A stretch of 64,000 nucleotides of DNA from Saprospiraceae bacterium. GTDB taxonomy: Bacteria; Bacteroidota; Bacteroidia; Chitinophagales; Saprospiraceae. The DNA is taken from assembly GCA_020627965.1 (NCBI GenBank), contig JAHDFX010000005.1, positions 219 through 64,218 on the forward strand, given 5' to 3'. The position numbers were made by a program, and so were the translations under genes. Below are positions 1-64,000 of the stretch, piece after piece. The notes beneath the pieces are model-generated. The model was not told the origin of the DNA, did no database searches, and saw only the letters and a program-made list of their open reading frames with translations. Numbering within the stretch: position 1 is the stretch's first letter; the number at the start of each line of letters is the position of its first letter.

Positions 1-206
1 ATTTGCTGCCAGTATACTTCATTTTGGAATTTTCTGTATTGTTTTTATTTTATTGGTTTTTGGACTCATCCAACTCGTTTGGTATATGCTGGACAAGATG
101 CTGTAATTTAATTTAAATAAACGAAAAAATACCCAGAAGATACGAGGTGAGCTTCGCTGTTTTTGTTTTGCTGTATAAGGTTATTCTAGCTGCTGGATGA
201 ACGGGT

Positions 207-677
207 TTAAATCACTTCAAAATCAACGGTATAATTTTCTGGTAATTTGGGAACTAAGACCCAATTCATGCCGAAACGGAGGGATTCGCAATTGCCACAG
301 GAAGTGACACTAATGGTATAAATATACTTCATGGCTGCTTCGTCTTTTTCTACGATACGATCAAAGCTGACATCGCAGGCGCCATCGGCATATAAGCCTA
401 ATAAAGTATAGGTATTGAAATCGATTTCGGGTAGGCTGGAACCTTCACAATCCGGGCTATTAATCGGTAAAATGCCTAATGACTGGTAAGTGGCTTCGTC
501 ATTGATAATGTACTGACTTTCCAATGCACCGACATCAGAAAAACAACTTCCAAAGTTGATGTCCTGTTCGATGACGCCGGAGGAAGTATCGACCAAATCA
601 TAGCAATCTCCCTTACAGCCCATTTGAAATAGAACCAACATCATCAAAACACCTGATATGAATATATTTTTCATCAT
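207..677 (-). CDS. hypothetical Cys-rich lipoprotein
   Basis: ORF 207..713. The internal Met at 677 begins a signal peptide, MMKNIFISGVLMMLVLFQMGC, with a lipobox-like Cys. No family recognised. Confidence 0.6.
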   Translation of the reverse strand: MMKNIFISGVLMMLVLFQMGCKGDCYDLVDTSSGVIEQDINFGSCFSDVGALESQYIINDEATYQSLGILPINSPDCEGSSLPEIDFNTYTLLGLYADGACDVSFDRIVEKDEAAMKYIYTISVTSCGNCESLRFGMNWVLVPKLPENYTVDFEVI

Positions 678-826
678 TTTCTTTCTTTTAATTATTTCTA
701 GTCTTACATTCACTTCTATAGAAAAATATTATGCCAATAATAATCAATTAAACCAAAATTCATGCCTATAAATAACATTTTAAAACAATTTTTATTTTAC
801 TAATCCATACTTATGAGATACGTTAA

Positions 827-1111
827 TTGGTTTGTTTTGTTGCGGGCATAAATGGGAAAAGAGATATAAAAGAAGAGATTGCAAAAGTGGATTTAGCCTT
901 ACTAGATGGAACTTTTTTAAGGAATGGTGAGTTACCTAATCGTGATATGAGCGCAATTCCTCACCCTTTTATTGAGGAAAGTATGAGTTTATTTGCAACT
1001 TTGCCAGCAGAAGAAAAACAGAAGGTAATAGACTTTATTCTGAAACACTATTGCGGGCATTTGAAATCAATCTATTTTAATTCGCTAAAAAGCAAAGCAA
1101 AATATGGCTAA
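827..1111 (+). pseudogene. C-terminal remnant of an MBL-fold (PqqB-like) metallo-hydrolase
   Basis: LLDGTF..NGELPNRDMSAIPHPFIEESM resembles only the C-terminal third of PqqB-like MBL hydrolases. There is no room upstream for the HxHxDH domain. The start is non-ATG and the ORF overlaps the next gene. Confidence 0.4.
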
Positions 1112-1817
1112 AAAAGGACAAGGATTGGAAGTTGTTTATGAAGACAATCATTTGATTGCTGTTAATAAACCAGGCGGTTATCTGGTGCAGGGCGATGTAA
1201 CGGGCGACACGCCTTTGGTGGATTTTGTCAAGCAGTATATCAAGATTCGCTACGATAAACCAGGGGATGTTTTTCTGGGTGTCATTCACCGATTAGACAG
1301 ACCAGTGAGTGGTGTGGTTGTTTTTGCCCGAACCAGCAAAGCTTTGACTCGTATGAATAAGCTATTTCGAGATAATCAAATTCAGAAAAGCTACTGGGCA
1401 GTTACTACTGATCGTCCCGACCCAATGATGGGCAGGCTGGAACATTGGCTGACGAAGGATAAAGATCGAAATTTTACCAATGCCCGAAAAAAAGCAACAA
1501 CTTGTGCCAAAAAAGCAACTTTAGACTATCTGTTAACTGGTTCTATTGACCACCATCACCTCATTGCAGTAAGACCACATACAGGCAGACCCCACCAAAT
1601 TCGTGTTCAATTGGCAAAACTGGATACGCCTATTCGTGGAGATATTAAGTATGGTAGTGGTAAGATGAATCCTGATAATTGTATTCACCTTCATGCTTAT
1701 TCACTGGCTTTTGAACATCCTGTAAAAAAAGAACCCGTTCTTATAAAAGTAAATCCACCTAATGAGCTGGTCTGGCGCAAATTCAGAAATTTTACCGATG
1801 AATTTCCTGAATTTTAG
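1104..1817 (+). CDS. RluA-family pseudouridine synthase
   Basis: Catalytic motif HRLDRPVSGVVVFARTSKA and RPHQIRVQLA; the 237-aa length is typical of RluA-type enzymes lacking an S4 domain. Confidence 0.85.
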   Translation: MAKKGQGLEVVYEDNHLIAVNKPGGYLVQGDVTGDTPLVDFVKQYIKIRYDKPGDVFLGVIHRLDRPVSGVVVFARTSKALTRMNKLFRDNQIQKSYWAVTTDRPDPMMGRLEHWLTKDKDRNFTNARKKATTCAKKATLDYLLTGSIDHHHLIAVRPHTGRPHQIRVQLAKLDTPIRGDIKYGSGKMNPDNCIHLHAYSLAFEHPVKKEPVLIKVNPPNELVWRKFRNFTDEFPEF

Positions 1818-1845
1818 CGACTGTTATTAAGAACATAAAGCTAAT

Positions 1846-2685
1846 ATGGTGCAGAGTATATACAATATATTACACAGTTTTGCTAAATTTTACTCAGTTG
1901 TCCTCCCCCTACGCCTCCTCCGAAGGGGGACATACATACTATTCAGCTTTTTAATAACATTATCTATTGATGCTCAGACTATTCCTTATCCTGATAATTC
2001 CTCAGCGACTGAGCAGTTTATTAAATGGGGCGTTCCAGAGATCAATCAGACCTGGACAGCAGATGATTTCCGGGAAGCTTTTAAACGTTTAGATTATGTG
2101 TATCGACTGGATAAATTTGCTTTGCCCAGAAAGGACAGTGAATATTCTGGTGATTTGTTTGAACACCTGGTCGATCTGAGACATTTTAAGCCATTGAGCA
2201 ATCCAGCTATTGAATTGCAGGAACGCTTTGTATTGCTGGAAAACCTTTCTTTTATACCACAAAAAATTAGATCTTATTATGCTGAACCCCAGCTGAAGAC
2301 GGAGCGTTTTGGCCGTGAAGTGCTGGAAACTATTTTATTGGAAATTCAATTATCACAACGTACGCTTGGTTTAGTGGAGGAACTGCGGGAAAATTTGCGC
2401 AAAGCCGGTCAGACGAATAGCGAACTTACGAAAGTATACATACAGGCTAAGGAAGAATTGGCTGGCGTTTGTGCTTCTTTACTAAATATTATTCGTACAC
2501 AATACGGTAGATTTGAAGAAACCGATATTGTTTGGTTTGCAAATGAATCTGCTGATTTTATTCAACCTTTGTTGGTTAAATTGAGCGATAAAGACCAAGA
2601 TAGCCTTCTTGATGAGGTCGATTTTATGGCTAAGAAACATCCAAATGAACAAGTGCGACAGGTGATGCGTGGGCTTAAGCGGTGA
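1846..2685 (+). CDS. hypothetical secreted protein
   Basis: 279-aa ORF. The N-terminus ends in a signal-peptide-like ILFSFLITLSIDAQ. The only ATG start lies upstream of an embedded repeat copy (1900..1932). Confidence 0.55.
   Translation: MVQSIYNILHSFAKFYSVVLPLRLLRRGTYILFSFLITLSIDAQTIPYPDNSSATEQFIKWGVPEINQTWTADDFREAFKRLDYVYRLDKFALPRKDSEYSGDLFEHLVDLRHFKPLSNPAIELQERFVLLENLSFIPQKIRSYYAEPQLKTERFGREVLETILLEIQLSQRTLGLVEELRENLRKAGQTNSELTKVYIQAKEELAGVCASLLNIIRTQYGRFEETDIVWFANESADFIQPLLVKLSDKDQDSLLDEVDFMAKKHPNEQVRQVMRGLKR
1900..1932 (+). repeat. C-run/G-run palindromic repeat, copy A
   Basis: GTCCTCCCCCTACGCCTCCTCCGAAGGGGGACA. Same family as 42025..42058, 44485..44518 (reverse orientation) and the IS-split copy at 42080..42096 plus 43388..43414. 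Confidence 0.8.
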
Positions 2686-2754
2686 GGGCAAGTTGGGAAT
2701 TGGGAAGTAGATTCAAAGGTTTTCTAAGGAATACGTGGAAATAAGAATATACAA

Positions 2755-4011
2755 TTGAAAGATCTGATACATATTATTGGTGGTGGCATTATTGGGCTGT
2801 GCTCTGCTTATTATTTGCAAAAAGCGGGGTATCAGGTAACGATTATTGATAAGAGTGATTTGAGTGATGGCTGTTCACATGGTAATGCAGGGATGATCGT
2901 ACCGAGTCATTTTATTCCGCTGGCAGCTCCCGGTGTTATTGCTAAGGGTATTCGCTGGATGTTCGATGCTAAAAGTCCTTTCTATATCAAACCTCGCCTG
3001 AATCTGGAATTGATGCAGTGGCTGTGGGCATTTTATCGTTCTTGTACTAAGAAAAAAGTAGAGGAGGCGATTCCGCTCTTATTGGATTATAATTCGCTGA
3101 GTTTGTCCTTACACGAAGAACTGGCTGAGGACTTGAATGTCTTTTTTGAAAAGAAAGGTTTGCTTATGCTCTATCGCACAGAGAAAGGCGGGAAAGAAGA
3201 AGCTGAAATTGCCCGTCGGGCCAATAATATTGGTGTAGAAGCTAAGCGTTTGAATCCACAAGAATTAGAGGAATTGACAGGGACGGGCATATCGGCATTG
3301 GGAGGATATTGGTATCCTGGCGATGCTCATTTACATCCTAATGCTTTGATGGACGCATTGCGACAAGCAGTAAAAAACAATGGTGCTAAATTGCTCGGAC
3401 GCACTGTTGTTACTGGTTTTGAAGCAGGAAAAAATAAAATAGACAGCATATATATCCAAAGAAATAAGGACATAAAAAATCAAAAAATTTCAGTTAATCA
3501 GGTCGTACTGGCAGGTGGTTCTTTCTCTGCTCAACTAGCGGCTTTACTAGACATTCGTCTACTGATTCAGGATGGAAAAGGTTATTCCTTTACTTTAAAA
3601 AATAATAGTGAAACTACGGCTATACCTACCATTTTTGTAGAAGATAAAGCTACACTAACCCCAATGGGTAATCTGACCAGAATAGCAGGCACTTTGGAAA
3701 TTAGTGGGCACAATTCTACTATTCACCCAGCTCGTTTGCAAGGAATTGTGGAGGCTGTACCTCGTTATTATCCCAATATTCGACCAAATATTCCCGATGT
3801 GAAAGAGGTTTGGTATGGCTATCGCCCCTGCTCGCCCGATGGATTGCCCTATATGGGTAAATCTGAAAAATATAATAATCTGGTTATTGCTACAGGACAT
3901 GCTATGATGGGACTCAGCCTTGGGCCAGCTAGTGGGAAGATCGTTGCTGAATTGATAGAAGGGCAAGCTACTTCCCTCAACCTGGATTTGATGCGAGTGA
4001 AGAGATTTTAG
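2755..4011 (+). CDS. FAD-dependent oxidoreductase (D-amino-acid dehydrogenase/DAO family)
   Basis: N-terminal GGGIIGLCSAYYL dinucleotide-binding motif; DAO-family length and C-terminal GHAMMGLSLGPASG. TTG start. Confidence 0.8.
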   Translation: MKDLIHIIGGGIIGLCSAYYLQKAGYQVTIIDKSDLSDGCSHGNAGMIVPSHFIPLAAPGVIAKGIRWMFDAKSPFYIKPRLNLELMQWLWAFYRSCTKKKVEEAIPLLLDYNSLSLSLHEELAEDLNVFFEKKGLLMLYRTEKGGKEEAEIARRANNIGVEAKRLNPQELEELTGTGISALGGYWYPGDAHLHPNALMDALRQAVKNNGAKLLGRTVVTGFEAGKNKIDSIYIQRNKDIKNQKISVNQVVLAGGSFSAQLAALLDIRLLIQDGKGYSFTLKNNSETTAIPTIFVEDKATLTPMGNLTRIAGTLEISGHNSTIHPARLQGIVEAVPRYYPNIRPNIPDVKEVWYGYRPCSPDGLPYMGKSEKYNNLVIATGHAMMGLSLGPASGKIVAELIEGQATSLNLDLMRVKRF

Positions 4012-4077
4012 CAAAAATAGCACTAAGGACACTGAGCCAATATAACGCAGAGGACGCTTAGGAATGAGGAGAAAATA

Positions 4078-5499
4078 TTACTTATTCAGATACTTTAACA
4101 TCATTTTCAATAAAGTAGAATTATTTCCTCCATATGGAGCATAACGAATAGCTGCATCTACAAGAAATGATTTATGAAGAATTCCTTTTTGGTGTGAAAA
4201 AGTATCATAGCTGGTTTTGCCATGATAGGCACCAATTCCACTAGCCCCTACCCCACCGAAAGGTAAATTTGGGTTGGCAAAATGCATAACTGTATCGTTA
4301 ATACATACCCCGCCCGAACTGGTTTCATCCATTACTTTGTCAATATTTTTCTGGCTTTTTGAAAACATATATAAAGCCAATGGTTTTGGATTCTCATTGA
4401 CAAACTGAATAGCATCTTCCAGTCTTGTATAGCTCAGAACAGGTAATAAAGGTCCAAAAATCTCTTCTTGCATGACAGGATCATCCTTCATTACATTATC
4501 CAATAATGTAGGTTCAATGTATAGGTCTTTTTCATCGGTTCTACCTCCCGAAATAATCTCACCACTGTTTTCCATCATTGATTTCAGGCGATTGAAATGT
4601 TTTTTATTTATAATGCGTCCGTAATCAGCACTTTCCTGTGGATTTTCACCATAGAACGACTTGATCTGCTTTTTCACTTCGCCGATCAATTTGTCTTTAA
4701 CATTAGTATGCACCAACAGATAGTCAGGCGCTATACAAGTTTGTCCGACATTAATTAATTTACCAGAAACCAATCGTTTAGCAGTATATTCAATGTGAGT
4801 TTTTTCATCAACAATGCATGGGCTTTTGCCGCCCAATTCCAAGGTAACTGGTGTCAGATGTTTAGCTGCTGCCTGATAAACAATGCGTCCAACATTTGTA
4901 CTGCCTGTAAAGAAAATATAGTCAAATTTTTCATTAAGTAGCGCTTGCGATTCAGGAATACCTCCTTCTACAACAGCGACAAACTCTTCATCAAATATAT
5001 CTGTAATAAGTTCTGTTAATGCTTTTGAAGTATGAACAGCATATTCTGAAGGTTTGAGTATGACAGTATTTCCGGCAGCTATTGCTCCGACAAGTGGCGC
5101 AACAGCCAATTGAAATGGATAGTTCCAGGGGGCAATCAACAAGACCGTTCCATATGGGTCAGATTTGATATAACTATGTGCTTTGGCATGAAACAGCGGA
5201 GTAGGTACATGCTTATTTTTAGACCATTTTCTAGTATTATCAATGGCTTCTTTAATATCATTCATCACAATACCAATCTCTGTCAGATAGCCCTCTGTTT
5301 CGCATTTACGTAAGTCTTTGTACAAAGCTTCCAGTAAGGCTTTTTCTCTTTTTACGACTGCTTCTTTTAGCTTTTTCAGTTGCTGAATTCTGAATTTTAC
5401 ATCTCTCGTGGCACCTGTGGCAAAGTAAGAACGTTGTTTTTCAATGATCTTTGTAATATGAGCCGTTTTAGAGGGTGCCAATGCTGTTGTTGCTGTCAT
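4078..5499 (-). CDS. NAD(P)+-dependent aldehyde dehydrogenase (class 3-like)
   Basis: ELGGKSPCIV and FFTGSTNVGR motifs with the catalytic Cys region GQTCIAPDY; 473 aa. Confidence 0.9.
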   Translation of the reverse strand: MTATTALAPSKTAHITKIIEKQRSYFATGATRDVKFRIQQLKKLKEAVVKREKALLEALYKDLRKCETEGYLTEIGIVMNDIKEAIDNTRKWSKNKHVPTPLFHAKAHSYIKSDPYGTVLLIAPWNYPFQLAVAPLVGAIAAGNTVILKPSEYAVHTSKALTELITDIFDEEFVAVVEGGIPESQALLNEKFDYIFFTGSTNVGRIVYQAAAKHLTPVTLELGGKSPCIVDEKTHIEYTAKRLVSGKLINVGQTCIAPDYLLVHTNVKDKLIGEVKKQIKSFYGENPQESADYGRIINKKHFNRLKSMMENSGEIISGGRTDEKDLYIEPTLLDNVMKDDPVMQEEIFGPLLPVLSYTRLEDAIQFVNENPKPLALYMFSKSQKNIDKVMDETSSGGVCINDTVMHFANPNLPFGGVGASGIGAYHGKTSYDTFSHQKGILHKSFLVDAAIRYAPYGGNNSTLLKMMLKYLNK

Positions 5500-5543
5500 G
5501 ACTTAATTTTTTATTGCTGACAAAGATAAGGAATTAAATGTTT

Positions 5544-6062
5544 TTATGAATTTTCAATGATATATAAATAAGTCAAAATGTTTCTATTACGACTATTGTG
5601 AAATTCAAGGACTTTTTTCATGCCTAGTTTTTCAGCGACTTTTGCAGAAGCAAAGTGATCGTGCGGCATATTAGCCACTATGCGAGATAGTTGACGTGTA
5701 TGTAAACCATAATCTAGTATGCCTTGCGCTACTTCAAAGCCATAGCCTTGTTTCCAATACGTATGATGAATAATATAGCCCATGTCATTTTCCAATTGTT
5801 CATTGACCATAGTCTGCTTAATTCCTGCATCTCCGATAAGCTGACCAGTAGATTTAAGTCGGACAGCCAACCTGCCTAAACCAGTTTCTCGCCAGGTAGT
5901 CATGTTGTACTCCAGCCATTCTCTGGATTGCTGTAAACTATATGGCTGTGGCCAAAATTGCATGGTAGTGGCATCAGATAAAATGGAATGTAAATCATCC
6001 AACACATCTACTTGATAGGAAAACAATAATAAGCGAGGAGTTTCTATAACCGGCTTTATCAT
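5544..6062 (-). CDS. GNAT N-acetyltransferase (RimJ/RimL-like)
   Basis: IETPRLLL..W..GYG pattern of ribosomal-protein N-acetylase-type GNATs. The ATG at 6062 lies 7 nt after the upstream stop; the longer ORF start at 6104 would overlap that gene. Confidence 0.75.
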   Translation of the reverse strand: MIKPVIETPRLLLFSYQVDVLDDLHSILSDATTMQFWPQPYSLQQSREWLEYNMTTWRETGLGRLAVRLKSTGQLIGDAGIKQTMVNEQLENDMGYIIHHTYWKQGYGFEVAQGILDYGLHTRQLSRIVANMPHDHFASAKVAEKLGMKKVLEFHNSRNRNILTYLYIIENS

Positions 6063-6069
6063 TTCACTT

Positions 6070-7020
6070 TTATTCAGGAAACCCAAGATGAAATAAGGCA
6101 TCACCCAGACTTACCACAGGTGCATTATTATGTCCTACGATATAGCCATCACGACTAGCCAACACTGGTACTTGCTCTAAGCCTTGTGGGTCATTGATAT
6201 GTCCCAAAACCTCCCCTTCTTTTACTTCTTCTCCTGATTTTCGATACCATAGAAACAAGCCTGAGCGTGGAGAGCGTATCCAGGTTGTATCCGTGAAAAG
6301 TGTATAATCATGCTTCGGGATATTGACTTCGTCAATCATTCCTAAATGTGCCATTAATCGTTTTAGTCCATCCAGCCCTTCATCAATAGAATGTTGGTCA
6401 TAACGCAGCGATTCGCCTCCTTCATATACCAATATAGGTTTTCCTGCTTCTTTAGCTGTTTTACGGAAACTTTTATTGATTGCTTTATTTTTAATCAAAT
6501 AAGGTGAGGCAAATACTTTTGCCAGTTTCTCTGCTTCCTCATCGCCTATTGAAAAACGAACTTGCGGGTAATTGTAACGACTAGCTCCACCTGTATGGTA
6601 ATCGACTCCATAATCCATTAAAGGAATGATCTGGGTACTTAAGGTATGTGCAACCCTTGATGCTAATGAGCCATTTTCATTACCTGGAAAACTCCGATTA
6701 ACATCTTTTCCGTCAGCCAAATCACGAGAAAAATTAATAAAGCCGTATATGTTGACCAGAGGAATAGCAAGCACATTGCCCTTTAATAAACTTTTGAATA
6801 GTCCCGATGTAATGGCACGACGAACGATCTCTACTCCATTGACTTCATCACCATGTACACCTCCGGTAACGGCTAGGGTAGGCCCTGGTACTGCACTTCG
6901 AAACACATGTAAAGGTAGATGTATCTCTGTTCCAGAAGGTAATTTTGCAATGTCAAAGTGTACTATTGCATTCTGTCCGGGCACAATTTTGTGTCCATCA
7001 ATTTCCATAATATCGATCAT
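6070..7020 (-). CDS. succinylglutamate desuccinylase/aspartoacylase (AstE/AspA) family zinc hydrolase
   Basis: GGVHGDEVNG zinc-binding motif and NRSFPG; 316 aa. There is a 4-nt overlap with rimK. Confidence 0.8.
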   Translation of the reverse strand: MIDIMEIDGHKIVPGQNAIVHFDIAKLPSGTEIHLPLHVFRSAVPGPTLAVTGGVHGDEVNGVEIVRRAITSGLFKSLLKGNVLAIPLVNIYGFINFSRDLADGKDVNRSFPGNENGSLASRVAHTLSTQIIPLMDYGVDYHTGGASRYNYPQVRFSIGDEEAEKLAKVFASPYLIKNKAINKSFRKTAKEAGKPILVYEGGESLRYDQHSIDEGLDGLKRLMAHLGMIDEVNIPKHDYTLFTDTTWIRSPRSGLFLWYRKSGEEVKEGEVLGHINDPQGLEQVPVLASRDGYIVGHNNAPVVSLGDALFHLGFPE

Positions 7021-7907
7021 CCTCTTTGTTTTTTGACTTTACGCTCAAGATACATAATTATTTTACGCGCCACATCTACATCTGTTGTTTTCTCGATACC
7101 CTCCAGCCCAGGCGAAGCATTTACTTCAAGGACTAAGGGACCTCGATTGGATTGCAACATATCAACACCAGCTACATCTAAGCCCATAGTAGCCGCAGCT
7201 TTCAGTGCTGTTTTTCTTTCCAAATCTGTTAGTTCGATGGGTTCGGCTATTCCTCCCTGATGTAAATTGGAACGAAATTCTCCTTTTCGGGTAGCTGTTC
7301 TTCGCATAGATGCCACCACCCTTCTTCCAATCACAAAAGCCCGGATATCAGATCCAGCACTTTCTTTAATAAATTCCTGAACAATAATACGAGTACGTGT
7401 TTTGTTGAAAGCTTCTATGACAGATTTAGCCCCTCTATGGCTTTCTGCCAAAATAACTCCATAGCCCTGTGTTCCTTCCAATAACTTAATGATCAGCGGA
7501 GGTCCTCCGACCATATCTATTACTTCATCTACATTGCTTGAATAATTTGTAAATACCGTTCTGGGTGTCCTTACTCCTACTCTTGATAATAATTGAAGGC
7601 TAGTCAACTTATCGCGAGAACGCCAAAGAGCTTCTGCCGTAACAGTCGTTATGACATTCATCATTTCAAATTGATTAATTACAGCAGCACCATAGAAACT
7701 GGCTGAAGCCCCTATTCTTGGAATAATCGCATCTATTCCCTTGACTTCTCTTCCATTATAGTACAAATGAGGTTTTTTGTTCTCCATCATAATGATGCAC
7801 TTCAAATGAGGTATTCGTATAATATTGTGTTCTCTTTGAACGCCTGCTTCTAATAAACGTTTAGTAGAATAAATCGTAGATTTTTGAGAAAGAACAGCAA
7901 AATTCAT
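7017..7907 (-). CDS. rimK: ATP-grasp ribosomal protein S6--L-glutamate ligase RimK
   Basis: From the Met at 7907 the protein aligns along its length with E. coli RimK as recalled from memory (MNFAVLS..STKRLLEAG..; LLEGTQGYGV; FRSNLHQGG; EVNASPGLEGIE). Confidence 0.9.
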   Translation of the reverse strand: MNFAVLSQKSTIYSTKRLLEAGVQREHNIIRIPHLKCIIMMENKKPHLYYNGREVKGIDAIIPRIGASASFYGAAVINQFEMMNVITTVTAEALWRSRDKLTSLQLLSRVGVRTPRTVFTNYSSNVDEVIDMVGGPPLIIKLLEGTQGYGVILAESHRGAKSVIEAFNKTRTRIIVQEFIKESAGSDIRAFVIGRRVVASMRRTATRKGEFRSNLHQGGIAEPIELTDLERKTALKAAATMGLDVAGVDMLQSNRGPLVLEVNASPGLEGIEKTTDVDVARKIIMYLERKVKKQRG

Positions 7908-8941
7908 AGTCTTTACATTTATGAAGTCATATATAAATAAGCTCAAATGGTTGATAGAAAATGAGCAAATTGATAGAATTTCAGACAAGCTCCAAGCTCA
8001 TATTCTTATACAATAATAAGGTTTAGAAACCATTTAATACCCTATCAATAAAGAAAAAATTTAGATAACCGATTTCTTCCATGTGTTTTTTTGCCATATA
8101 AACATATTTATTAGTATATTTAGGACACTTACCTAGTTGACAAGAAAATAGAATACTCCTAATTCACTTATTGAAAGTTTTTTATACAAAGACTTAAAAC
8201 GCAATTGAATTAAAATTTATACAAAAAAAATCAATTTAATTGCTAAAAGTGCTTTTCTATGTCACAATTTTACACATCATTTATATTCGATAGAAATGCC
8301 ACCTATTGAACTATAAATCAATATATTAAACATAATTAAGCGTCAATAAATCACACAAAATAGGCTTGAAAATGAATTGCATATGCCAGATATTCGGGGC
8401 ATTTTTGAGTATTGTCATTACAATTAGTATACTCCTTTTCTCTACAACTAATTATTAAACCATAAACTTAGTATCATTATGTTGATTTGGATAATTGATT
8501 TATTAACGCTTTTGGGCTTATCTCAAAAAGGTTATTCTAAAAATGTAACCAGGAATTCGGTTTTTGACGACACTGAAGCATAGCATATTTTAAACAAAAA
8601 CTCTTCCTAACTACAGCAAAACCAACACAGGCACAAACGGAAAAAAACCTCACGGCAAATGATAAATGTGCCTAAGTCCCAAGGAACCAACAAAAGCAGT
8701 TTATTCAAGGTATATCCAAAAATAGAATATAAATTATACAATAATATTTAAATAAATCCTAAACAAACCACTCAATCAACTCCTCTAATATTCTACCATT
8801 CACAAGAGCCTACAGAATGTCACTAATTCACAGAACTGTATCAATTCAATTTTGATAAAATGTAGTTTAAAAAACTCTATTTCAGATAAAAACACATAAA
8901 AAGACTTCCTTTTTCCAACCAAAAGAGTATTGAAAATTGAC

Positions 8942-8972
8942 TTGCAGATAATTATCTTCTCCTGCATATTTG
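8942..8972 (+). promoter_or_regulatory. candidate Bacteroidota promoter (TTG-N20-cATATTTG)
   Basis: TTG at 8942..8944, a 20-nt spacer, and CATATTTG at 8965..8972. This has one mismatch to the -7 consensus TAnnTTTG. Confidence 0.45.
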
Positions 8973-9084
8973 CAGTGTACAATGTTTTTCTCTGCTGAGT
9001 TTCTTCTTGTATAAAGATGATGTTTCCTCCAGGGTTCAGTGTTCCTTTTTTAGCCTTTTAGGTTCACTGAACTCTATTTTTTTT
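8969..9084 (+). ncRNA. candidate small RNA / micropeptide unit, copy 1
   Basis: Direct repeat of 9264..9380. It ends in the hairpin GTTCAGTG(9034..9041)/CACTGAAC(9065..9072) followed by T8. It contains the mini-ORF 8982..9014 (MFFSAEFLLV). Confidence 0.5.
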
Positions 9085-9236
9085 GCATTTTTTAAACCCA
9101 CTCCATTTCTGCTACCACGCCAAAACTCAATTCTACATCAATTTAATGTAAAAAAAGTACAAAAAAGCCATTGTTAGTCAATCACTTGCAGTGAAATCAA
9201 TGCAAAAAAACCGCAAAAAATACACTTAAAATTAAA

Positions 9237-9267
9237 TTGTATTTCACAAATTTTCATGCCACTTTTG
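9237..9267 (+). promoter_or_regulatory. candidate Bacteroidota promoter (TTG-N20-cACTTTTG)
   Basis: Same -33/-7 geometry as copy 1, although the surrounding upstream sequence is poorly conserved. Confidence 0.45.
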
Positions 9268-9380
9268 CAGTGTACAATGTTTTTCTCTGCTGAGTTTCTT
9301 CTTGTATGAAGATGATGTTTCTTATAGGAGTTCAGTGTTCCTTTTTTAGCCTTTTAGGTTCACTGAACTCTTTGTTTTTT
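9264..9380 (+). ncRNA. candidate small RNA / micropeptide unit, copy 2
   Basis: About nine-tenths identical by eye to 8969..9084. Same terminator hairpin plus a T-run. Mini-ORF 9277..9309 encodes the same 10 aa with a TGA stop instead of TAA. Confidence 0.5.
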
Positions 9381-9386
9381 ATTCCT

Positions 9387-11297
9387 CTATTTAGCGACTA
9401 GCAAACGTTTACGCCCTATTATCCTCTCATTTTCCTGTAAAACAACATAATACACACCTGCTCTCAATCTTAGCTCCTTTGCAGATACTTCCACCTGATG
9501 GGTTCCAACTTCTTTATAACTATTTTCAATATTGGCAATTTGTCTGCCAAGTGCATCAAATAACCTTATATCAATATGAGCAGGATTTGGTAATTGATAA
9601 GTAATTCTGGTGCTATTAGAAAAAGGATTAGGCGCAACATCCCAGATAAAGTCATCTTTATTTGTCTCTGAAACAGCAACATTAATGTCTTCTATAATTT
9701 CAATTTGTTCATTAATAGGGACATCTGTAATTATTTGTGTGCCACAACCAGGCCAACGAATGATAAGTGAATCCACTTCCTGAATATCTGCTAGCCCAAA
9801 GTGTACAATGCTCGAATGTTGTGATGAGTGACTTGAACCTCCGTCAACTTCTCTCATAAACGTCCGCCCATCTGCCTTTAAGTATATCTGCGCCCCATAG
9901 GCATCTCTATTGGTTTCAACACCTTGCAATTTCACCTTAAGCCAATTGTGTTCATTGTCCGTGTCATTCCGATATAATATAACATGCTCATAATAATCTG
10001 GCTCAAAGAAAAAACGATTAATAATCACCACCATCATGTCTAAATCACCGTCATTGTCGTAATCGCATAAAGCCATTCCTCTCCCTACATGCGAATCATC
10101 TACCCCTAATGAATCCGCCAGATCGGTAAATGTACCGTCCTGATTGTTCACATACAATTTATTCGGGTCACCAATGGTCGTTGCAATAAAGTCTGCTGCG
10201 GGAACATAACCATTACACACATACAAATCAAGATAAGTATCATTATCATAGTCAAAGAAGGCATTTCCCCAACTAGTTACTAATAATGTATCTACTGAAG
10301 TATTTTCCACTCCTGCGGCAGTTGCCTCATCTGTAAACGTACCATCACCATTATTACGCAGTAAGGAATTTCTACCTAAATTAGAGATATAATAATCAAG
10401 ATCCAGGTCTTCATCATAATCTCCAATGGCAATCCCCATAGCATATATGCCTATATCCATGCCCGTACTAGCTGTAACATCTGTAAAACTATCGGAAGGA
10501 TAATCATTCTCTAATAAGACATTAGGCTCCACCCATTCACCAAAGTCATTGGCGACTAAAATATCAGGATCACAATCATTATCATAATCCGTCGCAGCAA
10601 CCGCTAAACCACATCCCGCCTTTAGTAAACCTTGCTGAACACTGACCTCTCTAAATGTATTGTTGCCATTATTCATATACAAAAAATCAGGATAGCAAAT
10701 ATGTGCAAAACCACTTAATTCATTGGTAATGCTATCTGAAATAAACCCAGTTTGCTCTACATAGTTGGTCGCATAAATATCCAGATAACCATCAAGATCA
10801 AAATCTCCAAAGGTGGCAGCAGCCGTCCATGCACTATCAATAATACCGGCTGATAATGAAATATCTGTAAACGTTCCGTCTCCATTATTGTAATATAATA
10901 AGCAATGTGCATTAATTTCATTAGAAAAATTAAAGCCCCTTGTACCTATAAAAACTTCCCGGTAGCCGTCATTATCAATATCTCCGGTAGCCACACAATG
11001 TGACATGACTTCAGCAGTGGCTCCAAAACCCGCATCTATGCCGATTTCAGAAAAAGTGCCATCTCCATTATTAGCGTAAAGGCGATCTCTGTCTTGTCCT
11101 CCCGTAATATACAGGTCTTCCAAACCATCATTATTGTAATCGAAAAAAGCTGCACCACCACCCATGAACTGCTCGTGGTCAACTAGAAAATCAATACCTG
11201 CATCATAACTAACGTCAGTGAATCCCTGCCCGGTTAGTTGTTGAGATAAAAAAATGGATAAAGTAATAAGTGAGTAGATTTTTTTCATGATTGTCAA
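9387..11297 (-). CDS. FG-GAP/VCBS-repeat, ASPIC/UnbV (CRTAC1-like) protein with T9SS C-terminal sorting domain
   Basis: Repeated DxDxDGxxD FG-GAP-type motifs; an UnbV_ASPIC-like RDAYGAQIYL..GGSSHSSQHS; a C-terminal NPFSNSTRITYQL...LLVAK CTD; and a signal peptide. Confidence 0.85.
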   Translation of the reverse strand: MTIMKKIYSLITLSIFLSQQLTGQGFTDVSYDAGIDFLVDHEQFMGGGAAFFDYNNDGLEDLYITGGQDRDRLYANNGDGTFSEIGIDAGFGATAEVMSHCVATGDIDNDGYREVFIGTRGFNFSNEINAHCLLYYNNGDGTFTDISLSAGIIDSAWTAAATFGDFDLDGYLDIYATNYVEQTGFISDSITNELSGFAHICYPDFLYMNNGNNTFREVSVQQGLLKAGCGLAVAATDYDNDCDPDILVANDFGEWVEPNVLLENDYPSDSFTDVTASTGMDIGIYAMGIAIGDYDEDLDLDYYISNLGRNSLLRNNGDGTFTDEATAAGVENTSVDTLLVTSWGNAFFDYDNDTYLDLYVCNGYVPAADFIATTIGDPNKLYVNNQDGTFTDLADSLGVDDSHVGRGMALCDYDNDGDLDMMVVIINRFFFEPDYYEHVILYRNDTDNEHNWLKVKLQGVETNRDAYGAQIYLKADGRTFMREVDGGSSHSSQHSSIVHFGLADIQEVDSLIIRWPGCGTQIITDVPINEQIEIIEDINVAVSETNKDDFIWDVAPNPFSNSTRITYQLPNPAHIDIRLFDALGRQIANIENSYKEVGTHQVEVSAKELRLRAGVYYVVLQENERIIGRKRLLVAK

Positions 11298-11446
11298 AAA
11301 GTAAGTTTAAAATATTTCAAAACGAAGTCTATTATCAAAGATAACTAATTCGAGTGTTAAACTATGTCTATCCTATAACAAGTTTATCAGCCCATCAGGT
11401 CGTTTTTTTCAATAAAAAATAGTTATTTTTGAAGAAATTTATTAGC

Positions 11447-12808
11447 ATGAAAAAGCTACTTATCACCGGATGTATTATCATAATTGTATTATTTCTTCAG
11501 AGTTGTAAAGAAGATGATACACCAGAGGAACCTATACTTAGTGAATTGGATTCAGCTCTTGTGGAAGCACTCAATAATGCCTCCAATGGAGCAGGAATAA
11601 ATTCCTATATACTTCCCGACAGTGACGATCTTGATAATATCCCTCAAGACCCCAACAATCCTCTGAATGAAGCTAAAGTTGCTTTGGGCAAATTACTCTT
11701 TCACGAGCCAGCAATGGCAATATATTCCCGCAAACCACAAGGTGCATATACCTATTCTTGCGCTACGTGTCATAATGCCGCCGCCGGATTTCAAGCCGGA
11801 CGTGAACAGGGACTCGGTGAAGGCGGGCTTGGTTTTGGTATAAAAGGAGAAGGGCGAACGCTTGACCCTTCTTACTCGACCGCCTTTTTGGATGTTCAAC
11901 CCATAAAAAGCCCAAGTATCATTAATGTAGCTTTTCAAAAAAACATGCTTTATAATGGACAATTTGGTGCTACAGGTGTTAATCTGGGTACAGAGACTTT
12001 CTGGACCTTAAACACCCCAAAGCAAGCTAATTTGTTGGGGTATGAAGGTATTGAATCACAGGCTATAGGTGGTCAAATTGAACATTTACAGGGCTTGGAT
12101 ATGGATTTCTTCAGCAGTAATCTAACTTATCAAAATTTATTTGAAACTGCTTTTCCTGATTGGTCAGAAAATCAAGCGATGAATGATACCACAGCCGGAC
12201 TTGCCATAGCGGCCTGGGAACGAACCGTTTTCTCTCAAAAAGCAACTTTTCAGCAATGGTTGAAAGGTGATTATGAAGCAATGAATGAACAAGAAAAACG
12301 AGGTGCAATTCTGTTCTTTGGTAAAGCAGGTTGTTATGACTGTCATAATGGCCCCGCCCTTAATTCAATGGCTTTTTATGCCCTTGGTATGGAAGATTTA
12401 CGTGGGCCAGGTATATACGGACATGAACCTGGCAATGGCCCCACCAATCGAGGCAGAGGTGGATTCCTTAGTAATGCTGCTGAAGATTATAAATTTAAAG
12501 TTCCCCAATTATATAATTTGAAAGACTCTCCATTTTATGGTCACGGTTCTACTTTTAGTAGTGTTTATGATGTAATTGCTTATAAAAATGCCGCTATTCC
12601 TGAAAAAACCAGTGTACCAGTTACCCAGTTGGCAGAGCAGTTTGTTCCACTGAATCTTACAGAGGAAGAGATTCAAGATATTACTACTTTCATAGAGGAT
12701 GCTTTGCATGACCCTGATTTAATCCGCTATGTTCCTCAATCGCTTCCATCTGAATATTGTTTCCCCAATAATGACGCCCAGTCAAGAATAGATTTGGGCT
12801 GCGAATAA
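11447..12808 (+). CDS. di-haem cytochrome c peroxidase (CCP/MauG family) lipoprotein
   Basis: Two CxxCH motifs (CATCH, CYDCH) and the lipobox LFLQSC. The ATG at 11447 is preferred over the TTG at 11429. Confidence 0.85.
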   Translation: MKKLLITGCIIIIVLFLQSCKEDDTPEEPILSELDSALVEALNNASNGAGINSYILPDSDDLDNIPQDPNNPLNEAKVALGKLLFHEPAMAIYSRKPQGAYTYSCATCHNAAAGFQAGREQGLGEGGLGFGIKGEGRTLDPSYSTAFLDVQPIKSPSIINVAFQKNMLYNGQFGATGVNLGTETFWTLNTPKQANLLGYEGIESQAIGGQIEHLQGLDMDFFSSNLTYQNLFETAFPDWSENQAMNDTTAGLAIAAWERTVFSQKATFQQWLKGDYEAMNEQEKRGAILFFGKAGCYDCHNGPALNSMAFYALGMEDLRGPGIYGHEPGNGPTNRGRGGFLSNAAEDYKFKVPQLYNLKDSPFYGHGSTFSSVYDVIAYKNAAIPEKTSVPVTQLAEQFVPLNLTEEEIQDITTFIEDALHDPDLIRYVPQSLPSEYCFPNNDAQSRIDLGCE

Positions 12809-12816
12809 AACTTACT

Positions 12817-13164
12817 ATGTACTATTACATCATTAAGATCAGCTTATCTGCTGCTTTGATCATGCTTATATCAGAAATTGCTAAACGAAGTAGTTTTTGG
12901 GGAGCTGTACTCGCTTCACTTCCTTTTATTTCTATCATTGCTTTTATTTTCTTGTATGAGGAAACTAAAGATACTCAGGAAGTCAGTAAGCTTTCAACTG
13001 ATATATTCTGGTTAGTTATTCCTTCTTTGGCATTATTTATTGCTTTACCCTTATTGCTAAAACGTGGGTTTAATTTTTATCTGTCATTGGGTATCGCCTG
13101 CCTCATTACTATAGCTTCTTATTATCTGATGACGATTACATTGAAGAAATTCGGCATATTGTAA
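12817..13164 (+). CDS. small multi-pass membrane protein (DUF3147-like)
   Basis: 115 aa with four hydrophobic segments. The DUF3147 assignment is from memory of that family. Confidence 0.6.
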   Translation: MYYYIIKISLSAALIMLISEIAKRSSFWGAVLASLPFISIIAFIFLYEETKDTQEVSKLSTDIFWLVIPSLALFIALPLLLKRGFNFYLSLGIACLITIASYYLMTITLKKFGIL

Positions 13165-13253
13165 AATATACTTTTGTTTTCATTAACTTTGCTCAACTTC
13201 ATCATTGGTCACATTGGTGGTTAAAAAAACCGTTCTATAACAAATACTTCTCC

Positions 13254-15413
13254 ATGAAAAAAATACTATTTTTTCTAAGTATCAGCCTGATAACTATTCA
13301 GGTATTTGCACAAAAGAAACTTATCAGCAATCAGGATATTTGGTATAGTCCCACATTTCGGGCTAATTATGTACCAGGTTTCAATTTCCTACAAGATGGG
13401 CAGCATTATTCCCGAACAGAGAAGGGCAATATTATTAAATATGATATCACAACAGGTGAAAAAGCAGGGGTAATCTTCGAAGGCAAAAACATGAAAGATG
13501 CCGGTGATTTTAGTAACTATACCTTTAGTGATGATGAACGTAAGATTGTTCTTACAACAGACTCCGAACAGATATATCGCTATTCCAGTTTAGCTAATTA
13601 TTATGTCTGGGATAGAGATAGAGCCACACTCACTCCTGTCTCTGATGTAGATAAACAACGCAATGCCACCTTGTCACCAGACGGAACTAAAATCGCTTAT
13701 GTCCAAAACAACAACCTCTATTACAAAGACTTATCTAGCAAAAAAACAACACAAATTACCACAGATGGTAAAATGAATGAAATCATTAACGGTGTTACAG
13801 ATTGGGTGTACGAAGAGGAATTTGGAATTGTAAAGGTTTTTGAATGGTCTCCCGATGGCAGCAAAATTGCTTTCTTACGTTCAGATGAAAGTAAAGTTAA
13901 AGAATTCACAATGCCAATGTATAAAGGCGAGTTATACCCAGAATATGTAACATTCAAATACCCTAAAGCAGGAGAAGATAATGCAATCGTTACGCTTCAT
14001 ATGTATGATCTAAAAAAGAATAAAACCAAGAAAATCAGCTTAAATGATAAGCCAGACATGTATATTCCTCGTATGAAATGGACAAAAGATGCCCAGCAAC
14101 TTTGTGTATTTCAAATGAATCGCCATCAAAATGAGTTGGATCTTTTTCTGGTCAATGCCAAAAGAGGTAAAGCAAAATTGTTACTCAATGAAAAAAATAA
14201 GTATTATATAGATATTCATGATAACCTCACTTTTCTTGAAGATGGTAAACGCTTCGTGTGGACTAGTGAAAAGGATGGCTATAATCACATCTACCTGTAT
14301 AACCTGAAAGGTAAATTAGAAAAGCAAATCACAAAAGGCAAGTTTGATATAACTAATTTTTATGGTATAGATGAAGAAAACGGACTCCTTTACTATCAGG
14401 CTGCAGAAGATTCTCCATTGGACAGAGAAATATATGTTATCAATCTAAAAGGCAAAAACAAACGTAAGCTATCTCCAGAAAAAGGTAGCAATAGTGCCCA
14501 ATTCAGTAAAACTTTCGACTATTTTGTCAACACCCATACTGCTGCCAACATCCCCGGGACATATACTGTTCATAATTCTGATGGAAAATTAGTCAGAACA
14601 ATAGAAGACAATACACCTTTAAAAGAAACTCTCACTGAATATGCCATCAGTATGCCTGAGTTTTTTGAACTCAAAACCAGTGATAATGTAAAACTCAATG
14701 GCTGGATGATCAAACCTACAGATTTTGATACATCAAAAAAATATCCGGTTTTGATGTATGTATATGGTGGACCTGGTAGTCAGACGGTAAAAAATAGCTG
14801 GGGCGGTGGCAATTATTTGTGGTATCAGTCTTTAGCTCAACAAGGCTACATCATTGTATCTGTAGATAATCGTGGTACAGGAGCCAGAGGTGAAGAATTT
14901 AAGAAAATGACATATCAGCAATTGGGCAAATATGAAACTATTGACCAGATAGAAGCTGCAAAATGGCTGGCTAAAAAACCTTATATAGACGAAGATCGTA
15001 TTGGTATCTGGGGCTGGAGTTATGGTGGCTATATGTCTTCTTTATGCTTATTCAAAGGTAATGACGTATTTAAAACAGCTATTGCTGTCGCACCAGTAAC
15101 CAATTGGAAATGGTATGATACGATTTATACAGAACGCTTTATGCGAACTCCACAGGAAAATCGCAATGGCTATGAAGATAATTCCCCTATTAATCATGTT
15201 GAAAAAATGAAAGGCACTTATCTTCTGGTACATGGTACAGCCGACGATAATGTTCATGCCCAAAATTCCTATGAAATGGTTAATGCATTAATTGGAGCTA
15301 ACAAACAATTTGATTCCTATTTCTACCCAAACAGAAATCATGGTATATATGGTGGTATTACACGCCTTCACTTATTTGATAAAATGACAGATTTTATCCT
15401 CAAAAACTTGTAA
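13254..15413 (+). CDS. dipeptidyl-peptidase IV (S9B prolyl oligopeptidase family)
   Basis: DPPIV N-terminal beta-propeller region; catalytic GWSYGGY Ser, GTADDNV Asp and NHGI His; a signal peptide. Confidence 0.9.
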   Translation: MKKILFFLSISLITIQVFAQKKLISNQDIWYSPTFRANYVPGFNFLQDGQHYSRTEKGNIIKYDITTGEKAGVIFEGKNMKDAGDFSNYTFSDDERKIVLTTDSEQIYRYSSLANYYVWDRDRATLTPVSDVDKQRNATLSPDGTKIAYVQNNNLYYKDLSSKKTTQITTDGKMNEIINGVTDWVYEEEFGIVKVFEWSPDGSKIAFLRSDESKVKEFTMPMYKGELYPEYVTFKYPKAGEDNAIVTLHMYDLKKNKTKKISLNDKPDMYIPRMKWTKDAQQLCVFQMNRHQNELDLFLVNAKRGKAKLLLNEKNKYYIDIHDNLTFLEDGKRFVWTSEKDGYNHIYLYNLKGKLEKQITKGKFDITNFYGIDEENGLLYYQAAEDSPLDREIYVINLKGKNKRKLSPEKGSNSAQFSKTFDYFVNTHTAANIPGTYTVHNSDGKLVRTIEDNTPLKETLTEYAISMPEFFELKTSDNVKLNGWMIKPTDFDTSKKYPVLMYVYGGPGSQTVKNSWGGGNYLWYQSLAQQGYIIVSVDNRGTGARGEEFKKMTYQQLGKYETIDQIEAAKWLAKKPYIDEDRIGIWGWSYGGYMSSLCLFKGNDVFKTAIAVAPVTNWKWYDTIYTERFMRTPQENRNGYEDNSPINHVEKMKGTYLLVHGTADDNVHAQNSYEMVNALIGANKQFDSYFYPNRNHGIYGGITRLHLFDKMTDFILKNL

Positions 15414-15419
15414 TTTAAT

Positions 15420-16274
15420 ATGGCAGACATCAAATTATTAAAAGATACGGCAACTCAGGTTCGCCGAGACATCATCCGCATGGTGCACCAAGCCACCTGC
15501 GGACACCCAGGAGCTTCTCTAGGTTGTGCAGACTTTTTTACGGCACTCTATTTTGAAGTTATGGAACATGATAAAAGTTTCAATATGAAGGGAAAAAATG
15601 AGGATGTATTTTTCCTTTCCAATGGACATATTTCCCCAGTTTGGTATAGTGTATTAGCTCGTAGTGGCTATTTTCCTATAGAAGAATTAGCTACTTTCCG
15701 TAAACTTAACTCTCGGTTACAAGGACACCCAGCCACACATGAAAAATTACCAGGAATAAGAATAGCCTCCGGTTCTCTAGGACAAGGAGTCTCTGTAGCA
15801 ATAGGCGCAGCATTGGCAAAACGTCTTGACAATGATAATAAATTAGTTTATTGCCTTACAGGAGACGGAGAACTTCAAGAAGGACAAATATGGGAAGCCC
15901 TAATGTTTGCAGCACATCATAAAGTCGACAATCTCATAGTTACAGTTGATTGGAATGGTCGCCAAATTGATGGTGATAACGATGATGTAATGAGTCTTGG
16001 GGATTTACCTGGCAAATGGTCTACATTCGGATGGGAAGTTTTGCATATGGATGGCAACAGTATGGAAGAAGTTCTTAAAGTACTCAGCCTAGCTAAGACA
16101 AAAACAGGACAAGGCAAACCTATTGTAATATTAATGAAAACAGAAATGGGATTTGGCGTTGACTATATGATGGGCACACATGCCTGGCACGGAAAAGCTC
16201 CCAATGATGAGCAAACAGCAGTTGCACTGACCCAATTACAAGAAACACTTGGTGATTACCCTGTTAACAACTAA
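15420..16274 (+). CDS. transketolase, N-terminal (TPP-binding) subunit
   Basis: GHPGASLG, GDGELQEG and SLGQG motifs. This is the split two-gene transketolase arrangement. Confidence 0.9.
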   Translation: MADIKLLKDTATQVRRDIIRMVHQATCGHPGASLGCADFFTALYFEVMEHDKSFNMKGKNEDVFFLSNGHISPVWYSVLARSGYFPIEELATFRKLNSRLQGHPATHEKLPGIRIASGSLGQGVSVAIGAALAKRLDNDNKLVYCLTGDGELQEGQIWEALMFAAHHKVDNLIVTVDWNGRQIDGDNDDVMSLGDLPGKWSTFGWEVLHMDGNSMEEVLKVLSLAKTKTGQGKPIVILMKTEMGFGVDYMMGTHAWHGKAPNDEQTAVALTQLQETLGDYPVNN

Positions 16275-16283
16275 TTAAAGTTT

Positions 16284-17237
16284 ATGATTAATATAGAAAG
16301 CTACGGAAAAAAAGCCACCCGAAATGGTTTTGGAGATGGTTTACATGAAATAGGAAAGTCGAATCCAGATATAGTAGCCCTATGTGCCGATTTAGTCGGC
16401 TCCTTAAAAATGCAGTCTTTTATCAATGATTTTCCAGAAAGATTTTATCAGGTTGGAGTTGCAGAGGCTAATATGATGGGAATAGCAGCAGGGCTAGCAA
16501 CTAGTGGAAAAATACCTTATACGGGCACGTTTGCCAATTTTTCAACAGGACGCGTATATGACCAAATTCGTCAATCAATAGCCTATTCACACAAAAATGT
16601 TAAGATATGTGCTTCCCATGCTGGCATATCACTAGGAGAAGATGGTGCAACCCACCAGATCATGGAAGACATAGGTTTGATGAAAATGCTTCCAGGTATG
16701 GTTGTCATTAATCCATGTGATTATCTACAGACAAAACGGGCTACCATGGCTATAGCTGAATATTATGGGCCAGTATATTTGAGGTTTGGACGCCCAGGTT
16801 GGCCTATGTTTACAACAGAAGACCATGAGTTTAAAATAGGAAAAGCACTTCAACTTAGTGAAGGAACAGATGTAAGTATTTTTGCAACAGGTCACCTAGT
16901 ATGGCCTGCTATCGAAGCTGGCAAAAAACTAGCCCAAATGGGAATCAGTGTAGAATTAATCAACATCCACACTATAAAGCCCCTTGATGAAGACGCCATT
17001 CTAGACTCTGTCAGTAAAACAAGCTGTGTAGTAGTTGCAGAAGAGCATCAATTATTAGGTGGTTTAGGAGGCAGTATTGCTCAGCTTCTAGCGGAAAAAC
17101 TACCCAGCCCCATAGAGTTTGTAGCAGCGAGAGACACTTTTGGAGAAAGTGGAACAACAAACGAATTAATGAAGAAATATAGATTAACTGATGACAATGT
17201 TATAGAAGCTGTCAAGAAAATACTTAAAAGAAAATAA
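16284..17237 (+). CDS. transketolase, C-terminal (pyrimidine-binding) subunit
   Basis: GVAEANMMGIAAGLA and EDGATHQ motifs. It follows the N-terminal subunit after 9 nt. Confidence 0.9.
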   Translation: MINIESYGKKATRNGFGDGLHEIGKSNPDIVALCADLVGSLKMQSFINDFPERFYQVGVAEANMMGIAAGLATSGKIPYTGTFANFSTGRVYDQIRQSIAYSHKNVKICASHAGISLGEDGATHQIMEDIGLMKMLPGMVVINPCDYLQTKRATMAIAEYYGPVYLRFGRPGWPMFTTEDHEFKIGKALQLSEGTDVSIFATGHLVWPAIEAGKKLAQMGISVELINIHTIKPLDEDAILDSVSKTSCVVVAEEHQLLGGLGGSIAQLLAEKLPSPIEFVAARDTFGESGTTNELMKKYRLTDDNVIEAVKKILKRK

Positions 17238-17267
17238 TTCTTGCATAATTCGTATTTGCTTCAAAAT

Positions 17268-17302
17268 AAAAAAGGCAATCTGAAATTCAGATTGCCTTTT
17301 TT
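17268..17302. terminator. bidirectional intrinsic terminator
   Basis: A-run, then the 9-bp stem GGCAATCTG/CAGATTGCC (17274..17282 / 17288..17296), then T6. It lies between convergent genes. Confidence 0.8.
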
Positions 17303-17321
17303 ATTCGGTATATTTTTAATC

Positions 17322-19256
17322 TTAGTATCCAGCACCTGGATTACCAGAATAAATTGTACTACCTCTAGAAGAACCAGGAGTGTCTTTTCCAACAGTATCC
17401 CAGTTTCCACTGTACGCAGGACGTCCCATTTCAGCTTCGCCTCTAGCAACTCTAAATTCTACACGACGATTCATGTATTGAGCTTGCTCTTTTTGACGAC
17501 TAGTTCCAACATGGTCATCTCTTAAGCCTGCAACGATTGGATTAGCTTCACCGCTATACTGAAGAACCATTCTACTTCTGTCAATACCATAGTTATTAAC
17601 TAAGTAGCTGATAGCTTTCTCAGCACGCTTGTAAGATAAAACATCATTATAAGGATTTGGCTTACGTGCATCTGTGTGACCAGTAACAACTACTTGTAGA
17701 CCTGGACAACGCAACATTGTATTCGCAACATGGTGCAGTTGTGGATAAAATTCAGGCTTCAAGTAATATTTGTCTAAATCATAGTGTACCATTGGTAAGA
17801 ACCACTCATTAGAACATATCTCTGGTGCAGGTGGCATAATGATTTCCTCTTTCCATCCTAATCTATCACCGATAGCAATAACATCAGCTTCAGTTAAACC
17901 TTCATCAGGAATTTGAGCAACTCCATCAGGATCTACTGGATAACCAGGAGGAGAATAAGGCTCCTTATCTTGACAATCAGGTACACCATCGCTGTCACTA
18001 TCAAGAGTAACACCGCGAGTATCTACAGGACAATCAGCAGGAGTGTTTGGTTCTCTATCCAATTTGTTAGGTACACCATCTCCGTCATCATCATCTAATT
18101 TATCACCTTCTTGCTTTTGAGTATTCACAGCAATCTGCTGATAAGGTGCATCAAGAGGATTCAACCACCATAATGGCTCAACTCTCTTCTTGAAGCTTCC
18201 TAAATGGAAGTTTAGACGTAAGTTTGTGTAGTGAGGAACATCTACATCACGAGTGAAATCTACATCAGAATTAGGAGTAGTACCTGAATCATGCCAACGA
18301 TAACCATCTAGAAGATCATCATCAGTAAAAGTAGACTGATGCTCAACAGATAAAGTAATACGCTTGCTTAAGCGATAGCCTACACCTACACCTACGTTTG
18401 CGATGGCTTTTCCTACTCTAGTTGCCTTATCTCCTAAATCTGTAGTTCCTGGGAAATTCCACAAATTACCCCAAACCTCACCAGGAGTTTCGAAGTCACC
18501 GTCTAGAATATCATCTTTAAGAATTTGACGAATTTCCTTTCTTCCTTCACGAGTATCTCTATCCAAATCTCCACCTGGATTAATTCTCACTCGAAGATTA
18601 TTGAATTCATCTTCATAGACACTGCCTCCATTCAAAGCATCATAATTTACACTATATAAATTACCTCCAATTCCACCAATCAGGAATAAATCCCATTTAT
18701 TTCTTTCTTTGTGAAATTTAAGATTATTAAGTGTAACAATACCCTGAACTGCTGCCTCAATGTACTTATTTTCATAATTAGCAAACCAAGGAATACCAGA
18801 ACCAACTCTACGAACTTCATTAGTACCTGCATCAGGAGCAAATACAATGAAAGAGCCATAGCCACGATCACCTACAGAACGAAGTTCACGGTTAGCGTAA
18901 GCACCTGACATATTAGGTTGGAAGTTAAGTCCTTTAGTAATACCATAATGTCCCGTCAATCTAACAGAGAATAAATATCCCATAGATTTACGTACAGAGG
19001 CTCCGAAAGCATAACCAGGTAGTCCTGGCCATGGATTAACGTCACCTGTAATCATAAACATACCTCCGTGAATACCAAGTTCCCACATGTCTCTTGGCTT
19101 TGAAGGATATTTTGTTTTACCAGCCTTCCATTCTTTATGTTGGCCATCTGGATCTTTTACAACCTCATCGTCATAGATGTTAGGTTGGGCAAAGGCCATC
19201 GTCCCGAAAAGGAATGTGAGGGCCAATGCAGATAAAAAGTTGAGTCTCCTTGTCAT
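17322..19256 (-). CDS. OmpA-family outer membrane protein with thrombospondin type-3-like Ca-binding repeats
   Basis: DDDDGDGVPNKLD and DSDSDGVPDCQD repeats; a C-terminal OmpA domain (NRRVEFRV); a signal peptide. Confidence 0.9.
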   Translation of the reverse strand: MTRRLNFLSALALTFLFGTMAFAQPNIYDDEVVKDPDGQHKEWKAGKTKYPSKPRDMWELGIHGGMFMITGDVNPWPGLPGYAFGASVRKSMGYLFSVRLTGHYGITKGLNFQPNMSGAYANRELRSVGDRGYGSFIVFAPDAGTNEVRRVGSGIPWFANYENKYIEAAVQGIVTLNNLKFHKERNKWDLFLIGGIGGNLYSVNYDALNGGSVYEDEFNNLRVRINPGGDLDRDTREGRKEIRQILKDDILDGDFETPGEVWGNLWNFPGTTDLGDKATRVGKAIANVGVGVGYRLSKRITLSVEHQSTFTDDDLLDGYRWHDSGTTPNSDVDFTRDVDVPHYTNLRLNFHLGSFKKRVEPLWWLNPLDAPYQQIAVNTQKQEGDKLDDDDGDGVPNKLDREPNTPADCPVDTRGVTLDSDSDGVPDCQDKEPYSPPGYPVDPDGVAQIPDEGLTEADVIAIGDRLGWKEEIIMPPAPEICSNEWFLPMVHYDLDKYYLKPEFYPQLHHVANTMLRCPGLQVVVTGHTDARKPNPYNDVLSYKRAEKAISYLVNNYGIDRSRMVLQYSGEANPIVAGLRDDHVGTSRQKEQAQYMNRRVEFRVARGEAEMGRPAYSGNWDTVGKDTPGSSRGSTIYSGNPGAGY

Positions 19257-19406
19257 AGGGTTGTCTTTTTTAGTTAATTAAAAAAAATTGTTATAAATAT
19301 TTTGAGTACTTAATAATAAGACCTTACTAACTACAAAAGTAGTTTTTTTTTCTGTTGAAGCAAACGATTTTAGACTTTTTTTGCAGTATTCTCTGATTTA
19401 TTATCT

Positions 19407-20027
19407 TTAAGTATGCACTTTTGACAGATAATCCAGTAATACGTCACCACATTCTGACAAGGTATTTCCTAAAGCCACTATTCCGTCCTCATGCCCTGCC
19501 ATTACAAAGATTCTAAATTCAGCTAATTCTTTGTCCAAATACAACCTTTCAACTTCCTTCCCCATTTCCACCGTTCCGTAACTTATTTCTGCTGATGTTG
19601 TAGGTATTTTATACATAAATTTATTCCACATTTCTTTGCTATGGACATGAATAACAGCATTAATCTTTTCGTTTAACTTATAAACTGTTCCATGTGTTAA
19701 CGATTCTGATGATGCCTTTATTAAACCAGAACAACAAACAAGGTTTTTTTCCAAAGAACAGGAAGTTACAATTGAATAATGTTCTTGGTTCAACTCTTTT
19801 AATACTCCTGTCTGTGTTCCTGATATAATAAAATAATTTTTATTGTCTGGGTGACGGATACTTATATTGCCAAAACCAATATCATCCGGATAAACACCTA
19901 TAAGATTTAACTGATAAAGTTTTTTTCTCCAAAAGTTTAATTCTTGAATACTTTCTAGTTCGGGCGGGGGAGCTTTCTCCCATACACATTTATATTTTAT
20001 ATAGCCCTCATCTACCATCTCTCTCAC
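19407..20027 (-). CDS. class II aldolase/adducin-fold protein (possible MtnB-like dehydratase)
   Basis: ASSESLTHG and HVHS motifs typical of the class II aldolase fold. There is a 4-nt overlap with mtnA. Confidence 0.6.
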   Translation of the reverse strand: MREMVDEGYIKYKCVWEKAPPPELESIQELNFWRKKLYQLNLIGVYPDDIGFGNISIRHPDNKNYFIISGTQTGVLKELNQEHYSIVTSCSLEKNLVCCSGLIKASSESLTHGTVYKLNEKINAVIHVHSKEMWNKFMYKIPTTSAEISYGTVEMGKEVERLYLDKELAEFRIFVMAGHEDGIVALGNTLSECGDVLLDYLSKVHT

Positions 20028-21127
20028 TTTTTATCAAACAACTGCTTTATACTGGTTTCATTCGCTTCACAAATTCCTCTTTCGGTGATAAGAGCTGTAA
20101 CCAATCGTGCAGGTGTAACATCAAAACCATAGTTTTTAGCCTGACTTTTCTTTGGGGCGAGTGTTACTTTTTTGATTTCATCTTCATGCAGACCAATTAT
20201 AGATAGAACTTCATCTTGATCTCGTTCTTCTATTGGAATATCTTTTATTCCATCTTTAATTTTCCAATCTATCGTAGAAGAGGGTAAGGCAACATAAAAT
20301 GGTACATTATTGTCTTTAGCTGCTAATGCTTTGAGATAAGTACCTACTTTATTAGCCACATCACCTGTGATTGTTGTCCGATCAGTCCCTACAATGCACA
20401 TATCCACCATTCCATGCTGCATCAGGTGCCCACCTGCATTATCTGTAATGATCGTATGTGGTATCCCGTGTTCACCTAATTCCCAGGCGGTCAAACGTGC
20501 CCCTTGATTTCTTGGGCGTGTTTCATCTACCCATACATGAATATCAATACCTTTATCATGCGCCTGATACATAGGAGATGTTGCTGTCCCCCAATCTACA
20601 CATGCCAGCCAGCCAGCATTACAATGTGTAAGTATATTGACTGTTTTGCCGGCTTTTTTTTCACTTATTTCTTCAATCAATTCAATGCCAAATTTACCAA
20701 TTTTCCGGCAGACCTCAATATCTTCCATTTTTAGTTGACAGGCAAGATTAAATGCATTTTTTATTCGTTCAGACGGGTCATTAATTTCAAAAATCTTACA
20801 AAGCTGTTTTTTTACTGCCCATTGTAAATTGACTGCTGTAGGGCGAGTATTAAGCAATTTTTGTGCTGCTTTTCGGATATATGTATCTGCATCAGTATCT
20901 TTTTTAGCTTCTAAAGTGGCAAAATACATTCCAAAAGCAGCAGTTATGCCAATGAGTGGTGCACCTCGTACCCACATCTCCTTTATCGCTCTAGCTGCAT
21001 CGTCAACCGTTTTAAGCTGCACAAACTTAAGTTCATGTGGCAAAAAACGTTGGTCAATGATATTAACTAAGCTATTATTTTCTTTATCCAACCAAATTGA
21101 ACGATAAGATTGACCATCTATCTTCAT
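20024..21127 (-). CDS. mtnA: S-methyl-5-thioribose-1-phosphate isomerase
   Basis: eIF-2B alpha/beta/delta-like family: VRGAPLIG, TRPRNQGARLTAWEL, VGTDR..GDVANKVGTY. Confidence 0.85.
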   Translation of the reverse strand: MKIDGQSYRSIWLDKENNSLVNIIDQRFLPHELKFVQLKTVDDAARAIKEMWVRGAPLIGITAAFGMYFATLEAKKDTDADTYIRKAAQKLLNTRPTAVNLQWAVKKQLCKIFEINDPSERIKNAFNLACQLKMEDIEVCRKIGKFGIELIEEISEKKAGKTVNILTHCNAGWLACVDWGTATSPMYQAHDKGIDIHVWVDETRPRNQGARLTAWELGEHGIPHTIITDNAGGHLMQHGMVDMCIVGTDRTTITGDVANKVGTYLKALAAKDNNVPFYVALPSSTIDWKIKDGIKDIPIEERDQDEVLSIIGLHEDEIKKVTLAPKKSQAKNYGFDVTPARLVTALITERGICEANETSIKQLFDKK

Positions 21128-21203
21128 AATAATACAAATAAGTATTACGACTTACATTGACAATTGTTACAAATATATAGTAATTTATTGCCAAATAGCC
21201 TTT

Positions 21204-22436
21204 CTATTTACTTAAAAGTTTGTCTAAAGCAATTTCCATAGCCATTGTTGATAGCCCTGTAAGTTTTGGATTATTTTCATATACATTACTCAATGCTGTC
21301 TTTATTGTATTGGAAACATCACTAAAAACAGCATCATCAGTACGTTCTGCCTCAGACTGCATAAAATAAGCAAATCCTCTAGCCATACCGCAATTGGCTA
21401 TAAAATCAGGAATAATACTAATTTTTGAATCTACATATTTTGCAGTAGGTCCAAAAAATACCTGATCATCAACAAAAGGGACATTAGCCCCGCAAGCTAT
21501 AACTTCAAGTTCATTATCTATTAAAGCATCAACTTGTTCTCTTGTGATTAGTTTTGATGCTGCTCCTGGAATAAATACATCTGCTTTTAAATTCCATATG
21601 CGTTGATTCATTTCTTCAAAAGGAATCATGTTATCTGCTCGAAGTTTGTTTCCATCTTTATTCCAAAACAACTCTTTTATTTCGTCAAGCCCCATACCAT
21701 TTTCACTAATAACTCCGCCACTTCGATCTATAATACCTACAATTTTTGCTCCTGCATGTGCTAAAGATATTCCAGCAGAAGAAGCTACATTTCCCCAGCC
21801 CTGTACAATGACTTTCTTACCTTTTACACTACTTTTATGAAAAATATCATAGTAGTGTTTAACAGACTCTGATACTCCATAACCCGTAATCATATCCGCA
21901 ACGGTGTACTTTTTAGACCCTTCAGGTGTATAATTTGGGTCTTCTATCACCTTTGATACACCAGTTCTTAAACCTCCTAAAATTCTTATCTTCTCTCCCC
22001 CATTTGGCTTATAATGCCCATTAACAATACCTTCCTGCGGATGCCAGAGTCCCAAATCTTCTGTAATTTCAATTACTTCTTTTATGTCTACATCTAGGTC
22101 GCCTCCGGTACCATAGTAATTTTTTAATAAAGGAAATACCGCCTTGTACCAACGCTGGAGTACACCTTCATGCCTAGGGTCTCTTGGATCAAAATTGATT
22201 CCTGACTTAGCTCCCCCAATATCAGGACCGCATACTGAAAATTTCACTTCCATTACTTTCGCAAGAGAGATGACTTCTTCTTTATTAAGTCCTTTACGCA
22301 TTCTGGTTCCTCCTCCTGCTGCGCCGCCTCTAAGCGAATTGATTACAACCCAGCCTACTGCATCTGTTTCGGCATCATGCCATTCAAAAACAATTTCGGG
22401 AGGAGTATTTTTATATTTTTTCAGTAATTCTTCCAT
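21204..22436 (-). CDS. Glu/Leu/Phe/Val-family amino-acid dehydrogenase
   Basis: GGTRM and GGAKSGINFDP catalytic-Lys region; the Rossmann motif GWGNVAS. Confidence 0.85.
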   Translation of the reverse strand: MEELLKKYKNTPPEIVFEWHDAETDAVGWVVINSLRGGAAGGGTRMRKGLNKEEVISLAKVMEVKFSVCGPDIGGAKSGINFDPRDPRHEGVLQRWYKAVFPLLKNYYGTGGDLDVDIKEVIEITEDLGLWHPQEGIVNGHYKPNGGEKIRILGGLRTGVSKVIEDPNYTPEGSKKYTVADMITGYGVSESVKHYYDIFHKSSVKGKKVIVQGWGNVASSAGISLAHAGAKIVGIIDRSGGVISENGMGLDEIKELFWNKDGNKLRADNMIPFEEMNQRIWNLKADVFIPGAASKLITREQVDALIDNELEVIACGANVPFVDDQVFFGPTAKYVDSKISIIPDFIANCGMARGFAYFMQSEAERTDDAVFSDVSNTIKTALSNVYENNPKLTGLSTMAMEIALDKLLSK

Positions 22437-22556
22437 CTCTTAACTAATTAGATATTATTTGGAAACAAAAAACAATTGCCATAGCAACTATTGTCATGCA
22501 AATGTAGCAAATACCTTAAACCATATCTATTCAAACTGATTATAAAAATGTCAAAT

Positions 22557-22588
22557 TTTGATTATGGCAAAAGTGCTTTGTAAATTTG
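22557..22588 (+). promoter_or_regulatory. candidate Bacteroidota promoter (TTTG-N20-TAAATTTG)
   Basis: Exact TAnnTTTG at 22581..22588, 23 nt before the ATG at 22612, with TTTG at 22557..22560 at -33 spacing. Confidence 0.6.
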
Positions 22589-22611
22589 CCTCCAATTAAA
22601 TAAAATCCTAC

Positions 22612-23724
22612 ATGCTAAATAACTGGTTACAACCTGTCCAATTAAAAAATATTCTTTCTATTAAAGAGCTTTCAATCCATCAATGGGGAAGAGTTGCCAA
22701 AATATACAAGAAGAGTATTCCGAATTTAAAGGACGTAAAGCTTGCTATCGTAGGAATTGAAGAGGGTAATGCTAATGCTGTGCGTAGACATTTGTATACG
22801 ATGACAGCGCCTATCAATAGTTTACCTGTAGCTGATCTGGGTAATTTTCGTAAAATACACCCTGAATTCATTATCCCGGTTTTAGCGGAATTGCAAGAAA
22901 ATGGAATTATACCTATTATAATAGGCGGTCATCATGCCTTTACTTATGCACAGTACAAAGCCTTCAGTTTTCAAAACTACCTTATCAATGCTGTTGTAGC
23001 CAATGAACGAATTGCCTACACTTCAGACAGACGTAAGAAGGATAAAGACTATTTTTATTTAAATAAAATCTTACAAGACAAAAAACACTTTCTGTTCAAC
23101 CTGAGTCATATTGGTCATCAGACGCATTTTGTAGATACTAAAACATTAGATGCTTTTGATAAAAAAGGTTTTGAGTGTACTCGTTTAGGGAAAATGAAAG
23201 ATAATTTGGCAGAAATAGAGCCATTCATTAGAGATGCAGATATGCTGAGTTTTGATATTTCTGTTTTAAAACAATCAGAAGCTCCAGGGCACCAACTCCC
23301 CTCCCCTAGTGGCATTTTTGCTGAAGAAGCTTGTCAAATTGCTTATTATGCTGGCATGAGTGACAAAATGACTTCTTTCGGCTTATATGGGTATTATCCT
23401 GAGCATGACAGGCAGGATCAAACCGCACAACTCATTGCTCAAATGATCTGGTATTTTTCAGATGGCTTTTGCCATCGACTGAACGATCTTCCTATTAATG
23501 CAAATAAATTTACCCGTTATGCCGTTAATGTAAAAGGGACTAAATACGAGTTGATTTTCTGGAAAAGCAAAAAAAGTGAGCGCTGGTGGGTACAGATGCC
23601 GACTATCAGCAATCGAAAACAGAAAAGACATCAAGTTATTCCCTGTTCTCTTAATGATTATAACTTGGCTTGCCAGGGGGAAATACCCAATCGTTTATTG
23701 AATGCTTCCAAGCGTTTTGTATAA
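22612..23724 (+). CDS. arginase/formimidoylglutamase-fold protein with degenerate metal-ligand motifs
   Basis: IIGGHHAFTY, MLSFDISVLKQSEAPG and GLYGYYPEHDRQDQTAQLIAQ align to ureohydrolase-family blocks, but several canonical Asp/His residues are replaced. Confidence 0.65.
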   Translation: MLNNWLQPVQLKNILSIKELSIHQWGRVAKIYKKSIPNLKDVKLAIVGIEEGNANAVRRHLYTMTAPINSLPVADLGNFRKIHPEFIIPVLAELQENGIIPIIIGGHHAFTYAQYKAFSFQNYLINAVVANERIAYTSDRRKKDKDYFYLNKILQDKKHFLFNLSHIGHQTHFVDTKTLDAFDKKGFECTRLGKMKDNLAEIEPFIRDADMLSFDISVLKQSEAPGHQLPSPSGIFAEEACQIAYYAGMSDKMTSFGLYGYYPEHDRQDQTAQLIAQMIWYFSDGFCHRLNDLPINANKFTRYAVNVKGTKYELIFWKSKKSERWWVQMPTISNRKQKRHQVIPCSLNDYNLACQGEIPNRLLNASKRFV

Positions 23725-23727
23725 ACT

Positions 23728-25017
23728 TTAAGATAAAAGTAATTTCTCTAATCTAATCCCTCTGGATCCTTTAATAAGGAAAAAATGCTTCTGGAAATTT
23801 TGCTCATCAAACCAGCTCTTCAATTTAATTACATCTGCAAAATGTAATACTTTTTCTCTGGTTACTTCACCAAAGACATCGCCCACTAAAATAATTCTAC
23901 TAAAATCGTAGGTTTGAGCTAATTCTATAATGGCAGTATGCTCAATCTTACTTTCTTCGCCCAGTTCCAACATATCTCCAAGAATAACAATCTTTTTCAA
24001 ATCCGAAGGCAAAGTCGCAAAATTTTCAATAGCAATACGCATACTGGTCGGATTCGCATTGTAAGCATCTAACACGTATTGATTGGCATCCTTTTGTATA
24101 AATTGAGAACGATTATTGGAAGGCACATAATTTTCCAATGCTGTTTTTATTGCGGATAATCTTACATTGAAATGCGCACCTACAGTTACCGCTGTTAGTA
24201 TATTATTGAAATTATAACTACCTATAAGCTGCGTACTAATTTTTAATAGCTTATCATATTGACTCAATTCGACTTGTACAAAGGGACTGTTTCCTACAGG
24301 CATAAGATGAAACCGACCATTTTCTCCCTGTCGATAAGGAATAGTCTTTGTGACATCAGGTATTAGGTCTTCCAGAAAAGATTCATCCTGATTGACAAAT
24401 ACAGTTCCATTACTTTCATGAAGGTATCTGTACATCTCAGATTTGGTCTGTCTGACTCCTTCGAAACTACCAAAGCCTTCTAAATGTGCCTTGCCTACAT
24501 TGGTAATCATACCATAATTTGGCTCTGCAATTCGACATAAAAAATCTATCTCCCCCAAATGATTAGCCCCCATTTCAATAACAGCTATTTCTGTATCATC
24601 TGACATGGCTAATAAAGTTAAGGGCACGCCAATATGGTTGTTAAAGTTTCCTTTTGTGAAATGTGTTTTAAATGTGGTACTCAATACAGCACTGACAAGT
24701 TCTTTTGTGGTTGTTTTTCCATTGCTTCCTGTAATCGCTACCACAGGAATATCGAATTGTCTTCGATGGTGTTGAGCCAAGTCTTGTAAGGTTTTTAAGG
24801 TATCGTCTACACAAATTAATCGATCATCATCTGGTAAACCTTTATCGCTAACCAAGGCATATCCTGCCCCTTTTCCCAAGGCATCCAAAGCATAGGCATT
24901 GCCATCAAATTTTTCTCCTTTTAAAGCTACAAATAAACAACCGTCGGGTAAATTGCGGCTATCTGTGCTGACCATCCCACATTTCCTGAATACCTGATAT
25001 AGTTTTTGTATCTCCAT
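23728..25017 (-). CDS. murF: UDP-N-acetylmuramoyl-tripeptide--D-alanyl-D-alanine ligase
   Basis: STDSRNL..GCLFVALKGEKFDGN and GSNGKTTTKE P-loop. The start at 25017 (MEIQKLY) is chosen by N-terminal similarity to MurF; the longer ORF would overlap gldJ. Confidence 0.9.
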   Translation of the reverse strand: MEIQKLYQVFRKCGMVSTDSRNLPDGCLFVALKGEKFDGNAYALDALGKGAGYALVSDKGLPDDDRLICVDDTLKTLQDLAQHHRRQFDIPVVAITGSNGKTTTKELVSAVLSTTFKTHFTKGNFNNHIGVPLTLLAMSDDTEIAVIEMGANHLGEIDFLCRIAEPNYGMITNVGKAHLEGFGSFEGVRQTKSEMYRYLHESNGTVFVNQDESFLEDLIPDVTKTIPYRQGENGRFHLMPVGNSPFVQVELSQYDKLLKISTQLIGSYNFNNILTAVTVGAHFNVRLSAIKTALENYVPSNNRSQFIQKDANQYVLDAYNANPTSMRIAIENFATLPSDLKKIVILGDMLELGEESKIEHTAIIELAQTYDFSRIILVGDVFGEVTREKVLHFADVIKLKSWFDEQNFQKHFFLIKGSRGIRLEKLLLS

Positions 25018-25021
25018 GTCC

Positions 25022-25058
25022 CAAAAATAACAAAGCCTTTCCAAATGGAAAGGCTTTG
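25022..25058 (-). terminator. intrinsic terminator after gldJ
   Basis: On the minus strand: the 12-bp stem CAAAGCCTTTCC/GGAAAGGCTTTG with a 4-nt loop, followed by TTATTTTT. Confidence 0.75.
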
Positions 25059-25081
25059 CATAAATATCTTTGAAGTACTGA

Positions 25082-26584
25082 TTATTTGTACTTTCTCTTA
25101 ACTTTCTTCTTATAACGTTTTGGGAAGTGATTCCCTCCTTTCTTCTGGTTCCCTTGTGGACCACCTACACGTGTCATAGAACAGCGGAAGCCGATAGTGC
25201 GATCGGAGCGATCTTCATCTAGAAAGCGTCTTGCTCCTGGAGACAGGTAGTAAGCTCTATCAGCCCAAGAACCACCTTTATACACTCTTGCTTTATCGCT
25301 AACCAGCGTAGATACACCATAGTTGTAGAATACTTCAGATTCTTTATCACCATCTAAGTAATCAACTACATTTCCACGCTTATAATTAAGACGTTCTGCA
25401 ACATCTTCATCTTTGACCTGCTCATAGCGAATACGTCCTAAACTATCTTTCTCAACTGGTCGACCTTCTTCATCAAGAACTTTGTGTTCAAAAATATTAC
25501 CACGATAAGGATTCAATTCATGATTATCGACATCTTCTAGAGCAACACTAGTTAAAGGGCGATAAATATCAAGCACCCACTCACTAACATTACCAGCCAT
25601 ATTAAACAGACCGTAATCATTGGGCATATTAGAACGAACCGGAGCTGTAATATGTGCATTATCATTCAACTTCCCAGCCATCCCCATATAGTCACCACGA
25701 CCACGTTTGAAGTTAGCCATCATCATACCCTGAAATTTACCACGTCTTGCATAGCGCATAGTTGTTCCATCCCATGGATATAAACGGCGATCTGTAACTC
25801 GCTCATCTTTAGAAACATTATTACCTTTCAATGCAACCGCTGCATACTCCCATTCTGCTTCAGTAGGCAGACGGTAAGCAGGCAATACGATACCATCCTC
25901 AAAGCGAACGGAACGCTCACCACCAGTACGCCAATCGGGTACCCCTTTATTCATACTACCTTCGTACTGACCTACAAGATATGATTCTGTATTGAAGTTA
26001 TCTTCATCTTTTTGTTCAGCATTGGCATTGAGAATTTTCTTCTCTATAAGAATCATTTCGTTCACACGATCTGTACGCCACTTACAATAATCGTTAGCCT
26101 GTAGCCAATTTACACCAACTACTGGATAATCATCATAAGCGGGGTGACGGAAGTATGTTTCCACAAATGGTTCATTGAAAGCTAATTCTTCACGCCATAC
26201 CAATGTATCAGGTAATGCGTTCAGCCAAACTTCAGGGTAAGACTCAGAGAAAACTCTGTCTACCCACCATAAGTATTCGCGGTAATCAATGTTAGCAACC
26301 TCTGTTTCGTCCATGTAAAATGAAGAAACTGTTACACGTCTAGGAATGTTGTTATACGTGTACATGACGTCTTGGTCAACTACACCCATTGTGAAAGTTC
26401 CACCCTCGATCAAAACGAGGTTTGGACCTGTAGCTTGTCCCTGATATTCTAGTTTTTCAAAGCCACCCCACTCTGTATCGTTGTATTTCCAACCCGTTGT
26501 AGCAGAGGACTCTTTCTTCTTACAGGAATCGAAAAGAAACAGCGCAATAATCGCAAATGCGCTCACCTTCAGAAGTTGTTTCAT
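25082..26584 (-). CDS. gldJ: gliding motility lipoprotein GldJ (FGE/SUMF1-fold)
   Basis: Lipobox LFDSC; TTGWKYND..WGGFE N-terminus; a sulfatase-modifying-factor-like C-terminal part. It is adjacent to murF and to porU/porV, as in Flavobacterium. Confidence 0.85.
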   Translation of the reverse strand: MKQLLKVSAFAIIALFLFDSCKKKESSATTGWKYNDTEWGGFEKLEYQGQATGPNLVLIEGGTFTMGVVDQDVMYTYNNIPRRVTVSSFYMDETEVANIDYREYLWWVDRVFSESYPEVWLNALPDTLVWREELAFNEPFVETYFRHPAYDDYPVVGVNWLQANDYCKWRTDRVNEMILIEKKILNANAEQKDEDNFNTESYLVGQYEGSMNKGVPDWRTGGERSVRFEDGIVLPAYRLPTEAEWEYAAVALKGNNVSKDERVTDRRLYPWDGTTMRYARRGKFQGMMMANFKRGRGDYMGMAGKLNDNAHITAPVRSNMPNDYGLFNMAGNVSEWVLDIYRPLTSVALEDVDNHELNPYRGNIFEHKVLDEEGRPVEKDSLGRIRYEQVKDEDVAERLNYKRGNVVDYLDGDKESEVFYNYGVSTLVSDKARVYKGGSWADRAYYLSPGARRFLDEDRSDRTIGFRCSMTRVGGPQGNQKKGGNHFPKRYKKKVKRKYK

Positions 26585-26620
26585 AATCTTGAAATATGTT
26601 TTTATTTAAAAAATGGCGTA

Positions 26621-26628
26621 CAAATTTA
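26621..26628 (-). promoter_or_regulatory. candidate -7 box (TAAATTTG) upstream of gldJ
   Basis: Exact TAnnTTTG on the minus strand, 37 nt upstream of the gldJ ATG. No clear -33 TTG. Confidence 0.4.
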
Positions 26629-26719
26629 CTAACTAATTCTAATTATTAGGTAGCTGTTTAACTATTTTCAATAGTTTGTTATGTCAATTTTTTGTGATGT
26701 TCGTGTTTGATCTGTAAAG

Positions 26720-27742
26720 TTACCTAAACATTCTCAGACAATCTGTATACTTTCGCTGATTCCTTTTGCGCTTCGCCCATTCCGTTTCATCGAAATTAAG
26801 AACAACTGATATTTCATGCCCTCCGGCAGTGTACGAACTCAGATCCGACAGTGTGAGATCGTAGCTGTAACCTACTTTAAGTACATCTTTCTGGAAACCT
26901 ACCAGCAATATAGCTGCATCAGGATTTGTGAAAGTATGTCGATACCAGGCTCCGCCAAACAAGTACCAGGTTCTGAAGTACGCACCTACATTAACCTGAT
27001 AAAAATCAGTTTGCTTTGCAAGAATCACGTTAGGTGATATAAACGTTTTTGTCTGTCTTTTATTGTTTTCCACTAAAACCAATTCAGCACCTGCATGAAA
27101 TGAGTACAAAATAGGTCTTTGTGCAAAATCAGTTTCTACATCCAGAATGCTTTCATCTGGCGCATTTATGTGTTTCAATGTCAGTCCGGCATAGAAATGA
27201 GGCGAATAAGCCAATAAACCTGCCGAAAAATCAAAATAACTTCTTGTCAAATTATCCGGACGCTCTTCTTCCGTCGGATATGGATTGCCTGCCGGGTCAG
27301 TTGGACCATTAATCGGATCAAGCTGATCGAGGAAAAGTAATTTATCCCAGTCCAGTCTTCTCTGAACAACACCTCCTTCCAATCCACCTCTCAAGTACAG
27401 ATTCTCGTTCATTCGGAGGTCATAGGCATAGGATAAATCAATCCGATTCGTCTGGTAAATTCCGTCTCCCTCTATATCAGACAAAATATTTGCCCCTATA
27501 CCACTATTCACCTTGTAAAAATATTGGTCGTAAGACGCAGAATATGTTACATAAGCATTTGGTAATGCTGGCCATTGATTTCTGTAATTCAGTATAATTC
27601 GTGGCTCATGAGTCAATCCGGTTAATGCCGGGTTCAATTCGAGCGGGGCTGCAAAAAACTGGCTGAACACGACATCCTGTGCCTTGACAGGAACCATGGA
27701 GAGTATCAGAAAGAGCAGCGAGAGTATTTGTTTAGATGTCAT
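26720..27742 (-). CDS. PorP/SprF-family type IX secretion membrane protein
   Basis: Signal peptide, then QDVVFSQFFAAPLELNPALTG and YRNQWP motifs characteristic of PorP/SprF. Confidence 0.8.
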   Translation of the reverse strand: MTSKQILSLLFLILSMVPVKAQDVVFSQFFAAPLELNPALTGLTHEPRIILNYRNQWPALPNAYVTYSASYDQYFYKVNSGIGANILSDIEGDGIYQTNRIDLSYAYDLRMNENLYLRGGLEGGVVQRRLDWDKLLFLDQLDPINGPTDPAGNPYPTEEERPDNLTRSYFDFSAGLLAYSPHFYAGLTLKHINAPDESILDVETDFAQRPILYSFHAGAELVLVENNKRQTKTFISPNVILAKQTDFYQVNVGAYFRTWYLFGGAWYRHTFTNPDAAILLVGFQKDVLKVGYSYDLTLSDLSSYTAGGHEISVVLNFDETEWAKRKRNQRKYTDCLRMFR

Positions 27743-27993
27743 ATTTACTAATACTGGCTTTTCATGTTAAAATCTTTAACGACGACAATTTTTAACAAAA
27801 AAATAACGTTCGTTTCTCAGTTATCGTTTTAGTAACGATAAAGACAAAACTTATGTTTTCTATAAGTAGAAAAATACTTCACAAAAAAATTAGACGTAAA
27901 TTTGTCTGTAACTAGTACACCTCTGACAATATAAATTGCCGTTGAGTGTATTATATTTTGTAGCAGTATTGCTGAAAACACCATTTTAATCTT

Positions 27994-30900
27994 ATGAGAA
28001 GTCTTATTATCTTTTTCCTTTCACTGCTTTTTTGCCTGCCGTTGCAAGCTACTTCACCATTTACAATAAAAGTGACACCGGATTGGCATGAATCACCCTA
28101 TACACATGATTTTTTTCCTGGACAAACTGATGAAATTCTGTATTTTACTGATGCAGATTATCATCCCAAACATCCTAGCCTGCCTTCTTATGTTCATCAG
28201 TTCAGGCTTAGTTCTTATGGGCGCATTAGTGCAAAATTAAGTAATGCACAGTTTGTACCTGTTGAGAAAAAAATGCATAAAGACGATCAATATATTGGAG
28301 AAAACATACAGATAAAAACTGCTGTTAACCTTGAACGTCGTCAGGCATTTGGCTCCATTTCTTTTATTCCCTTACGGAAAAATCAGGCTACAGGTCAATT
28401 AGAAAAATTAATCTCAGCCGATATTACTATTCGCCATTTTCCAGAAGAATTGCTTAGTATCAGAGGCAGCGGAAGTACTGTGTCAGCTCTAAGTCAGGGT
28501 GATATTTATAAAATTGCTGTAAGCGAGGCAGGTGTTTACAAAATTGATCAAAATTTCCTCAACAATGAGTTGGGTATTAATACATCAGGTATTGACCCTC
28601 GCCAAATCAAGGTTTATGGCAATGGTGGCGGGCTTCTTCCTGAGCTGCTGAGTACGCCTCGTTATGATGACCTAGAAGAAAATGCGATTTTTGTTGAAGG
28701 AGAAAATGATGGTAGTTTTGATGCCAGTGATTACATACTATTCTATGCAGAAGGACCCGATCAATGGACTTATGATGAAGGAAATGAGTCGTTTGACAGG
28801 CAGAAAAACTATTATTCAGATAAAAGTTATTATTTCCTCATTATTGGTTCTGGCAATGGTAAACGTGTAGCTAGTCAGGCCTCCATAGGCGGGGCCAGTT
28901 ATAATACATCCAGCTATGATGCTATTTTGCGCCATGAAGATGAGCTGGTCAATTTACTCGATTATTATCAAAGCGCTCATCCGGCTGGTAAAGAATGGTT
29001 TGGAGATAATTTTAAATTCGTATTAGACAGGACTTATGACTTTTCATTAAGTAATATAATTACTACAGAGCCTGTCAATTTGAGGGCTCGGTTTGCTGGC
29101 AGAAACCAGAATGGAGGTACACATAAATTTGATGTTTTTTATGACGGAAATATCGTTGCCAGTGTTGGTATGGGGAGTGTTGGTGGCGGTGCTACTTCCA
29201 CTTATGCTGCACTTCGTACCTTATCCAATACGTTTAATGCCACTAATGATAATATTCAGTTAAGGGTTGAATACACACAACCGACGGCTGCGGAAGGTTG
29301 GCTCGACTGGATAGATTTACATGCCCGTTGTCAATTGAATTATAAAGGCAGTCCACTAATTTTCAGAGATATTCGTTCACTAGAACAAAGCACTGCCAAT
29401 TTCACACTGAGCAGTGTCAATAATAACGTCATTGTTTGGGATGTTACTAACCCACTTAATCCGGCTAATCAGGATTATAATTTGAATGGTAGTCAATTGA
29501 CATTTGGCACAGATACTGATGTCTTAAAAACTTTTGTTGCCTTTGAAAATGGTAGTTTACCAGTTCCTGAATTTATAGAAACAGTGGCTAATCAAAATTT
29601 ACACGGTATCCTTACGCCACCTGACATGATAGTCATATATCCAATGGAATTGGAGTCACAGGCCAATAGTTTTGTAGCACACAGAACCAGTCAGAGTGGC
29701 ATTACTGTGCAGGCAGTTCCACTTTCACAAATTTATAATGAATTTAGCTCAGGTTCGCCTGATGTTTCTGCTATACGTGATTTTTGCAAAATGCTTTATG
29801 ATCGTTCAACCACTAGCAACTCATTTAAATACTTATTACTATTTGGTGATGGTACTTTTGATTATAAAAATATTCGAGAAGACGAAAATTATGTCAACTA
29901 TGTACCAGTATATGAGACAACAGAATCTATGAGTCCGATATTTGCCTATCCTTCGGACGATTATTTTGCCTTATTAGATGATAATGAGGGTGCTATTGAA
30001 AGTGGTTTAATGGATATAGCAATTGGGCGCTTCCCTGTAAAATCACCAGCAGAAGCGGATATTGCTATGGACAAATTAATCCGCTATGAAACCAATCCTA
30101 TAACTTTTGGCGACTGGCGCAATCGTTTACTTTATATAGCTGACGATCAGGACAGTAACATTCATTTCAGAGATGCGGATTCTATTACACGTAGTGTTAT
30201 CAATGAGTTCCCTGCTTTCAATATCAATAAAATCTATTTTGATGCTTACCGACAGATTTCTACTCCTGGTGGTAATCGTTATCCTGATGCTACTGAAGCT
30301 ATTAATACAGGTATGTTCCAGGGAAATCTGGTCATGAATTATACTGGTCATGGCGGTAGTAATGGCTGGGCGCAGGAGCGTGTAGTCACTCAGGAAACAG
30401 AGATGCCTTCCTGGGATAATGCAAATAAATTGCCACTTATTGTTACGGCTACCTGTTCTTTTGCGCCTTACGATGATCCTAGGCATACGACAGCCGGAGA
30501 GTATTTATTCCTGAAACCTGATGGTGGAGGAATTGCTCTGTACACGACAGTAAGGGCTGTGTATGCTTCCGCAAATTATCGTTTATCAAAGTCAGTTTTT
30601 GATCGATTATTTACCCCCATTGACAATGCTATACCACCTATCGGTGAGACCTTAAGGGTTGGCAAAAATATGAGTGGAACAGCTGTTGAAAACTCAAGAA
30701 AATTTACTTTGTTAGGTGATCCGTCTATGAATCTTGTCGCCCCTCAATACGACGTTATTACCACAAAGGTCAATAATCAAACCATTAGTGGCGCAGATAC
30801 GATAAAGGCTTTACAGGAAGTAACCATAGAAGGTGTCATTCAGGATGCCAATAGCAATTTGTTGTCTGATTTCAATGGTATTCTATATCCTACTGTTTAC

Positions 30901-31836
30901 GACAAAACGCAAACGATCACGACATTAGGCAATGATCCTGATAGCGCACCGGCTACCTTTAGGTTACAAAAAAATGTACTCTTTCGTGGTCGTGCCAGCG
31001 TAAGCAATGGAGAATTTAAATTTAGTTTTGTTGTTCCGGGTGATATTGATTTTGAATATGGTTTTGGTAAGATCAGCTATTATGCCGATGACGGAATAGA
31101 GCGTGATGCCAATGGTTTTTATAATGGTATAATTATAGGAGGAACAGCTACAGGTGTATCAGATAATACGCCACCAGAAGTCGAAGTTTATATGAATGAT
31201 GAAGAATTTGTACTAGGCGGTATTACAGATGAAAATCCGATTTTAGTGGTCAAACTATCTGATGATTTGGGAATCAATACAGCTGGAACTGGTATTGGGC
31301 ATGACCTGACGGGTACACTGGATGAGGATACGCAGAACACTTATATTCTAAATGATTTTTACGAATCGGAATTGGATAATCCACGTAAAGGCGAAGTTCG
31401 CTATCCACTGACAAACCTTGCCGAAGGCAGGCATGCTATTAAAGTTAAAGCCTGGGACGTTTCCAATAATTCAGCAGAAGGCTATACCGAGTTTGTTGTG
31501 GCTGATAATGCTGAGGTGGCGCTCGATCATGTATTGAATTATCCGAATCCTTTTACCACTTCCACAAATTTCCAATTTGAGCATAATTTCCCTGGTCAGG
31601 AGTTGAATATACAGGTACAAATATTTACTGTTTCTGGTAAATTGGTCAAAACCATTCAGGAACAAATCATTACCGATGGTTATCGGGTAAGCAATGTAGC
31701 CTGGGATGGTACGGATGATTACGGAGATCGTATAGGACGTGGAGTTTATGTATATAAAGTGAGCGTAAATACTGCGGTAGGTGAGCAACAATTGACGACC
31801 AAGAGTGACTTTGAGAAATTAGTTATTCTTAGATAA
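27994..31836 (+). CDS. porU: T9SS C-terminal signal peptidase/sortase PorU (C25 gingipain-like)
   Basis: 1280 aa with a C25-like core (YTGHGGSNGW, TATCSF) and its own C-terminal CTD (NYPNPFTTSTNFQFE...). It is adjacent to porV. Confidence 0.85.
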   Translation: MRSLIIFFLSLLFCLPLQATSPFTIKVTPDWHESPYTHDFFPGQTDEILYFTDADYHPKHPSLPSYVHQFRLSSYGRISAKLSNAQFVPVEKKMHKDDQYIGENIQIKTAVNLERRQAFGSISFIPLRKNQATGQLEKLISADITIRHFPEELLSIRGSGSTVSALSQGDIYKIAVSEAGVYKIDQNFLNNELGINTSGIDPRQIKVYGNGGGLLPELLSTPRYDDLEENAIFVEGENDGSFDASDYILFYAEGPDQWTYDEGNESFDRQKNYYSDKSYYFLIIGSGNGKRVASQASIGGASYNTSSYDAILRHEDELVNLLDYYQSAHPAGKEWFGDNFKFVLDRTYDFSLSNIITTEPVNLRARFAGRNQNGGTHKFDVFYDGNIVASVGMGSVGGGATSTYAALRTLSNTFNATNDNIQLRVEYTQPTAAEGWLDWIDLHARCQLNYKGSPLIFRDIRSLEQSTANFTLSSVNNNVIVWDVTNPLNPANQDYNLNGSQLTFGTDTDVLKTFVAFENGSLPVPEFIETVANQNLHGILTPPDMIVIYPMELESQANSFVAHRTSQSGITVQAVPLSQIYNEFSSGSPDVSAIRDFCKMLYDRSTTSNSFKYLLLFGDGTFDYKNIREDENYVNYVPVYETTESMSPIFAYPSDDYFALLDDNEGAIESGLMDIAIGRFPVKSPAEADIAMDKLIRYETNPITFGDWRNRLLYIADDQDSNIHFRDADSITRSVINEFPAFNINKIYFDAYRQISTPGGNRYPDATEAINTGMFQGNLVMNYTGHGGSNGWAQERVVTQETEMPSWDNANKLPLIVTATCSFAPYDDPRHTTAGEYLFLKPDGGGIALYTTVRAVYASANYRLSKSVFDRLFTPIDNAIPPIGETLRVGKNMSGTAVENSRKFTLLGDPSMNLVAPQYDVITTKVNNQTISGADTIKALQEVTIEGVIQDANSNLLSDFNGILYPTVYDKTQTITTLGNDPDSAPATFRLQKNVLFRGRASVSNGEFKFSFVVPGDIDFEYGFGKISYYADDGIERDANGFYNGIIIGGTATGVSDNTPPEVEVYMNDEEFVLGGITDENPILVVKLSDDLGINTAGTGIGHDLTGTLDEDTQNTYILNDFYESELDNPRKGEVRYPLTNLAEGRHAIKVKAWDVSNNSAEGYTEFVVADNAEVALDHVLNYPNPFTTSTNFQFEHNFPGQELNIQVQIFTVSGKLVKTIQEQIITDGYRVSNVAWDGTDDYGDRIGRGVYVYKVSVNTAVGEQQLTTKSDFEKLVILR

Positions 31837-31860
31837 ATTTGGTTATTGAGTTAATTTAGT

Positions 31861-32394
31861 ATGGTTCAAATTGAAGTTAAATCTGATATTGATATTTCGG
31901 ATAGTGAGCATGAAAAAATTCTGAGCTTACTGAATACATGTTTCGACAATATATTTGGTGAACGTATTTTCTTTAAGCAAGCTCCGCACTTACGTTTTCT
32001 GGCAAAAGAAAATGACCAGATCATTGGACAGGTTGGTATTGACTACAGAGTAATGAATCTTGATGGACAACTGATCAAAGTAATTGGGATTATAGACTTG
32101 TGTGTTGAAGAAATATTTAGAGGTAAAGGTATAGGATCAACATTGCTAAGATCAGTAGAGAATTATTATTCTTGTAAAGCCGATTTCATACTACTTTTTG
32201 CAGATAACCATCAGGTTTATTTCAGAAACGATTTCCAATTGGCCAATAATAAAGTTAAATGGCTCGGTATTGATGAAGGAAAAATTGTAGGAATTATTGA
32301 GAAAAGGATGGGAGATTGCTTGATGTACAAACCCTTAAAAGCAAATGCCATCTGGACAGAGGGCGATCTGGATATGATGGGGTATTTGTATTAA
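31861..32394 (+). CDS. GNAT-family N-acetyltransferase
   Basis: Motif A, RGKGIGSTLL; 177 aa. It starts 24 nt after the porU stop. Confidence 0.75.
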   Translation: MVQIEVKSDIDISDSEHEKILSLLNTCFDNIFGERIFFKQAPHLRFLAKENDQIIGQVGIDYRVMNLDGQLIKVIGIIDLCVEEIFRGKGIGSTLLRSVENYYSCKADFILLFADNHQVYFRNDFQLANNKVKWLGIDEGKIVGIIEKRMGDCLMYKPLKANAIWTEGDLDMMGYLY

Positions 32395-32726
32395 AATTTA
32401 ATTTTTCAATTTTCTTAACATTTACAAAATAAAAAGAAAACAAGACCGTTTATAAAAATGACACTGTATAACCAGACCAAATGATAGACCCTTAACCAGT
32501 GAAGAACAAGTAACTTTAGCTTGATTTTCCTAAACCATTATATCAAAATAAGTCTGCTTTCACAGTGTTTTTTTATATCAACATTTTAAATGAACTGTTT
32601 TAAACTTTAATTCTGGCTGTATCAAAAATGTAAAATAAACGTCAAACTTGCAACATAAAATGTATGTGTTCGTTAGTTAACTTGATTTCATATTCAATAT
32701 TATAGATAATTTATTCATTCATTGAC

Positions 32727-32734
32727 TATATTTG
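32727..32734 (+). promoter_or_regulatory. candidate -7 box (TATATTTG) upstream of porV
   Basis: Exact TAnnTTTG, 29 nt before the porV ATG. No convincing -33 element. Confidence 0.45.
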
Positions 32735-32763
32735 CAGCCCATTAAACAGACAAATCAAAATTT

Positions 32764-34008
32764 ATGAAAAATATTGCTCTGAAGCTGAGCGTTTTTGTAG
32801 CTCTCTTCGCTCTACTCCTCTCCCCTGCCAATGTACAGGCTCAAATCACAGCAAACTGTACGGAAGATGGTTTTGATCCAATCACAGGGCAACGTTGTGT
32901 AAATACCATTGTAACAGCAGTTCCTTTCCTTAGAATTATTCCGGATGCACGTTCTGGTGCTATGGGTGATGTAGGGATCGCAATATCGCCTGATGCCAAT
33001 GCCATGCACTTCAATACATCAAAATTAGCTTTTGCAGATAAAGACTTAGGTGTTTCTGCTACTTACACACCCTGGTTGCGTGCCTTGGGCTTACAAGATG
33101 TATACCTCGCTTACCTCACAGGCTATAAGCGTATCGACGACCTGCAAACTGTAGGTATGGGACTACGTTATTTCTCCCTGGGTACAATTCAGTTTACAGA
33201 CGAGAATGGTCAGCCACTAGGTAGTGATCGACCAAATGAGTTTGAATTAGCACTATCTTATAATCGTAAGTTAAGTGAGACTTTCTCTGCTGGCTTGGCC
33301 TTGAAGTATATCTATTCACGATTAGCCAATGGGCAAACAGTAGAAGATGAAACCATTACCCCAGGTAATTCGGTAGCTGGCGATCTGTCTTTCACTTATC
33401 GTGCGCCGCTAGATATTGGAGGCGGAGAGTCGATGTTGACTATCGGTACTTCTATTACGAATATCGGTACGAAAATATCTTACACTAAATCTGCTAACAG
33501 AGATTTTATTCCAACTAACTGGGGACTAGGCGCAGGTCTGGAATACCAGATAGACGAATTCAATACGATCAATTTTGCATTGGACCTGAACAGGTTACTT
33601 ACACCAACTCCACCAAGTGGAGACCCTTTAAGTCCAGAAAATGATACAGATGGTAATGCCATTCCTGATTATAAAGAAAAATCAATTGTTGCCGCCGCTT
33701 TAGGTTCTTTCGGTGATGCTCCTGGAGGTTTTGCAGAAGAAATGAACGAGTTTACTTACTCTGTTGGAGCAGAATACTGGTACGACAAGCAGTTTGCTGT
33801 TCGTCTTGGTCATTTCAATGAGCATAAAACAAAAGGTAATCGTAAGTTCTTTACCGTCGGTTTAGGTTTGAAATACAATATTTTCGGATTAAATTTCTCT
33901 TACCTGATTCCAACTACGAATCAGCGTAATCCATTAGACAATACACTTCGTTTCTCCTTATTATTTGATTTTGGAGCTTTTGAAGGTGATACTCCTAAAG
34001 GACTTTAA
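32764..34008 (+). CDS. porV: T9SS outer-membrane shuttle protein PorV (LptO)
   Basis: VPFLRIIPDARSGAMGDVGIAISPD motif and a beta-barrel-like alternating pattern ending in LLFDF. Confidence 0.85.
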   Translation: MKNIALKLSVFVALFALLLSPANVQAQITANCTEDGFDPITGQRCVNTIVTAVPFLRIIPDARSGAMGDVGIAISPDANAMHFNTSKLAFADKDLGVSATYTPWLRALGLQDVYLAYLTGYKRIDDLQTVGMGLRYFSLGTIQFTDENGQPLGSDRPNEFELALSYNRKLSETFSAGLALKYIYSRLANGQTVEDETITPGNSVAGDLSFTYRAPLDIGGGESMLTIGTSITNIGTKISYTKSANRDFIPTNWGLGAGLEYQIDEFNTINFALDLNRLLTPTPPSGDPLSPENDTDGNAIPDYKEKSIVAAALGSFGDAPGGFAEEMNEFTYSVGAEYWYDKQFAVRLGHFNEHKTKGNRKFFTVGLGLKYNIFGLNFSYLIPTTNQRNPLDNTLRFSLLFDFGAFEGDTPKGL

Positions 34009-34042
34009 GAACGTGTTTAAATAGACTTTATTAATAAAAGAT

Positions 34043-34078
34043 AAAAAAAGCGTGCTACCTTTGTGGCACGCTTTTTTA
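34043..34078. terminator. intrinsic terminator after porV
   Basis: A7, then the stem GCGTGCTAC/GTGGCACGC, then T6. Confidence 0.75.
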
Positions 34079-34089
34079 TTGAATATAAC

Positions 34090-34563
34090 ATGAGTAATCT
34101 ACCTCCCACACATCAACTTTCTTCTAACCTTACACTACCTTTCAAGCTAGTGTTCCCTACAGCCTGGTTGGCATTTTTTGGTACTATTACCGCCTATATT
34201 CTTTTTTCTGAAGATGGTGCTTATATTATTGCCGGTGGTCTATTTTCACCCGATAAATTACGTATTGGCTCTATCATTTTTATGCTCTTAGGCTTTGCCA
34301 TGCTTTACTTGTTTTTTATCCGCCTCCAACGTATAGATGCTGACACCGATTTTATTTATGTCAATAATTATTTCCGAACCCGACGCTATCCTTACCACAA
34401 TATCGAAAAGATCACAGAACATCGTTATTTTCTTTCCAAAATAGGCAACATCTACCTAAAAGAAGCCGGTCATTTTGGCAAACGTATTCCTTTTATGATT
34501 AGCAGAAGACGATATAAAGAGTTTCTGGAAGCCCGACCAGATATTGCTGCTTTAAGAAAATGA
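34090..34563 (+). CDS. hypothetical membrane protein
   Basis: ATG at 34090, downstream of the terminator that the longer ORF would include. There are two to three hydrophobic helices. Confidence 0.6.
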   Translation: MSNLPPTHQLSSNLTLPFKLVFPTAWLAFFGTITAYILFSEDGAYIIAGGLFSPDKLRIGSIIFMLLGFAMLYLFFIRLQRIDADTDFIYVNNYFRTRRYPYHNIEKITEHRYFLSKIGNIYLKEAGHFGKRIPFMISRRRYKEFLEARPDIAALRK

Positions 34564-34597
34564 TTTTTGTATATTAGCTTTTCATAAATTATCAGAG

Positions 34598-34738
34598 GTG
34601 TTCGACTAATGCAGGGTATAGTCGGAAGGCGAATATTTTTTATATAACACAGGGATTTAATGTCCAAAATCTACCCTTTGAAAGGAGAAATTCGCCTTGC
34701 GACTTCGTGTTTACATGTGCCCTAGATTAGTCGAACAC
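34598..34738. repeat. 141-nt inverted-repeat-bounded structured element
   Basis: Perfect 13-bp IRs, GTGTTCGACTAAT (34598..34610) and ATTAGTCGAACAC (34726..34738), plus the inner pairing GAAGGCGAAT/ATTCGCCTT. Confidence 0.6.
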
Positions 34739-34755
34739 TACTAAACTATCAAAAT

Positions 34756-36786
34756 ATGAAAAAGCTAATATTCTCTGCTCTGCTAGTCATTCTATACGTT
34801 TTTACTTACGCACAAAAAAATAGCACCTGGCATATCACTGCTACCGATATTGATCCTAATAATTACTACGGAATAACTGTTGCCAATGGCATGGTTGGTA
34901 TAGTTTCTTCTCCAGAACCTATGCGTGTAAAAGACGTCGTACTTAATGGCGTTTATGATTATTACCAAAGAGGTCGTGTATCTAATATTCTGAAGACTTT
35001 CAATCATGTCAATATGAACCTCGATGTAGACGGACACCGAGTCGGTTCTCGTAATATTTCCAATTATAAGCAAACGCTGGACATGAAGAAAGCTGCACTG
35101 ACCACCACTTTTGATGTGGACGACAAAGTCAGTGTAAAATATACCATGATGGCACTCCGACATCTGCCTTATACGGCTCTAACCACCTTTGAAATTACTG
35201 CCAAAAAGGAGGTAGAAATTACTCCGATGAGCGTCATTGAAGCTCCAAATCACTTAGTTGATGTACGAAATTATTATGCCGAAATAGACCGCCCCCATGT
35301 CAAAATTCCTTTGATGACTTCCGTAGCTAAAAGTCCTTCAGGTAAGCATATTGTAGCGGCTTCCAATAGCTTTATTTTTGAAGAAGCACATGGCAGCGAA
35401 CCAGATATTATTCATGAAGACTGGGATTACAATATGCATTTAGCAAAATTTAGAAAAAAACTACGTGCCGGACAGTCCTATTCTTTTAGCGTGGTTGCTT
35501 CTGCCTGCTCTACAGAGCATTACGAAGACCCACACAATGAAGCAGAACGCCTAAGTATATTCGCCATGCTCGAAGGCAGAGAACGGCTGCTAAAACGCCA
35601 CGAACAAGCCTGGGCAAAGCTTTGGGAAAGCGATATTATTGTAGATGGAGATGACGATGCACAACGTGATATTCGTTTTGCCATTTATCACTTGTACTCC
35701 TTTGCTCGTGCAGGAACGGCTTATAGTTTATCGCCAATGGGTTTGTCTGGTTTGGGCTATAATGGACATGTATTCTGGGATACAGAATTATGGATGTACC
35801 CTCCCCTGCTTTTGCTACAACCTGATATTGCAGCGTCCTTATTGAATTATCGTTTTGAGCGTATGGAAGCTGCTCGCCAAAATGCCTTCGCTCATGGTTT
35901 TGATGGCGTGATGTTTCCCTGGGAATCAGCAGGAGATGGCTCAGAAGACACACCTGTTTGGGCATTAACCGGTCCATTCCAACACCATATCACAGGCTGT
36001 ATAGGCTGGTCGAACTGGAAATATTATCAAGTCACCAAAGATAAAGAATGGCTGGGAGAAAAGGGCTATCCTTTACTTCGGGAAGCAGCCGATTTCTGGG
36101 CCAGTCGTGTAGATCGTGTTGCGCCTGGAAAATATAATATCGACAATGTTATCGGTGCCAATGAATGGGAAGAAAATATTGATAATAATGCCTTCACCAA
36201 TGGAATGGCGATCACTACTTTGCAATATGCTACTCAGGCAGCCGAAGAACTGGGTTATACCCCTAATCCTGATTGGATGCACGTTGCCAATAATATCCCT
36301 ATCCTGAAATTCCCTGATGGTACAACTCGCGAAAATGCGACTTATGACGGCGTAGAGATCAAACAGGCTGATGTCAATCTATTGGCTTATCCTCTGAAAG
36401 TTGTTACAGATGAAGCTAATATTCGTAAAGACCTGGAATATTATGAACCACGTATGTCCTCTACTGGGCCAGCTATGGGACCAGCTATTTTATGCGTTCT
36501 GTATTCCCGTATGGGCAAAGCTGAAAAAGCGAGGGAATTATTTGCTAAAAGTTATGAGCCGAATAAAGTGCCACCATTTGGCGTGATCTCTGAGACAGCG
36601 GGTGGAACAAATCCGTATTTTGCAACGGGAGCTGGTGGTATGTTGCAAGCAGTATTATCCGGTTTTGGTGGCTTGGATATTACTGATGATGGTATTATTC
36701 AGTTGGAAACTCAGTTGCCGAAAGGCTGGAAATCTTTGAAAATTACTGGAATTGGCAAGGAAAAGAAGAGTTTTGAAGTGAAGTAA
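34756..36786 (+). CDS. glycoside hydrolase family 65-like protein
   Basis: GHVFWDTELWMYPPLL, FPWESAGDGSEDTP and NEWEENIDNNAFTN blocks resemble the GH65 catalytic domain; a signal peptide. Confidence 0.7.
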   Translation: MKKLIFSALLVILYVFTYAQKNSTWHITATDIDPNNYYGITVANGMVGIVSSPEPMRVKDVVLNGVYDYYQRGRVSNILKTFNHVNMNLDVDGHRVGSRNISNYKQTLDMKKAALTTTFDVDDKVSVKYTMMALRHLPYTALTTFEITAKKEVEITPMSVIEAPNHLVDVRNYYAEIDRPHVKIPLMTSVAKSPSGKHIVAASNSFIFEEAHGSEPDIIHEDWDYNMHLAKFRKKLRAGQSYSFSVVASACSTEHYEDPHNEAERLSIFAMLEGRERLLKRHEQAWAKLWESDIIVDGDDDAQRDIRFAIYHLYSFARAGTAYSLSPMGLSGLGYNGHVFWDTELWMYPPLLLLQPDIAASLLNYRFERMEAARQNAFAHGFDGVMFPWESAGDGSEDTPVWALTGPFQHHITGCIGWSNWKYYQVTKDKEWLGEKGYPLLREAADFWASRVDRVAPGKYNIDNVIGANEWEENIDNNAFTNGMAITTLQYATQAAEELGYTPNPDWMHVANNIPILKFPDGTTRENATYDGVEIKQADVNLLAYPLKVVTDEANIRKDLEYYEPRMSSTGPAMGPAILCVLYSRMGKAEKARELFAKSYEPNKVPPFGVISETAGGTNPYFATGAGGMLQAVLSGFGGLDITDDGIIQLETQLPKGWKSLKITGIGKEKKSFEVK

Positions 36787-36869
36787 TTGAACAATTGCAT
36801 AGTCTTATTAGTTTTGTGTTCTCTGTAAACTTAGTAGTAAATCATATCAATCAAAATAAACTATCACAC

Positions 36870-37571
36870 ATGAAAATCAAATTTCAATTTTTAATGGCTT
36901 TATGTCTGGCTTTTGCTTTCACTGCCTGCAAAAACAGCACAGACACAAGCACTACAGCAAAGGAGGAAAATAAGACCAATATTGCTCCTGAAAAAGAAGA
37001 AAAAAAGCCAGCCAAAAAAGGCTATCAGGTCGGCGATAAAGTAGCTGATTTTAGCTTACAAAACGTAGATGGCAAAATGGTTGCCCTTTCTGATTACAAA
37101 GATGACAAAGGGGTTATTGTTATCTTCAGTTGCAATTCCTGCCCTTGGGTAGTGGCTTACGAAGATCGCATGAATGACCTACACAATACTTATGCAGAAA
37201 AAGGTTATCCTGTATTGGCAATCAATTCTAACGATATTGAGATCAAACCAGATGATGATATGCCTAGTATGCAAAAAAGAGCTAAAGAAAAAGACTTTAA
37301 ATTTGCCTATGTTTTTGATGAAAAACAGGAAATCTATCCAAGATTTGGTGCGACTAAGACGCCCGAGGTTTATCTCTTGAAAAACGATGGTGAAGGAAAC
37401 ATGACCGTTGCTTACACAGGAGCTATTGATGATAATGGTAAAAAGCCGGAAGCTGTAAATGTAAAGTATGTTGAAAATGCTATCACTGCACTAGATGCAG
37501 GTCTTCCTCCTAGTCCTGATTTTACTAAGGCTATTGGCTGTTCTATTAAAGTGAAGAAGAAGGCTAGCTAG
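36870..37571 (+). CDS. thioredoxin-fold (redoxin) lipoprotein
   Basis: The ATG at 36870 gives MKIKFQFLMALCLAFAFTAC, with a lipobox. CNSCPWV redox motif. Paralogous to 52524..53081. Confidence 0.75.
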   Translation: MKIKFQFLMALCLAFAFTACKNSTDTSTTAKEENKTNIAPEKEEKKPAKKGYQVGDKVADFSLQNVDGKMVALSDYKDDKGVIVIFSCNSCPWVVAYEDRMNDLHNTYAEKGYPVLAINSNDIEIKPDDDMPSMQKRAKEKDFKFAYVFDEKQEIYPRFGATKTPEVYLLKNDGEGNMTVAYTGAIDDNGKKPEAVNVKYVENAITALDAGLPPSPDFTKAIGCSIKVKKKAS

Positions 37572-37617
37572 CCCTCGTTCGCCCTTTAATTCTCTGAAGG
37601 GATGCCAAGATTTTTCA

Positions 37618-37660
37618 AGCTGAAATATGGTGTTTTAAAGCATTTTATTTCAGCTTTTTT
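37618..37660. terminator. intrinsic terminator between convergent genes
   Basis: 10-bp stem AGCTGAAATA/TATTTCAGCT with an 18-nt loop, followed by T6. Confidence 0.6.
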
Positions 37661-37663
37661 GTT

Positions 37664-39493
37664 TCATAATTTCTCCTCCAGCCACATCAGCCCCCAGCAG
37701 GCTAACAGACCAATATAAAACCACCAAAGCGGGAAAGGCTTCTGAATGTTTTTCCTCAATTTCGGCGGCTGAATACTAGTGGTTTTTTGCCGACTTTGCC
37801 AATCTTTATTTGACCAGATGCGCTGAGCTTTTTGTAAAGCTTTCCAATCTGTATTATCATGAACATAGAGCCACTGACTGACTTTTGAATCTTTAGTAGA
37901 TAAGGTATTCCAGCCTGCTGTTTTCGGGCGAACAGTGCCTTGCCATTGTTCAGGATTATAGGGATGCTGGGCAAGATGGAAGCTAGTGTTCTCTTTATTA
38001 GCAGTAAGCTGCCCTATGTTTTTTTTACTTGTGCTGTATAACTGTAATCCGGCGGGCTGACCGCTAAAAACCAGGGCATCGTCTTTGACAGACCATTGGC
38101 GGTTTTCAGGACTGGCTTTATTGATGGTTGTTAGAATTTCATTCCATAGGGCATTGTATAAAGGCTTTTTTCCGTCTAAGCGTATTTTATAAGTTTGATT
38201 GCTACGAAGAAGGGCTATTCTGCCATAGCCTTTAGAGCGATAAGCAGCTATTTCCCCTTTTATGGGGACAGATTTATTACCAAAAGAAATCCCATTCAAA
38301 GGCAGTTCAAAATCTTCTTTTTGCTCAAATTGTTCACCTTTGATAATTTGCTTTTTTTCTGTGGATTTGGTGGCTGCAAAATCGAGAAAGGTCTTATTAA
38401 AACCAGCCCCTAAAGCCGGATTAATGGCTTTTTCATCTCCCCATATGACCATGCCCATGCCTTTGTTGATGGAAGTTTTCAAGGCTTGAAGTTCTTCATT
38501 GCTAAAATTATGTAAGGCTTTGCTACTCGTCAGAAATACATCTATATCGGCTAGTAAACTGGGGGTGATTTTATCCAGATTGGTCTTTTCAAAATTGATA
38601 AATTCTGTTTTAAACTTATTGCGGGAAACCGCCGAACGTACTGCTATTCCATGCCCTTTGTCCGACCAGTGATTTTTGAAATATTTGGACTCGAAGGAAG
38701 GCGCATCATTGACGATAAGCATGTTTAGCTTTTCTTTTGGAGCAATGAAAACGGGGAATCGCTCACGATTGAATACTTTACCATTTTGGTCTTTGGAGAC
38801 CAATTGAAACAGGTATTTTCCTTCTTTTTTTAAAGGCTGTTTTAAATCAAAAAAATAAACCTTTGGTTCAGTAACCTGAATAGAATCTGTCGCTCCGCTT
38901 TGCCCTTCCAAAACCAAGGTATAAGGCTCATTATTATTATGTTGATAACGTCCTTGTACAAAGAAAATCTCATCTACTATCCAGTGTTTTTTATAGCCTG
39001 TTTCTATAATGCCTTCCGGCAAATCATTTAATAAAAAATGGGTTTGTAAGCCTTTAAAATCAGGTAATTCATGATTTTGTAAGCCATTGCCCAATATGTA
39101 TACCAATTCCAGTCGGGGAAAATTTCGAGGTAGGTAAGACGCATCAGGAATTTGCTGTACAGCCTGATCGAAACCCAGAACAGGTAGAGTAGAAAATAGC
39201 TGGGCATCAGGCAATTTCGTTAGTAAACTATCTGCCTGATTTTGGTCAAACTCATCCGTCAACAATATGGCTGTAATGGCTTTTTCATGGATATAAGTAA
39301 AAGGTCGAAGCCCTAATAAAAGCAGAAAAAAGACCGATAATAAGACCAAAGGAATACGCAACCAAAGCCGACTTTTATCTGGTCTGCGAATAGCAATTAT
39401 TAATACAATAAGAGCGAGTACTACTGCTCCGGCCATCATCCACTCTGCATAGGGTGAGGGCGTCAGAAACTCTATGTCTTGCAGCCTTATCAT
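37664..39493 (-). CDS. hypothetical membrane-anchored protein (last gene of the BatA_N operon)
   Basis: 609 aa with N-terminal and C-terminal TM helices. There is a 4-nt overlap with the upstream gene. Confidence 0.75.
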   Translation of the reverse strand: MIRLQDIEFLTPSPYAEWMMAGAVVLALIVLIIAIRRPDKSRLWLRIPLVLLSVFFLLLLGLRPFTYIHEKAITAILLTDEFDQNQADSLLTKLPDAQLFSTLPVLGFDQAVQQIPDASYLPRNFPRLELVYILGNGLQNHELPDFKGLQTHFLLNDLPEGIIETGYKKHWIVDEIFFVQGRYQHNNNEPYTLVLEGQSGATDSIQVTEPKVYFFDLKQPLKKEGKYLFQLVSKDQNGKVFNRERFPVFIAPKEKLNMLIVNDAPSFESKYFKNHWSDKGHGIAVRSAVSRNKFKTEFINFEKTNLDKITPSLLADIDVFLTSSKALHNFSNEELQALKTSINKGMGMVIWGDEKAINPALGAGFNKTFLDFAATKSTEKKQIIKGEQFEQKEDFELPLNGISFGNKSVPIKGEIAAYRSKGYGRIALLRSNQTYKIRLDGKKPLYNALWNEILTTINKASPENRQWSVKDDALVFSGQPAGLQLYSTSKKNIGQLTANKENTSFHLAQHPYNPEQWQGTVRPKTAGWNTLSTKDSKVSQWLYVHDNTDWKALQKAQRIWSNKDWQSRQKTTSIQPPKLRKNIQKPFPLWWFYIGLLACWGLMWLEEKL

Positions 39494-41937
39494 TTCAATG
39501 ATCTCAAATATAGTTTTTCAAGGCGATTTTTGCTGTATTTTCTTGAAGCTGGTTCATAACGGGTATCAGGCAACACACGCATGAATGCCCCTTGAATATC
39601 TGTCAGCAAAGTGGGTAGAACAGCCTTCGACACCTCCCCTTCAGTCAGCATTTTTATCTGTTTCAATGTCGCAAAATAATTCCCTGGACGAACCAGTGCC
39701 AGCCCTGCCAATTCCTGTCCTGCATCGGTCAGCAGACTTCGCTCTGCACGGTTAGGTAATCTGTTTTCTTGTTTTAATATTTCCAATATATCTACCGATT
39801 CTAATATTGCCGGATAAGGCTTTTCATTGTCCTGTTTTTTGGCTGATTCGGTATTTTTAATCTCCTCCAATTCTCCTGTTAGCCGTTTTTCAGCGACATT
39901 GATGACTGGCGCCTCAAAACCAATGCGTTCTACATACACCCTCGACGCCTGCTGCACTTCTTTCAATAATTTCAAAGCGGCATATTCATACTGCAAAGCT
40001 TTTTCAGGCTGATACAAACGCAATTGTAATTCAGCATCCCACATTTTACTTAGCGAAGCCCGCAGTTTAGCAGCCGTTGACTGATCGAAAAAAGTGGACT
40101 CTTCCATGTTATCGTGCATATGCATGTAGCCTTCTAGCGGGTTTTCTTCCTGGGTTTCGTCTCCGCCGCCATGATCGTGCCCGTGGGAATGATCGTGTTG
40201 ATGTGTTGAGGTGTTGTGGTGTTGATGTTCTTCGTGGTCATGGTTTTCATCATGGTCATGGTCGCAATGTTCACCGTGTTCATGGTCATCATTGTGTTGA
40301 TGTGATTGGTGTTCTTCTTCCGCTTCTGAACCATGCTCACAATGCTCACCGTGATCGTGATGATGATCGTGATGATGATGTCCATGTTCTTCATCTGCAT
40401 TGCTTCTTGTTATATTAATACTGATACTGTCATTATTATCCTTCTCTATTGCTTCTGGTTTTTCGCTGCTCACTTCTCCAATAACTGTTTCAAACTCTTC
40501 TCCGAGGAAACGTCCATACCGGAGACGCAGAATTTTCTGATCGGCTGCTATGTTATTACTCGTTTCATTAAATTCTGTGGTGCTTATTTTACCTTTTTGA
40601 GCAATCAGTTTTTCTGTATCTATAATGATCTGTCGCTGACTACGAAAATAGGCAGGCATTCTATCTAAAGCCATTTTACCTTCCATATCCCAATCGACAG
40701 AAGTTGTATCTTCAAAGGCTATGATGTATTTGTAAGTACGAGATGTTTGTGGATCGGGCCGACGATTATCCGTAGCTTCTACATGCAGATATAATTCATC
40801 ACCAGGTTCCATGCCTAGTTTATGCAGGTTCAGCTTGTGTGTGAGATTATAATTTCGCTGACCGCTAATTTTCTCCTTGAAATATAAAGTATCATCTCTG
40901 AACTTGACCGCTTCACCTTCTCCCCGACTAAGTGTGGCAACCATACGAGCATCCTGAATCCCATAATCATCTGTCAGATGGGCTTTAAACGAGATCGTTT
41001 TCAGGGTATCATAGAAATAAGCAGCATAAGGTTCTAAATCTTTAATAGAAATATCTGGAGCCACATCAGGAATTGCTTCCAGTTTGTAGTAATCGCTGGT
41101 CTTTTTATTGCCTCTTTTATCCGTATATTCTATGCTGTATAAGCCTGTTTTTTCCAACGTCATTTCAGCCGTATAAGTATTTCTACTTTTCTTTTGCAAT
41201 GAGATTTTATCAGCATTTTGAAATACAATAAAGCCAGACTGAATACTGCCTGTAAAACGAATTGTCCAGTTGAGACGGGAGAATTGCGGAGCTTTCAAAC
41301 CAGGAGATTCAGCCGTTCTTCCTGACAAATTGGTATAGGCTGGTGGCGTATATTTTAATTTGATCGTTTTAATGGAAACATCAGGATTTTTTGTCGGGCT
41401 AATCGACGTATTATCCGGTTTTTTATTTTCTTTTTCAACAAGGACACCAGTCAACTTCTCTGTTGAAATCTGGTAGAAATAAGGCTTTAAATATATTGCG
41501 CCGAAGGCGACCAAAGCTCCAAAACACATGGATAAAAAAGCTCTTCCCGCATAATGAGGCAGGCGGATATTTTTCTGTATTTCTACCAGCTTGTTGTTAA
41601 TCTTTTCTTTTTGTAAAATCGCTAAAGCGGGTAAATTTCCATTATTGTCCAGCAGGAGGTCGGCACTATCTTCCAGTTCTGGATATTGTCGATTGAGATA
41701 AGTAACCAGGTCAGTTTTACTGGTGGAAAATAGACGAAATTGTTGTAAATATGCCAGTAGGCTGGTTGCAAAGGTCAGTCCGGTAATTTTTGTTAGTAAA
41801 GTGGTTTCAACTTGAAATAAATAGATAAAAGCTCCGACTAATAAAGTCCAGAACACAGCCCACAATATAGCCTCTACTCCTCTGAACATTCGCCAGCGGT
41901 TGAGGAGTTGGTTTAGAATGTTTTTTTCTGCATTCAT
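39490..41937 (-). CDS. DUF4175-like membrane protein with a His-rich tract
   Basis: 815 aa with two N-terminal TM helices. The His-rich tract is aa 516..589. The DUF4175 assignment is from memory of its C-terminal helical region. Confidence 0.8.
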   Translation of the reverse strand: MNAEKNILNQLLNRWRMFRGVEAILWAVFWTLLVGAFIYLFQVETTLLTKITGLTFATSLLAYLQQFRLFSTSKTDLVTYLNRQYPELEDSADLLLDNNGNLPALAILQKEKINNKLVEIQKNIRLPHYAGRAFLSMCFGALVAFGAIYLKPYFYQISTEKLTGVLVEKENKKPDNTSISPTKNPDVSIKTIKLKYTPPAYTNLSGRTAESPGLKAPQFSRLNWTIRFTGSIQSGFIVFQNADKISLQKKSRNTYTAEMTLEKTGLYSIEYTDKRGNKKTSDYYKLEAIPDVAPDISIKDLEPYAAYFYDTLKTISFKAHLTDDYGIQDARMVATLSRGEGEAVKFRDDTLYFKEKISGQRNYNLTHKLNLHKLGMEPGDELYLHVEATDNRRPDPQTSRTYKYIIAFEDTTSVDWDMEGKMALDRMPAYFRSQRQIIIDTEKLIAQKGKISTTEFNETSNNIAADQKILRLRYGRFLGEEFETVIGEVSSEKPEAIEKDNNDSISINITRSNADEEHGHHHHDHHHDHGEHCEHGSEAEEEHQSHQHNDDHEHGEHCDHDHDENHDHEEHQHHNTSTHQHDHSHGHDHGGGDETQEENPLEGYMHMHDNMEESTFFDQSTAAKLRASLSKMWDAELQLRLYQPEKALQYEYAALKLLKEVQQASRVYVERIGFEAPVINVAEKRLTGELEEIKNTESAKKQDNEKPYPAILESVDILEILKQENRLPNRAERSLLTDAGQELAGLALVRPGNYFATLKQIKMLTEGEVSKAVLPTLLTDIQGAFMRVLPDTRYEPASRKYSKNRLEKLYLRSLK

Positions 41938-42024
41938 GTCAATATTGTAAAGATAATGAACTATTCATCACAGATTTACACAGATAAGCATTGTGTGTGT
42001 AACAAATTGCACAGTTTTCCAGTT

Positions 42025-42058
42025 GTCCTCCCTCTTTTTCTCCCTCCAAAGGGAGACA
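42025..42058 (+). repeat. C-run/G-run palindromic repeat, copy B
   Basis: GTCCTCCCTCTTTTTCTCCCTCCAAAGGGAGACA, preceded by the same CAGTT as copy A. Confidence 0.75.
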
Positions 42059-42096
42059 TTGATCTGCTTTTTAGCTTATTGTCCCCCTTTGGAGGG

Positions 42097-43387
42097 CAGG
42101 GCTGTTAAGTTCTATTTGTGCAAATAATTTGATATATTTTTTCATTTTATTGCCAAAATTTATCGAATAAGTGAAGTAAACGAGTTACTTCATGATGATT
42201 TCAAAAAGTTCTTTGATTTTGTCGGAAAAATAAAGTTGTCCATCTGTAATGGAGTAATGTCCATTCTTTCTATGGATATTGATAGCTATAGCACTGAATA
42301 CAGCGGTATTAAGAGGTCCATTAGCGGTTCTTATACCGTTTTGATCTTCTCCGTGAACAACATCTTTGACCCAATGAAGAGAATTTTCAATTTTCCAGTG
42401 CCCACGTATACCTTGATGAAAGAATTTTGCATCTGTTGTGAACTGGTCTGAAATATAGAATCTGTCAGCATGTGATTCTTCGTTTTTTTTAATGGTGTGT
42501 TTGTGAACATGGATAAAGCGCCTGAGGTTTTTCCATTCATTAGCTTTTTGATCCTGGGCAGCATTGTATACATTGACTGTCCAGCGTGAATGTCTTCCAT
42601 GTCCTTTTTCTTGTTCATCATAAGAATCTAAAGGTGTTTGTGTGAGTATCGCACACTCAATAGCACTAAAGAGTGATGGTTGATTCCTTTTTACCTGGAT
42701 GACATAGTGATTACCACTATCAACAATTTGCTCTACCGTTTTTTTGGGCATGTAGAGCATCCAGAAATAAGGTAATTCCCATCGCTTGTAGTTTTTCAAG
42801 CAGAAACTGAACAACATGAATTTCGCTTTCTTTTGCGTTTTGGTACTGCTCAATAGCATATACTAAGCCGCTTTGTTGGCAGAATATACTGACGACTGCC
42901 TGAAATTTTTGTCTGCTGCCTGTTCCTCTTACCGTAGAGCCAAGCGCTTTACCGTCACCGCTGACCATGTCATCTATTTCCAGAGGAACATAACCGGATG
43001 TCCATTTATTGAAGGCAATTATCAACTCATCTTCATCTACACGATTCATGATGTCTGAAAAAACTACATGAGATGGAATTCCATGTTTGAGACTCAGTAA
43101 ATCTTCTAAGGTAGATTCATGATTCTTTGAAAACTTGGCTACCGGACGACCACCGAGGTAACCACAAAGGTTAGCCATGATTGTCATTGTAAATAATTGA
43201 GACAGCGTATAACGCATCCCCTGGCTGCGACGAGGGTCTTGTACTTCCTCTTTCAGTATTGTCATTAAATTCATCTGACTTTATTTTTCCGCAATATCAA
43301 TGAACTTATAGGGATTTTGAATCCCTTTTTAATTTTTTTTATAAAAAATTACCAATATGCTTGCATAAACAGAACTTAACAGCCCTG
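42097..43387 (-). mobile_element. ISAs1-family insertion sequence (1291 bp)
   Basis: 27-bp imperfect TIRs (42097..42123 vs 43361..43387, with the first 17 bp perfect: CAGGGCTGTTAAGTTCT). A 10-bp direct repeat, CTTTGGAGGG, lies at 42087..42096 and 43388..43397. Confidence 0.85.
42185..43274 (-). pseudogene. ISAs1-family (H-repeat-associated) DDE transposase, frameshifted
   Basis: Two overlapping ORFs (42720..43274 and 42185..42859) together span an ISAs1-type transposase. The frames rejoin if the A7 run (42739..42745, minus strand) is read as A6. Confidence 0.8.
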
Positions 43388-43414
43388 CTTTGGAGGGGGC
43401 GAAGGGGGAGGAAC
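43388..43414 (-). repeat. C-run/G-run palindromic repeat, copy D (right half; the left half is 42080..42096)
   Basis: Joining the two halves after removing the IS and one TSD copy gives GTTCCTCCCCCTTCGCCCCCTCCAAAGGGGGACA on the minus strand. Confidence 0.75.
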
Positions 43415-43475
43415 GCTTAAAGGCTTTGTGCAATTTGTTACACACACTAAGCATTTGGACAGAAATACCTGCGTT

Positions 43476-44918
43476 TTATTTATAATCATCCTGAGAGCGG
43501 GCTATGGTATTTTTCCTCATCACTGAAGCCTGTACCCAGCGTTCCAGTAAAAAAATGATTGCCAGTAAAACCCAGAACCAATGATGAAAACCTGCTACTC
43601 GCTTCTCCTCAATAATTGTTTCCTTCTCCCTATCCTGATAACTATCGGTAGGTTTAATTTGCTTAACTGCGTATTGATTGGCTTCTATTTTTCTTTGGTC
43701 AAATCTTGCTAATTGTTGCTCAAAATCGTCTGGCGTCAGTATTGTCATCAATAATTGAGTAGGTAGTTGAGTCGTTGATTTTGCAGTACTTAACCTTTGA
43801 TTAAATACAAAAACTTCACGTCCACTGACTAAATCTCGATCTAATATATTGTCTCCATAAACCCGATTTTCCTCAAACAAAAACAAGCGACTTGCTGATG
43901 CACTTATCTCATTTGGCACAACTTCTTCTGACAGCCAGAAAACAGCATCAACATCCTTATCTTCTACCTTTTTCCAACGTAATTCTATACCTGTATATTG
44001 GCTAACTGCTTTCAAAGCTGCCCTGATATATTCCCTGTCTTTTTTGTATTTTCTATCTGCTTTTACAGCTACATTTAAAACTATACTTTCTTCAATAAAG
44101 ATACTGTCTTTTTGTTGCTGAAACCAGGCTTTATTATCATTTAAATCTACTATAACATCTGGCAGATCATAGGTTTTAAAACTGATTGACTGTGTATTTT
44201 TACTATCTTTTATGTCGAAAACAATTTGCTCAAAAACAGTTTGCTCGGCATTACTTTTACCATAAAGGAAAGTCAACTTTTTTCTAGCAGGTCGCCATGC
44301 TCGTATTAGTTGATAGTGATCATCTTTAGCTGGCACTTCCAACCAGTTAATATGCATGCTCAATGTAGGAGGTTCACTTTGAAATTGCTGTATTTTAGGC
44401 GTAAAAAACAGAAAAACACTATCCGGTGCATCCGCTCGCTCCTGAACATCTGCCAACAAAGACCAAATATCAACCGACTGGTTTTCTCCCCCTCTAGAGG
44501 GGGAATAAGGGGGAGGACTATTGACCAACTCTGGAAAACCACCCGCTAAGGCCCGCCATTCACAGCCACGATACTGCGCCGTATCAAAACCAGCCTGCCA
44601 GTCATCACGCTCCAATAAATCAGGCGTCACCAGTACCCAATTTTGATTTTTCTGTGGTAGTAATTCCACCATTTGTACCCGTACCGGTTCTATCAATAAC
44701 AATACACAAAGTCCGACCATTATTGATCGTAAGAAAAATAAAAAAGGCTGAGTAAAACTGATACTGCTCAGTTTTTTACGCTGCGTGGCTTCCAGCCATT
44801 TTATGCTACCAAATGGAATAATCCTGCCCTTCTGTCGATTCCAGATATGGATCAGCAGAGGCAAGAGCAGACCTGCTAAGGCGATCAACATGACCGGATG
44901 TAAGAGCTGATAGGTCAT
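43476..44918 (-). CDS. BatA_N (N-terminal double-transmembrane domain) family membrane protein
   Basis: N-terminus LLLPLLIHIWNRQKGRIIPFGSIKWL matches the aerotolerance-regulator N-terminal/TIGR02226-type motif. There is a C-terminal TM helix. Confidence 0.75.
   Translation of the reverse strand: MTYQLLHPVMLIALAGLLLPLLIHIWNRQKGRIIPFGSIKWLEATQRKKLSSISFTQPFLFFLRSIMVGLCVLLLIEPVRVQMVELLPQKNQNWVLVTPDLLERDDWQAGFDTAQYRGCEWRALAGGFPELVNSPPPYSPSRGGENQSVDIWSLLADVQERADAPDSVFLFFTPKIQQFQSEPPTLSMHINWLEVPAKDDHYQLIRAWRPARKKLTFLYGKSNAEQTVFEQIVFDIKDSKNTQSISFKTYDLPDVIVDLNDNKAWFQQQKDSIFIEESIVLNVAVKADRKYKKDREYIRAALKAVSQYTGIELRWKKVEDKDVDAVFWLSEEVVPNEISASASRLFLFEENRVYGDNILDRDLVSGREVFVFNQRLSTAKSTTQLPTQLLMTILTPDDFEQQLARFDQRKIEANQYAVKQIKPTDSYQDREKETIIEEKRVAGFHHWFWVLLAIIFLLERWVQASVMRKNTIARSQDDYK
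44485..44518 (-). repeat. C-run/G-run palindromic repeat, copy C, in-frame within a CDS
   Basis: The reverse complement GTCCTCCCCCTTATTCCCCCTCTAGAGGGGGAGA encodes roughly SPPPYSPSRGGE inside ORF 43476..44918. Confidence 0.75.
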
Positions 44919-44987
44919 GGCTTAAATATAAGAAAATCAGGCTTAAAGTTGATTATTGATATTACTTCTATTATTTTTGGAAATAAA

Positions 44988-44997
44988 ATTCTAGAAT
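44988..44997. promoter_or_regulatory. 10-bp perfect palindrome, candidate operator of the HTH-MNT gene
   Basis: ATTCTAGAAT, 12 nt upstream of the ATG at 45010. Confidence 0.3.
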
Positions 44998-45009
44998 AAT
45001 TTTTCAAAA

Positions 45010-45624
45010 ATGAACTCAATAACATTTGGAGAATTGATAAAAGAAAGAAGATTGGAGCAAAAACTAGCACTGAGAGAAGTGGCAGGTGCTATAAACTTTG
45101 ATCAGTCTCTACTTAGCAAAGTAGAAAGAAATAAAATAGTGGCGCCTCAAAAGATCATTATGCCACTTTCAAAATGCTTGAAACTAGATTTTAAAGAATT
45201 GCAAATTAAATATTTGAGTGAGCGCATATATCGTGAGTATAAAGAAGTGGAATTTACATTGGAAGCTATGCAGATTGCAATAAAACAACTGGAAAAAGAG
45301 CATTCGGGAAATTCAGCTGAATTTCGACGCAAGAGTATGATCACTAAAATAACCCGGTATCTTGAAAAACAGCCTGTAGAAAAAGTCTGGTTATTTGGTT
45401 CATTTGCAAGAAATGAAGAAAATGATGACAGTGATATAGATATATTAGTACGCTTTACAAATTCGAGTAAAATGGATCTATTTGAATATATTGGAATCAG
45501 ACAAGATCTTGAAGATTTAACTGGGCGACCAATAGATTTAGTGGAAGAAGGATACGAATTAGAAAAAGCAAAACCGTCTATTTTTGAAGAAAAACAGTTG
45601 ATCTATGAGAGAAAAACTATCTAG
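45010..45624 (+). CDS. mntA: XRE-type HTH domain fused to an MNT nucleotidyltransferase (type VII antitoxin-like)
   Basis: The N-terminal HTH (LALREVAGAINFDQSLLSKVERNK) and the C-terminal GSFARNEENDDSDIDILV (GSxxRG..SDxD motif). Confidence 0.8.
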   Translation: MNSITFGELIKERRLEQKLALREVAGAINFDQSLLSKVERNKIVAPQKIIMPLSKCLKLDFKELQIKYLSERIYREYKEVEFTLEAMQIAIKQLEKEHSGNSAEFRRKSMITKITRYLEKQPVEKVWLFGSFARNEENDDSDIDILVRFTNSSKMDLFEYIGIRQDLEDLTGRPIDLVEEGYELEKAKPSIFEEKQLIYERKTI

Positions 45625-45955
45625 AAAAGATAGACTAGAGCATATTATTGAGGCGATTGATCGTATTTTTCGATTCGTAGAAGATATGGATCATGAGGAA
45701 TTTGATGTTCATGAAATGGCGCAATATGCAGTTATCAAAAACTTTGAGATCATAGGAGAAGCCGCTTACCAAATCCCAAAGGAATTTAGAATGGCGAATG
45801 AAGAAAAAATCGAGTGGCGCAAAATTATTGCTTTCAGGCATATATTGGTTCATGATTATTATAAGATCAATACGATCATTATATGGAATGCTATTGAAAA
45901 TAAGCTGAGCGGTCTAAAAGTAGAAGTAGAAAAATTACTGGAAGCAGAAGAATAG
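45605..45955 (+). CDS. hepT: HepT (DUF86) RNase toxin
   Basis: Rx4HxY motif (RHILVHDY); 116 aa. There is a 20-nt overlap with the MNT gene. Confidence 0.8.
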   Translation: MREKLSRKDRLEHIIEAIDRIFRFVEDMDHEEFDVHEMAQYAVIKNFEIIGEAAYQIPKEFRMANEEKIEWRKIIAFRHILVHDYYKINTIIIWNAIENKLSGLKVEVEKLLEAEE

Positions 45956-45978
45956 AAAACTTAAAATAGAAACACCAT

Positions 45979-46767
45979 ATGAACCAAAAAATATACCAAG
46001 TAGACGCATTCACCAGCAAAATTTTTGGTGGCAATCCTGCCGCAATTTGCCCATTAGAAACCTGGTTAAATGATGACATCCTTCAAAACATAGCCTTAGA
46101 GAATAACCTGTCTGAAACGGCTTTTTATGTAAAAAAAGGCGACCATTTTGAATTGAGATGGTTTACACCAAATGTAGAAGTAGACCTTTGCGGGCATGCC
46201 ACTTTAGCTACAGCCTATGTGTTGTTTAATGAAAAGAATTATCAGGACAAAACTATTCAATTTATCTCTCCAAGAAGCGGAAAATTGAGCGTTACCAAAA
46301 CCGGAGATTTGCTGACTTTAAATTTCCCGGCAGATCAATATCAGAAAGTAGAACTGTCTGCTGAACTTAGGGATTGTTTCAACATAAAGCCTCAAAAAGT
46401 GCTCAAAGGCAAAACAGATTATATGCTCATCTTTGAGACGGAAAATGACATTAAAAATATTCAGCCTGATTTTGCTAAAATAGCCCGACTTGAAGCCAGA
46501 GGAGTTATTGTTACTGCCAAAGGTGATAAAGTAGATTTTGTTTCCAGGTTTTTCGCTCCTCAATGCAGTGTCAATGAAGATCCCGTAACCGGTTCCGCAC
46601 ATACTACGCTGACGCCTTATTGGGCAAAAGAACTGGGTAAAACTGAACTATCAGCCATACAACTTTCAGAACGAAAAGGTCATTTACAATGCAAGCTTTT
46701 GGGAGAGCGGGTAGAGATTAGTGGAGAAGGCAGGCTGTATCTACGGGGGCATATTTTTATTGAATAA
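45979..46767 (+). CDS. PhzF-family isomerase
   Basis: YQVDAFT..FGGNPAA, SETAF and DPVTGSAH motifs. Confidence 0.85.
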   Translation: MNQKIYQVDAFTSKIFGGNPAAICPLETWLNDDILQNIALENNLSETAFYVKKGDHFELRWFTPNVEVDLCGHATLATAYVLFNEKNYQDKTIQFISPRSGKLSVTKTGDLLTLNFPADQYQKVELSAELRDCFNIKPQKVLKGKTDYMLIFETENDIKNIQPDFAKIARLEARGVIVTAKGDKVDFVSRFFAPQCSVNEDPVTGSAHTTLTPYWAKELGKTELSAIQLSERKGHLQCKLLGERVEISGEGRLYLRGHIFIE

Positions 46768-46769
46768 AT

Positions 46770-47834
46770 TTACCCTTCCAATCCCTGATAATAAGCCAAG
46801 CTATCCAAAATACTATCCGCCCCGCATGTCTGATTTACTATAGCATTACCGATAGATTTCAATAGTGTAAAATTGATCTTAGCATCCTCATTTTTCTTAT
46901 CCTGACGCATGAGGGCTATCAGTTGCTCAAAACTCTTCGGATTTAGCTGTGGTTTACCATAGATTTTTAAGATAAAATCAGTGATAGCTTTGAGTTCACT
47001 TTGTTTCAACACAAAGGTTTTGTGAGACAACCAAGCTTCGCAGATCATACCTACAGCAATCGCTTCTCCATGTAGCAAAGGTGTATCAGTTTGCAAAGCA
47101 TAACTTTCCACAGCATGCCCTATAGTATGGCCAAAATTCAGGACTTTACGAAGATTTTTTTCAAAGGGGTCTTCTTCCACAACATGCTGTTTGATGTGTA
47201 ATGAAGACTGTATCAAATGGGTCAGTCCATGAGGTGAAAGTCGGTCTGCTTTTTGAATAGTTTGCCAATATTTCTCATCGAGTATCAGTGCATGTTTAAT
47301 AATTTCAGCAAATCCACTACGCAATTCCCGATAAGGCAAAGTATCCAGAAAAGGCGGATAAATAAAAACAGCTTCCGGGTTGCTAAATAAGCCTACAGAA
47401 TTTTTAATGCCATTAAAATCAATGCCCAATTTGCCACCAATAGAAGCGTCTACCTGAGCTAGTAAAGTAGTTGGAAACTGAATAAAATCTATACCACGCT
47501 TGAAGGTTGCTGCACAAAACCCGCCCATATCTCCTACCACTCCTCCTCCCAGATTTATCAGTAAAGAGCGACGATCTGTCTCATAATCCATCATAGCCTG
47601 CCATATCCCCTGGCAAGTTTTAATGTTCTTATGTTGCTCTCCGGCAGGTATTTCTATAACATGGGCTGTCAGGTTGATGTTTGCTCTGAACAGTGGCAAA
47701 CAATCACGCCCCGTATTTTCATCAACCAAGAGCAGGACACGGGAATATTGTCGCTGTTCCAGCAAATAAGCAAGCTCTGTCCAGATGTCTTCTCCTAATA
47801 ATATCTTGTAATCTTGTAATTCTATGATATTCAT
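46770..47834 (-). CDS. aroB: 3-dehydroquinate synthase
   Basis: GGGVVGDMGGF and FGHTIGHA motifs and overall DHQS length. Confidence 0.9.
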   Translation of the reverse strand: MNIIELQDYKILLGEDIWTELAYLLEQRQYSRVLLLVDENTGRDCLPLFRANINLTAHVIEIPAGEQHKNIKTCQGIWQAMMDYETDRRSLLINLGGGVVGDMGGFCAATFKRGIDFIQFPTTLLAQVDASIGGKLGIDFNGIKNSVGLFSNPEAVFIYPPFLDTLPYRELRSGFAEIIKHALILDEKYWQTIQKADRLSPHGLTHLIQSSLHIKQHVVEEDPFEKNLRKVLNFGHTIGHAVESYALQTDTPLLHGEAIAVGMICEAWLSHKTFVLKQSELKAITDFILKIYGKPQLNPKSFEQLIALMRQDKKNEDAKINFTLLKSIGNAIVNQTCGADSILDSLAYYQGLEG

Positions 47835-47862
47835 ATCCTAATATCAACTTCAGCGATCATAC

Positions 47863-48150
47863 TTAATGAACAGACCTCAAGCTCCAGGCTTCCGGCTTAT
47901 CATCAAAATAGGTTTTTACAACTGCCCAGGTAGATTGGAAGAGTGTTGAATGGCGATAAGCGTTCAAATAATCCTCATTATCCCACAAACTTATGGTAAA
48001 GAATACATTAGGGTTCTCAATATCTCGCAATAATTGTACACTGCGACAGCCCTTATGCGATTCTATTAACTCCTGTTTTTCACGAAAAATTTCCTGAAAG
48101 GCTTCCGTTTTATCTTCCTGAAAAGTGAGTTTAACGATTCTTTTTAGCAT
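47863..48150 (-). CDS. ABM-domain (antibiotic biosynthesis monooxygenase-like) protein
   Basis: 95-aa ferredoxin-like dimeric alpha/beta barrel pattern (FFTISLWDNEDYLNAYRHS). Confidence 0.7.
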   Translation of the reverse strand: MLKRIVKLTFQEDKTEAFQEIFREKQELIESHKGCRSVQLLRDIENPNVFFTISLWDNEDYLNAYRHSTLFQSTWAVVKTYFDDKPEAWSLRSVH

Positions 48151-48157
48151 TTTTTTT

Positions 48158-48219
48158 ATTGTGTTATCGTGCGTTGTGTTATTGTGTTATTGTGTTATTG
48201 TGTTATCGTGCGTTGTGTT
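48158..48219. repeat. octamer-based tandem repeat array
   Basis: ATTGTGTT units (5 copies) are interleaved with two copies of ATCGTGCGTTGTGTT. The 23-bp block ATTGTGTTATCGTGCGTTGTGTT occurs twice. Confidence 0.85.
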
Positions 48220-48306
48220 GAGGTAATTTACCCCTCGAGTTCGTTTGCGATACGATCTCGCAACGCAGTGTTCTCGTTTCTCGCAGTACGGAAGGTACGA
48301 TCTCTA

Positions 48307-49077
48307 CTAATCGTGAAAATCGATTTGAACTGTATCATCTATCGCCAAACCAAGAAGACTGGCAGCCTTCCCCATATTGATGGCTATTTCCATATAATTG
48401 GCAGAATTGAACAGACATAAAGTTTCTCCTACTGGTACATCACTATAATGATCGCTTAGACTTTTGATCGGGTCATAACGTTTAAAAAATAAAGAAAACG
48501 AACGTCCGGCCTGTACACGCCGAAACAAGTCTTTTTTAATATTCAAAATGACATTATCGTAATTATCAACATGAATAACGGAGCCTCGAATCTGTGATTT
48601 ACTAATAACAGGCTGAAGTGTGATTCGTTGTTCAGGCTTACGCACTTGTTTGCCTATTTCTTTGAAAGGTTTTTCTGAAGTAATATGTGCTACTCCATAA
48701 GCAAAAATATCTGTCAGCGGAAAAGTACTTTTATTCTTATAGGGAATGGCGTATATTTTCTTAGGCATTTCTTCAAAAATCAATGAAAATATACCATTAT
48801 CAGGGCCGATGAAATAATGCCCTTCATGCTCGATGGCTATGAAACGCTTTTTGTCCCCATCAAAATTATTAACGCTAACAATATGGATACTCCCCCGCGG
48901 AAAACTTTTATACACATTCCTAACCACAAAAGAAGCCTCCACTATATTATAGGCTTTAATATCATGTGTAATATCTACAATCTGCAAAGGCACTCCGGTA
49001 CTTAGTAAAGCACCTTTAATCACGCCTGTGTAGTAGTCGTGCCTTCCCAAATCAGATGTCAGTGTTATAATTGTCAT
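48307..49077 (-). CDS. SAM hydrolase/SAM-dependent halogenase family (DUF62) protein
   Basis: N-terminal ITLTSDLGRHDYYTGVIKG is typical of the S-adenosyl-L-methionine hydroxide adenosyltransferase family. Confidence 0.75.
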   Translation of the reverse strand: MTIITLTSDLGRHDYYTGVIKGALLSTGVPLQIVDITHDIKAYNIVEASFVVRNVYKSFPRGSIHIVSVNNFDGDKKRFIAIEHEGHYFIGPDNGIFSLIFEEMPKKIYAIPYKNKSTFPLTDIFAYGVAHITSEKPFKEIGKQVRKPEQRITLQPVISKSQIRGSVIHVDNYDNVILNIKKDLFRRVQAGRSFSLFFKRYDPIKSLSDHYSDVPVGETLCLFNSANYMEIAINMGKAASLLGLAIDDTVQIDFHD

Positions 49078-49179
49078 AGATCAGGATGCAAGTACGCAAA
49101 TTTATACCGCTTTTACATAATTTTGAACTACATTTGTTTCTAATTATAACATTGCTATTCATTTAAAAAATTATTAGAT

Positions 49180-49518
49180 ATGAAACCACATACGGCTAAC
49201 TTAATCAACGCTGCAATACTTATCGGATTGGGTATATGGGGCTATTTAGCCAGCGAAACAGGTTCACCAACAGCACTTATTGCACCTGTTTCAGGGCTTA
49301 TTTTACTACTGATGACTCCTGGTATTCGTAAAGACAATAAGGTCATTGCACACATTGCAGTTGTATTGACTTTACTATTATTTATTGCGCTCTTTATGCC
49401 ATTTATGGCTCGTGAAGGACTCGCAAAAATGCGTGTAGGCGTAATGCTCCTGAGTTGTTTGACAGCATTGGCTGTATTTATTAAAAGTTTTATTGATGCC
49501 CGTAAGGCTAAAGCGTGA
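49180..49518 (+). CDS. hypothetical four-helix membrane protein
   Basis: 112 aa with four hydrophobic segments. Confidence 0.6.
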   Translation: MKPHTANLINAAILIGLGIWGYLASETGSPTALIAPVSGLILLLMTPGIRKDNKVIAHIAVVLTLLLFIALFMPFMAREGLAKMRVGVMLLSCLTALAVFIKSFIDARKAKA

Positions 49519-49547
49519 TTGGCTATTGGGTTAATTGAGTAATTGGT

Positions 49548-49594
49548 TATTGAGTGTATTGAGTTAATTAAGTGATTACTCAATACACTCAATA
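49548..49594. terminator. perfect 17-bp hairpin (possible terminator/REP-like element)
   Basis: TATTGAGTGTATTGAGT / ACTCAATACACTCAATA with a 13-nt loop. No T-run. The imperfect palindrome extends to about 49528..49608. Confidence 0.45.
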
Positions 49595-49642
49595 CTCTTA
49601 ATTAACCTACATACTCTCAATTAATTCAATCCTCTCATCGAT

Positions 49643-51634
49643 ATGAAGACTGTATATAATTACTTAGTTACAATACTCTGCCTGCTTTCCATAGGTTGCC
49701 TTCCTGAAGAGCCGGACAATTCTTATAATTTCTCTATTAAGGATGAAAAAATACAGGAGATCATTCGTTTTCAAGATGAACGGAATACAGATGAACTGTT
49801 GGGCTATACTGAGCATCCCAATATTACTTATCGTTATGCTGTGGCCAATGCATTGGCATCAGTACAAGATGAGAAGTCGGTTTCTGCATTAGTTACATTC
49901 CTGAAAGATGAAGATGAAAGAGTACGTTATGTAGCTGCTTATGCACTAGGACAAACTAAGTCTGCCGATGCTACAAAACCTATTCTCAAATCTTTTGGGG
50001 AAGAAAAATCCAGAAAAGTACAAGGTGCTTTACTAGAAGCTATAGGCAAAACCGGTGACAAAGAAAACCTCCGACAGATCAGTACTGTAAGAAATTATCG
50101 GGAAACGGATACGCTCTTACTTGAAGGACAATCGAAAGGTATTTATCGTTTTATGACTCGTGATATTACTTTGCCGGAAGGCACAACACGCATGATAGAG
50201 TTATTGCAGCAAAATACACCATCTTCAGTCAAACAGGTAGCAGCAGATTATCTTCGTCGGGCAAAAGATATTAAAATTGCTCAGTATGAAAAAGAGTTGA
50301 TCGAGGTATTTGAGAAAGAAGCAACAGCTAATGTTCGTATGTTTCTGGCATCGGCATTAGGAAAAACCAAACAAGACTCAGCATTAGTAGTACTGTCCAA
50401 TGCCTTTGATACAGAAAAAGATTATCGTGTAAAAGTGAATATGATCCGGGCATTGAGAGATTATCCTTATAAAAAAGCTCGCGACCTGGCTTTAAAAGCT
50501 GCCGAGGACAACAATCCTAATGTAGCCTATACAGCAGCAGCATATTTACGCAAAAATGCCGCTTATTACGATAGTAAAATTATTTATAAACTAGCAGAAG
50601 CAACTCAAAACTGGCGGGTAAAAAGCGAACTTTTTGCTGCCGCTCTTGCTCGTACTAATCCAGCTTTTACCAAAACCCGATACTATTACAGCAGAGCCTT
50701 AATACGAGATTTTGAAGGATCTAAAAATCCATATGAAAAAGGCGCTTTACTAATTGCAATGGCTGAAAACCCAGTTAATCTCGAATATATTGAGCAGGTT
50801 GTTTTTGACTCCATGGCAACTCCGGTTATTAAAAGTTATGGTATTCAGGCACTGGCAGAAATGCGGATCAATCCCGAACTCGACCAATTGGCTGGCTCAA
50901 AAGCCTATACTACAAAAGCCCGTTTAGCACAAATTTTCAAACGTGCAATAGAAAGTGGCGATGTAGCAATGATAGCCACCACATCGGGCATATTACGCCA
51001 GGAAGAACTTAAAATGCGTCGTGCTTATCCAGGCGGAGCCGGTTTTATGGATAATACCTTGAAAAAACTCCAATTACCACGTGATGTGGAGGCTTATAAT
51101 GAATTAAAACGAACGATCAATTATTTCAGAGGTTTTGATATAGAAAGAGGCACTATTACTCCAGAAGCCAAACAGCCTATAGATTGGGAACTGATTAACA
51201 ATTTGCCTAAAGCACCAACAGCCATTATCAGTACAAAGAAAGGCAATATTGAAATCGACTTATTAGCCAGTGAATCTCCAGGTTCTGTAGCTAATTTTGT
51301 CAAATTGGCCCAAGATGGTTTTTTTAAAAATAAAAATTTCCACCGTATTGTACCTAATTTTGTAGCACAGGGTGGTTGTCCGCGCGGTGATGGTTGGGGT
51401 AGTCTGGATTATTCTATTCGCTCTGAGCTCGGTCCGCAATATTATAATGATGAAGGTTATATAGGAATGGCTTCAGCTGGCAAAGATACTGAATGTACGC
51501 AGTGGTTTATTACCCACTCCCCTACTCATCATCTTGATGGACGTTATACTATTTTTGCCAAAGTTAGCAGAGGTATGGACATCGTACATAAGCTGGAAAT
51601 AGGCGACATCATTGAATCTGTAGAGATCAGATAA
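49643..51634 (+). CDS. HEAT-repeat protein fused to a cyclophilin-type peptidyl-prolyl isomerase (lipoprotein)
   Basis: Lipobox LLSIGC; HEAT/PBS-like repeats (VRYVAAYALGQ); a C-terminal FHRIVPNFVAQGG..GMASAG..QWFI cyclophilin domain. Confidence 0.85.
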   Translation: MKTVYNYLVTILCLLSIGCLPEEPDNSYNFSIKDEKIQEIIRFQDERNTDELLGYTEHPNITYRYAVANALASVQDEKSVSALVTFLKDEDERVRYVAAYALGQTKSADATKPILKSFGEEKSRKVQGALLEAIGKTGDKENLRQISTVRNYRETDTLLLEGQSKGIYRFMTRDITLPEGTTRMIELLQQNTPSSVKQVAADYLRRAKDIKIAQYEKELIEVFEKEATANVRMFLASALGKTKQDSALVVLSNAFDTEKDYRVKVNMIRALRDYPYKKARDLALKAAEDNNPNVAYTAAAYLRKNAAYYDSKIIYKLAEATQNWRVKSELFAAALARTNPAFTKTRYYYSRALIRDFEGSKNPYEKGALLIAMAENPVNLEYIEQVVFDSMATPVIKSYGIQALAEMRINPELDQLAGSKAYTTKARLAQIFKRAIESGDVAMIATTSGILRQEELKMRRAYPGGAGFMDNTLKKLQLPRDVEAYNELKRTINYFRGFDIERGTITPEAKQPIDWELINNLPKAPTAIISTKKGNIEIDLLASESPGSVANFVKLAQDGFFKNKNFHRIVPNFVAQGGCPRGDGWGSLDYSIRSELGPQYYNDEGYIGMASAGKDTECTQWFITHSPTHHLDGRYTIFAKVSRGMDIVHKLEIGDIIESVEIR

Positions 51635-51678
51635 AATATACACACCACCCAACATTGAAACACAAATACAAGTTATCC

Positions 51679-52515
51679 ATGAAAATTAATTTTACTATCC
51701 CTGGCTATCTCACTGTCTTGCTGATAATGATTATGCTCAGCTTCACAAACTGTGATAATTTACCATCAAAAGACAATGTTGAAAAAAAGCCTTCAACAGA
51801 AAATAAAATGAAGGAAACTAGCAAACCTAAAGTTCCTGTAAGTCAAACCAAGGTCAGCGACGATGAATTGATGGGTAAATTTGTGCCTTCAAAGCATCCT
51901 GACTTCGTTAAGATCAAATCGGAACATGCTACGAAGAACAATATATACTTACGCAAAGAAGCCTATGAAGCTTTCCAGAATATGTATAAAGCAGCTTTAG
52001 AAGATGGTATTCGCCTGAAGATCGTTTCTGCTACTCGTCCATTCAATCATCAGGTCAGCATTTGGGAAGCTAAATGGACTGGTACCCGTCTGGTTGGGGG
52101 TAAAAATCTATCTAGAGAAATGCCAGATAAAAAAGCTCGTGCATTGGAAATATTGCAATATAGCTCTATGCCTGGCACTTCCCGGCACCACTGGGGAACC
52201 GATATTGATCTGAACAATCTGGAAAATTCATGGTTTGCAAATGGGGAGGGACTAAAGATATATGAGTGGTTGAAAGAAAATGCACTGGCATATGGATATT
52301 GTCAGACCTATACACCAAAAGGCAGTGAGCGCCCATATGGCTATGAAGAAGAAAAATGGCACTGGACTTACCTTCCGGTTGCGCTTAGTTTTACAGAACA
52401 GTACAAAGCCCGTATCAAGGATGAGCATATCAGTGGCTTCAAAGGCGCTGAAGTAGCCAAAGAAATAGGTATAGTAGAAAAGTATGTTTTAGGTATTAAT
52501 AAAGACTGTAAATAA
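51679..52515 (+). CDS. M15-family D-alanyl-D-alanine carboxypeptidase-like peptidase
   Basis: SRHHWGTDIDL metal-binding motif. The ATG at 51679 precedes a signal/lipoprotein region (SFTNC). Confidence 0.75.
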   Translation: MKINFTIPGYLTVLLIMIMLSFTNCDNLPSKDNVEKKPSTENKMKETSKPKVPVSQTKVSDDELMGKFVPSKHPDFVKIKSEHATKNNIYLRKEAYEAFQNMYKAALEDGIRLKIVSATRPFNHQVSIWEAKWTGTRLVGGKNLSREMPDKKARALEILQYSSMPGTSRHHWGTDIDLNNLENSWFANGEGLKIYEWLKENALAYGYCQTYTPKGSERPYGYEEEKWHWTYLPVALSFTEQYKARIKDEHISGFKGAEVAKEIGIVEKYVLGINKDCK

Positions 52516-52523
52516 ATAAACAA

Positions 52524-53081
52524 ATGGCATTAACTGAATCAAATATGTTGCCTTTGGGCACTGTTGCCCCTGACTTTACTTTGCCCGACACCGTATCGGG
52601 AAAAACAATGAATCTAAATGAACTGACCGGCGATAAAGGCACTGTTCTTATGTTCATATGCAATCATTGCCCTTTTGTTATTCATGTCAATGATGAATTA
52701 GTTCGCTTGTCAAAAGATTATCAGCCAAAAGGTATTTCTTTTGTAGGAATTAGCTCTAATGATGTAGAGAACTATCCGGCAGATGCTCCTGACAAAATGA
52801 CGCTGCTGGCAAAAGAAGCAGGTTATGACTTTCCTTATCTCTATGATGAAAGTCAGGAAGTTGCCAAGGCTTATGATGCAGCCTGCACACCAGATATTTA
52901 TGTATTCGATGCAAATAATAAACTGGCTTACAGAGGCAGACTAGATGGTTCTCGTCCTGGAAATAATATAGCCCTGACAGGTGAAGATATGCGCAAAGCA
53001 CTCGACCATATATTGGAAGGTAAAGCGGTTCCCGAACCACATTACCCTAGTGCAGGATGTAATATCAAATGGAAAAAGTAA
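52524..53081 (+). CDS. thioredoxin-fold (redoxin) protein
   Basis: CNHCPFV motif. Paralogous to 36870..37571. Confidence 0.8.
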   Translation: MALTESNMLPLGTVAPDFTLPDTVSGKTMNLNELTGDKGTVLMFICNHCPFVIHVNDELVRLSKDYQPKGISFVGISSNDVENYPADAPDKMTLLAKEAGYDFPYLYDESQEVAKAYDAACTPDIYVFDANNKLAYRGRLDGSRPGNNIALTGEDMRKALDHILEGKAVPEPHYPSAGCNIKWKK

Positions 53082-53095
53082 AAGGAATATCCACT

Positions 53096-53138
53096 AAAAA
53101 ATAGCCGATAACGCATTGATGTTATCGGCTATTTTTTT
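53096..53138. terminator. bidirectional intrinsic terminator
   Basis: A-run, then the 12-bp stem ATAGCCGATAAC/GTTATCGGCTAT with an 8-nt loop, then a T-run. It lies between convergent genes. Confidence 0.85.
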
Positions 53139-53147
53139 ATGGATAAA

Positions 53148-53471
53148 CTATCGCTTCCTGCTTCGGGTTTTTCGACCTCTGAAAATGCTGGAAAACCATA
53201 AAATAATAATGGCACCAACTGTAGCAGAAACGATCATACCTACGATATTAGTAGGTAATTGAACACCAAAAGTATCTGATAATACTTTGGTAATGTTGCT
53301 TCCGGGAGTAATACCCAAAACATTAAAAATCATACCGCCAACTACTGCGCCAGCAATACCCAAAAGAGCATTTATAGCAAAGCCATAGGTGTCTCCTTTC
53401 ATAATTCGGGCAGCTAGTGTACCAGACACAGCTCCTACCAGAACCATTACAACTAAATTAAGTATATCCAT
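53148..53471 (-). CDS. GlsB/YeaQ/YmgE-family stress-response membrane protein
   Basis: Gly-rich TM helices (GAVSGTLAARIM, GIAGAVVGGMIF). The ATG at 53471 lies 7 nt after the upstream stop. Confidence 0.75.
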   Translation of the reverse strand: MDILNLVVMVLVGAVSGTLAARIMKGDTYGFAINALLGIAGAVVGGMIFNVLGITPGSNITKVLSDTFGVQLPTNIVGMIVSATVGAIIILWFSSIFRGRKTRSRKR

Positions 53472-53478
53472 TTTTAAG

Positions 53479-53679
53479 TTATTGTACCTCAAACGAGACT
53501 TTTAAATTAACACGATAAGCAGAGACTTTATTGTTCTTCACAACAACACTCTGACTTTGTACATAAGCAGAACGAATACCTTTAATAGATTTTCCTGCTT
53601 TTTTAATCGCACTAGCTGTTGCATCTTCCCAGCTTTTTGTGGAATCGGACATGATCTCGACAACTTTTATAACTGCCAT
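53479..53679 (-). CDS. dodecin-family flavin-binding protein
   Basis: MAVIKVVEI..SWEDA...YRVNLKVSFEV is the dodecin pattern. Start taken at the Met at 53679. Confidence 0.75.
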   Translation of the reverse strand: MAVIKVVEIMSDSTKSWEDATASAIKKAGKSIKGIRSAYVQSQSVVVKNNKVSAYRVNLKVSFEVQ

Positions 53680-53888
53680 ATTTTTTGTTTTTGATGAATT
53701 TGTTCTATGTTTTCTCAATACACTTTCAGTGAGATATGAAAACTTTCAAACAAATTTCAGTGAAAAAAATAAACGTATTCTTTTGAAAAACGAACAAAAA
53801 AACCGTTTTTACGTCATATAACTGATAAATAGCCTATACACAGGTATTCATCAATTTATTCACGCAAATTTAAACAAATAAAATAATT

Positions 53889-54497
53889 ATGGATTTAATG
53901 GGCATTTTAAGCTCCCAAATGGGTAGCGCAATTATAGGCCAAATCGCAGCAAAATATTTTGGTGGCAACAGCAAAATGGCTCAAATGGCGATCAGCGCTG
54001 CATTGCCAGTACTGATCGGTGCCTTAGCTCGAAACTCTTCAAAAAAAGAAGGGGCTCAAGCATTAAACAGCGCACTGGAAAAAGACCATGACGGAAGTCT
54101 TTTGGAAGACTTAAGCGGCTTTTTTGAGGGCAAGCACCAAGGAGAACGCTCAGCAGATGGTGCAGGTATTTTAAAACACCTGCTTGGTGACAAAAGAGAT
54201 AATGTAGAACAAGCTATTAGTCAGAATGTCGGTGCAGATAAAGCGGCTACAGGAGGACTACTAGAGTCATTAGCACCGCTTATTCTTAGTCAGCTAGGTC
54301 GCGAAAAGCGTCAGAATAATCTGGATGCTAACGGATTAGCAGACCTCCTCAACCAGAACAGACAAAATATAGAAAGCGAGCCTAAAAAAAGAGGCCTTGT
54401 CATGAGCCTGCTTGATCGTGATGGCGATGGTAAAATTGATGAAAATATTAAGCGTAAAGGTTTAAATATTCTGAGCAGTTTGTTCAGAAGAAGATAA
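53889..54497 (+). CDS. DUF937-like protein with a C-terminal EF-hand-like loop
   Basis: The repeated LL..L.P.IL pattern of DUF937, and the DRDGDGKIDEN Ca-binding-like loop. Confidence 0.6.
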   Translation: MDLMGILSSQMGSAIIGQIAAKYFGGNSKMAQMAISAALPVLIGALARNSSKKEGAQALNSALEKDHDGSLLEDLSGFFEGKHQGERSADGAGILKHLLGDKRDNVEQAISQNVGADKAATGGLLESLAPLILSQLGREKRQNNLDANGLADLLNQNRQNIESEPKKRGLVMSLLDRDGDGKIDENIKRKGLNILSSLFRRR

Positions 54498-54501
54498 GAA
54501 T

Positions 54502-54779
54502 AGATATGAGTCATTCCGGCTTTTTATCAAAATAGAAATTATAAGAGGTCGATAGTCCATGGTCGATATATGCCTTTTAGGCTTATAGTAAATTGGCAGC
54601 CCGTCCGCAAGCGGTTCACTAAAAGAATGATTCCCCGAATCATTATTTTAGCTCATATTTTGCTTTGCAAAATGCATGTATAATTTGGTAAACTGGAGTG
54701 TTTTTTTACTCCAACTATGGACTATCGACCATCGACTATCGACATTTTTTACCACTTTTAAAATTCGGGATGACTCATC
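54502..54779. repeat. nested inverted-repeat element between convergent genes
   Basis: The outer IRs are GAGTCATTCCGG (54508..54519) and CGGGATGACTC (54766..54776). The inner IRs are a perfect 13-bp pair, GTCGATAGTCCAT (54548..54560) / ATGGACTATCGAC (54717..54729). There are also GTCGATA/TATCGAC iterations. Confidence 0.6.
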
Positions 54780-54780
54780 T

Positions 54781-56289
54781 TCATCTTAATAACTCCTGCA
54801 CTTTTTGTTCCAGCCATCCCCTTTCTACCAAAGGAGATAAATTCTGTATTTCACTTTGCAATTTTTCAGTACGCCCTTCATGAAGTGATTGTCCATTAAC
54901 CACCTTCTTCCTCCTTTCCAAAATTCGCTTGAAAACATTGGCAAAGTTATTATAAGCTTGCCTCCATGATTCCGACATTTTTTTATTACGAACAGATACA
55001 TTCTGCCGCAAAGCTTCTAACTCATAATTCAGAGGATGCTCATGTATATTATCCACGGTTAGTGTAGATTCATAATATATTTTTATTAACAAAATTCTCA
55101 ATTCGAGATGATAAACAAAGTCTTCTGTTGAGCTGATCTTTGCTATAAAATCCTGTGCTTCTTCAAATTTATGGTTATGAAAACACATTAAGGCAAAAGC
55201 ATAGCTAGAAATATTCTCTTTTACATCTGGTGAAAGTTCTTTTTTATACTCCTGAATAAAATGAGCTGCCCAAATACTCTCATTCAGCTTTAAGGCATTT
55301 TTCACAATATGAATAAATTGATGCTGTGAAAAATAGACAACCTCAGACCAACAACCAAGCTCCAGTCCTTTTTCAAACACTTTGTGTTGCTCCAATACAA
55401 AGTCCTCTTCTCCTTGCCTAATCATCCAATTGCAATAATTAGTCATGTGATTAAAGAACTGCCTTATTTCCGTTTTATTAAACTTATCTAAATGAGCAAA
55501 AAGATAGTTTTTCAAAGTATCATAATGTTCTCGCTGATAACTTTCCAATAATAATAATAATGTGCAATGTATCTTAATTGCTGGTAGCTCACTATCTTCA
55601 CTATCATTCAAATGCTGCTTCACATAGTCCATAAACGGAAAACTATATTCTACCTGTAATACTTTCTGTCGAGATACTGCTGCACAATAATATTTGAGTA
55701 ATTTACTTAAAAAAGATTGGCGCAAAGCGTCAATAACTGATTGCATTTTGTTCTCTGCATTACTCCTATTATGCAATAATATACCCAGATAAAGGTCTAT
55801 CTCAGCCAATTGAAATGTAGCGTCATGGTATAAATCGTTCCTATGCGAACTTGTATTTAGCTCATTACGCATTTTATCTACCATATGGGGTAAGTACTTG
55901 TATAATTTATGGTCGACAAAAGCATTCATCGTATGGCGTTTCAACATAAACGGGTAGTGCTTTAAGTCAGTCCAAAGCATATATTCCTGAACCTGACTAG
56001 TCAATTTAGACATAACACTCCGTAATGCTTTTTCTTCCTTTGGGTGAAGTTGTTTTTTATCATCAGATAACCTTTTTATTCCTGCGTACTTTAAAAGGCT
56101 GAGCTTATCTGTAGACTTATTCAAATTGCGATGGTTTTTCCTTATCCCTCTATATAAGTCACTGACTTCTTGAGAACTATTATGAATCGGTGAGTCTAAC
56201 CATAATTCTAATTCCCGAAGTTCCTTCTTACTTAGTGCTCGTAAAATGGTAAATAATTTTGAATCACGAAGTTGAGAATTATCCAGCAT
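54781..56289 (-). CDS. hypothetical all-alpha (TPR-like) protein
   Basis: 502 aa with no signal peptide and helical-repeat-like composition. Divergent from the secreted-protein gene cluster. Confidence 0.7.
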   Translation of the reverse strand: MLDNSQLRDSKLFTILRALSKKELRELELWLDSPIHNSSQEVSDLYRGIRKNHRNLNKSTDKLSLLKYAGIKRLSDDKKQLHPKEEKALRSVMSKLTSQVQEYMLWTDLKHYPFMLKRHTMNAFVDHKLYKYLPHMVDKMRNELNTSSHRNDLYHDATFQLAEIDLYLGILLHNRSNAENKMQSVIDALRQSFLSKLLKYYCAAVSRQKVLQVEYSFPFMDYVKQHLNDSEDSELPAIKIHCTLLLLLESYQREHYDTLKNYLFAHLDKFNKTEIRQFFNHMTNYCNWMIRQGEEDFVLEQHKVFEKGLELGCWSEVVYFSQHQFIHIVKNALKLNESIWAAHFIQEYKKELSPDVKENISSYAFALMCFHNHKFEEAQDFIAKISSTEDFVYHLELRILLIKIYYESTLTVDNIHEHPLNYELEALRQNVSVRNKKMSESWRQAYNNFANVFKRILERRKKVVNGQSLHEGRTEKLQSEIQNLSPLVERGWLEQKVQELLR

Positions 56290-56652
56290 CTTGGATTATT
56301 TTTTAATTAATAAGTTAAAATTAAAGCAAATAAACACCTGAATATCAATATGTTTAAAACATCATGCTATTTGCAACTTGTCTTGTACCCGACATTTTCA
56401 CAAAGACAAATTACACTTTTTTTACGTTTTACAATACTACATTCCCTTCTATATTTGTAGTACAAAACAGGTAATATTAAATGTTATCTGATTTCTGCCC
56501 CATATAAGCGCCTCAGTAGAAAAACATACCGCTTTAAAACATAAAGTCTTTGATAACTTACATTAAGTTGTATCAAAGCGACAAAAACTACACACACTTT
56601 ACTAACATGGGACAGATACTTATTGTATCATGCCCGAAAACTATTATTTACT

Positions 56653-57624
56653 ATGAAAATCATAACAAAATGTTGTGGGATTATTATGTTGCTCTTCTGG
56701 GCAAATTCAAGCCAGGCGCAATCACTAAGTATGCAAGTACTTAATGCACCATCCACAGATACACAACAATGTTTTTATGTACACATCAATTCAAGCCAGG
56801 TCGCTAATTCTATTATTATCACAGGAAATGAACAAAGCAGTTCTTGCGCAATGACATTAGGTTGTCCTGCCACTATCTGCTACGACAGGCCTCTATATCA
56901 GGCAAGAGAGGAATGGATAGAATGTGAAGTTAATTTAGGAAACAACGCTCTAATTGATGGTTGTATCGTAACTATTTGGCCTCGAATCGCAGAAGAAGCT
57001 CCGAATGAATGTGCAAACCTTGTCATTGTACCTAACTGCGGTTACTTGTCTCCTTGTCAGGCTGGCGAGGTATCACCAGGCAGCATTACACACTTAACAG
57101 TAGGAGTATTAGATGATGATGGCAATATGTCATACCTCGCGTGGTCTGGCACTATGGCAAATATATCCTGGTATACCAATGATAGTCCAGATCCTATTCA
57201 TACAGGAGCATGGATAGAGTATGACCCTAATGAAACTTATTATGTCAAAGTTGTTCTGTACAGGCGAGATGGTACCGAGATCCATTGCGGACAAGGGCAA
57301 TCGTGGGGATCATCCTTAGGTAGTCTTTCTATGTTCAGAACAGACACAAATCCACCAGTCAATTTATCCACATTATCCAATTATCCTAATCCTTTCTCTT
57401 CTAATACCGCTATTGCTTTTGAGCTAGAGGAGGACGTGCCGGTGACCTTACGGGTAATGAATATACAGGGAGAAGTTATTCAAACGCTGATTAATCAAAA
57501 ACCTATGGACAAAGGACATTATCAGTTTCTATTCAATGGGCAAAAATATCCTTCAGGTATCTATTATTTCTCTTTACAGGCTGGTAATTATACAGGTACA
57601 CATAAAATGAACATTATACATTAA
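56653..57624 (+). CDS. Cys-rich secreted protein with T9SS C-terminal sorting domain
   Basis: The ATG at 56653 gives a signal peptide ending in SSQAQ. The C-terminus NYPNPFSSNTAIAFEL...GIYYFSLQAG is a T9SS type-A CTD. Confidence 0.8.
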   Translation: MKIITKCCGIIMLLFWANSSQAQSLSMQVLNAPSTDTQQCFYVHINSSQVANSIIITGNEQSSSCAMTLGCPATICYDRPLYQAREEWIECEVNLGNNALIDGCIVTIWPRIAEEAPNECANLVIVPNCGYLSPCQAGEVSPGSITHLTVGVLDDDGNMSYLAWSGTMANISWYTNDSPDPIHTGAWIEYDPNETYYVKVVLYRRDGTEIHCGQGQSWGSSLGSLSMFRTDTNPPVNLSTLSNYPNPFSSNTAIAFELEEDVPVTLRVMNIQGEVIQTLINQKPMDKGHYQFLFNGQKYPSGIYYFSLQAGNYTGTHKMNIIH

Positions 57625-57824
57625 TATAAACAAAGGAATGACGCAAGAATAAAATGTACACTTATACTCGTCCTTTTCCATTCTAATTTTATTCATCCCT
57701 CATTCCTAAAAAGGCTGGATTATCATGGTGACGAAAACAATGATTTATTAAACTATTAGACTAATTATTAAACTGTACATCAATTATTAAACTACGAACG
57801 CAAGTTCAGACTAAAACAATGATT

Positions 57825-59438
57825 ATGAAACGTTATTTAGTTTTCCTTATGGGAATGATGCTGATATTGTCAGCATGCGAACAACAAACACTTCAAGACA
57901 CTATTTCTATTACTGAGCAAGAATTGACTCATCAAGAAGATGCGCATCTGCATGATGATACGTGTCCTTCAGAATGTTATATTGTGCCGGAGTATACGAA
58001 AGAAGTCACCATTAAATTACCATTCACCGATAAAGCAGTACCCGTTACTGTTGGTATTTATAAAGGATATGCTCTTTACCAGGGAGATATTATTTTAGGT
58101 ACTGAAGACGAAGTTGTCAATCGGGGTGTGGCTACTGATGGACGTAGATGGCCAAACTCTACTATCCCGTACACGATAGCTGCTGGTTTTAACTCAACAC
58201 AATTAAATCGTATTATGGATGCTGTTGAGCACATCAATGAAAACACGGTTTTATGCGTTGTTCCAAGAACCAATGAAGCTGACTATGTAGAGTTTATTCC
58301 AACTGGTGGCTGTGCATCATATATTGGTAGAAGAGGCGGAAAACAGACTATCTGGCTGTCTTCCTGTAGCTTTGGTAGCACAGTACATGAGGTTCTGCAT
58401 GCCTCAGGTATTTATCATGAACAGTCCAGAGAAGACCGTGATAATTACATTACTGTTAACTATCAAAACATATCGTCCTTTGCTGTAAACAATTTTAATA
58501 TTGCGCCGACATCTACATCTACTGACTATGGCCCATATGATTATGGCTCTATCATGCATTACGGTAATTTTGGTTTCTCCTCCAATGGGTTACCAACAAT
58601 TACCACTATTCCTCCAGGTATTCCTATCGGACAAAGAAATGGACTGAGTGCAGGTGATATTGCTACACTGGATGCTATGTATGAAGGCTGTGAAAGTAGC
58701 TGTGGCGGAGGTGGTGGTACAACTGCCTCAGGTTGTGGTGTCACTGTAAGTATTTCAGGCCTGAATGTTACTTTAACAGCTAATAACAACAGCAATAGCG
58801 GTATTATAAAAGTCCGCACGCCTAGCTGGAGTTGGTCACAAACTATGTGTAATGACTGGACAGGTAATAGCTGTACATCTGGTAAAACAGTGACCGTACC
58901 TGGCCCGGGAACTTATGTTGTCGATACTCAATTCGGCGGTGTTTGTACTTTTACGATTACTGTAGATGGCTCAGGCGGTGGTAGTGTTGACATGGATGGC
59001 GATGGTGTATGCAGTGATGTGGATTGCGATGACAATGATCCTAATGTTGGTGCACAACAAACACCTGGTACATCTTGTAATGATGGTAATCCAAACACCA
59101 TAAACGATGTTATCCAGGCAGACGGCTGTACTTGTCAGGGGCAGCCCATCGGCGGTTGTTCTAATCCAACTACTATTAACGAAAACTGTTCTGGTGCCAG
59201 CGTAGAAGTTTGCGACGGAGAAATTACCATCGACGTATCCAATAACAGCATTCGTCACATCACTATTAATGATGTAGATGCAGGCTGGGCTGTTGTAGAA
59301 TTGGTTTGTGCCAGCTGGAGCAATAGCTGTAACCCAGGTTCATACACCTATACTGTACCACAATCAGGGAATTATTCTGTTCAGTTTAACTACTATAGTT
59401 CACCTACTTGTGGAACAGGAGCATTCTTTGTTCAATAA
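57825..59438 (+). CDS. astacin-like (M12A) zinc metalloprotease lipoprotein, paralog 1
   Basis: HEVLHASGIYHEQSREDRD (58386..58442); Met-turn SIMHY; propeptide YQGDI; lipobox LILSAC. The start is aligned to paralog 2; an ATG also exists at 57819. Confidence 0.9.
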   Translation: MKRYLVFLMGMMLILSACEQQTLQDTISITEQELTHQEDAHLHDDTCPSECYIVPEYTKEVTIKLPFTDKAVPVTVGIYKGYALYQGDIILGTEDEVVNRGVATDGRRWPNSTIPYTIAAGFNSTQLNRIMDAVEHINENTVLCVVPRTNEADYVEFIPTGGCASYIGRRGGKQTIWLSSCSFGSTVHEVLHASGIYHEQSREDRDNYITVNYQNISSFAVNNFNIAPTSTSTDYGPYDYGSIMHYGNFGFSSNGLPTITTIPPGIPIGQRNGLSAGDIATLDAMYEGCESSCGGGGGTTASGCGVTVSISGLNVTLTANNNSNSGIIKVRTPSWSWSQTMCNDWTGNSCTSGKTVTVPGPGTYVVDTQFGGVCTFTITVDGSGGGSVDMDGDGVCSDVDCDDNDPNVGAQQTPGTSCNDGNPNTINDVIQADGCTCQGQPIGGCSNPTTINENCSGASVEVCDGEITIDVSNNSIRHITINDVDAGWAVVELVCASWSNSCNPGSYTYTVPQSGNYSVQFNYYSSPTCGTGAFFVQ

Positions 59439-59470
59439 TATAAAACTTGTTCTATCCCTATCCCCTTCAT

Positions 59471-59503
59471 CTACCAGTGGCATCAAACAGATGCCACTGG
59501 TAG
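59471..59503 (+). terminator. 14-bp perfect hairpin after astacin paralog 1
   Basis: CTACCAGTGGCATC / GATGCCACTGGTAG with a 5-nt loop. There is no strong T-run. Confidence 0.5.
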
Positions 59504-59577
59504 AAATTCTATTAATCTTTATGATCCTATAGTAAAATTACGCCCGGATCAAACTACACCTAACCAATACTATTATT

Positions 59578-61197
59578 ATGAAACGTTATTTTCTTTTCCT
59601 TACAGGAATGATGCTAATCCTGTCGGCATGTGAACAACAAACACTTCAGGATACTATTACTATCAACGAACAACAAGAACTAACAGGTACTCATTTACAT
59701 GACGGAACCTGTTCTTACGAATGTTATGTTGAGCCGGATTATACAAAGGAAGTCAACATAAAGTTACCCTTTACAAATAAGGCAATATCTGTAACTGTAG
59801 ATGTTGCAGATGGGCTTGTCTTTTATCAGGGAGATATTATTCTGGGTACAGAAGATGACATTATTAATCGTGGCGTAGGTAAAGATAGTGACAGATGGCC
59901 CAATTCTACTATCCCTTATGTCATTGCCACTGGCTTTAGTGCTAATCAATTAAATCGTATCCTCAACGCCATTGACCATGTAAATGAAAACTCTCCTTTA
60001 TGTGTTGTTCCCCGAACAAATGAGGTTGGCTATGTAGAATTTAAACCTTCTGACCGTTGTGCTTCATATATTGGTATGAGAGGCAACAAACAATCTATTT
60101 TACTGTCATCCGGTTGTAGTTTTGGTACTACAGTACACGAAATACTTCATGCATCAGGTATTTATCATGAACAGGCACGTGAAGATCGTGATAATTATGT
60201 AAATATTCATTATCCAAATATTCGACCTGGTTATGAGCATAATTTTAATATAGCTCCTACCGCTACCGCATCTGATTATGGTGCTTACGATTATGGCTCT
60301 ATTATGCATTATGGTACCAACTATTTTTCTTCTAATGGACAAGCAACGATTACAACAATACCTCTAGGGATTCCTATTGGACAAAGAGATGGCTTAAGTG
60401 ATGGAGATATTGCTACATTAGAAGCTATGTACAATGGATGTAATGGCTGTGGTGGCGGTGGAGGTACAACCGCTTCTGGCTGTGATATATCAATAAGTAT
60501 TTCCGGACTCAATATTACCTTGACCTCTCAAAATTTTGATGACAATGGTATTGTGAAAATCAGAACATCTAACTGGACTTTTTCTGAAATATTGTGCAAT
60601 GACTGGACAGGTGATTATTGTACATCAGGGAAATCAGTGACTGTACCCGCTCCGGGAACTTATGTAGTCGATGTTCAAGATGGAGGAGGATGCATCTTTA
60701 CGATCAATGTTACTGGAACCGGAGGTGGTGGTGCTAACGATAATGACAGCGATGGCGTATGCAGCGATGTAGATTGTGATGATAATGATCCAAATGTAGG
60801 TGCACAACAAACACCAGGCACAGCTTGTGATGACGGTCTTGCCAGCACGACTAATGATGTCATTCAGGCAGATGGCTGTACTTGTCAGGGACAGTCTGTT
60901 ACCTGCAATAATTTTGTGCCTGTTAATGAGAATTGCTCTGGTGTTGGAGTAGAGATTTGTGGTGACAAAATAAGAGTTAATGTATCTGGTAATAATTTAA
61001 GCCACATTACGATCAATGATGTAGATGCAGGCTGGGCAGTCGTTAATTTGGTTTGTGCCAATTGGAGTAATAACTGCGATCCTGGTTTTTACACTTATAC
61101 AGTGCCGCAATCCGGTAATTATTCTGTTCAGTTCCATTATTCTAATTTGCCTACTTGTGGAACACCACCATTCTATGTTGATGATAATACTATGTGA
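59578..61197 (+). CDS. astacin-like (M12A) zinc metalloprotease lipoprotein, paralog 2
   Basis: HEILHASGIYHEQAREDRD (60136..60192); SIMHY; FYQGDI; lipobox LILSAC. Collinear with paralog 1. Confidence 0.9.
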   Translation: MKRYFLFLTGMMLILSACEQQTLQDTITINEQQELTGTHLHDGTCSYECYVEPDYTKEVNIKLPFTNKAISVTVDVADGLVFYQGDIILGTEDDIINRGVGKDSDRWPNSTIPYVIATGFSANQLNRILNAIDHVNENSPLCVVPRTNEVGYVEFKPSDRCASYIGMRGNKQSILLSSGCSFGTTVHEILHASGIYHEQAREDRDNYVNIHYPNIRPGYEHNFNIAPTATASDYGAYDYGSIMHYGTNYFSSNGQATITTIPLGIPIGQRDGLSDGDIATLEAMYNGCNGCGGGGGTTASGCDISISISGLNITLTSQNFDDNGIVKIRTSNWTFSEILCNDWTGDYCTSGKSVTVPAPGTYVVDVQDGGGCIFTINVTGTGGGGANDNDSDGVCSDVDCDDNDPNVGAQQTPGTACDDGLASTTNDVIQADGCTCQGQSVTCNNFVPVNENCSGVGVEICGDKIRVNVSGNNLSHITINDVDAGWAVVNLVCANWSNNCDPGFYTYTVPQSGNYSVQFHYSNLPTCGTPPFYVDDNTM

Positions 61198-61230
61198 TAA
61201 AATTTTAGAATTTCTCATTATCTTAAAACA

Positions 61231-64000
61231 ATGATTATGTTATACAAAAAGCACCTTACAAACAAATTAAACTATGCTCATATTTTATGCCTGATACTCC
61301 TTACAGGCCTAATACCATGCCTTTCAGTGGCACAATGCCTGACCGACAAAACAGCAGGCAGCAATCAGGCAGATATTGATGCGCTTGATGCAGCTTATAA
61401 CAATCCCAGTCCATACACTTACAGTAGTATGATGAGTGTCAATGATGCCGGGCAATTTCAAAGTCTTCAGGGCGAACCCAATCCAATTCGCCACCTGACC
61501 AATAATATGCGGGCTTTTCATGCTATGGATTATGATTTTAATAATAATCTTGTTTTCAACGTCTCGTTATATCCCAATATCACCAAACCAAAAGATGTAA
61601 ATGGTATTCCTCCATATCTCGATATTGGCAGTTATGGTAATTTTGCCAACGAAGGCATGACCAATATTAGTGCAGCTACAGAAATTCTAAACAGAAAACT
61701 AAGTACAACCCCTGGTCATGAATTAAGCTGGAAAGAAAAAATATGGCAGGAATCCGACTGGTGGCCAGCTTCATCAGGGCTATCTATTACTGCTGGTATC
61801 CGTGAATCCTACAAACGCTATACAGAACGCTTTATTGATGTATTAGCGCCACAAAATGGCACCCAATATATAGACATTTATCAGGTTGGGAACGAACTTT
61901 GGGATTACCCTTACGAGGAAGACTATCATGCCATGCTGGAAGGTGCTTACAGTGCTTTTGTGAATAAATATGGATCTAATCCAGCCAATTGGAAAATGAA
62001 ATTCATGCCAGGCTCTTTTCAGGCTGCCGAAATTGATAATACCTGTCCGACTCAACAACGAAACAATTCGAACTGTGGCGGTTCTCCCAGCCAATTATTC
62101 AATCAAATAGGAGATTATCTGGATGTCTCCAATTGCAATATTTTGCAAAACATGTATGCCATTAATACTCATGCCTACCCCTTTGGCGAGGGAACACTTG
62201 ATTATGTCCATCCTGAAAAACCGAATAATGAATTTCTCAATTTTAAAGCGGCTGTTGCTTTCCGTGATGCCAATCCTATTCTAAATGGGAAAGGTGTATG
62301 GCTTACTGAAACTGGCTATGATTCACATAATATAGGTCAACTTCCTGACGGGAGTGGCCCGGCAGTAGGTGTGGGCGAACTGAGTCAGGCTGCTATGTTA
62401 CTGAGAGCATTTATGCTGACAAGCCGTTATCATTTGGAAAGAGTGGATTTTTATATGGGATTTGATAATACAGGTTTCGATCAGGAATGGTATGGAGGGC
62501 GTTATGGTAGCTCCGGTTTCTGGCGACTAAGCGATCAGTCTATATGCACTTATCGTTCTGCTCGCCCTTCCTGCGGTGCCAAACCCAAACCAGCTTTCTT
62601 TACCTTCAGGGATTTTCTTGACAAATTAGGCAATAAAGTCTTTCGGGAAGCCGTCGCAGAAGACAATAATCTCCATGCCTATATTATTGCTGATGCCAAT
62701 GGCAGTAATCCTTATCTTGTTTTCTGGAGCCCCACGGCTACAACGGATAATAATGTTTTCAACACAATTAATGTTAATAAAGCCGTCAACCTTCCTGCTG
62801 GTTATAAAGTAGCCACAACTTCCGCAACACCCTTCTCTACAACTGGAAATGAGACTAGTGAGCCTTTTAATGCCTTTACAGCTTCTTCTTTTTCCAATGC
62901 AGTCAGTGGTACAGGAGCAGGCTCCACAACCATATTGAAAACAAGAAGAATGCCTTCTTATATCAAATTGGAAGCAGCTTCAGGCAATAATCTTTCTTTT
63001 ACTTTTTGCCCAAATAATGTTACAGTTACCGCAGCACAGGGAGCCAATGGCAGAACAGTATCATGGACAAGCCCCAGCGCAGAAACTTCCTGTACTACGG
63101 GAGGAGGATGCTCAGGAACAAATATCAGTGGTTTCAACTATCTGGGCGAACATAATGGTAGCGACTATTACATATCTCAGTCGATAGATAATTGGTCTGA
63201 CGCCAAAATAACTTGTGAAAATAATGGAGGGCATCTGGCCGCTATCAATTCACAGGCAGAACAGAATTTTATTTTAAGCAATATCAATCAAGCCGTATTG
63301 ATAGGCATACATGATAGTGATAATAACAGCAGCCTGGAATGGGTAACAGGAGAATCGGTATCGTATACAAATTGGGAACCTGGTCAGCCTAACTTAAATG
63401 GCTCAAATCGTTATGGTTTAATGGATTATTGGGCGGCAACCCCCGGACAATGGGAGATTGCTAATTTCTGGACTGCAAAACCTTTCATTATGGAAGTACC
63501 TTGCAGTGGTGGAGGCGGAAGTAGCTCCCCTACTATTACTCAAACTCAGGGACAATCCAGCGGTTCATACTTCGGCATAGGCACCAACACCATTGCATAC
63601 ACGGCTACAGATAATTGTGGCAATACAGCTAATTGTAGCTTCACAGTCACTGTAAATCCTAGTCAGCAAACTAATTTATCATTGAATTGTCCAGGCAATC
63701 TTACGCTTACAGCTCCAGCAGGCGCAAATGGAAGAATTGTAAATTGGTCTACTCCCTCGGCTACTACTACTTGTAATGGAAATGCCAGTATCACTCAAAC
63801 TGGCGGCGCTTCTAGTGGAAGCTATTTCTCCATAGGTACTTATTTTATCAGTTATCAGGCAACGGATAATTGTGGCAATCAGAAAACTTGTCAGTTTGTT
63901 ATTACCGTAGAAGACGGAGGCGGAGGTTGTGATGGCTCAAGTATCAGCGGATTCAATTATATTGGTGAACATAATGGCAGCGACTACTATATATCAACTT
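61231..64000 (+). CDS. large secreted GH clan-A-like / HYR / C-type lectin multidomain protein (3' end outside the window)
   Basis: I translated this open frame from the ATG at 61231 to the window end with no stops (it is not in the supplied ORF track). Signal peptide; QVGNELW (NE at 61891..61896) and VWLTETGYD (E at 62308..62310); HYR-like CP..V.W..P..TDNCGN..C.F.V.V; CTLD-like WSDAKITCENNGGHLAAINSQAEQNF..WEPGQPN. Confidence 0.8.
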   Translation, partial: MIMLYKKHLTNKLNYAHILCLILLTGLIPCLSVAQCLTDKTAGSNQADIDALDAAYNNPSPYTYSSMMSVNDAGQFQSLQGEPNPIRHLTNNMRAFHAMDYDFNNNLVFNVSLYPNITKPKDVNGIPPYLDIGSYGNFANEGMTNISAATEILNRKLSTTPGHELSWKEKIWQESDWWPASSGLSITAGIRESYKRYTERFIDVLAPQNGTQYIDIYQVGNELWDYPYEEDYHAMLEGAYSAFVNKYGSNPANWKMKFMPGSFQAAEIDNTCPTQQRNNSNCGGSPSQLFNQIGDYLDVSNCNILQNMYAINTHAYPFGEGTLDYVHPEKPNNEFLNFKAAVAFRDANPILNGKGVWLTETGYDSHNIGQLPDGSGPAVGVGELSQAAMLLRAFMLTSRYHLERVDFYMGFDNTGFDQEWYGGRYGSSGFWRLSDQSICTYRSARPSCGAKPKPAFFTFRDFLDKLGNKVFREAVAEDNNLHAYIIADANGSNPYLVFWSPTATTDNNVFNTINVNKAVNLPAGYKVATTSATPFSTTGNETSEPFNAFTASSFSNAVSGTGAGSTTILKTRRMPSYIKLEAASGNNLSFTFCPNNVTVTAAQGANGRTVSWTSPSAETSCTTGGGCSGTNISGFNYLGEHNGSDYYISQSIDNWSDAKITCENNGGHLAAINSQAEQNFILSNINQAVLIGIHDSDNNSSLEWVTGESVSYTNWEPGQPNLNGSNRYGLMDYWAATPGQWEIANFWTAKPFIMEVPCSGGGGSSSPTITQTQGQSSGSYFGIGTNTIAYTATDNCGNTANCSFTVTVNPSQQTNLSLNCPGNLTLTAPAGANGRIVNWSTPSATTTCNGNASITQTGGASSGSYFSIGTYFISYQATDNCGNQKTCQFVITVEDGGGGCDGSSISGFNYIGEHNGSDYYIST

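Follow-up and report, generated by a model that had tools for sequence, protein, structure and literature searches.

Two tandem, conserved units in an uncultured Saprospiraceae-lineage bacterium as candidate genes for paralogous small RNAs

Taking sequence comparisons as our basis, we consider it probable, though well short of certain, that a pair of tandem repeat units in a 64,000-nucleotide stretch of DNA (hereafter the window) from an uncultured Saprospiraceae-lineage bacterium are paralogous, independently transcribed genes, each specifying a non-coding, trans-acting small RNA (sRNA) of about 105 nt. The first candidate occupies positions 8976..9084 of the + strand (about 105-109 nt; CM score 134 bits) and its paralogue positions 9271..9380 of the same strand (125.7 bits); both fall in the interval 7908-9386, which is free of genes and holds only short ORFs that differ between the copies. 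A repeat search of the window recovered the units as two blocks of direct repeats, 8969-9033/9264-9328 (65 nt, 94% identity) and 9034-9084/9330-9380 (51 nt, 96% identity). An earlier, sequence-only reading of this DNA had correctly described direct repeats at 8969-9084 and 9264-9380, but its estimate of nine-tenths identity was somewhat low, and its 295-bp period holds for the first block only, a 1-nt indel shifting the spacing of the second to 296. Exact matches to a 31-mer taken from the unit number two in the window and none in 100 dinucleotide shuffles. The two copies differ at 9012 (A/G, in the stop codon of a mini-ORF), at clustered sites in 9027-9033, immediately 5' of the terminator hairpin, where the differences had been said to gather, and twice within the T-run. 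The conserved block of the first unit begins at 8976, behind a variable triplet 3' of the -7 box, and the RNA would accordingly have its 5' end at about 8976-8979 and its 3' end within the T-run.

Upstream of the first unit lies a promoter-like site at 8942..8972 (+), made up of a -33 TTG at 8942-8944, a 20-nt spacer and the -7 box CATATTTG at 8965-8972; the second unit is preceded by an equivalent site at 9237..9267 (+), with TTG at 9237-9239, N20 and CACTTTTG at 9260-9267. The consensus for the Bacteroidota sigma-A (sigma-ABfr) reads TTTG/TTG at -33 and TAnnTTTG at -7 (PMC7366714). As the sequence-only reading had it, each site departs from this consensus by one mismatch, the -7 box opening with C where the consensus has T, in all copies. 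The pattern alone is common, TTG-N19-21-YAnnTTTG occurring 17 times in the window against an expectation of 9.7 +/- 3.0; it carries weight here because TTG-N20-CAnnTTTG recurs in register 5' of all four copies, two in the window and two in a related genome described below, with the remaining upstream sequence differing among them. Indeed, upstream of the units both window copies and the relative have nothing in common but the -33 TTG and the -7 CAnnTTTG, in keeping with the earlier suggestion that selection maintains this signal.

At its 3' end each window unit carries a hairpin with the arms GTTCAGTG and CACTGAAC followed by a T-run, as had been noted from the letters, which we predict to be an intrinsic terminator. 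That of the first unit spans 9032..9084 (+), with a 10+3 bp hairpin at 9032-9074 and the T-run at 9075-9084, and in the second unit the corresponding parts lie at 9328-9370 and 9371-9380. The hairpins comprise 13-16 bp, contain G+C and are succeeded by 7-8 T in a row, with fold z-scores between -4 and -5. The window units fold at -24.8 and -27.7 kcal/mol with z about -4 (-4.1 for the second, more stable one), and none of 200 shuffles was as stable. A simple terminator scan missed the hairpin because its apical loop exceeds the 8-nt limit of that scan. Several features distinguish the proposed strand from its complement: the T-run follows the hairpin on the + strand only, the minus strand being without one; of the two strands, only the proposed one accommodates substitutions in the hairpin as G-U pairs; and on that strand the changes in one copy of the relative (L001_uB) close the internal loop (-28.9 kcal/mol, z -5.2), whereas on the other they open one (-19.5 kcal/mol, z -2.7).

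For the 5' half, folding predicts a stem-loop, SL1, at 8976..9013 (+) in the first unit and 9271-9308 in the second, with a UGUACAA/UUGUAUA outer stem, an inner CUC/GAG stem closed by a UGCU loop and, in the RNAalifold consensus, two 7-nt U/C-rich internal loops between the stems. Its 10 consensus pairs are standard in every copy, and SL1 is the same in all four but for an A/G difference in the 9012-9013 region. Over the whole consensus, all 23 pairs are standard in each of the four copies, the four variable pairs having changed to G-U or U-G. Compensatory (two-sided) changes were found at no pair of the four-sequence alignment, a shuffle control giving the value observed; covariation is without statistical power because there are four sequences and zero two-sided changes. 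Between SL1 and the terminator runs a predicted single-stranded linker, AAGAUGAUGUUUCCUCCA, at 9014..9031 (+; 9309-9327 in the second unit), of which the first 13 nt are invariant and the last 5-6 nt constitute a variable patch that reads CCUCC in three of the four copies.

The relative in question is an uncultured Saprospiraceae MAG, whose contig CALFBH010000041.1 (L001) bears two copies in tandem at the corresponding position. Over about 120 nt their identity to the window units is 88-92% (92% for the first unit against L001 10410-10533), and the spacer around them is unalignable. Related MAGs of this lineage derive from the ENA assemblies ERZ6863577, ERZ6864208 and ERZ6864290 and from run ERR9287619. 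In this comparison of four sequences from two genomes, in which the two copies of the relative are possibly not independent, the identity of the units exceeds neutral expectation: the proteins encoded on the flanks are 72-85% identical and the flanking orthologous genes 70-78% identical at the DNA level, with four-fold sites at 33-42%, near saturation, and the spacer offers no alignment. Within the 10-kb collinear block the units rank near the 99th percentile among 110-nt windows, and the conserved block extends from just 3' of the -7 box to the T-run. A second conserved island, of 47 nt, lies at 8627-8673 and may be a site where a regulator of the first unit binds. As judged by these alignments, the units are under purifying selection at the nucleotide level, and the proposal of stand-alone small RNA genes gains support from two syntenic tandem copies of about 90% identity lying in unalignable spacer.

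The last unit lies, in both genomes, 3-6 nt from the stop codon of an orthologous convergent gene; in the window this is an FG-GAP/UnbV_ASPIC/Por_Secre_tail gene (Pfam; the last a T9SS sorting domain) at 9387..11288 on the - strand, and the second candidate ends 6 nt from its stop codon at 9387. The orthologue of its product (P0002) is 73% identical by BLASTP and 72% by global alignment, and the arrangement in the relative is alike. This contact raises an alternative, namely that the units are cis-linked elements of the FG-GAP/T9SS gene that act locally and not via trans targets, either as antisense partners of its read-through 3' extensions or by blocking transcription, or insulating, at the 3' end of the gene. 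The contact with the gene end has persisted despite rearrangement of the other flank and a change in inter-unit spacing from 295 nt in the window to 503 nt in the relative; moreover, the gene, on the minus strand, has no U-run terminator, and read-through across the units is therefore plausible. However, the upstream copy, 300-500 nt from the gene, is equally conserved, and a pure terminator or insulator would need neither the invariant 50-nt 5' half nor a promoter of its own. Furthermore, the unit is missing downstream of the more distant homologues of the neighboring gene, 65% and 57% identical, from which it also follows that the family is narrow, and the linkage, seen in two genomes only, may be a matter of undisturbed synteny. 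We therefore regard a purely local function as unlikely.

Each unit also contains a mini-ORF encoding MFFSAEFLLV, located at 8982..9014 (+) in the first (ATG at 8982, TAA at 9012-9014) and at 9277..9309 (+) in the second (ATG at 9277, TGA at 9307-9309). The sequence-only reading had pointed to its preservation in both units, with the stop retained through a change of TAA to TGA, and had offered a leaderless micropeptide gene as one of two possibilities. The units would in that case be short mRNAs, with the decapeptide as their functional product or, in dual-function genes, as the second one. The frame is unbroken and the same in each of the four copies, its sole substitution keeping the stop, but an intact ORF in the homologues is uninformative on this point because the whole region is invariant: the codons are identical at the nucleotide level, wobble positions included, and the ORF belongs to a 48-nt block of the 5' half that is invariant except for one A/G site and includes 13 nt past the stop. 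None of the nine degenerate codons shows a synonymous change between the genomes, as against a same-codon rate of 51% in the flanking genes (0.507 per conserved degenerate residue), which gives p ~0.002 under peptide-only selection. With the wobble positions and the 13 nt past the stop alike invariant, and invariance reaching back to the 5' end, the constraint is therefore on nucleotides and not on the peptide. A micropeptide-type substitution pattern was accordingly rejected on the zero synonymous changes and the invariance on both sides of the ORF; the stop change can equally be taken as U-A to U-G in the predicted SL1 stem.

The position of the start codon speaks against the micropeptide as well. 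Typical Bacteroidota leaders are A-rich and unstructured, whereas here some 3-5 nt would separate the AUG from the predicted 5' end, and a stem would take in part of it, so that an mRNA from these units would probably be neither truly leaderless nor furnished with a leader of the usual sort. Other small frames (a 31-aa frame at 9306-9401 and a 14-aa frame from 9018) were likewise considered and rejected; they differ between the window copies because of the indel. On balance we give little credence to a micropeptide or dual-function gene, the micropeptide being disfavored as the main function, and hold that the mini-ORF is probably incidental to the RNA, although a frame intact in every copy leaves some chance of its being translated.

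The combination of a short ORF, rich in Phe and Leu, with a terminator behind it also brings to mind the amino-acid attenuators, and the units might be orphan leader-peptide attenuators or other cis-regulatory 5' elements in which the leader ORF and terminator control read-through. In favor of this idea, one can sketch by eye a weak alternative pairing of CUGAGUU with AGUUCAG. Nevertheless, neither the MFE nor the centroid fold of any copy contains a stable antiterminator, and no leader or riboswitch of Rfam matches. Gene order largely refutes the idea: there is no + strand gene downstream, the next gene being convergent in the window and in the relative too, and thus, as had been argued from the window, the units are not leaders. 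We judge this explanation very improbable.

Searches for related families and for further copies bore out the earlier remark that the units match no known RNA family. Scanning the whole window with Rfam 15 at gathering thresholds gave no match, and in the region 8000-9500 at E<=10 only chance-level matches appeared, none on the units' own strand; one of these, to U6, lies on the opposite strand of the second unit at E 0.61, its 16 bits falling well short of the gathering score, 44. The flanking proteins had no exact record match with either mechanical or corrected ORF starts, and their relatives were found by homologue search. In a collection of genomes, a 20-mer from the core of the unit retrieved only the relative and one contig of Cyclobacteriaceae, the latter a chance match in coding sequence (…YLSAEFLLG…). 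A shifted 20-mer matched metagenomes eight times, all eight in one unrelated G+C-rich coding sequence, and a 25-nt exact match in a viral collection lies on the opposite strand of a phage ORF with unrelated flanks and was judged to be chance; phage and plasmid records returned no BLAST matches. A covariance model of the units (R1) detected no diverged copies in the 64-kb window or in loci L001 and L003-L006, a marginal match at 17262-17353 being an ordinary gene-end terminator.

These searches bear on a further alternative, in which the repeated unit of about 115 nt with its internal inverted repeat would be a MITE- or REP-like miniature mobile or selfish element and the hairpin incidental. 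Dispersed copies and target-site duplications, the signs by which such an element was to be recognized, were both looked for and neither was found: the window has two tandem copies in the same orientation and none elsewhere, an exact 20-mer search of the relative's whole assembly returns the same two only, there are no terminal inverted repeats, and the sole inverted repeat is the terminator hairpin. The position is, moreover, syntenic in two species. As our searches of the relative's MAG, of genome, metagenome and viral collections and of phage and plasmid records found no further copies, we conclude that the units are not MITEs, an origin to which we assign hardly any probability.

Returning to paired sRNA genes as the favored reading, we posit that each unit would be transcribed from its own housekeeping-sigma promoter (-33 TTG, -7 CAnnTTTG), with transcription starting about 4-7 nt 3' of the -7 box. 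The product would consist of the 5' stem-loop with its two 7-nt U/C-rich internal loops, a single-stranded linker of about 19 nt and the terminator hairpin with its U-run. Most likely, the invariant, U/C-rich and largely unpaired 5' half would act as an extended seed for trans pairing with mRNAs at their purine/A-rich translation-initiation regions, and would thereby repress these mRNAs, as GibS and FopS do in Bacteroides. Two copies might provide added dosage, or else partly distinct regulation through their different promoters and the variable patch before the terminator. The transcription of the units, the exact ends of the RNA and its trans base-pairing mode are what we infer. A scan of 47 translation-initiation regions in the window found nothing above shuffled controls, the best duplex reaching -30.6 kcal/mol as against -27.2 +/- 2.5 for shuffled sRNAs. 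The top target, a two-segment pairing around the start codon of a DUF4175-like gene at 39490-41937, was rejected because the pairing site is absent from the orthologue (L020 10001).

Work on regulatory RNAs in Bacteroidota has centered on Bacteroides from the gut. Saprospiraceae abound in activated sludge and in aquatic habitats; a full-text literature search combining Saprospiraceae with "sRNA" found no paper. The unit pair thus offers a comparatively supported candidate with clear boundaries and an invariant putative seed of about 50 nt, a possible starting point for an Rfam family and for the prediction of targets. It would be an sRNA of the ordinary kind, entailing no new principle. A bolder proposal, which we hold to be improbable, is that the units form a lineage-specific module tied to the FG-GAP/UnbV-ASPIC (CRTAC1-like) gene, combining trans and cis action and possibly the decapeptide MFFSAEFLLV; if true, this riboregulator would have two or three modes of action, and it would belong to a Bacteroidota class from which no described sRNA is known.

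Among known systems, SgrS/SgrT and RNAIII/delta-haemolysin resemble the units as regulatory RNAs with a small conserved ORF, yet their peptides have 26-43 residues and coding-type conservation, whereas the ORF of the units has 10 codons conserved at the nucleotide level. OmrA/OmrB and PrrF1/PrrF2 are adjacent sRNA genes on the same strand, each with its own promoter and terminator; as in the units, the ends of their RNAs are near-identical and the differences fall mid-RNA, just before the terminator. These proteobacterial RNAs, which are Hfq-dependent and governed by OmpR and Fur, are unrelated to the units in sequence. The closer parallels lie within the phylum. The "high-confidence intergenic sRNAs" of Bacteroides have their own promoter and a Rho-independent terminator, about 35% GC and an unstructured 5' seed (PMC7366714, PMC11697453). 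By their predicted features, a putative promoter among them, the candidate units would conform to this architecture: they overlap no coding sequence, as the intergenic class of Ryan et al. 2020 requires (PMC7366714), and the Rho-independent terminator expected of that class is predicted at their 3' ends. Of these sRNAs, GibS and FopS repress translation by pairing of a 5' seed with translation-initiation regions (PMC7366714, PMC11697453). They share no Rfam or sequence similarity with the units, although the FopS model, the consensus of which has been deposited in Rfam (PMC11697453), is possibly absent from the release scanned. They further differ in belonging to the class Bacteroidia as against a Saprospiria-type lineage, in having 14 dispersed copies as against two in tandem, and in a 5' half that is fully single-stranded there and a predicted stem-loop with internal loops here; nor did our viral and phage searches find a phage copy of the units, another point of difference from FopS/GibS. 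Nonetheless, they come from the same phylum as the units and use the very seed-pairing mechanism that we propose for them, and the Bacteroides architecture of a sigma-A -33/-7 promoter, a U-rich seed, an intrinsic terminator and paralogous copies is probably shared by distant classes of Bacteroidota.

On its + strand the window carries two direct repeats, at 8969-9084 and 9264-9380 (units 1 and 2), and this repeat feature is real: a unit 31-mer occurs exactly twice in the 64 kb, as against never in 100 dinucleotide-preserving shuffles. The sequence-only reading had described a 295-bp period, and the repeat search bears this out, with a 1-nt indel splitting the pair into a 65-nt block of 94% identity and a 51-nt block of 96%, spaced by 295/296 nt. 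The units differ by A/G at 9012, at two T-run positions and in a cluster immediately preceding the hairpin (9027-9033), where that reading had placed the differences. Its further elements were recovered by direct reading: a promoter-like string exactly at the claimed position upstream of each unit (TTG 8942-8944, N20, CATATTTG 8965-8972; TTG 9237-9239, N20, CACTTTTG 9260-9267), a 10-codon mini-ORF (MFFSAEFLLV) from ATG 8982 to TAA 9012-9014 in unit 1 and from ATG 9277 to TGA 9307-9309 in unit 2, and a hairpin, GTTCAGTG…CACTGAAC, followed by a T-run. Predicted folding of the RNA-length sequences agrees (-24.8 and -27.7 kcal/mol, z about -4, 0/200 shuffles equally stable); a simple terminator scan, which accepts apical loops of up to 8 nt, called neither hairpin, their loop being longer.

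The units occupy the right-hand end of a ~1.48-kb gene-free, A+T-rich interval (23-34% G+C) between genes for a RimK-type ATP-grasp protein (7017-7907, - strand) and an FG-GAP/UnbV_ASPIC protein bearing a type-IX-secretion sorting domain (9387-11288, - strand), the latter followed by genes for a di-haem cytochrome c peroxidase and DPP-IV. Within this interval, 7908-8940 (~1 kb, G+C 23-31%) has no ORF longer than 44 aa and matches no RNA family. Between the end of unit 2 and the stop codon of the convergent FG-GAP gene lie 6 nt, and the gene calls uphold the expectation that no + strand gene lies downstream of the unit. This gene order, together with the lack of an antiterminator, excludes a leader attenuator. 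Both the T9SS domain and the promoter type assign the source organism to the Bacteroidota, and the sole close relative found is annotated as "uncultured Saprospiraceae bacterium".

A homologue search with the convergent FG-GAP protein recovered, after the source protein, relatives at 73, 65, 65 and 57% identity. The 314-kb contig of the 73% relative (L001, CALFBH010000041.1) retains the DPP-IV, peroxidase, FG-GAP gene order and, at the same place as in the window, has a 1.8-kb stretch without a called gene, its sequence not conserved. Within it two tandem unit copies (10533-10410 and 10030-9911, spacing 503 nt) are convergent with the FG-GAP gene, the second ending 3-5 nt from its stop codon; tandem arrangement and position are thus common to two species. 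These copies are 88-92% identical to those of the window, while the remaining spacer is unalignable except for one 47-nt island, and the three flanking orthologous genes show 70-78% DNA identity, with four-fold degenerate sites 33-42% identical, near saturation. Across the 10-kb collinear block (110-nt windows; median identity 75%, 99th percentile 91%) only the best-conserved cores of transketolase and DPP-IV equal the units (89-92%). By this contrast with spacer and degenerate sites, the units are under strong purifying selection.

Two further features of the comparison were observed. The island (window 8627-8673; L001 11032-10987, minus strand; 89% identical), lying 300-450 nt 5' of unit 1, contains an AGGCAC…GTGCCT stem enclosing a conserved 33-nt loop (AAAAACCTCACGGCAAATGRTAAAT); its folding is not clearly better than shuffles, it has no Rfam match, and a regulator might bind there, or the island might belong to another RNA. 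Synteny breaks on the promoter side of the units (L001 11737-12030 versus window 7017-7907), where the window has RimK and the relative a short HTH_Rpn_C fragment and then PNPOx, YceD and L32; a rearrangement beside the locus, possibly with an Rpn association, left it undisturbed.

The four-way alignment of window and relative copies with their flanks delimits the units. Conservation starts at the TTTG of the -7 box, breaks at a variable triplet (CAG/AGC/AGA), picks up again at 8976 (TGTACAATG…) and ends at the T-run. Upstream, the window copies have essentially only A-TT-A-TTG at -33 and CA--TTTG at -7 in common, and both motifs recur in identical register in the relative, which sustains the earlier claim of a promoter-like signal amid poorly conserved sequence. 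Save for C at the first -7 position, all copies correspond to the consensus described in Bacteroidota for sigma-ABfr (-7 TAnnTTTG, -33 TTTG; PMC7366714). As the pattern is only mildly enriched in the window (17 sites versus 9.7 +/- 3.0 expected), the promoter argument rests on this in-register recurrence rather than on individual matches. Transcription starting 4-7 nt past the -7 box would give an RNA of ~105 nt.

Between 8976 and 9026 all four copies share 48 invariant nt, with the exception of A/G at 9012, a block spanning all nine degenerate codons of the mini-ORF and 13 nt past its stop. Conserved degenerate residues of the flanking genes retain the same codon with probability 0.507, so that nine identical codons in a row would be expected only ~0.2% of the time under peptide-only selection. 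The invariant wobble positions and the invariance past the stop thus place the constraint at the nucleotide level. Furthermore, some 3-5 nt would separate the AUG, itself partly inside the predicted 5' stem, from the predicted 5' end, and other small frames are not the same between copies. The retained ORF with its TAA to TGA stop does not discriminate: this sole ORF change also turns U-A into U-G at the closing pair of that stem. Hence, of the earlier proposal of a small RNA or a leaderless micropeptide, the former gains from the conservation in the relative and the predicted promoter and terminator boundaries, whereas the latter is disfavored, a peptide product not being needed to explain the data.

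RNAalifold on the four copies predicts a 5' stem-loop (UGUACAA/UUGUAUA, two 7-nt U/C-rich internal loops, inner CUC/GAG stem), a ~19-nt unpaired linker and a 10+3-bp terminator. All 23 consensus pairs are standard in every copy; four vary, each on one side to G-U or U-G, none being compensatory, and with four sequences the covariation shuffle control equals the observed value and carries no statistical weight. More informative as to strand are the changes in the most divergent copy, one of the relative's, whose 3' arm changes from TTCAC to AATAT: the proposed strand is predicted to gain an uninterrupted 16-bp stem (-28.9 kcal/mol, z -5.2) and the opposite strand to open an internal loop (-19.5 kcal/mol, z -2.7). 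The U-run follows the hairpin on the + strand only. That the minus strand is without a U-run terminator, together with the conserved abutment to the FG-GAP stop codon, has suggested a cis role tied to that gene, but such a role does not account for an upstream copy that is conserved just as well, for the invariance of the 5' half or for the promoter-like site that each copy has of its own.

In Rfam 15, no family (tRNA, rRNA, riboswitch or other) reached gathering score in the whole window, and at E<=10 region 8000-9500 gave only chance-level matches, none on the units' own strand, in keeping with the sequence-only reading, which had matched the units to no RNA family. An exact 20-mer of the invariant core was sought in ~186,000 species, each represented by one genome; besides a chance coding match, it occurred in the relative's contig alone (two copies, none elsewhere in that assembly). 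No unit was found in a metagenome collection with a shifted exact 20-mer, in phage and plasmid collections, downstream of the 65%-identical FG-GAP homologues or, as a diverged copy, by a covariance model in the window and loci of more distant relatives. Viral contigs searched with three 20-22-mers gave no unit, apart from a 25-nt exact match to the core (CTCTGCTGAGTTTCTTCTTGTATAA; 9141-9165 of IMGVR_UViG_3300010327_000084), antisense in a 297-aa phage ORF (…LYKKKLSRD…) with unrelated flanks; we judge it coincidental, though long for chance, and the 5' half of the sRNA would have a perfect complement in the phage mRNA. The family is therefore narrow and low-copy, narrow being a lower bound on its distribution since exact-match scans are blind to diverged homologues. 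With terminal repeats and target duplications also absent, the units are not a MITE; copy number and synteny exclude a mobile repeat. Two of the findings that the sequence-only reading had named against itself, an Rfam family and many dispersed copies with target-site duplications, were looked for and not encountered. Separately, the contig of the 57%-identical homologue bears at 10292-14434, beside a phage-type integrase, a two-gene module duplicated in tandem (genes for a 499-aa Por_Secre_tail protein and an 89-93-aa protein).

The units are in all likelihood two unannotated sRNA genes in tandem, specific to one sub-lineage of the Saprospiraceae, unsurprising to a specialist and deserving record as a candidate family. 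When 47 start regions in the window, including that of a HepT-like ribonuclease gene (45605-45955, +; toxin of HepT/MNT toxin-antitoxin pairs), were scanned for duplexes, nothing rose above shuffled controls. The best site flanks the start codon of a gene (39490-41937, - strand) for an 815-aa protein without a Pfam match whose homologues are annotated DUF4175; it was rejected as a target because it is absent from the orthologue. In the relative (L020 9030-12523) that orthologue begins 11 nt after a Transposase_31 (Rpn-family) gene which the window lacks, so the 5' regions are unrelated.

Canonical intergenic sRNAs of Bacteroides are transcribed from a sigma-A promoter of their own, contain ~35% G+C and combine a conserved 5' part, for the most part unpaired, with a Rho-independent terminator; in GibS and the 14 FopS paralogues the 5' part provides an extended seed that pairs with translation-initiation regions and represses them (PMC7366714, PMC11697453). 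The units resemble these in their predicted anatomy. By analogy, we posit that their invariant U/C-rich 5' half may act as a seed complementary to start regions, which in this phylum are typically purine/A-rich, and that its pairing would repress translation. The putative promoters of the two copies are unlike outside the core motifs, and the internal differences are confined to the patch before the terminator; two copies might provide dosage or differential control. The copies OmrA and OmrB likewise differ in a patch before the terminator, and in this concentration of internal differences the units are comparable to them.
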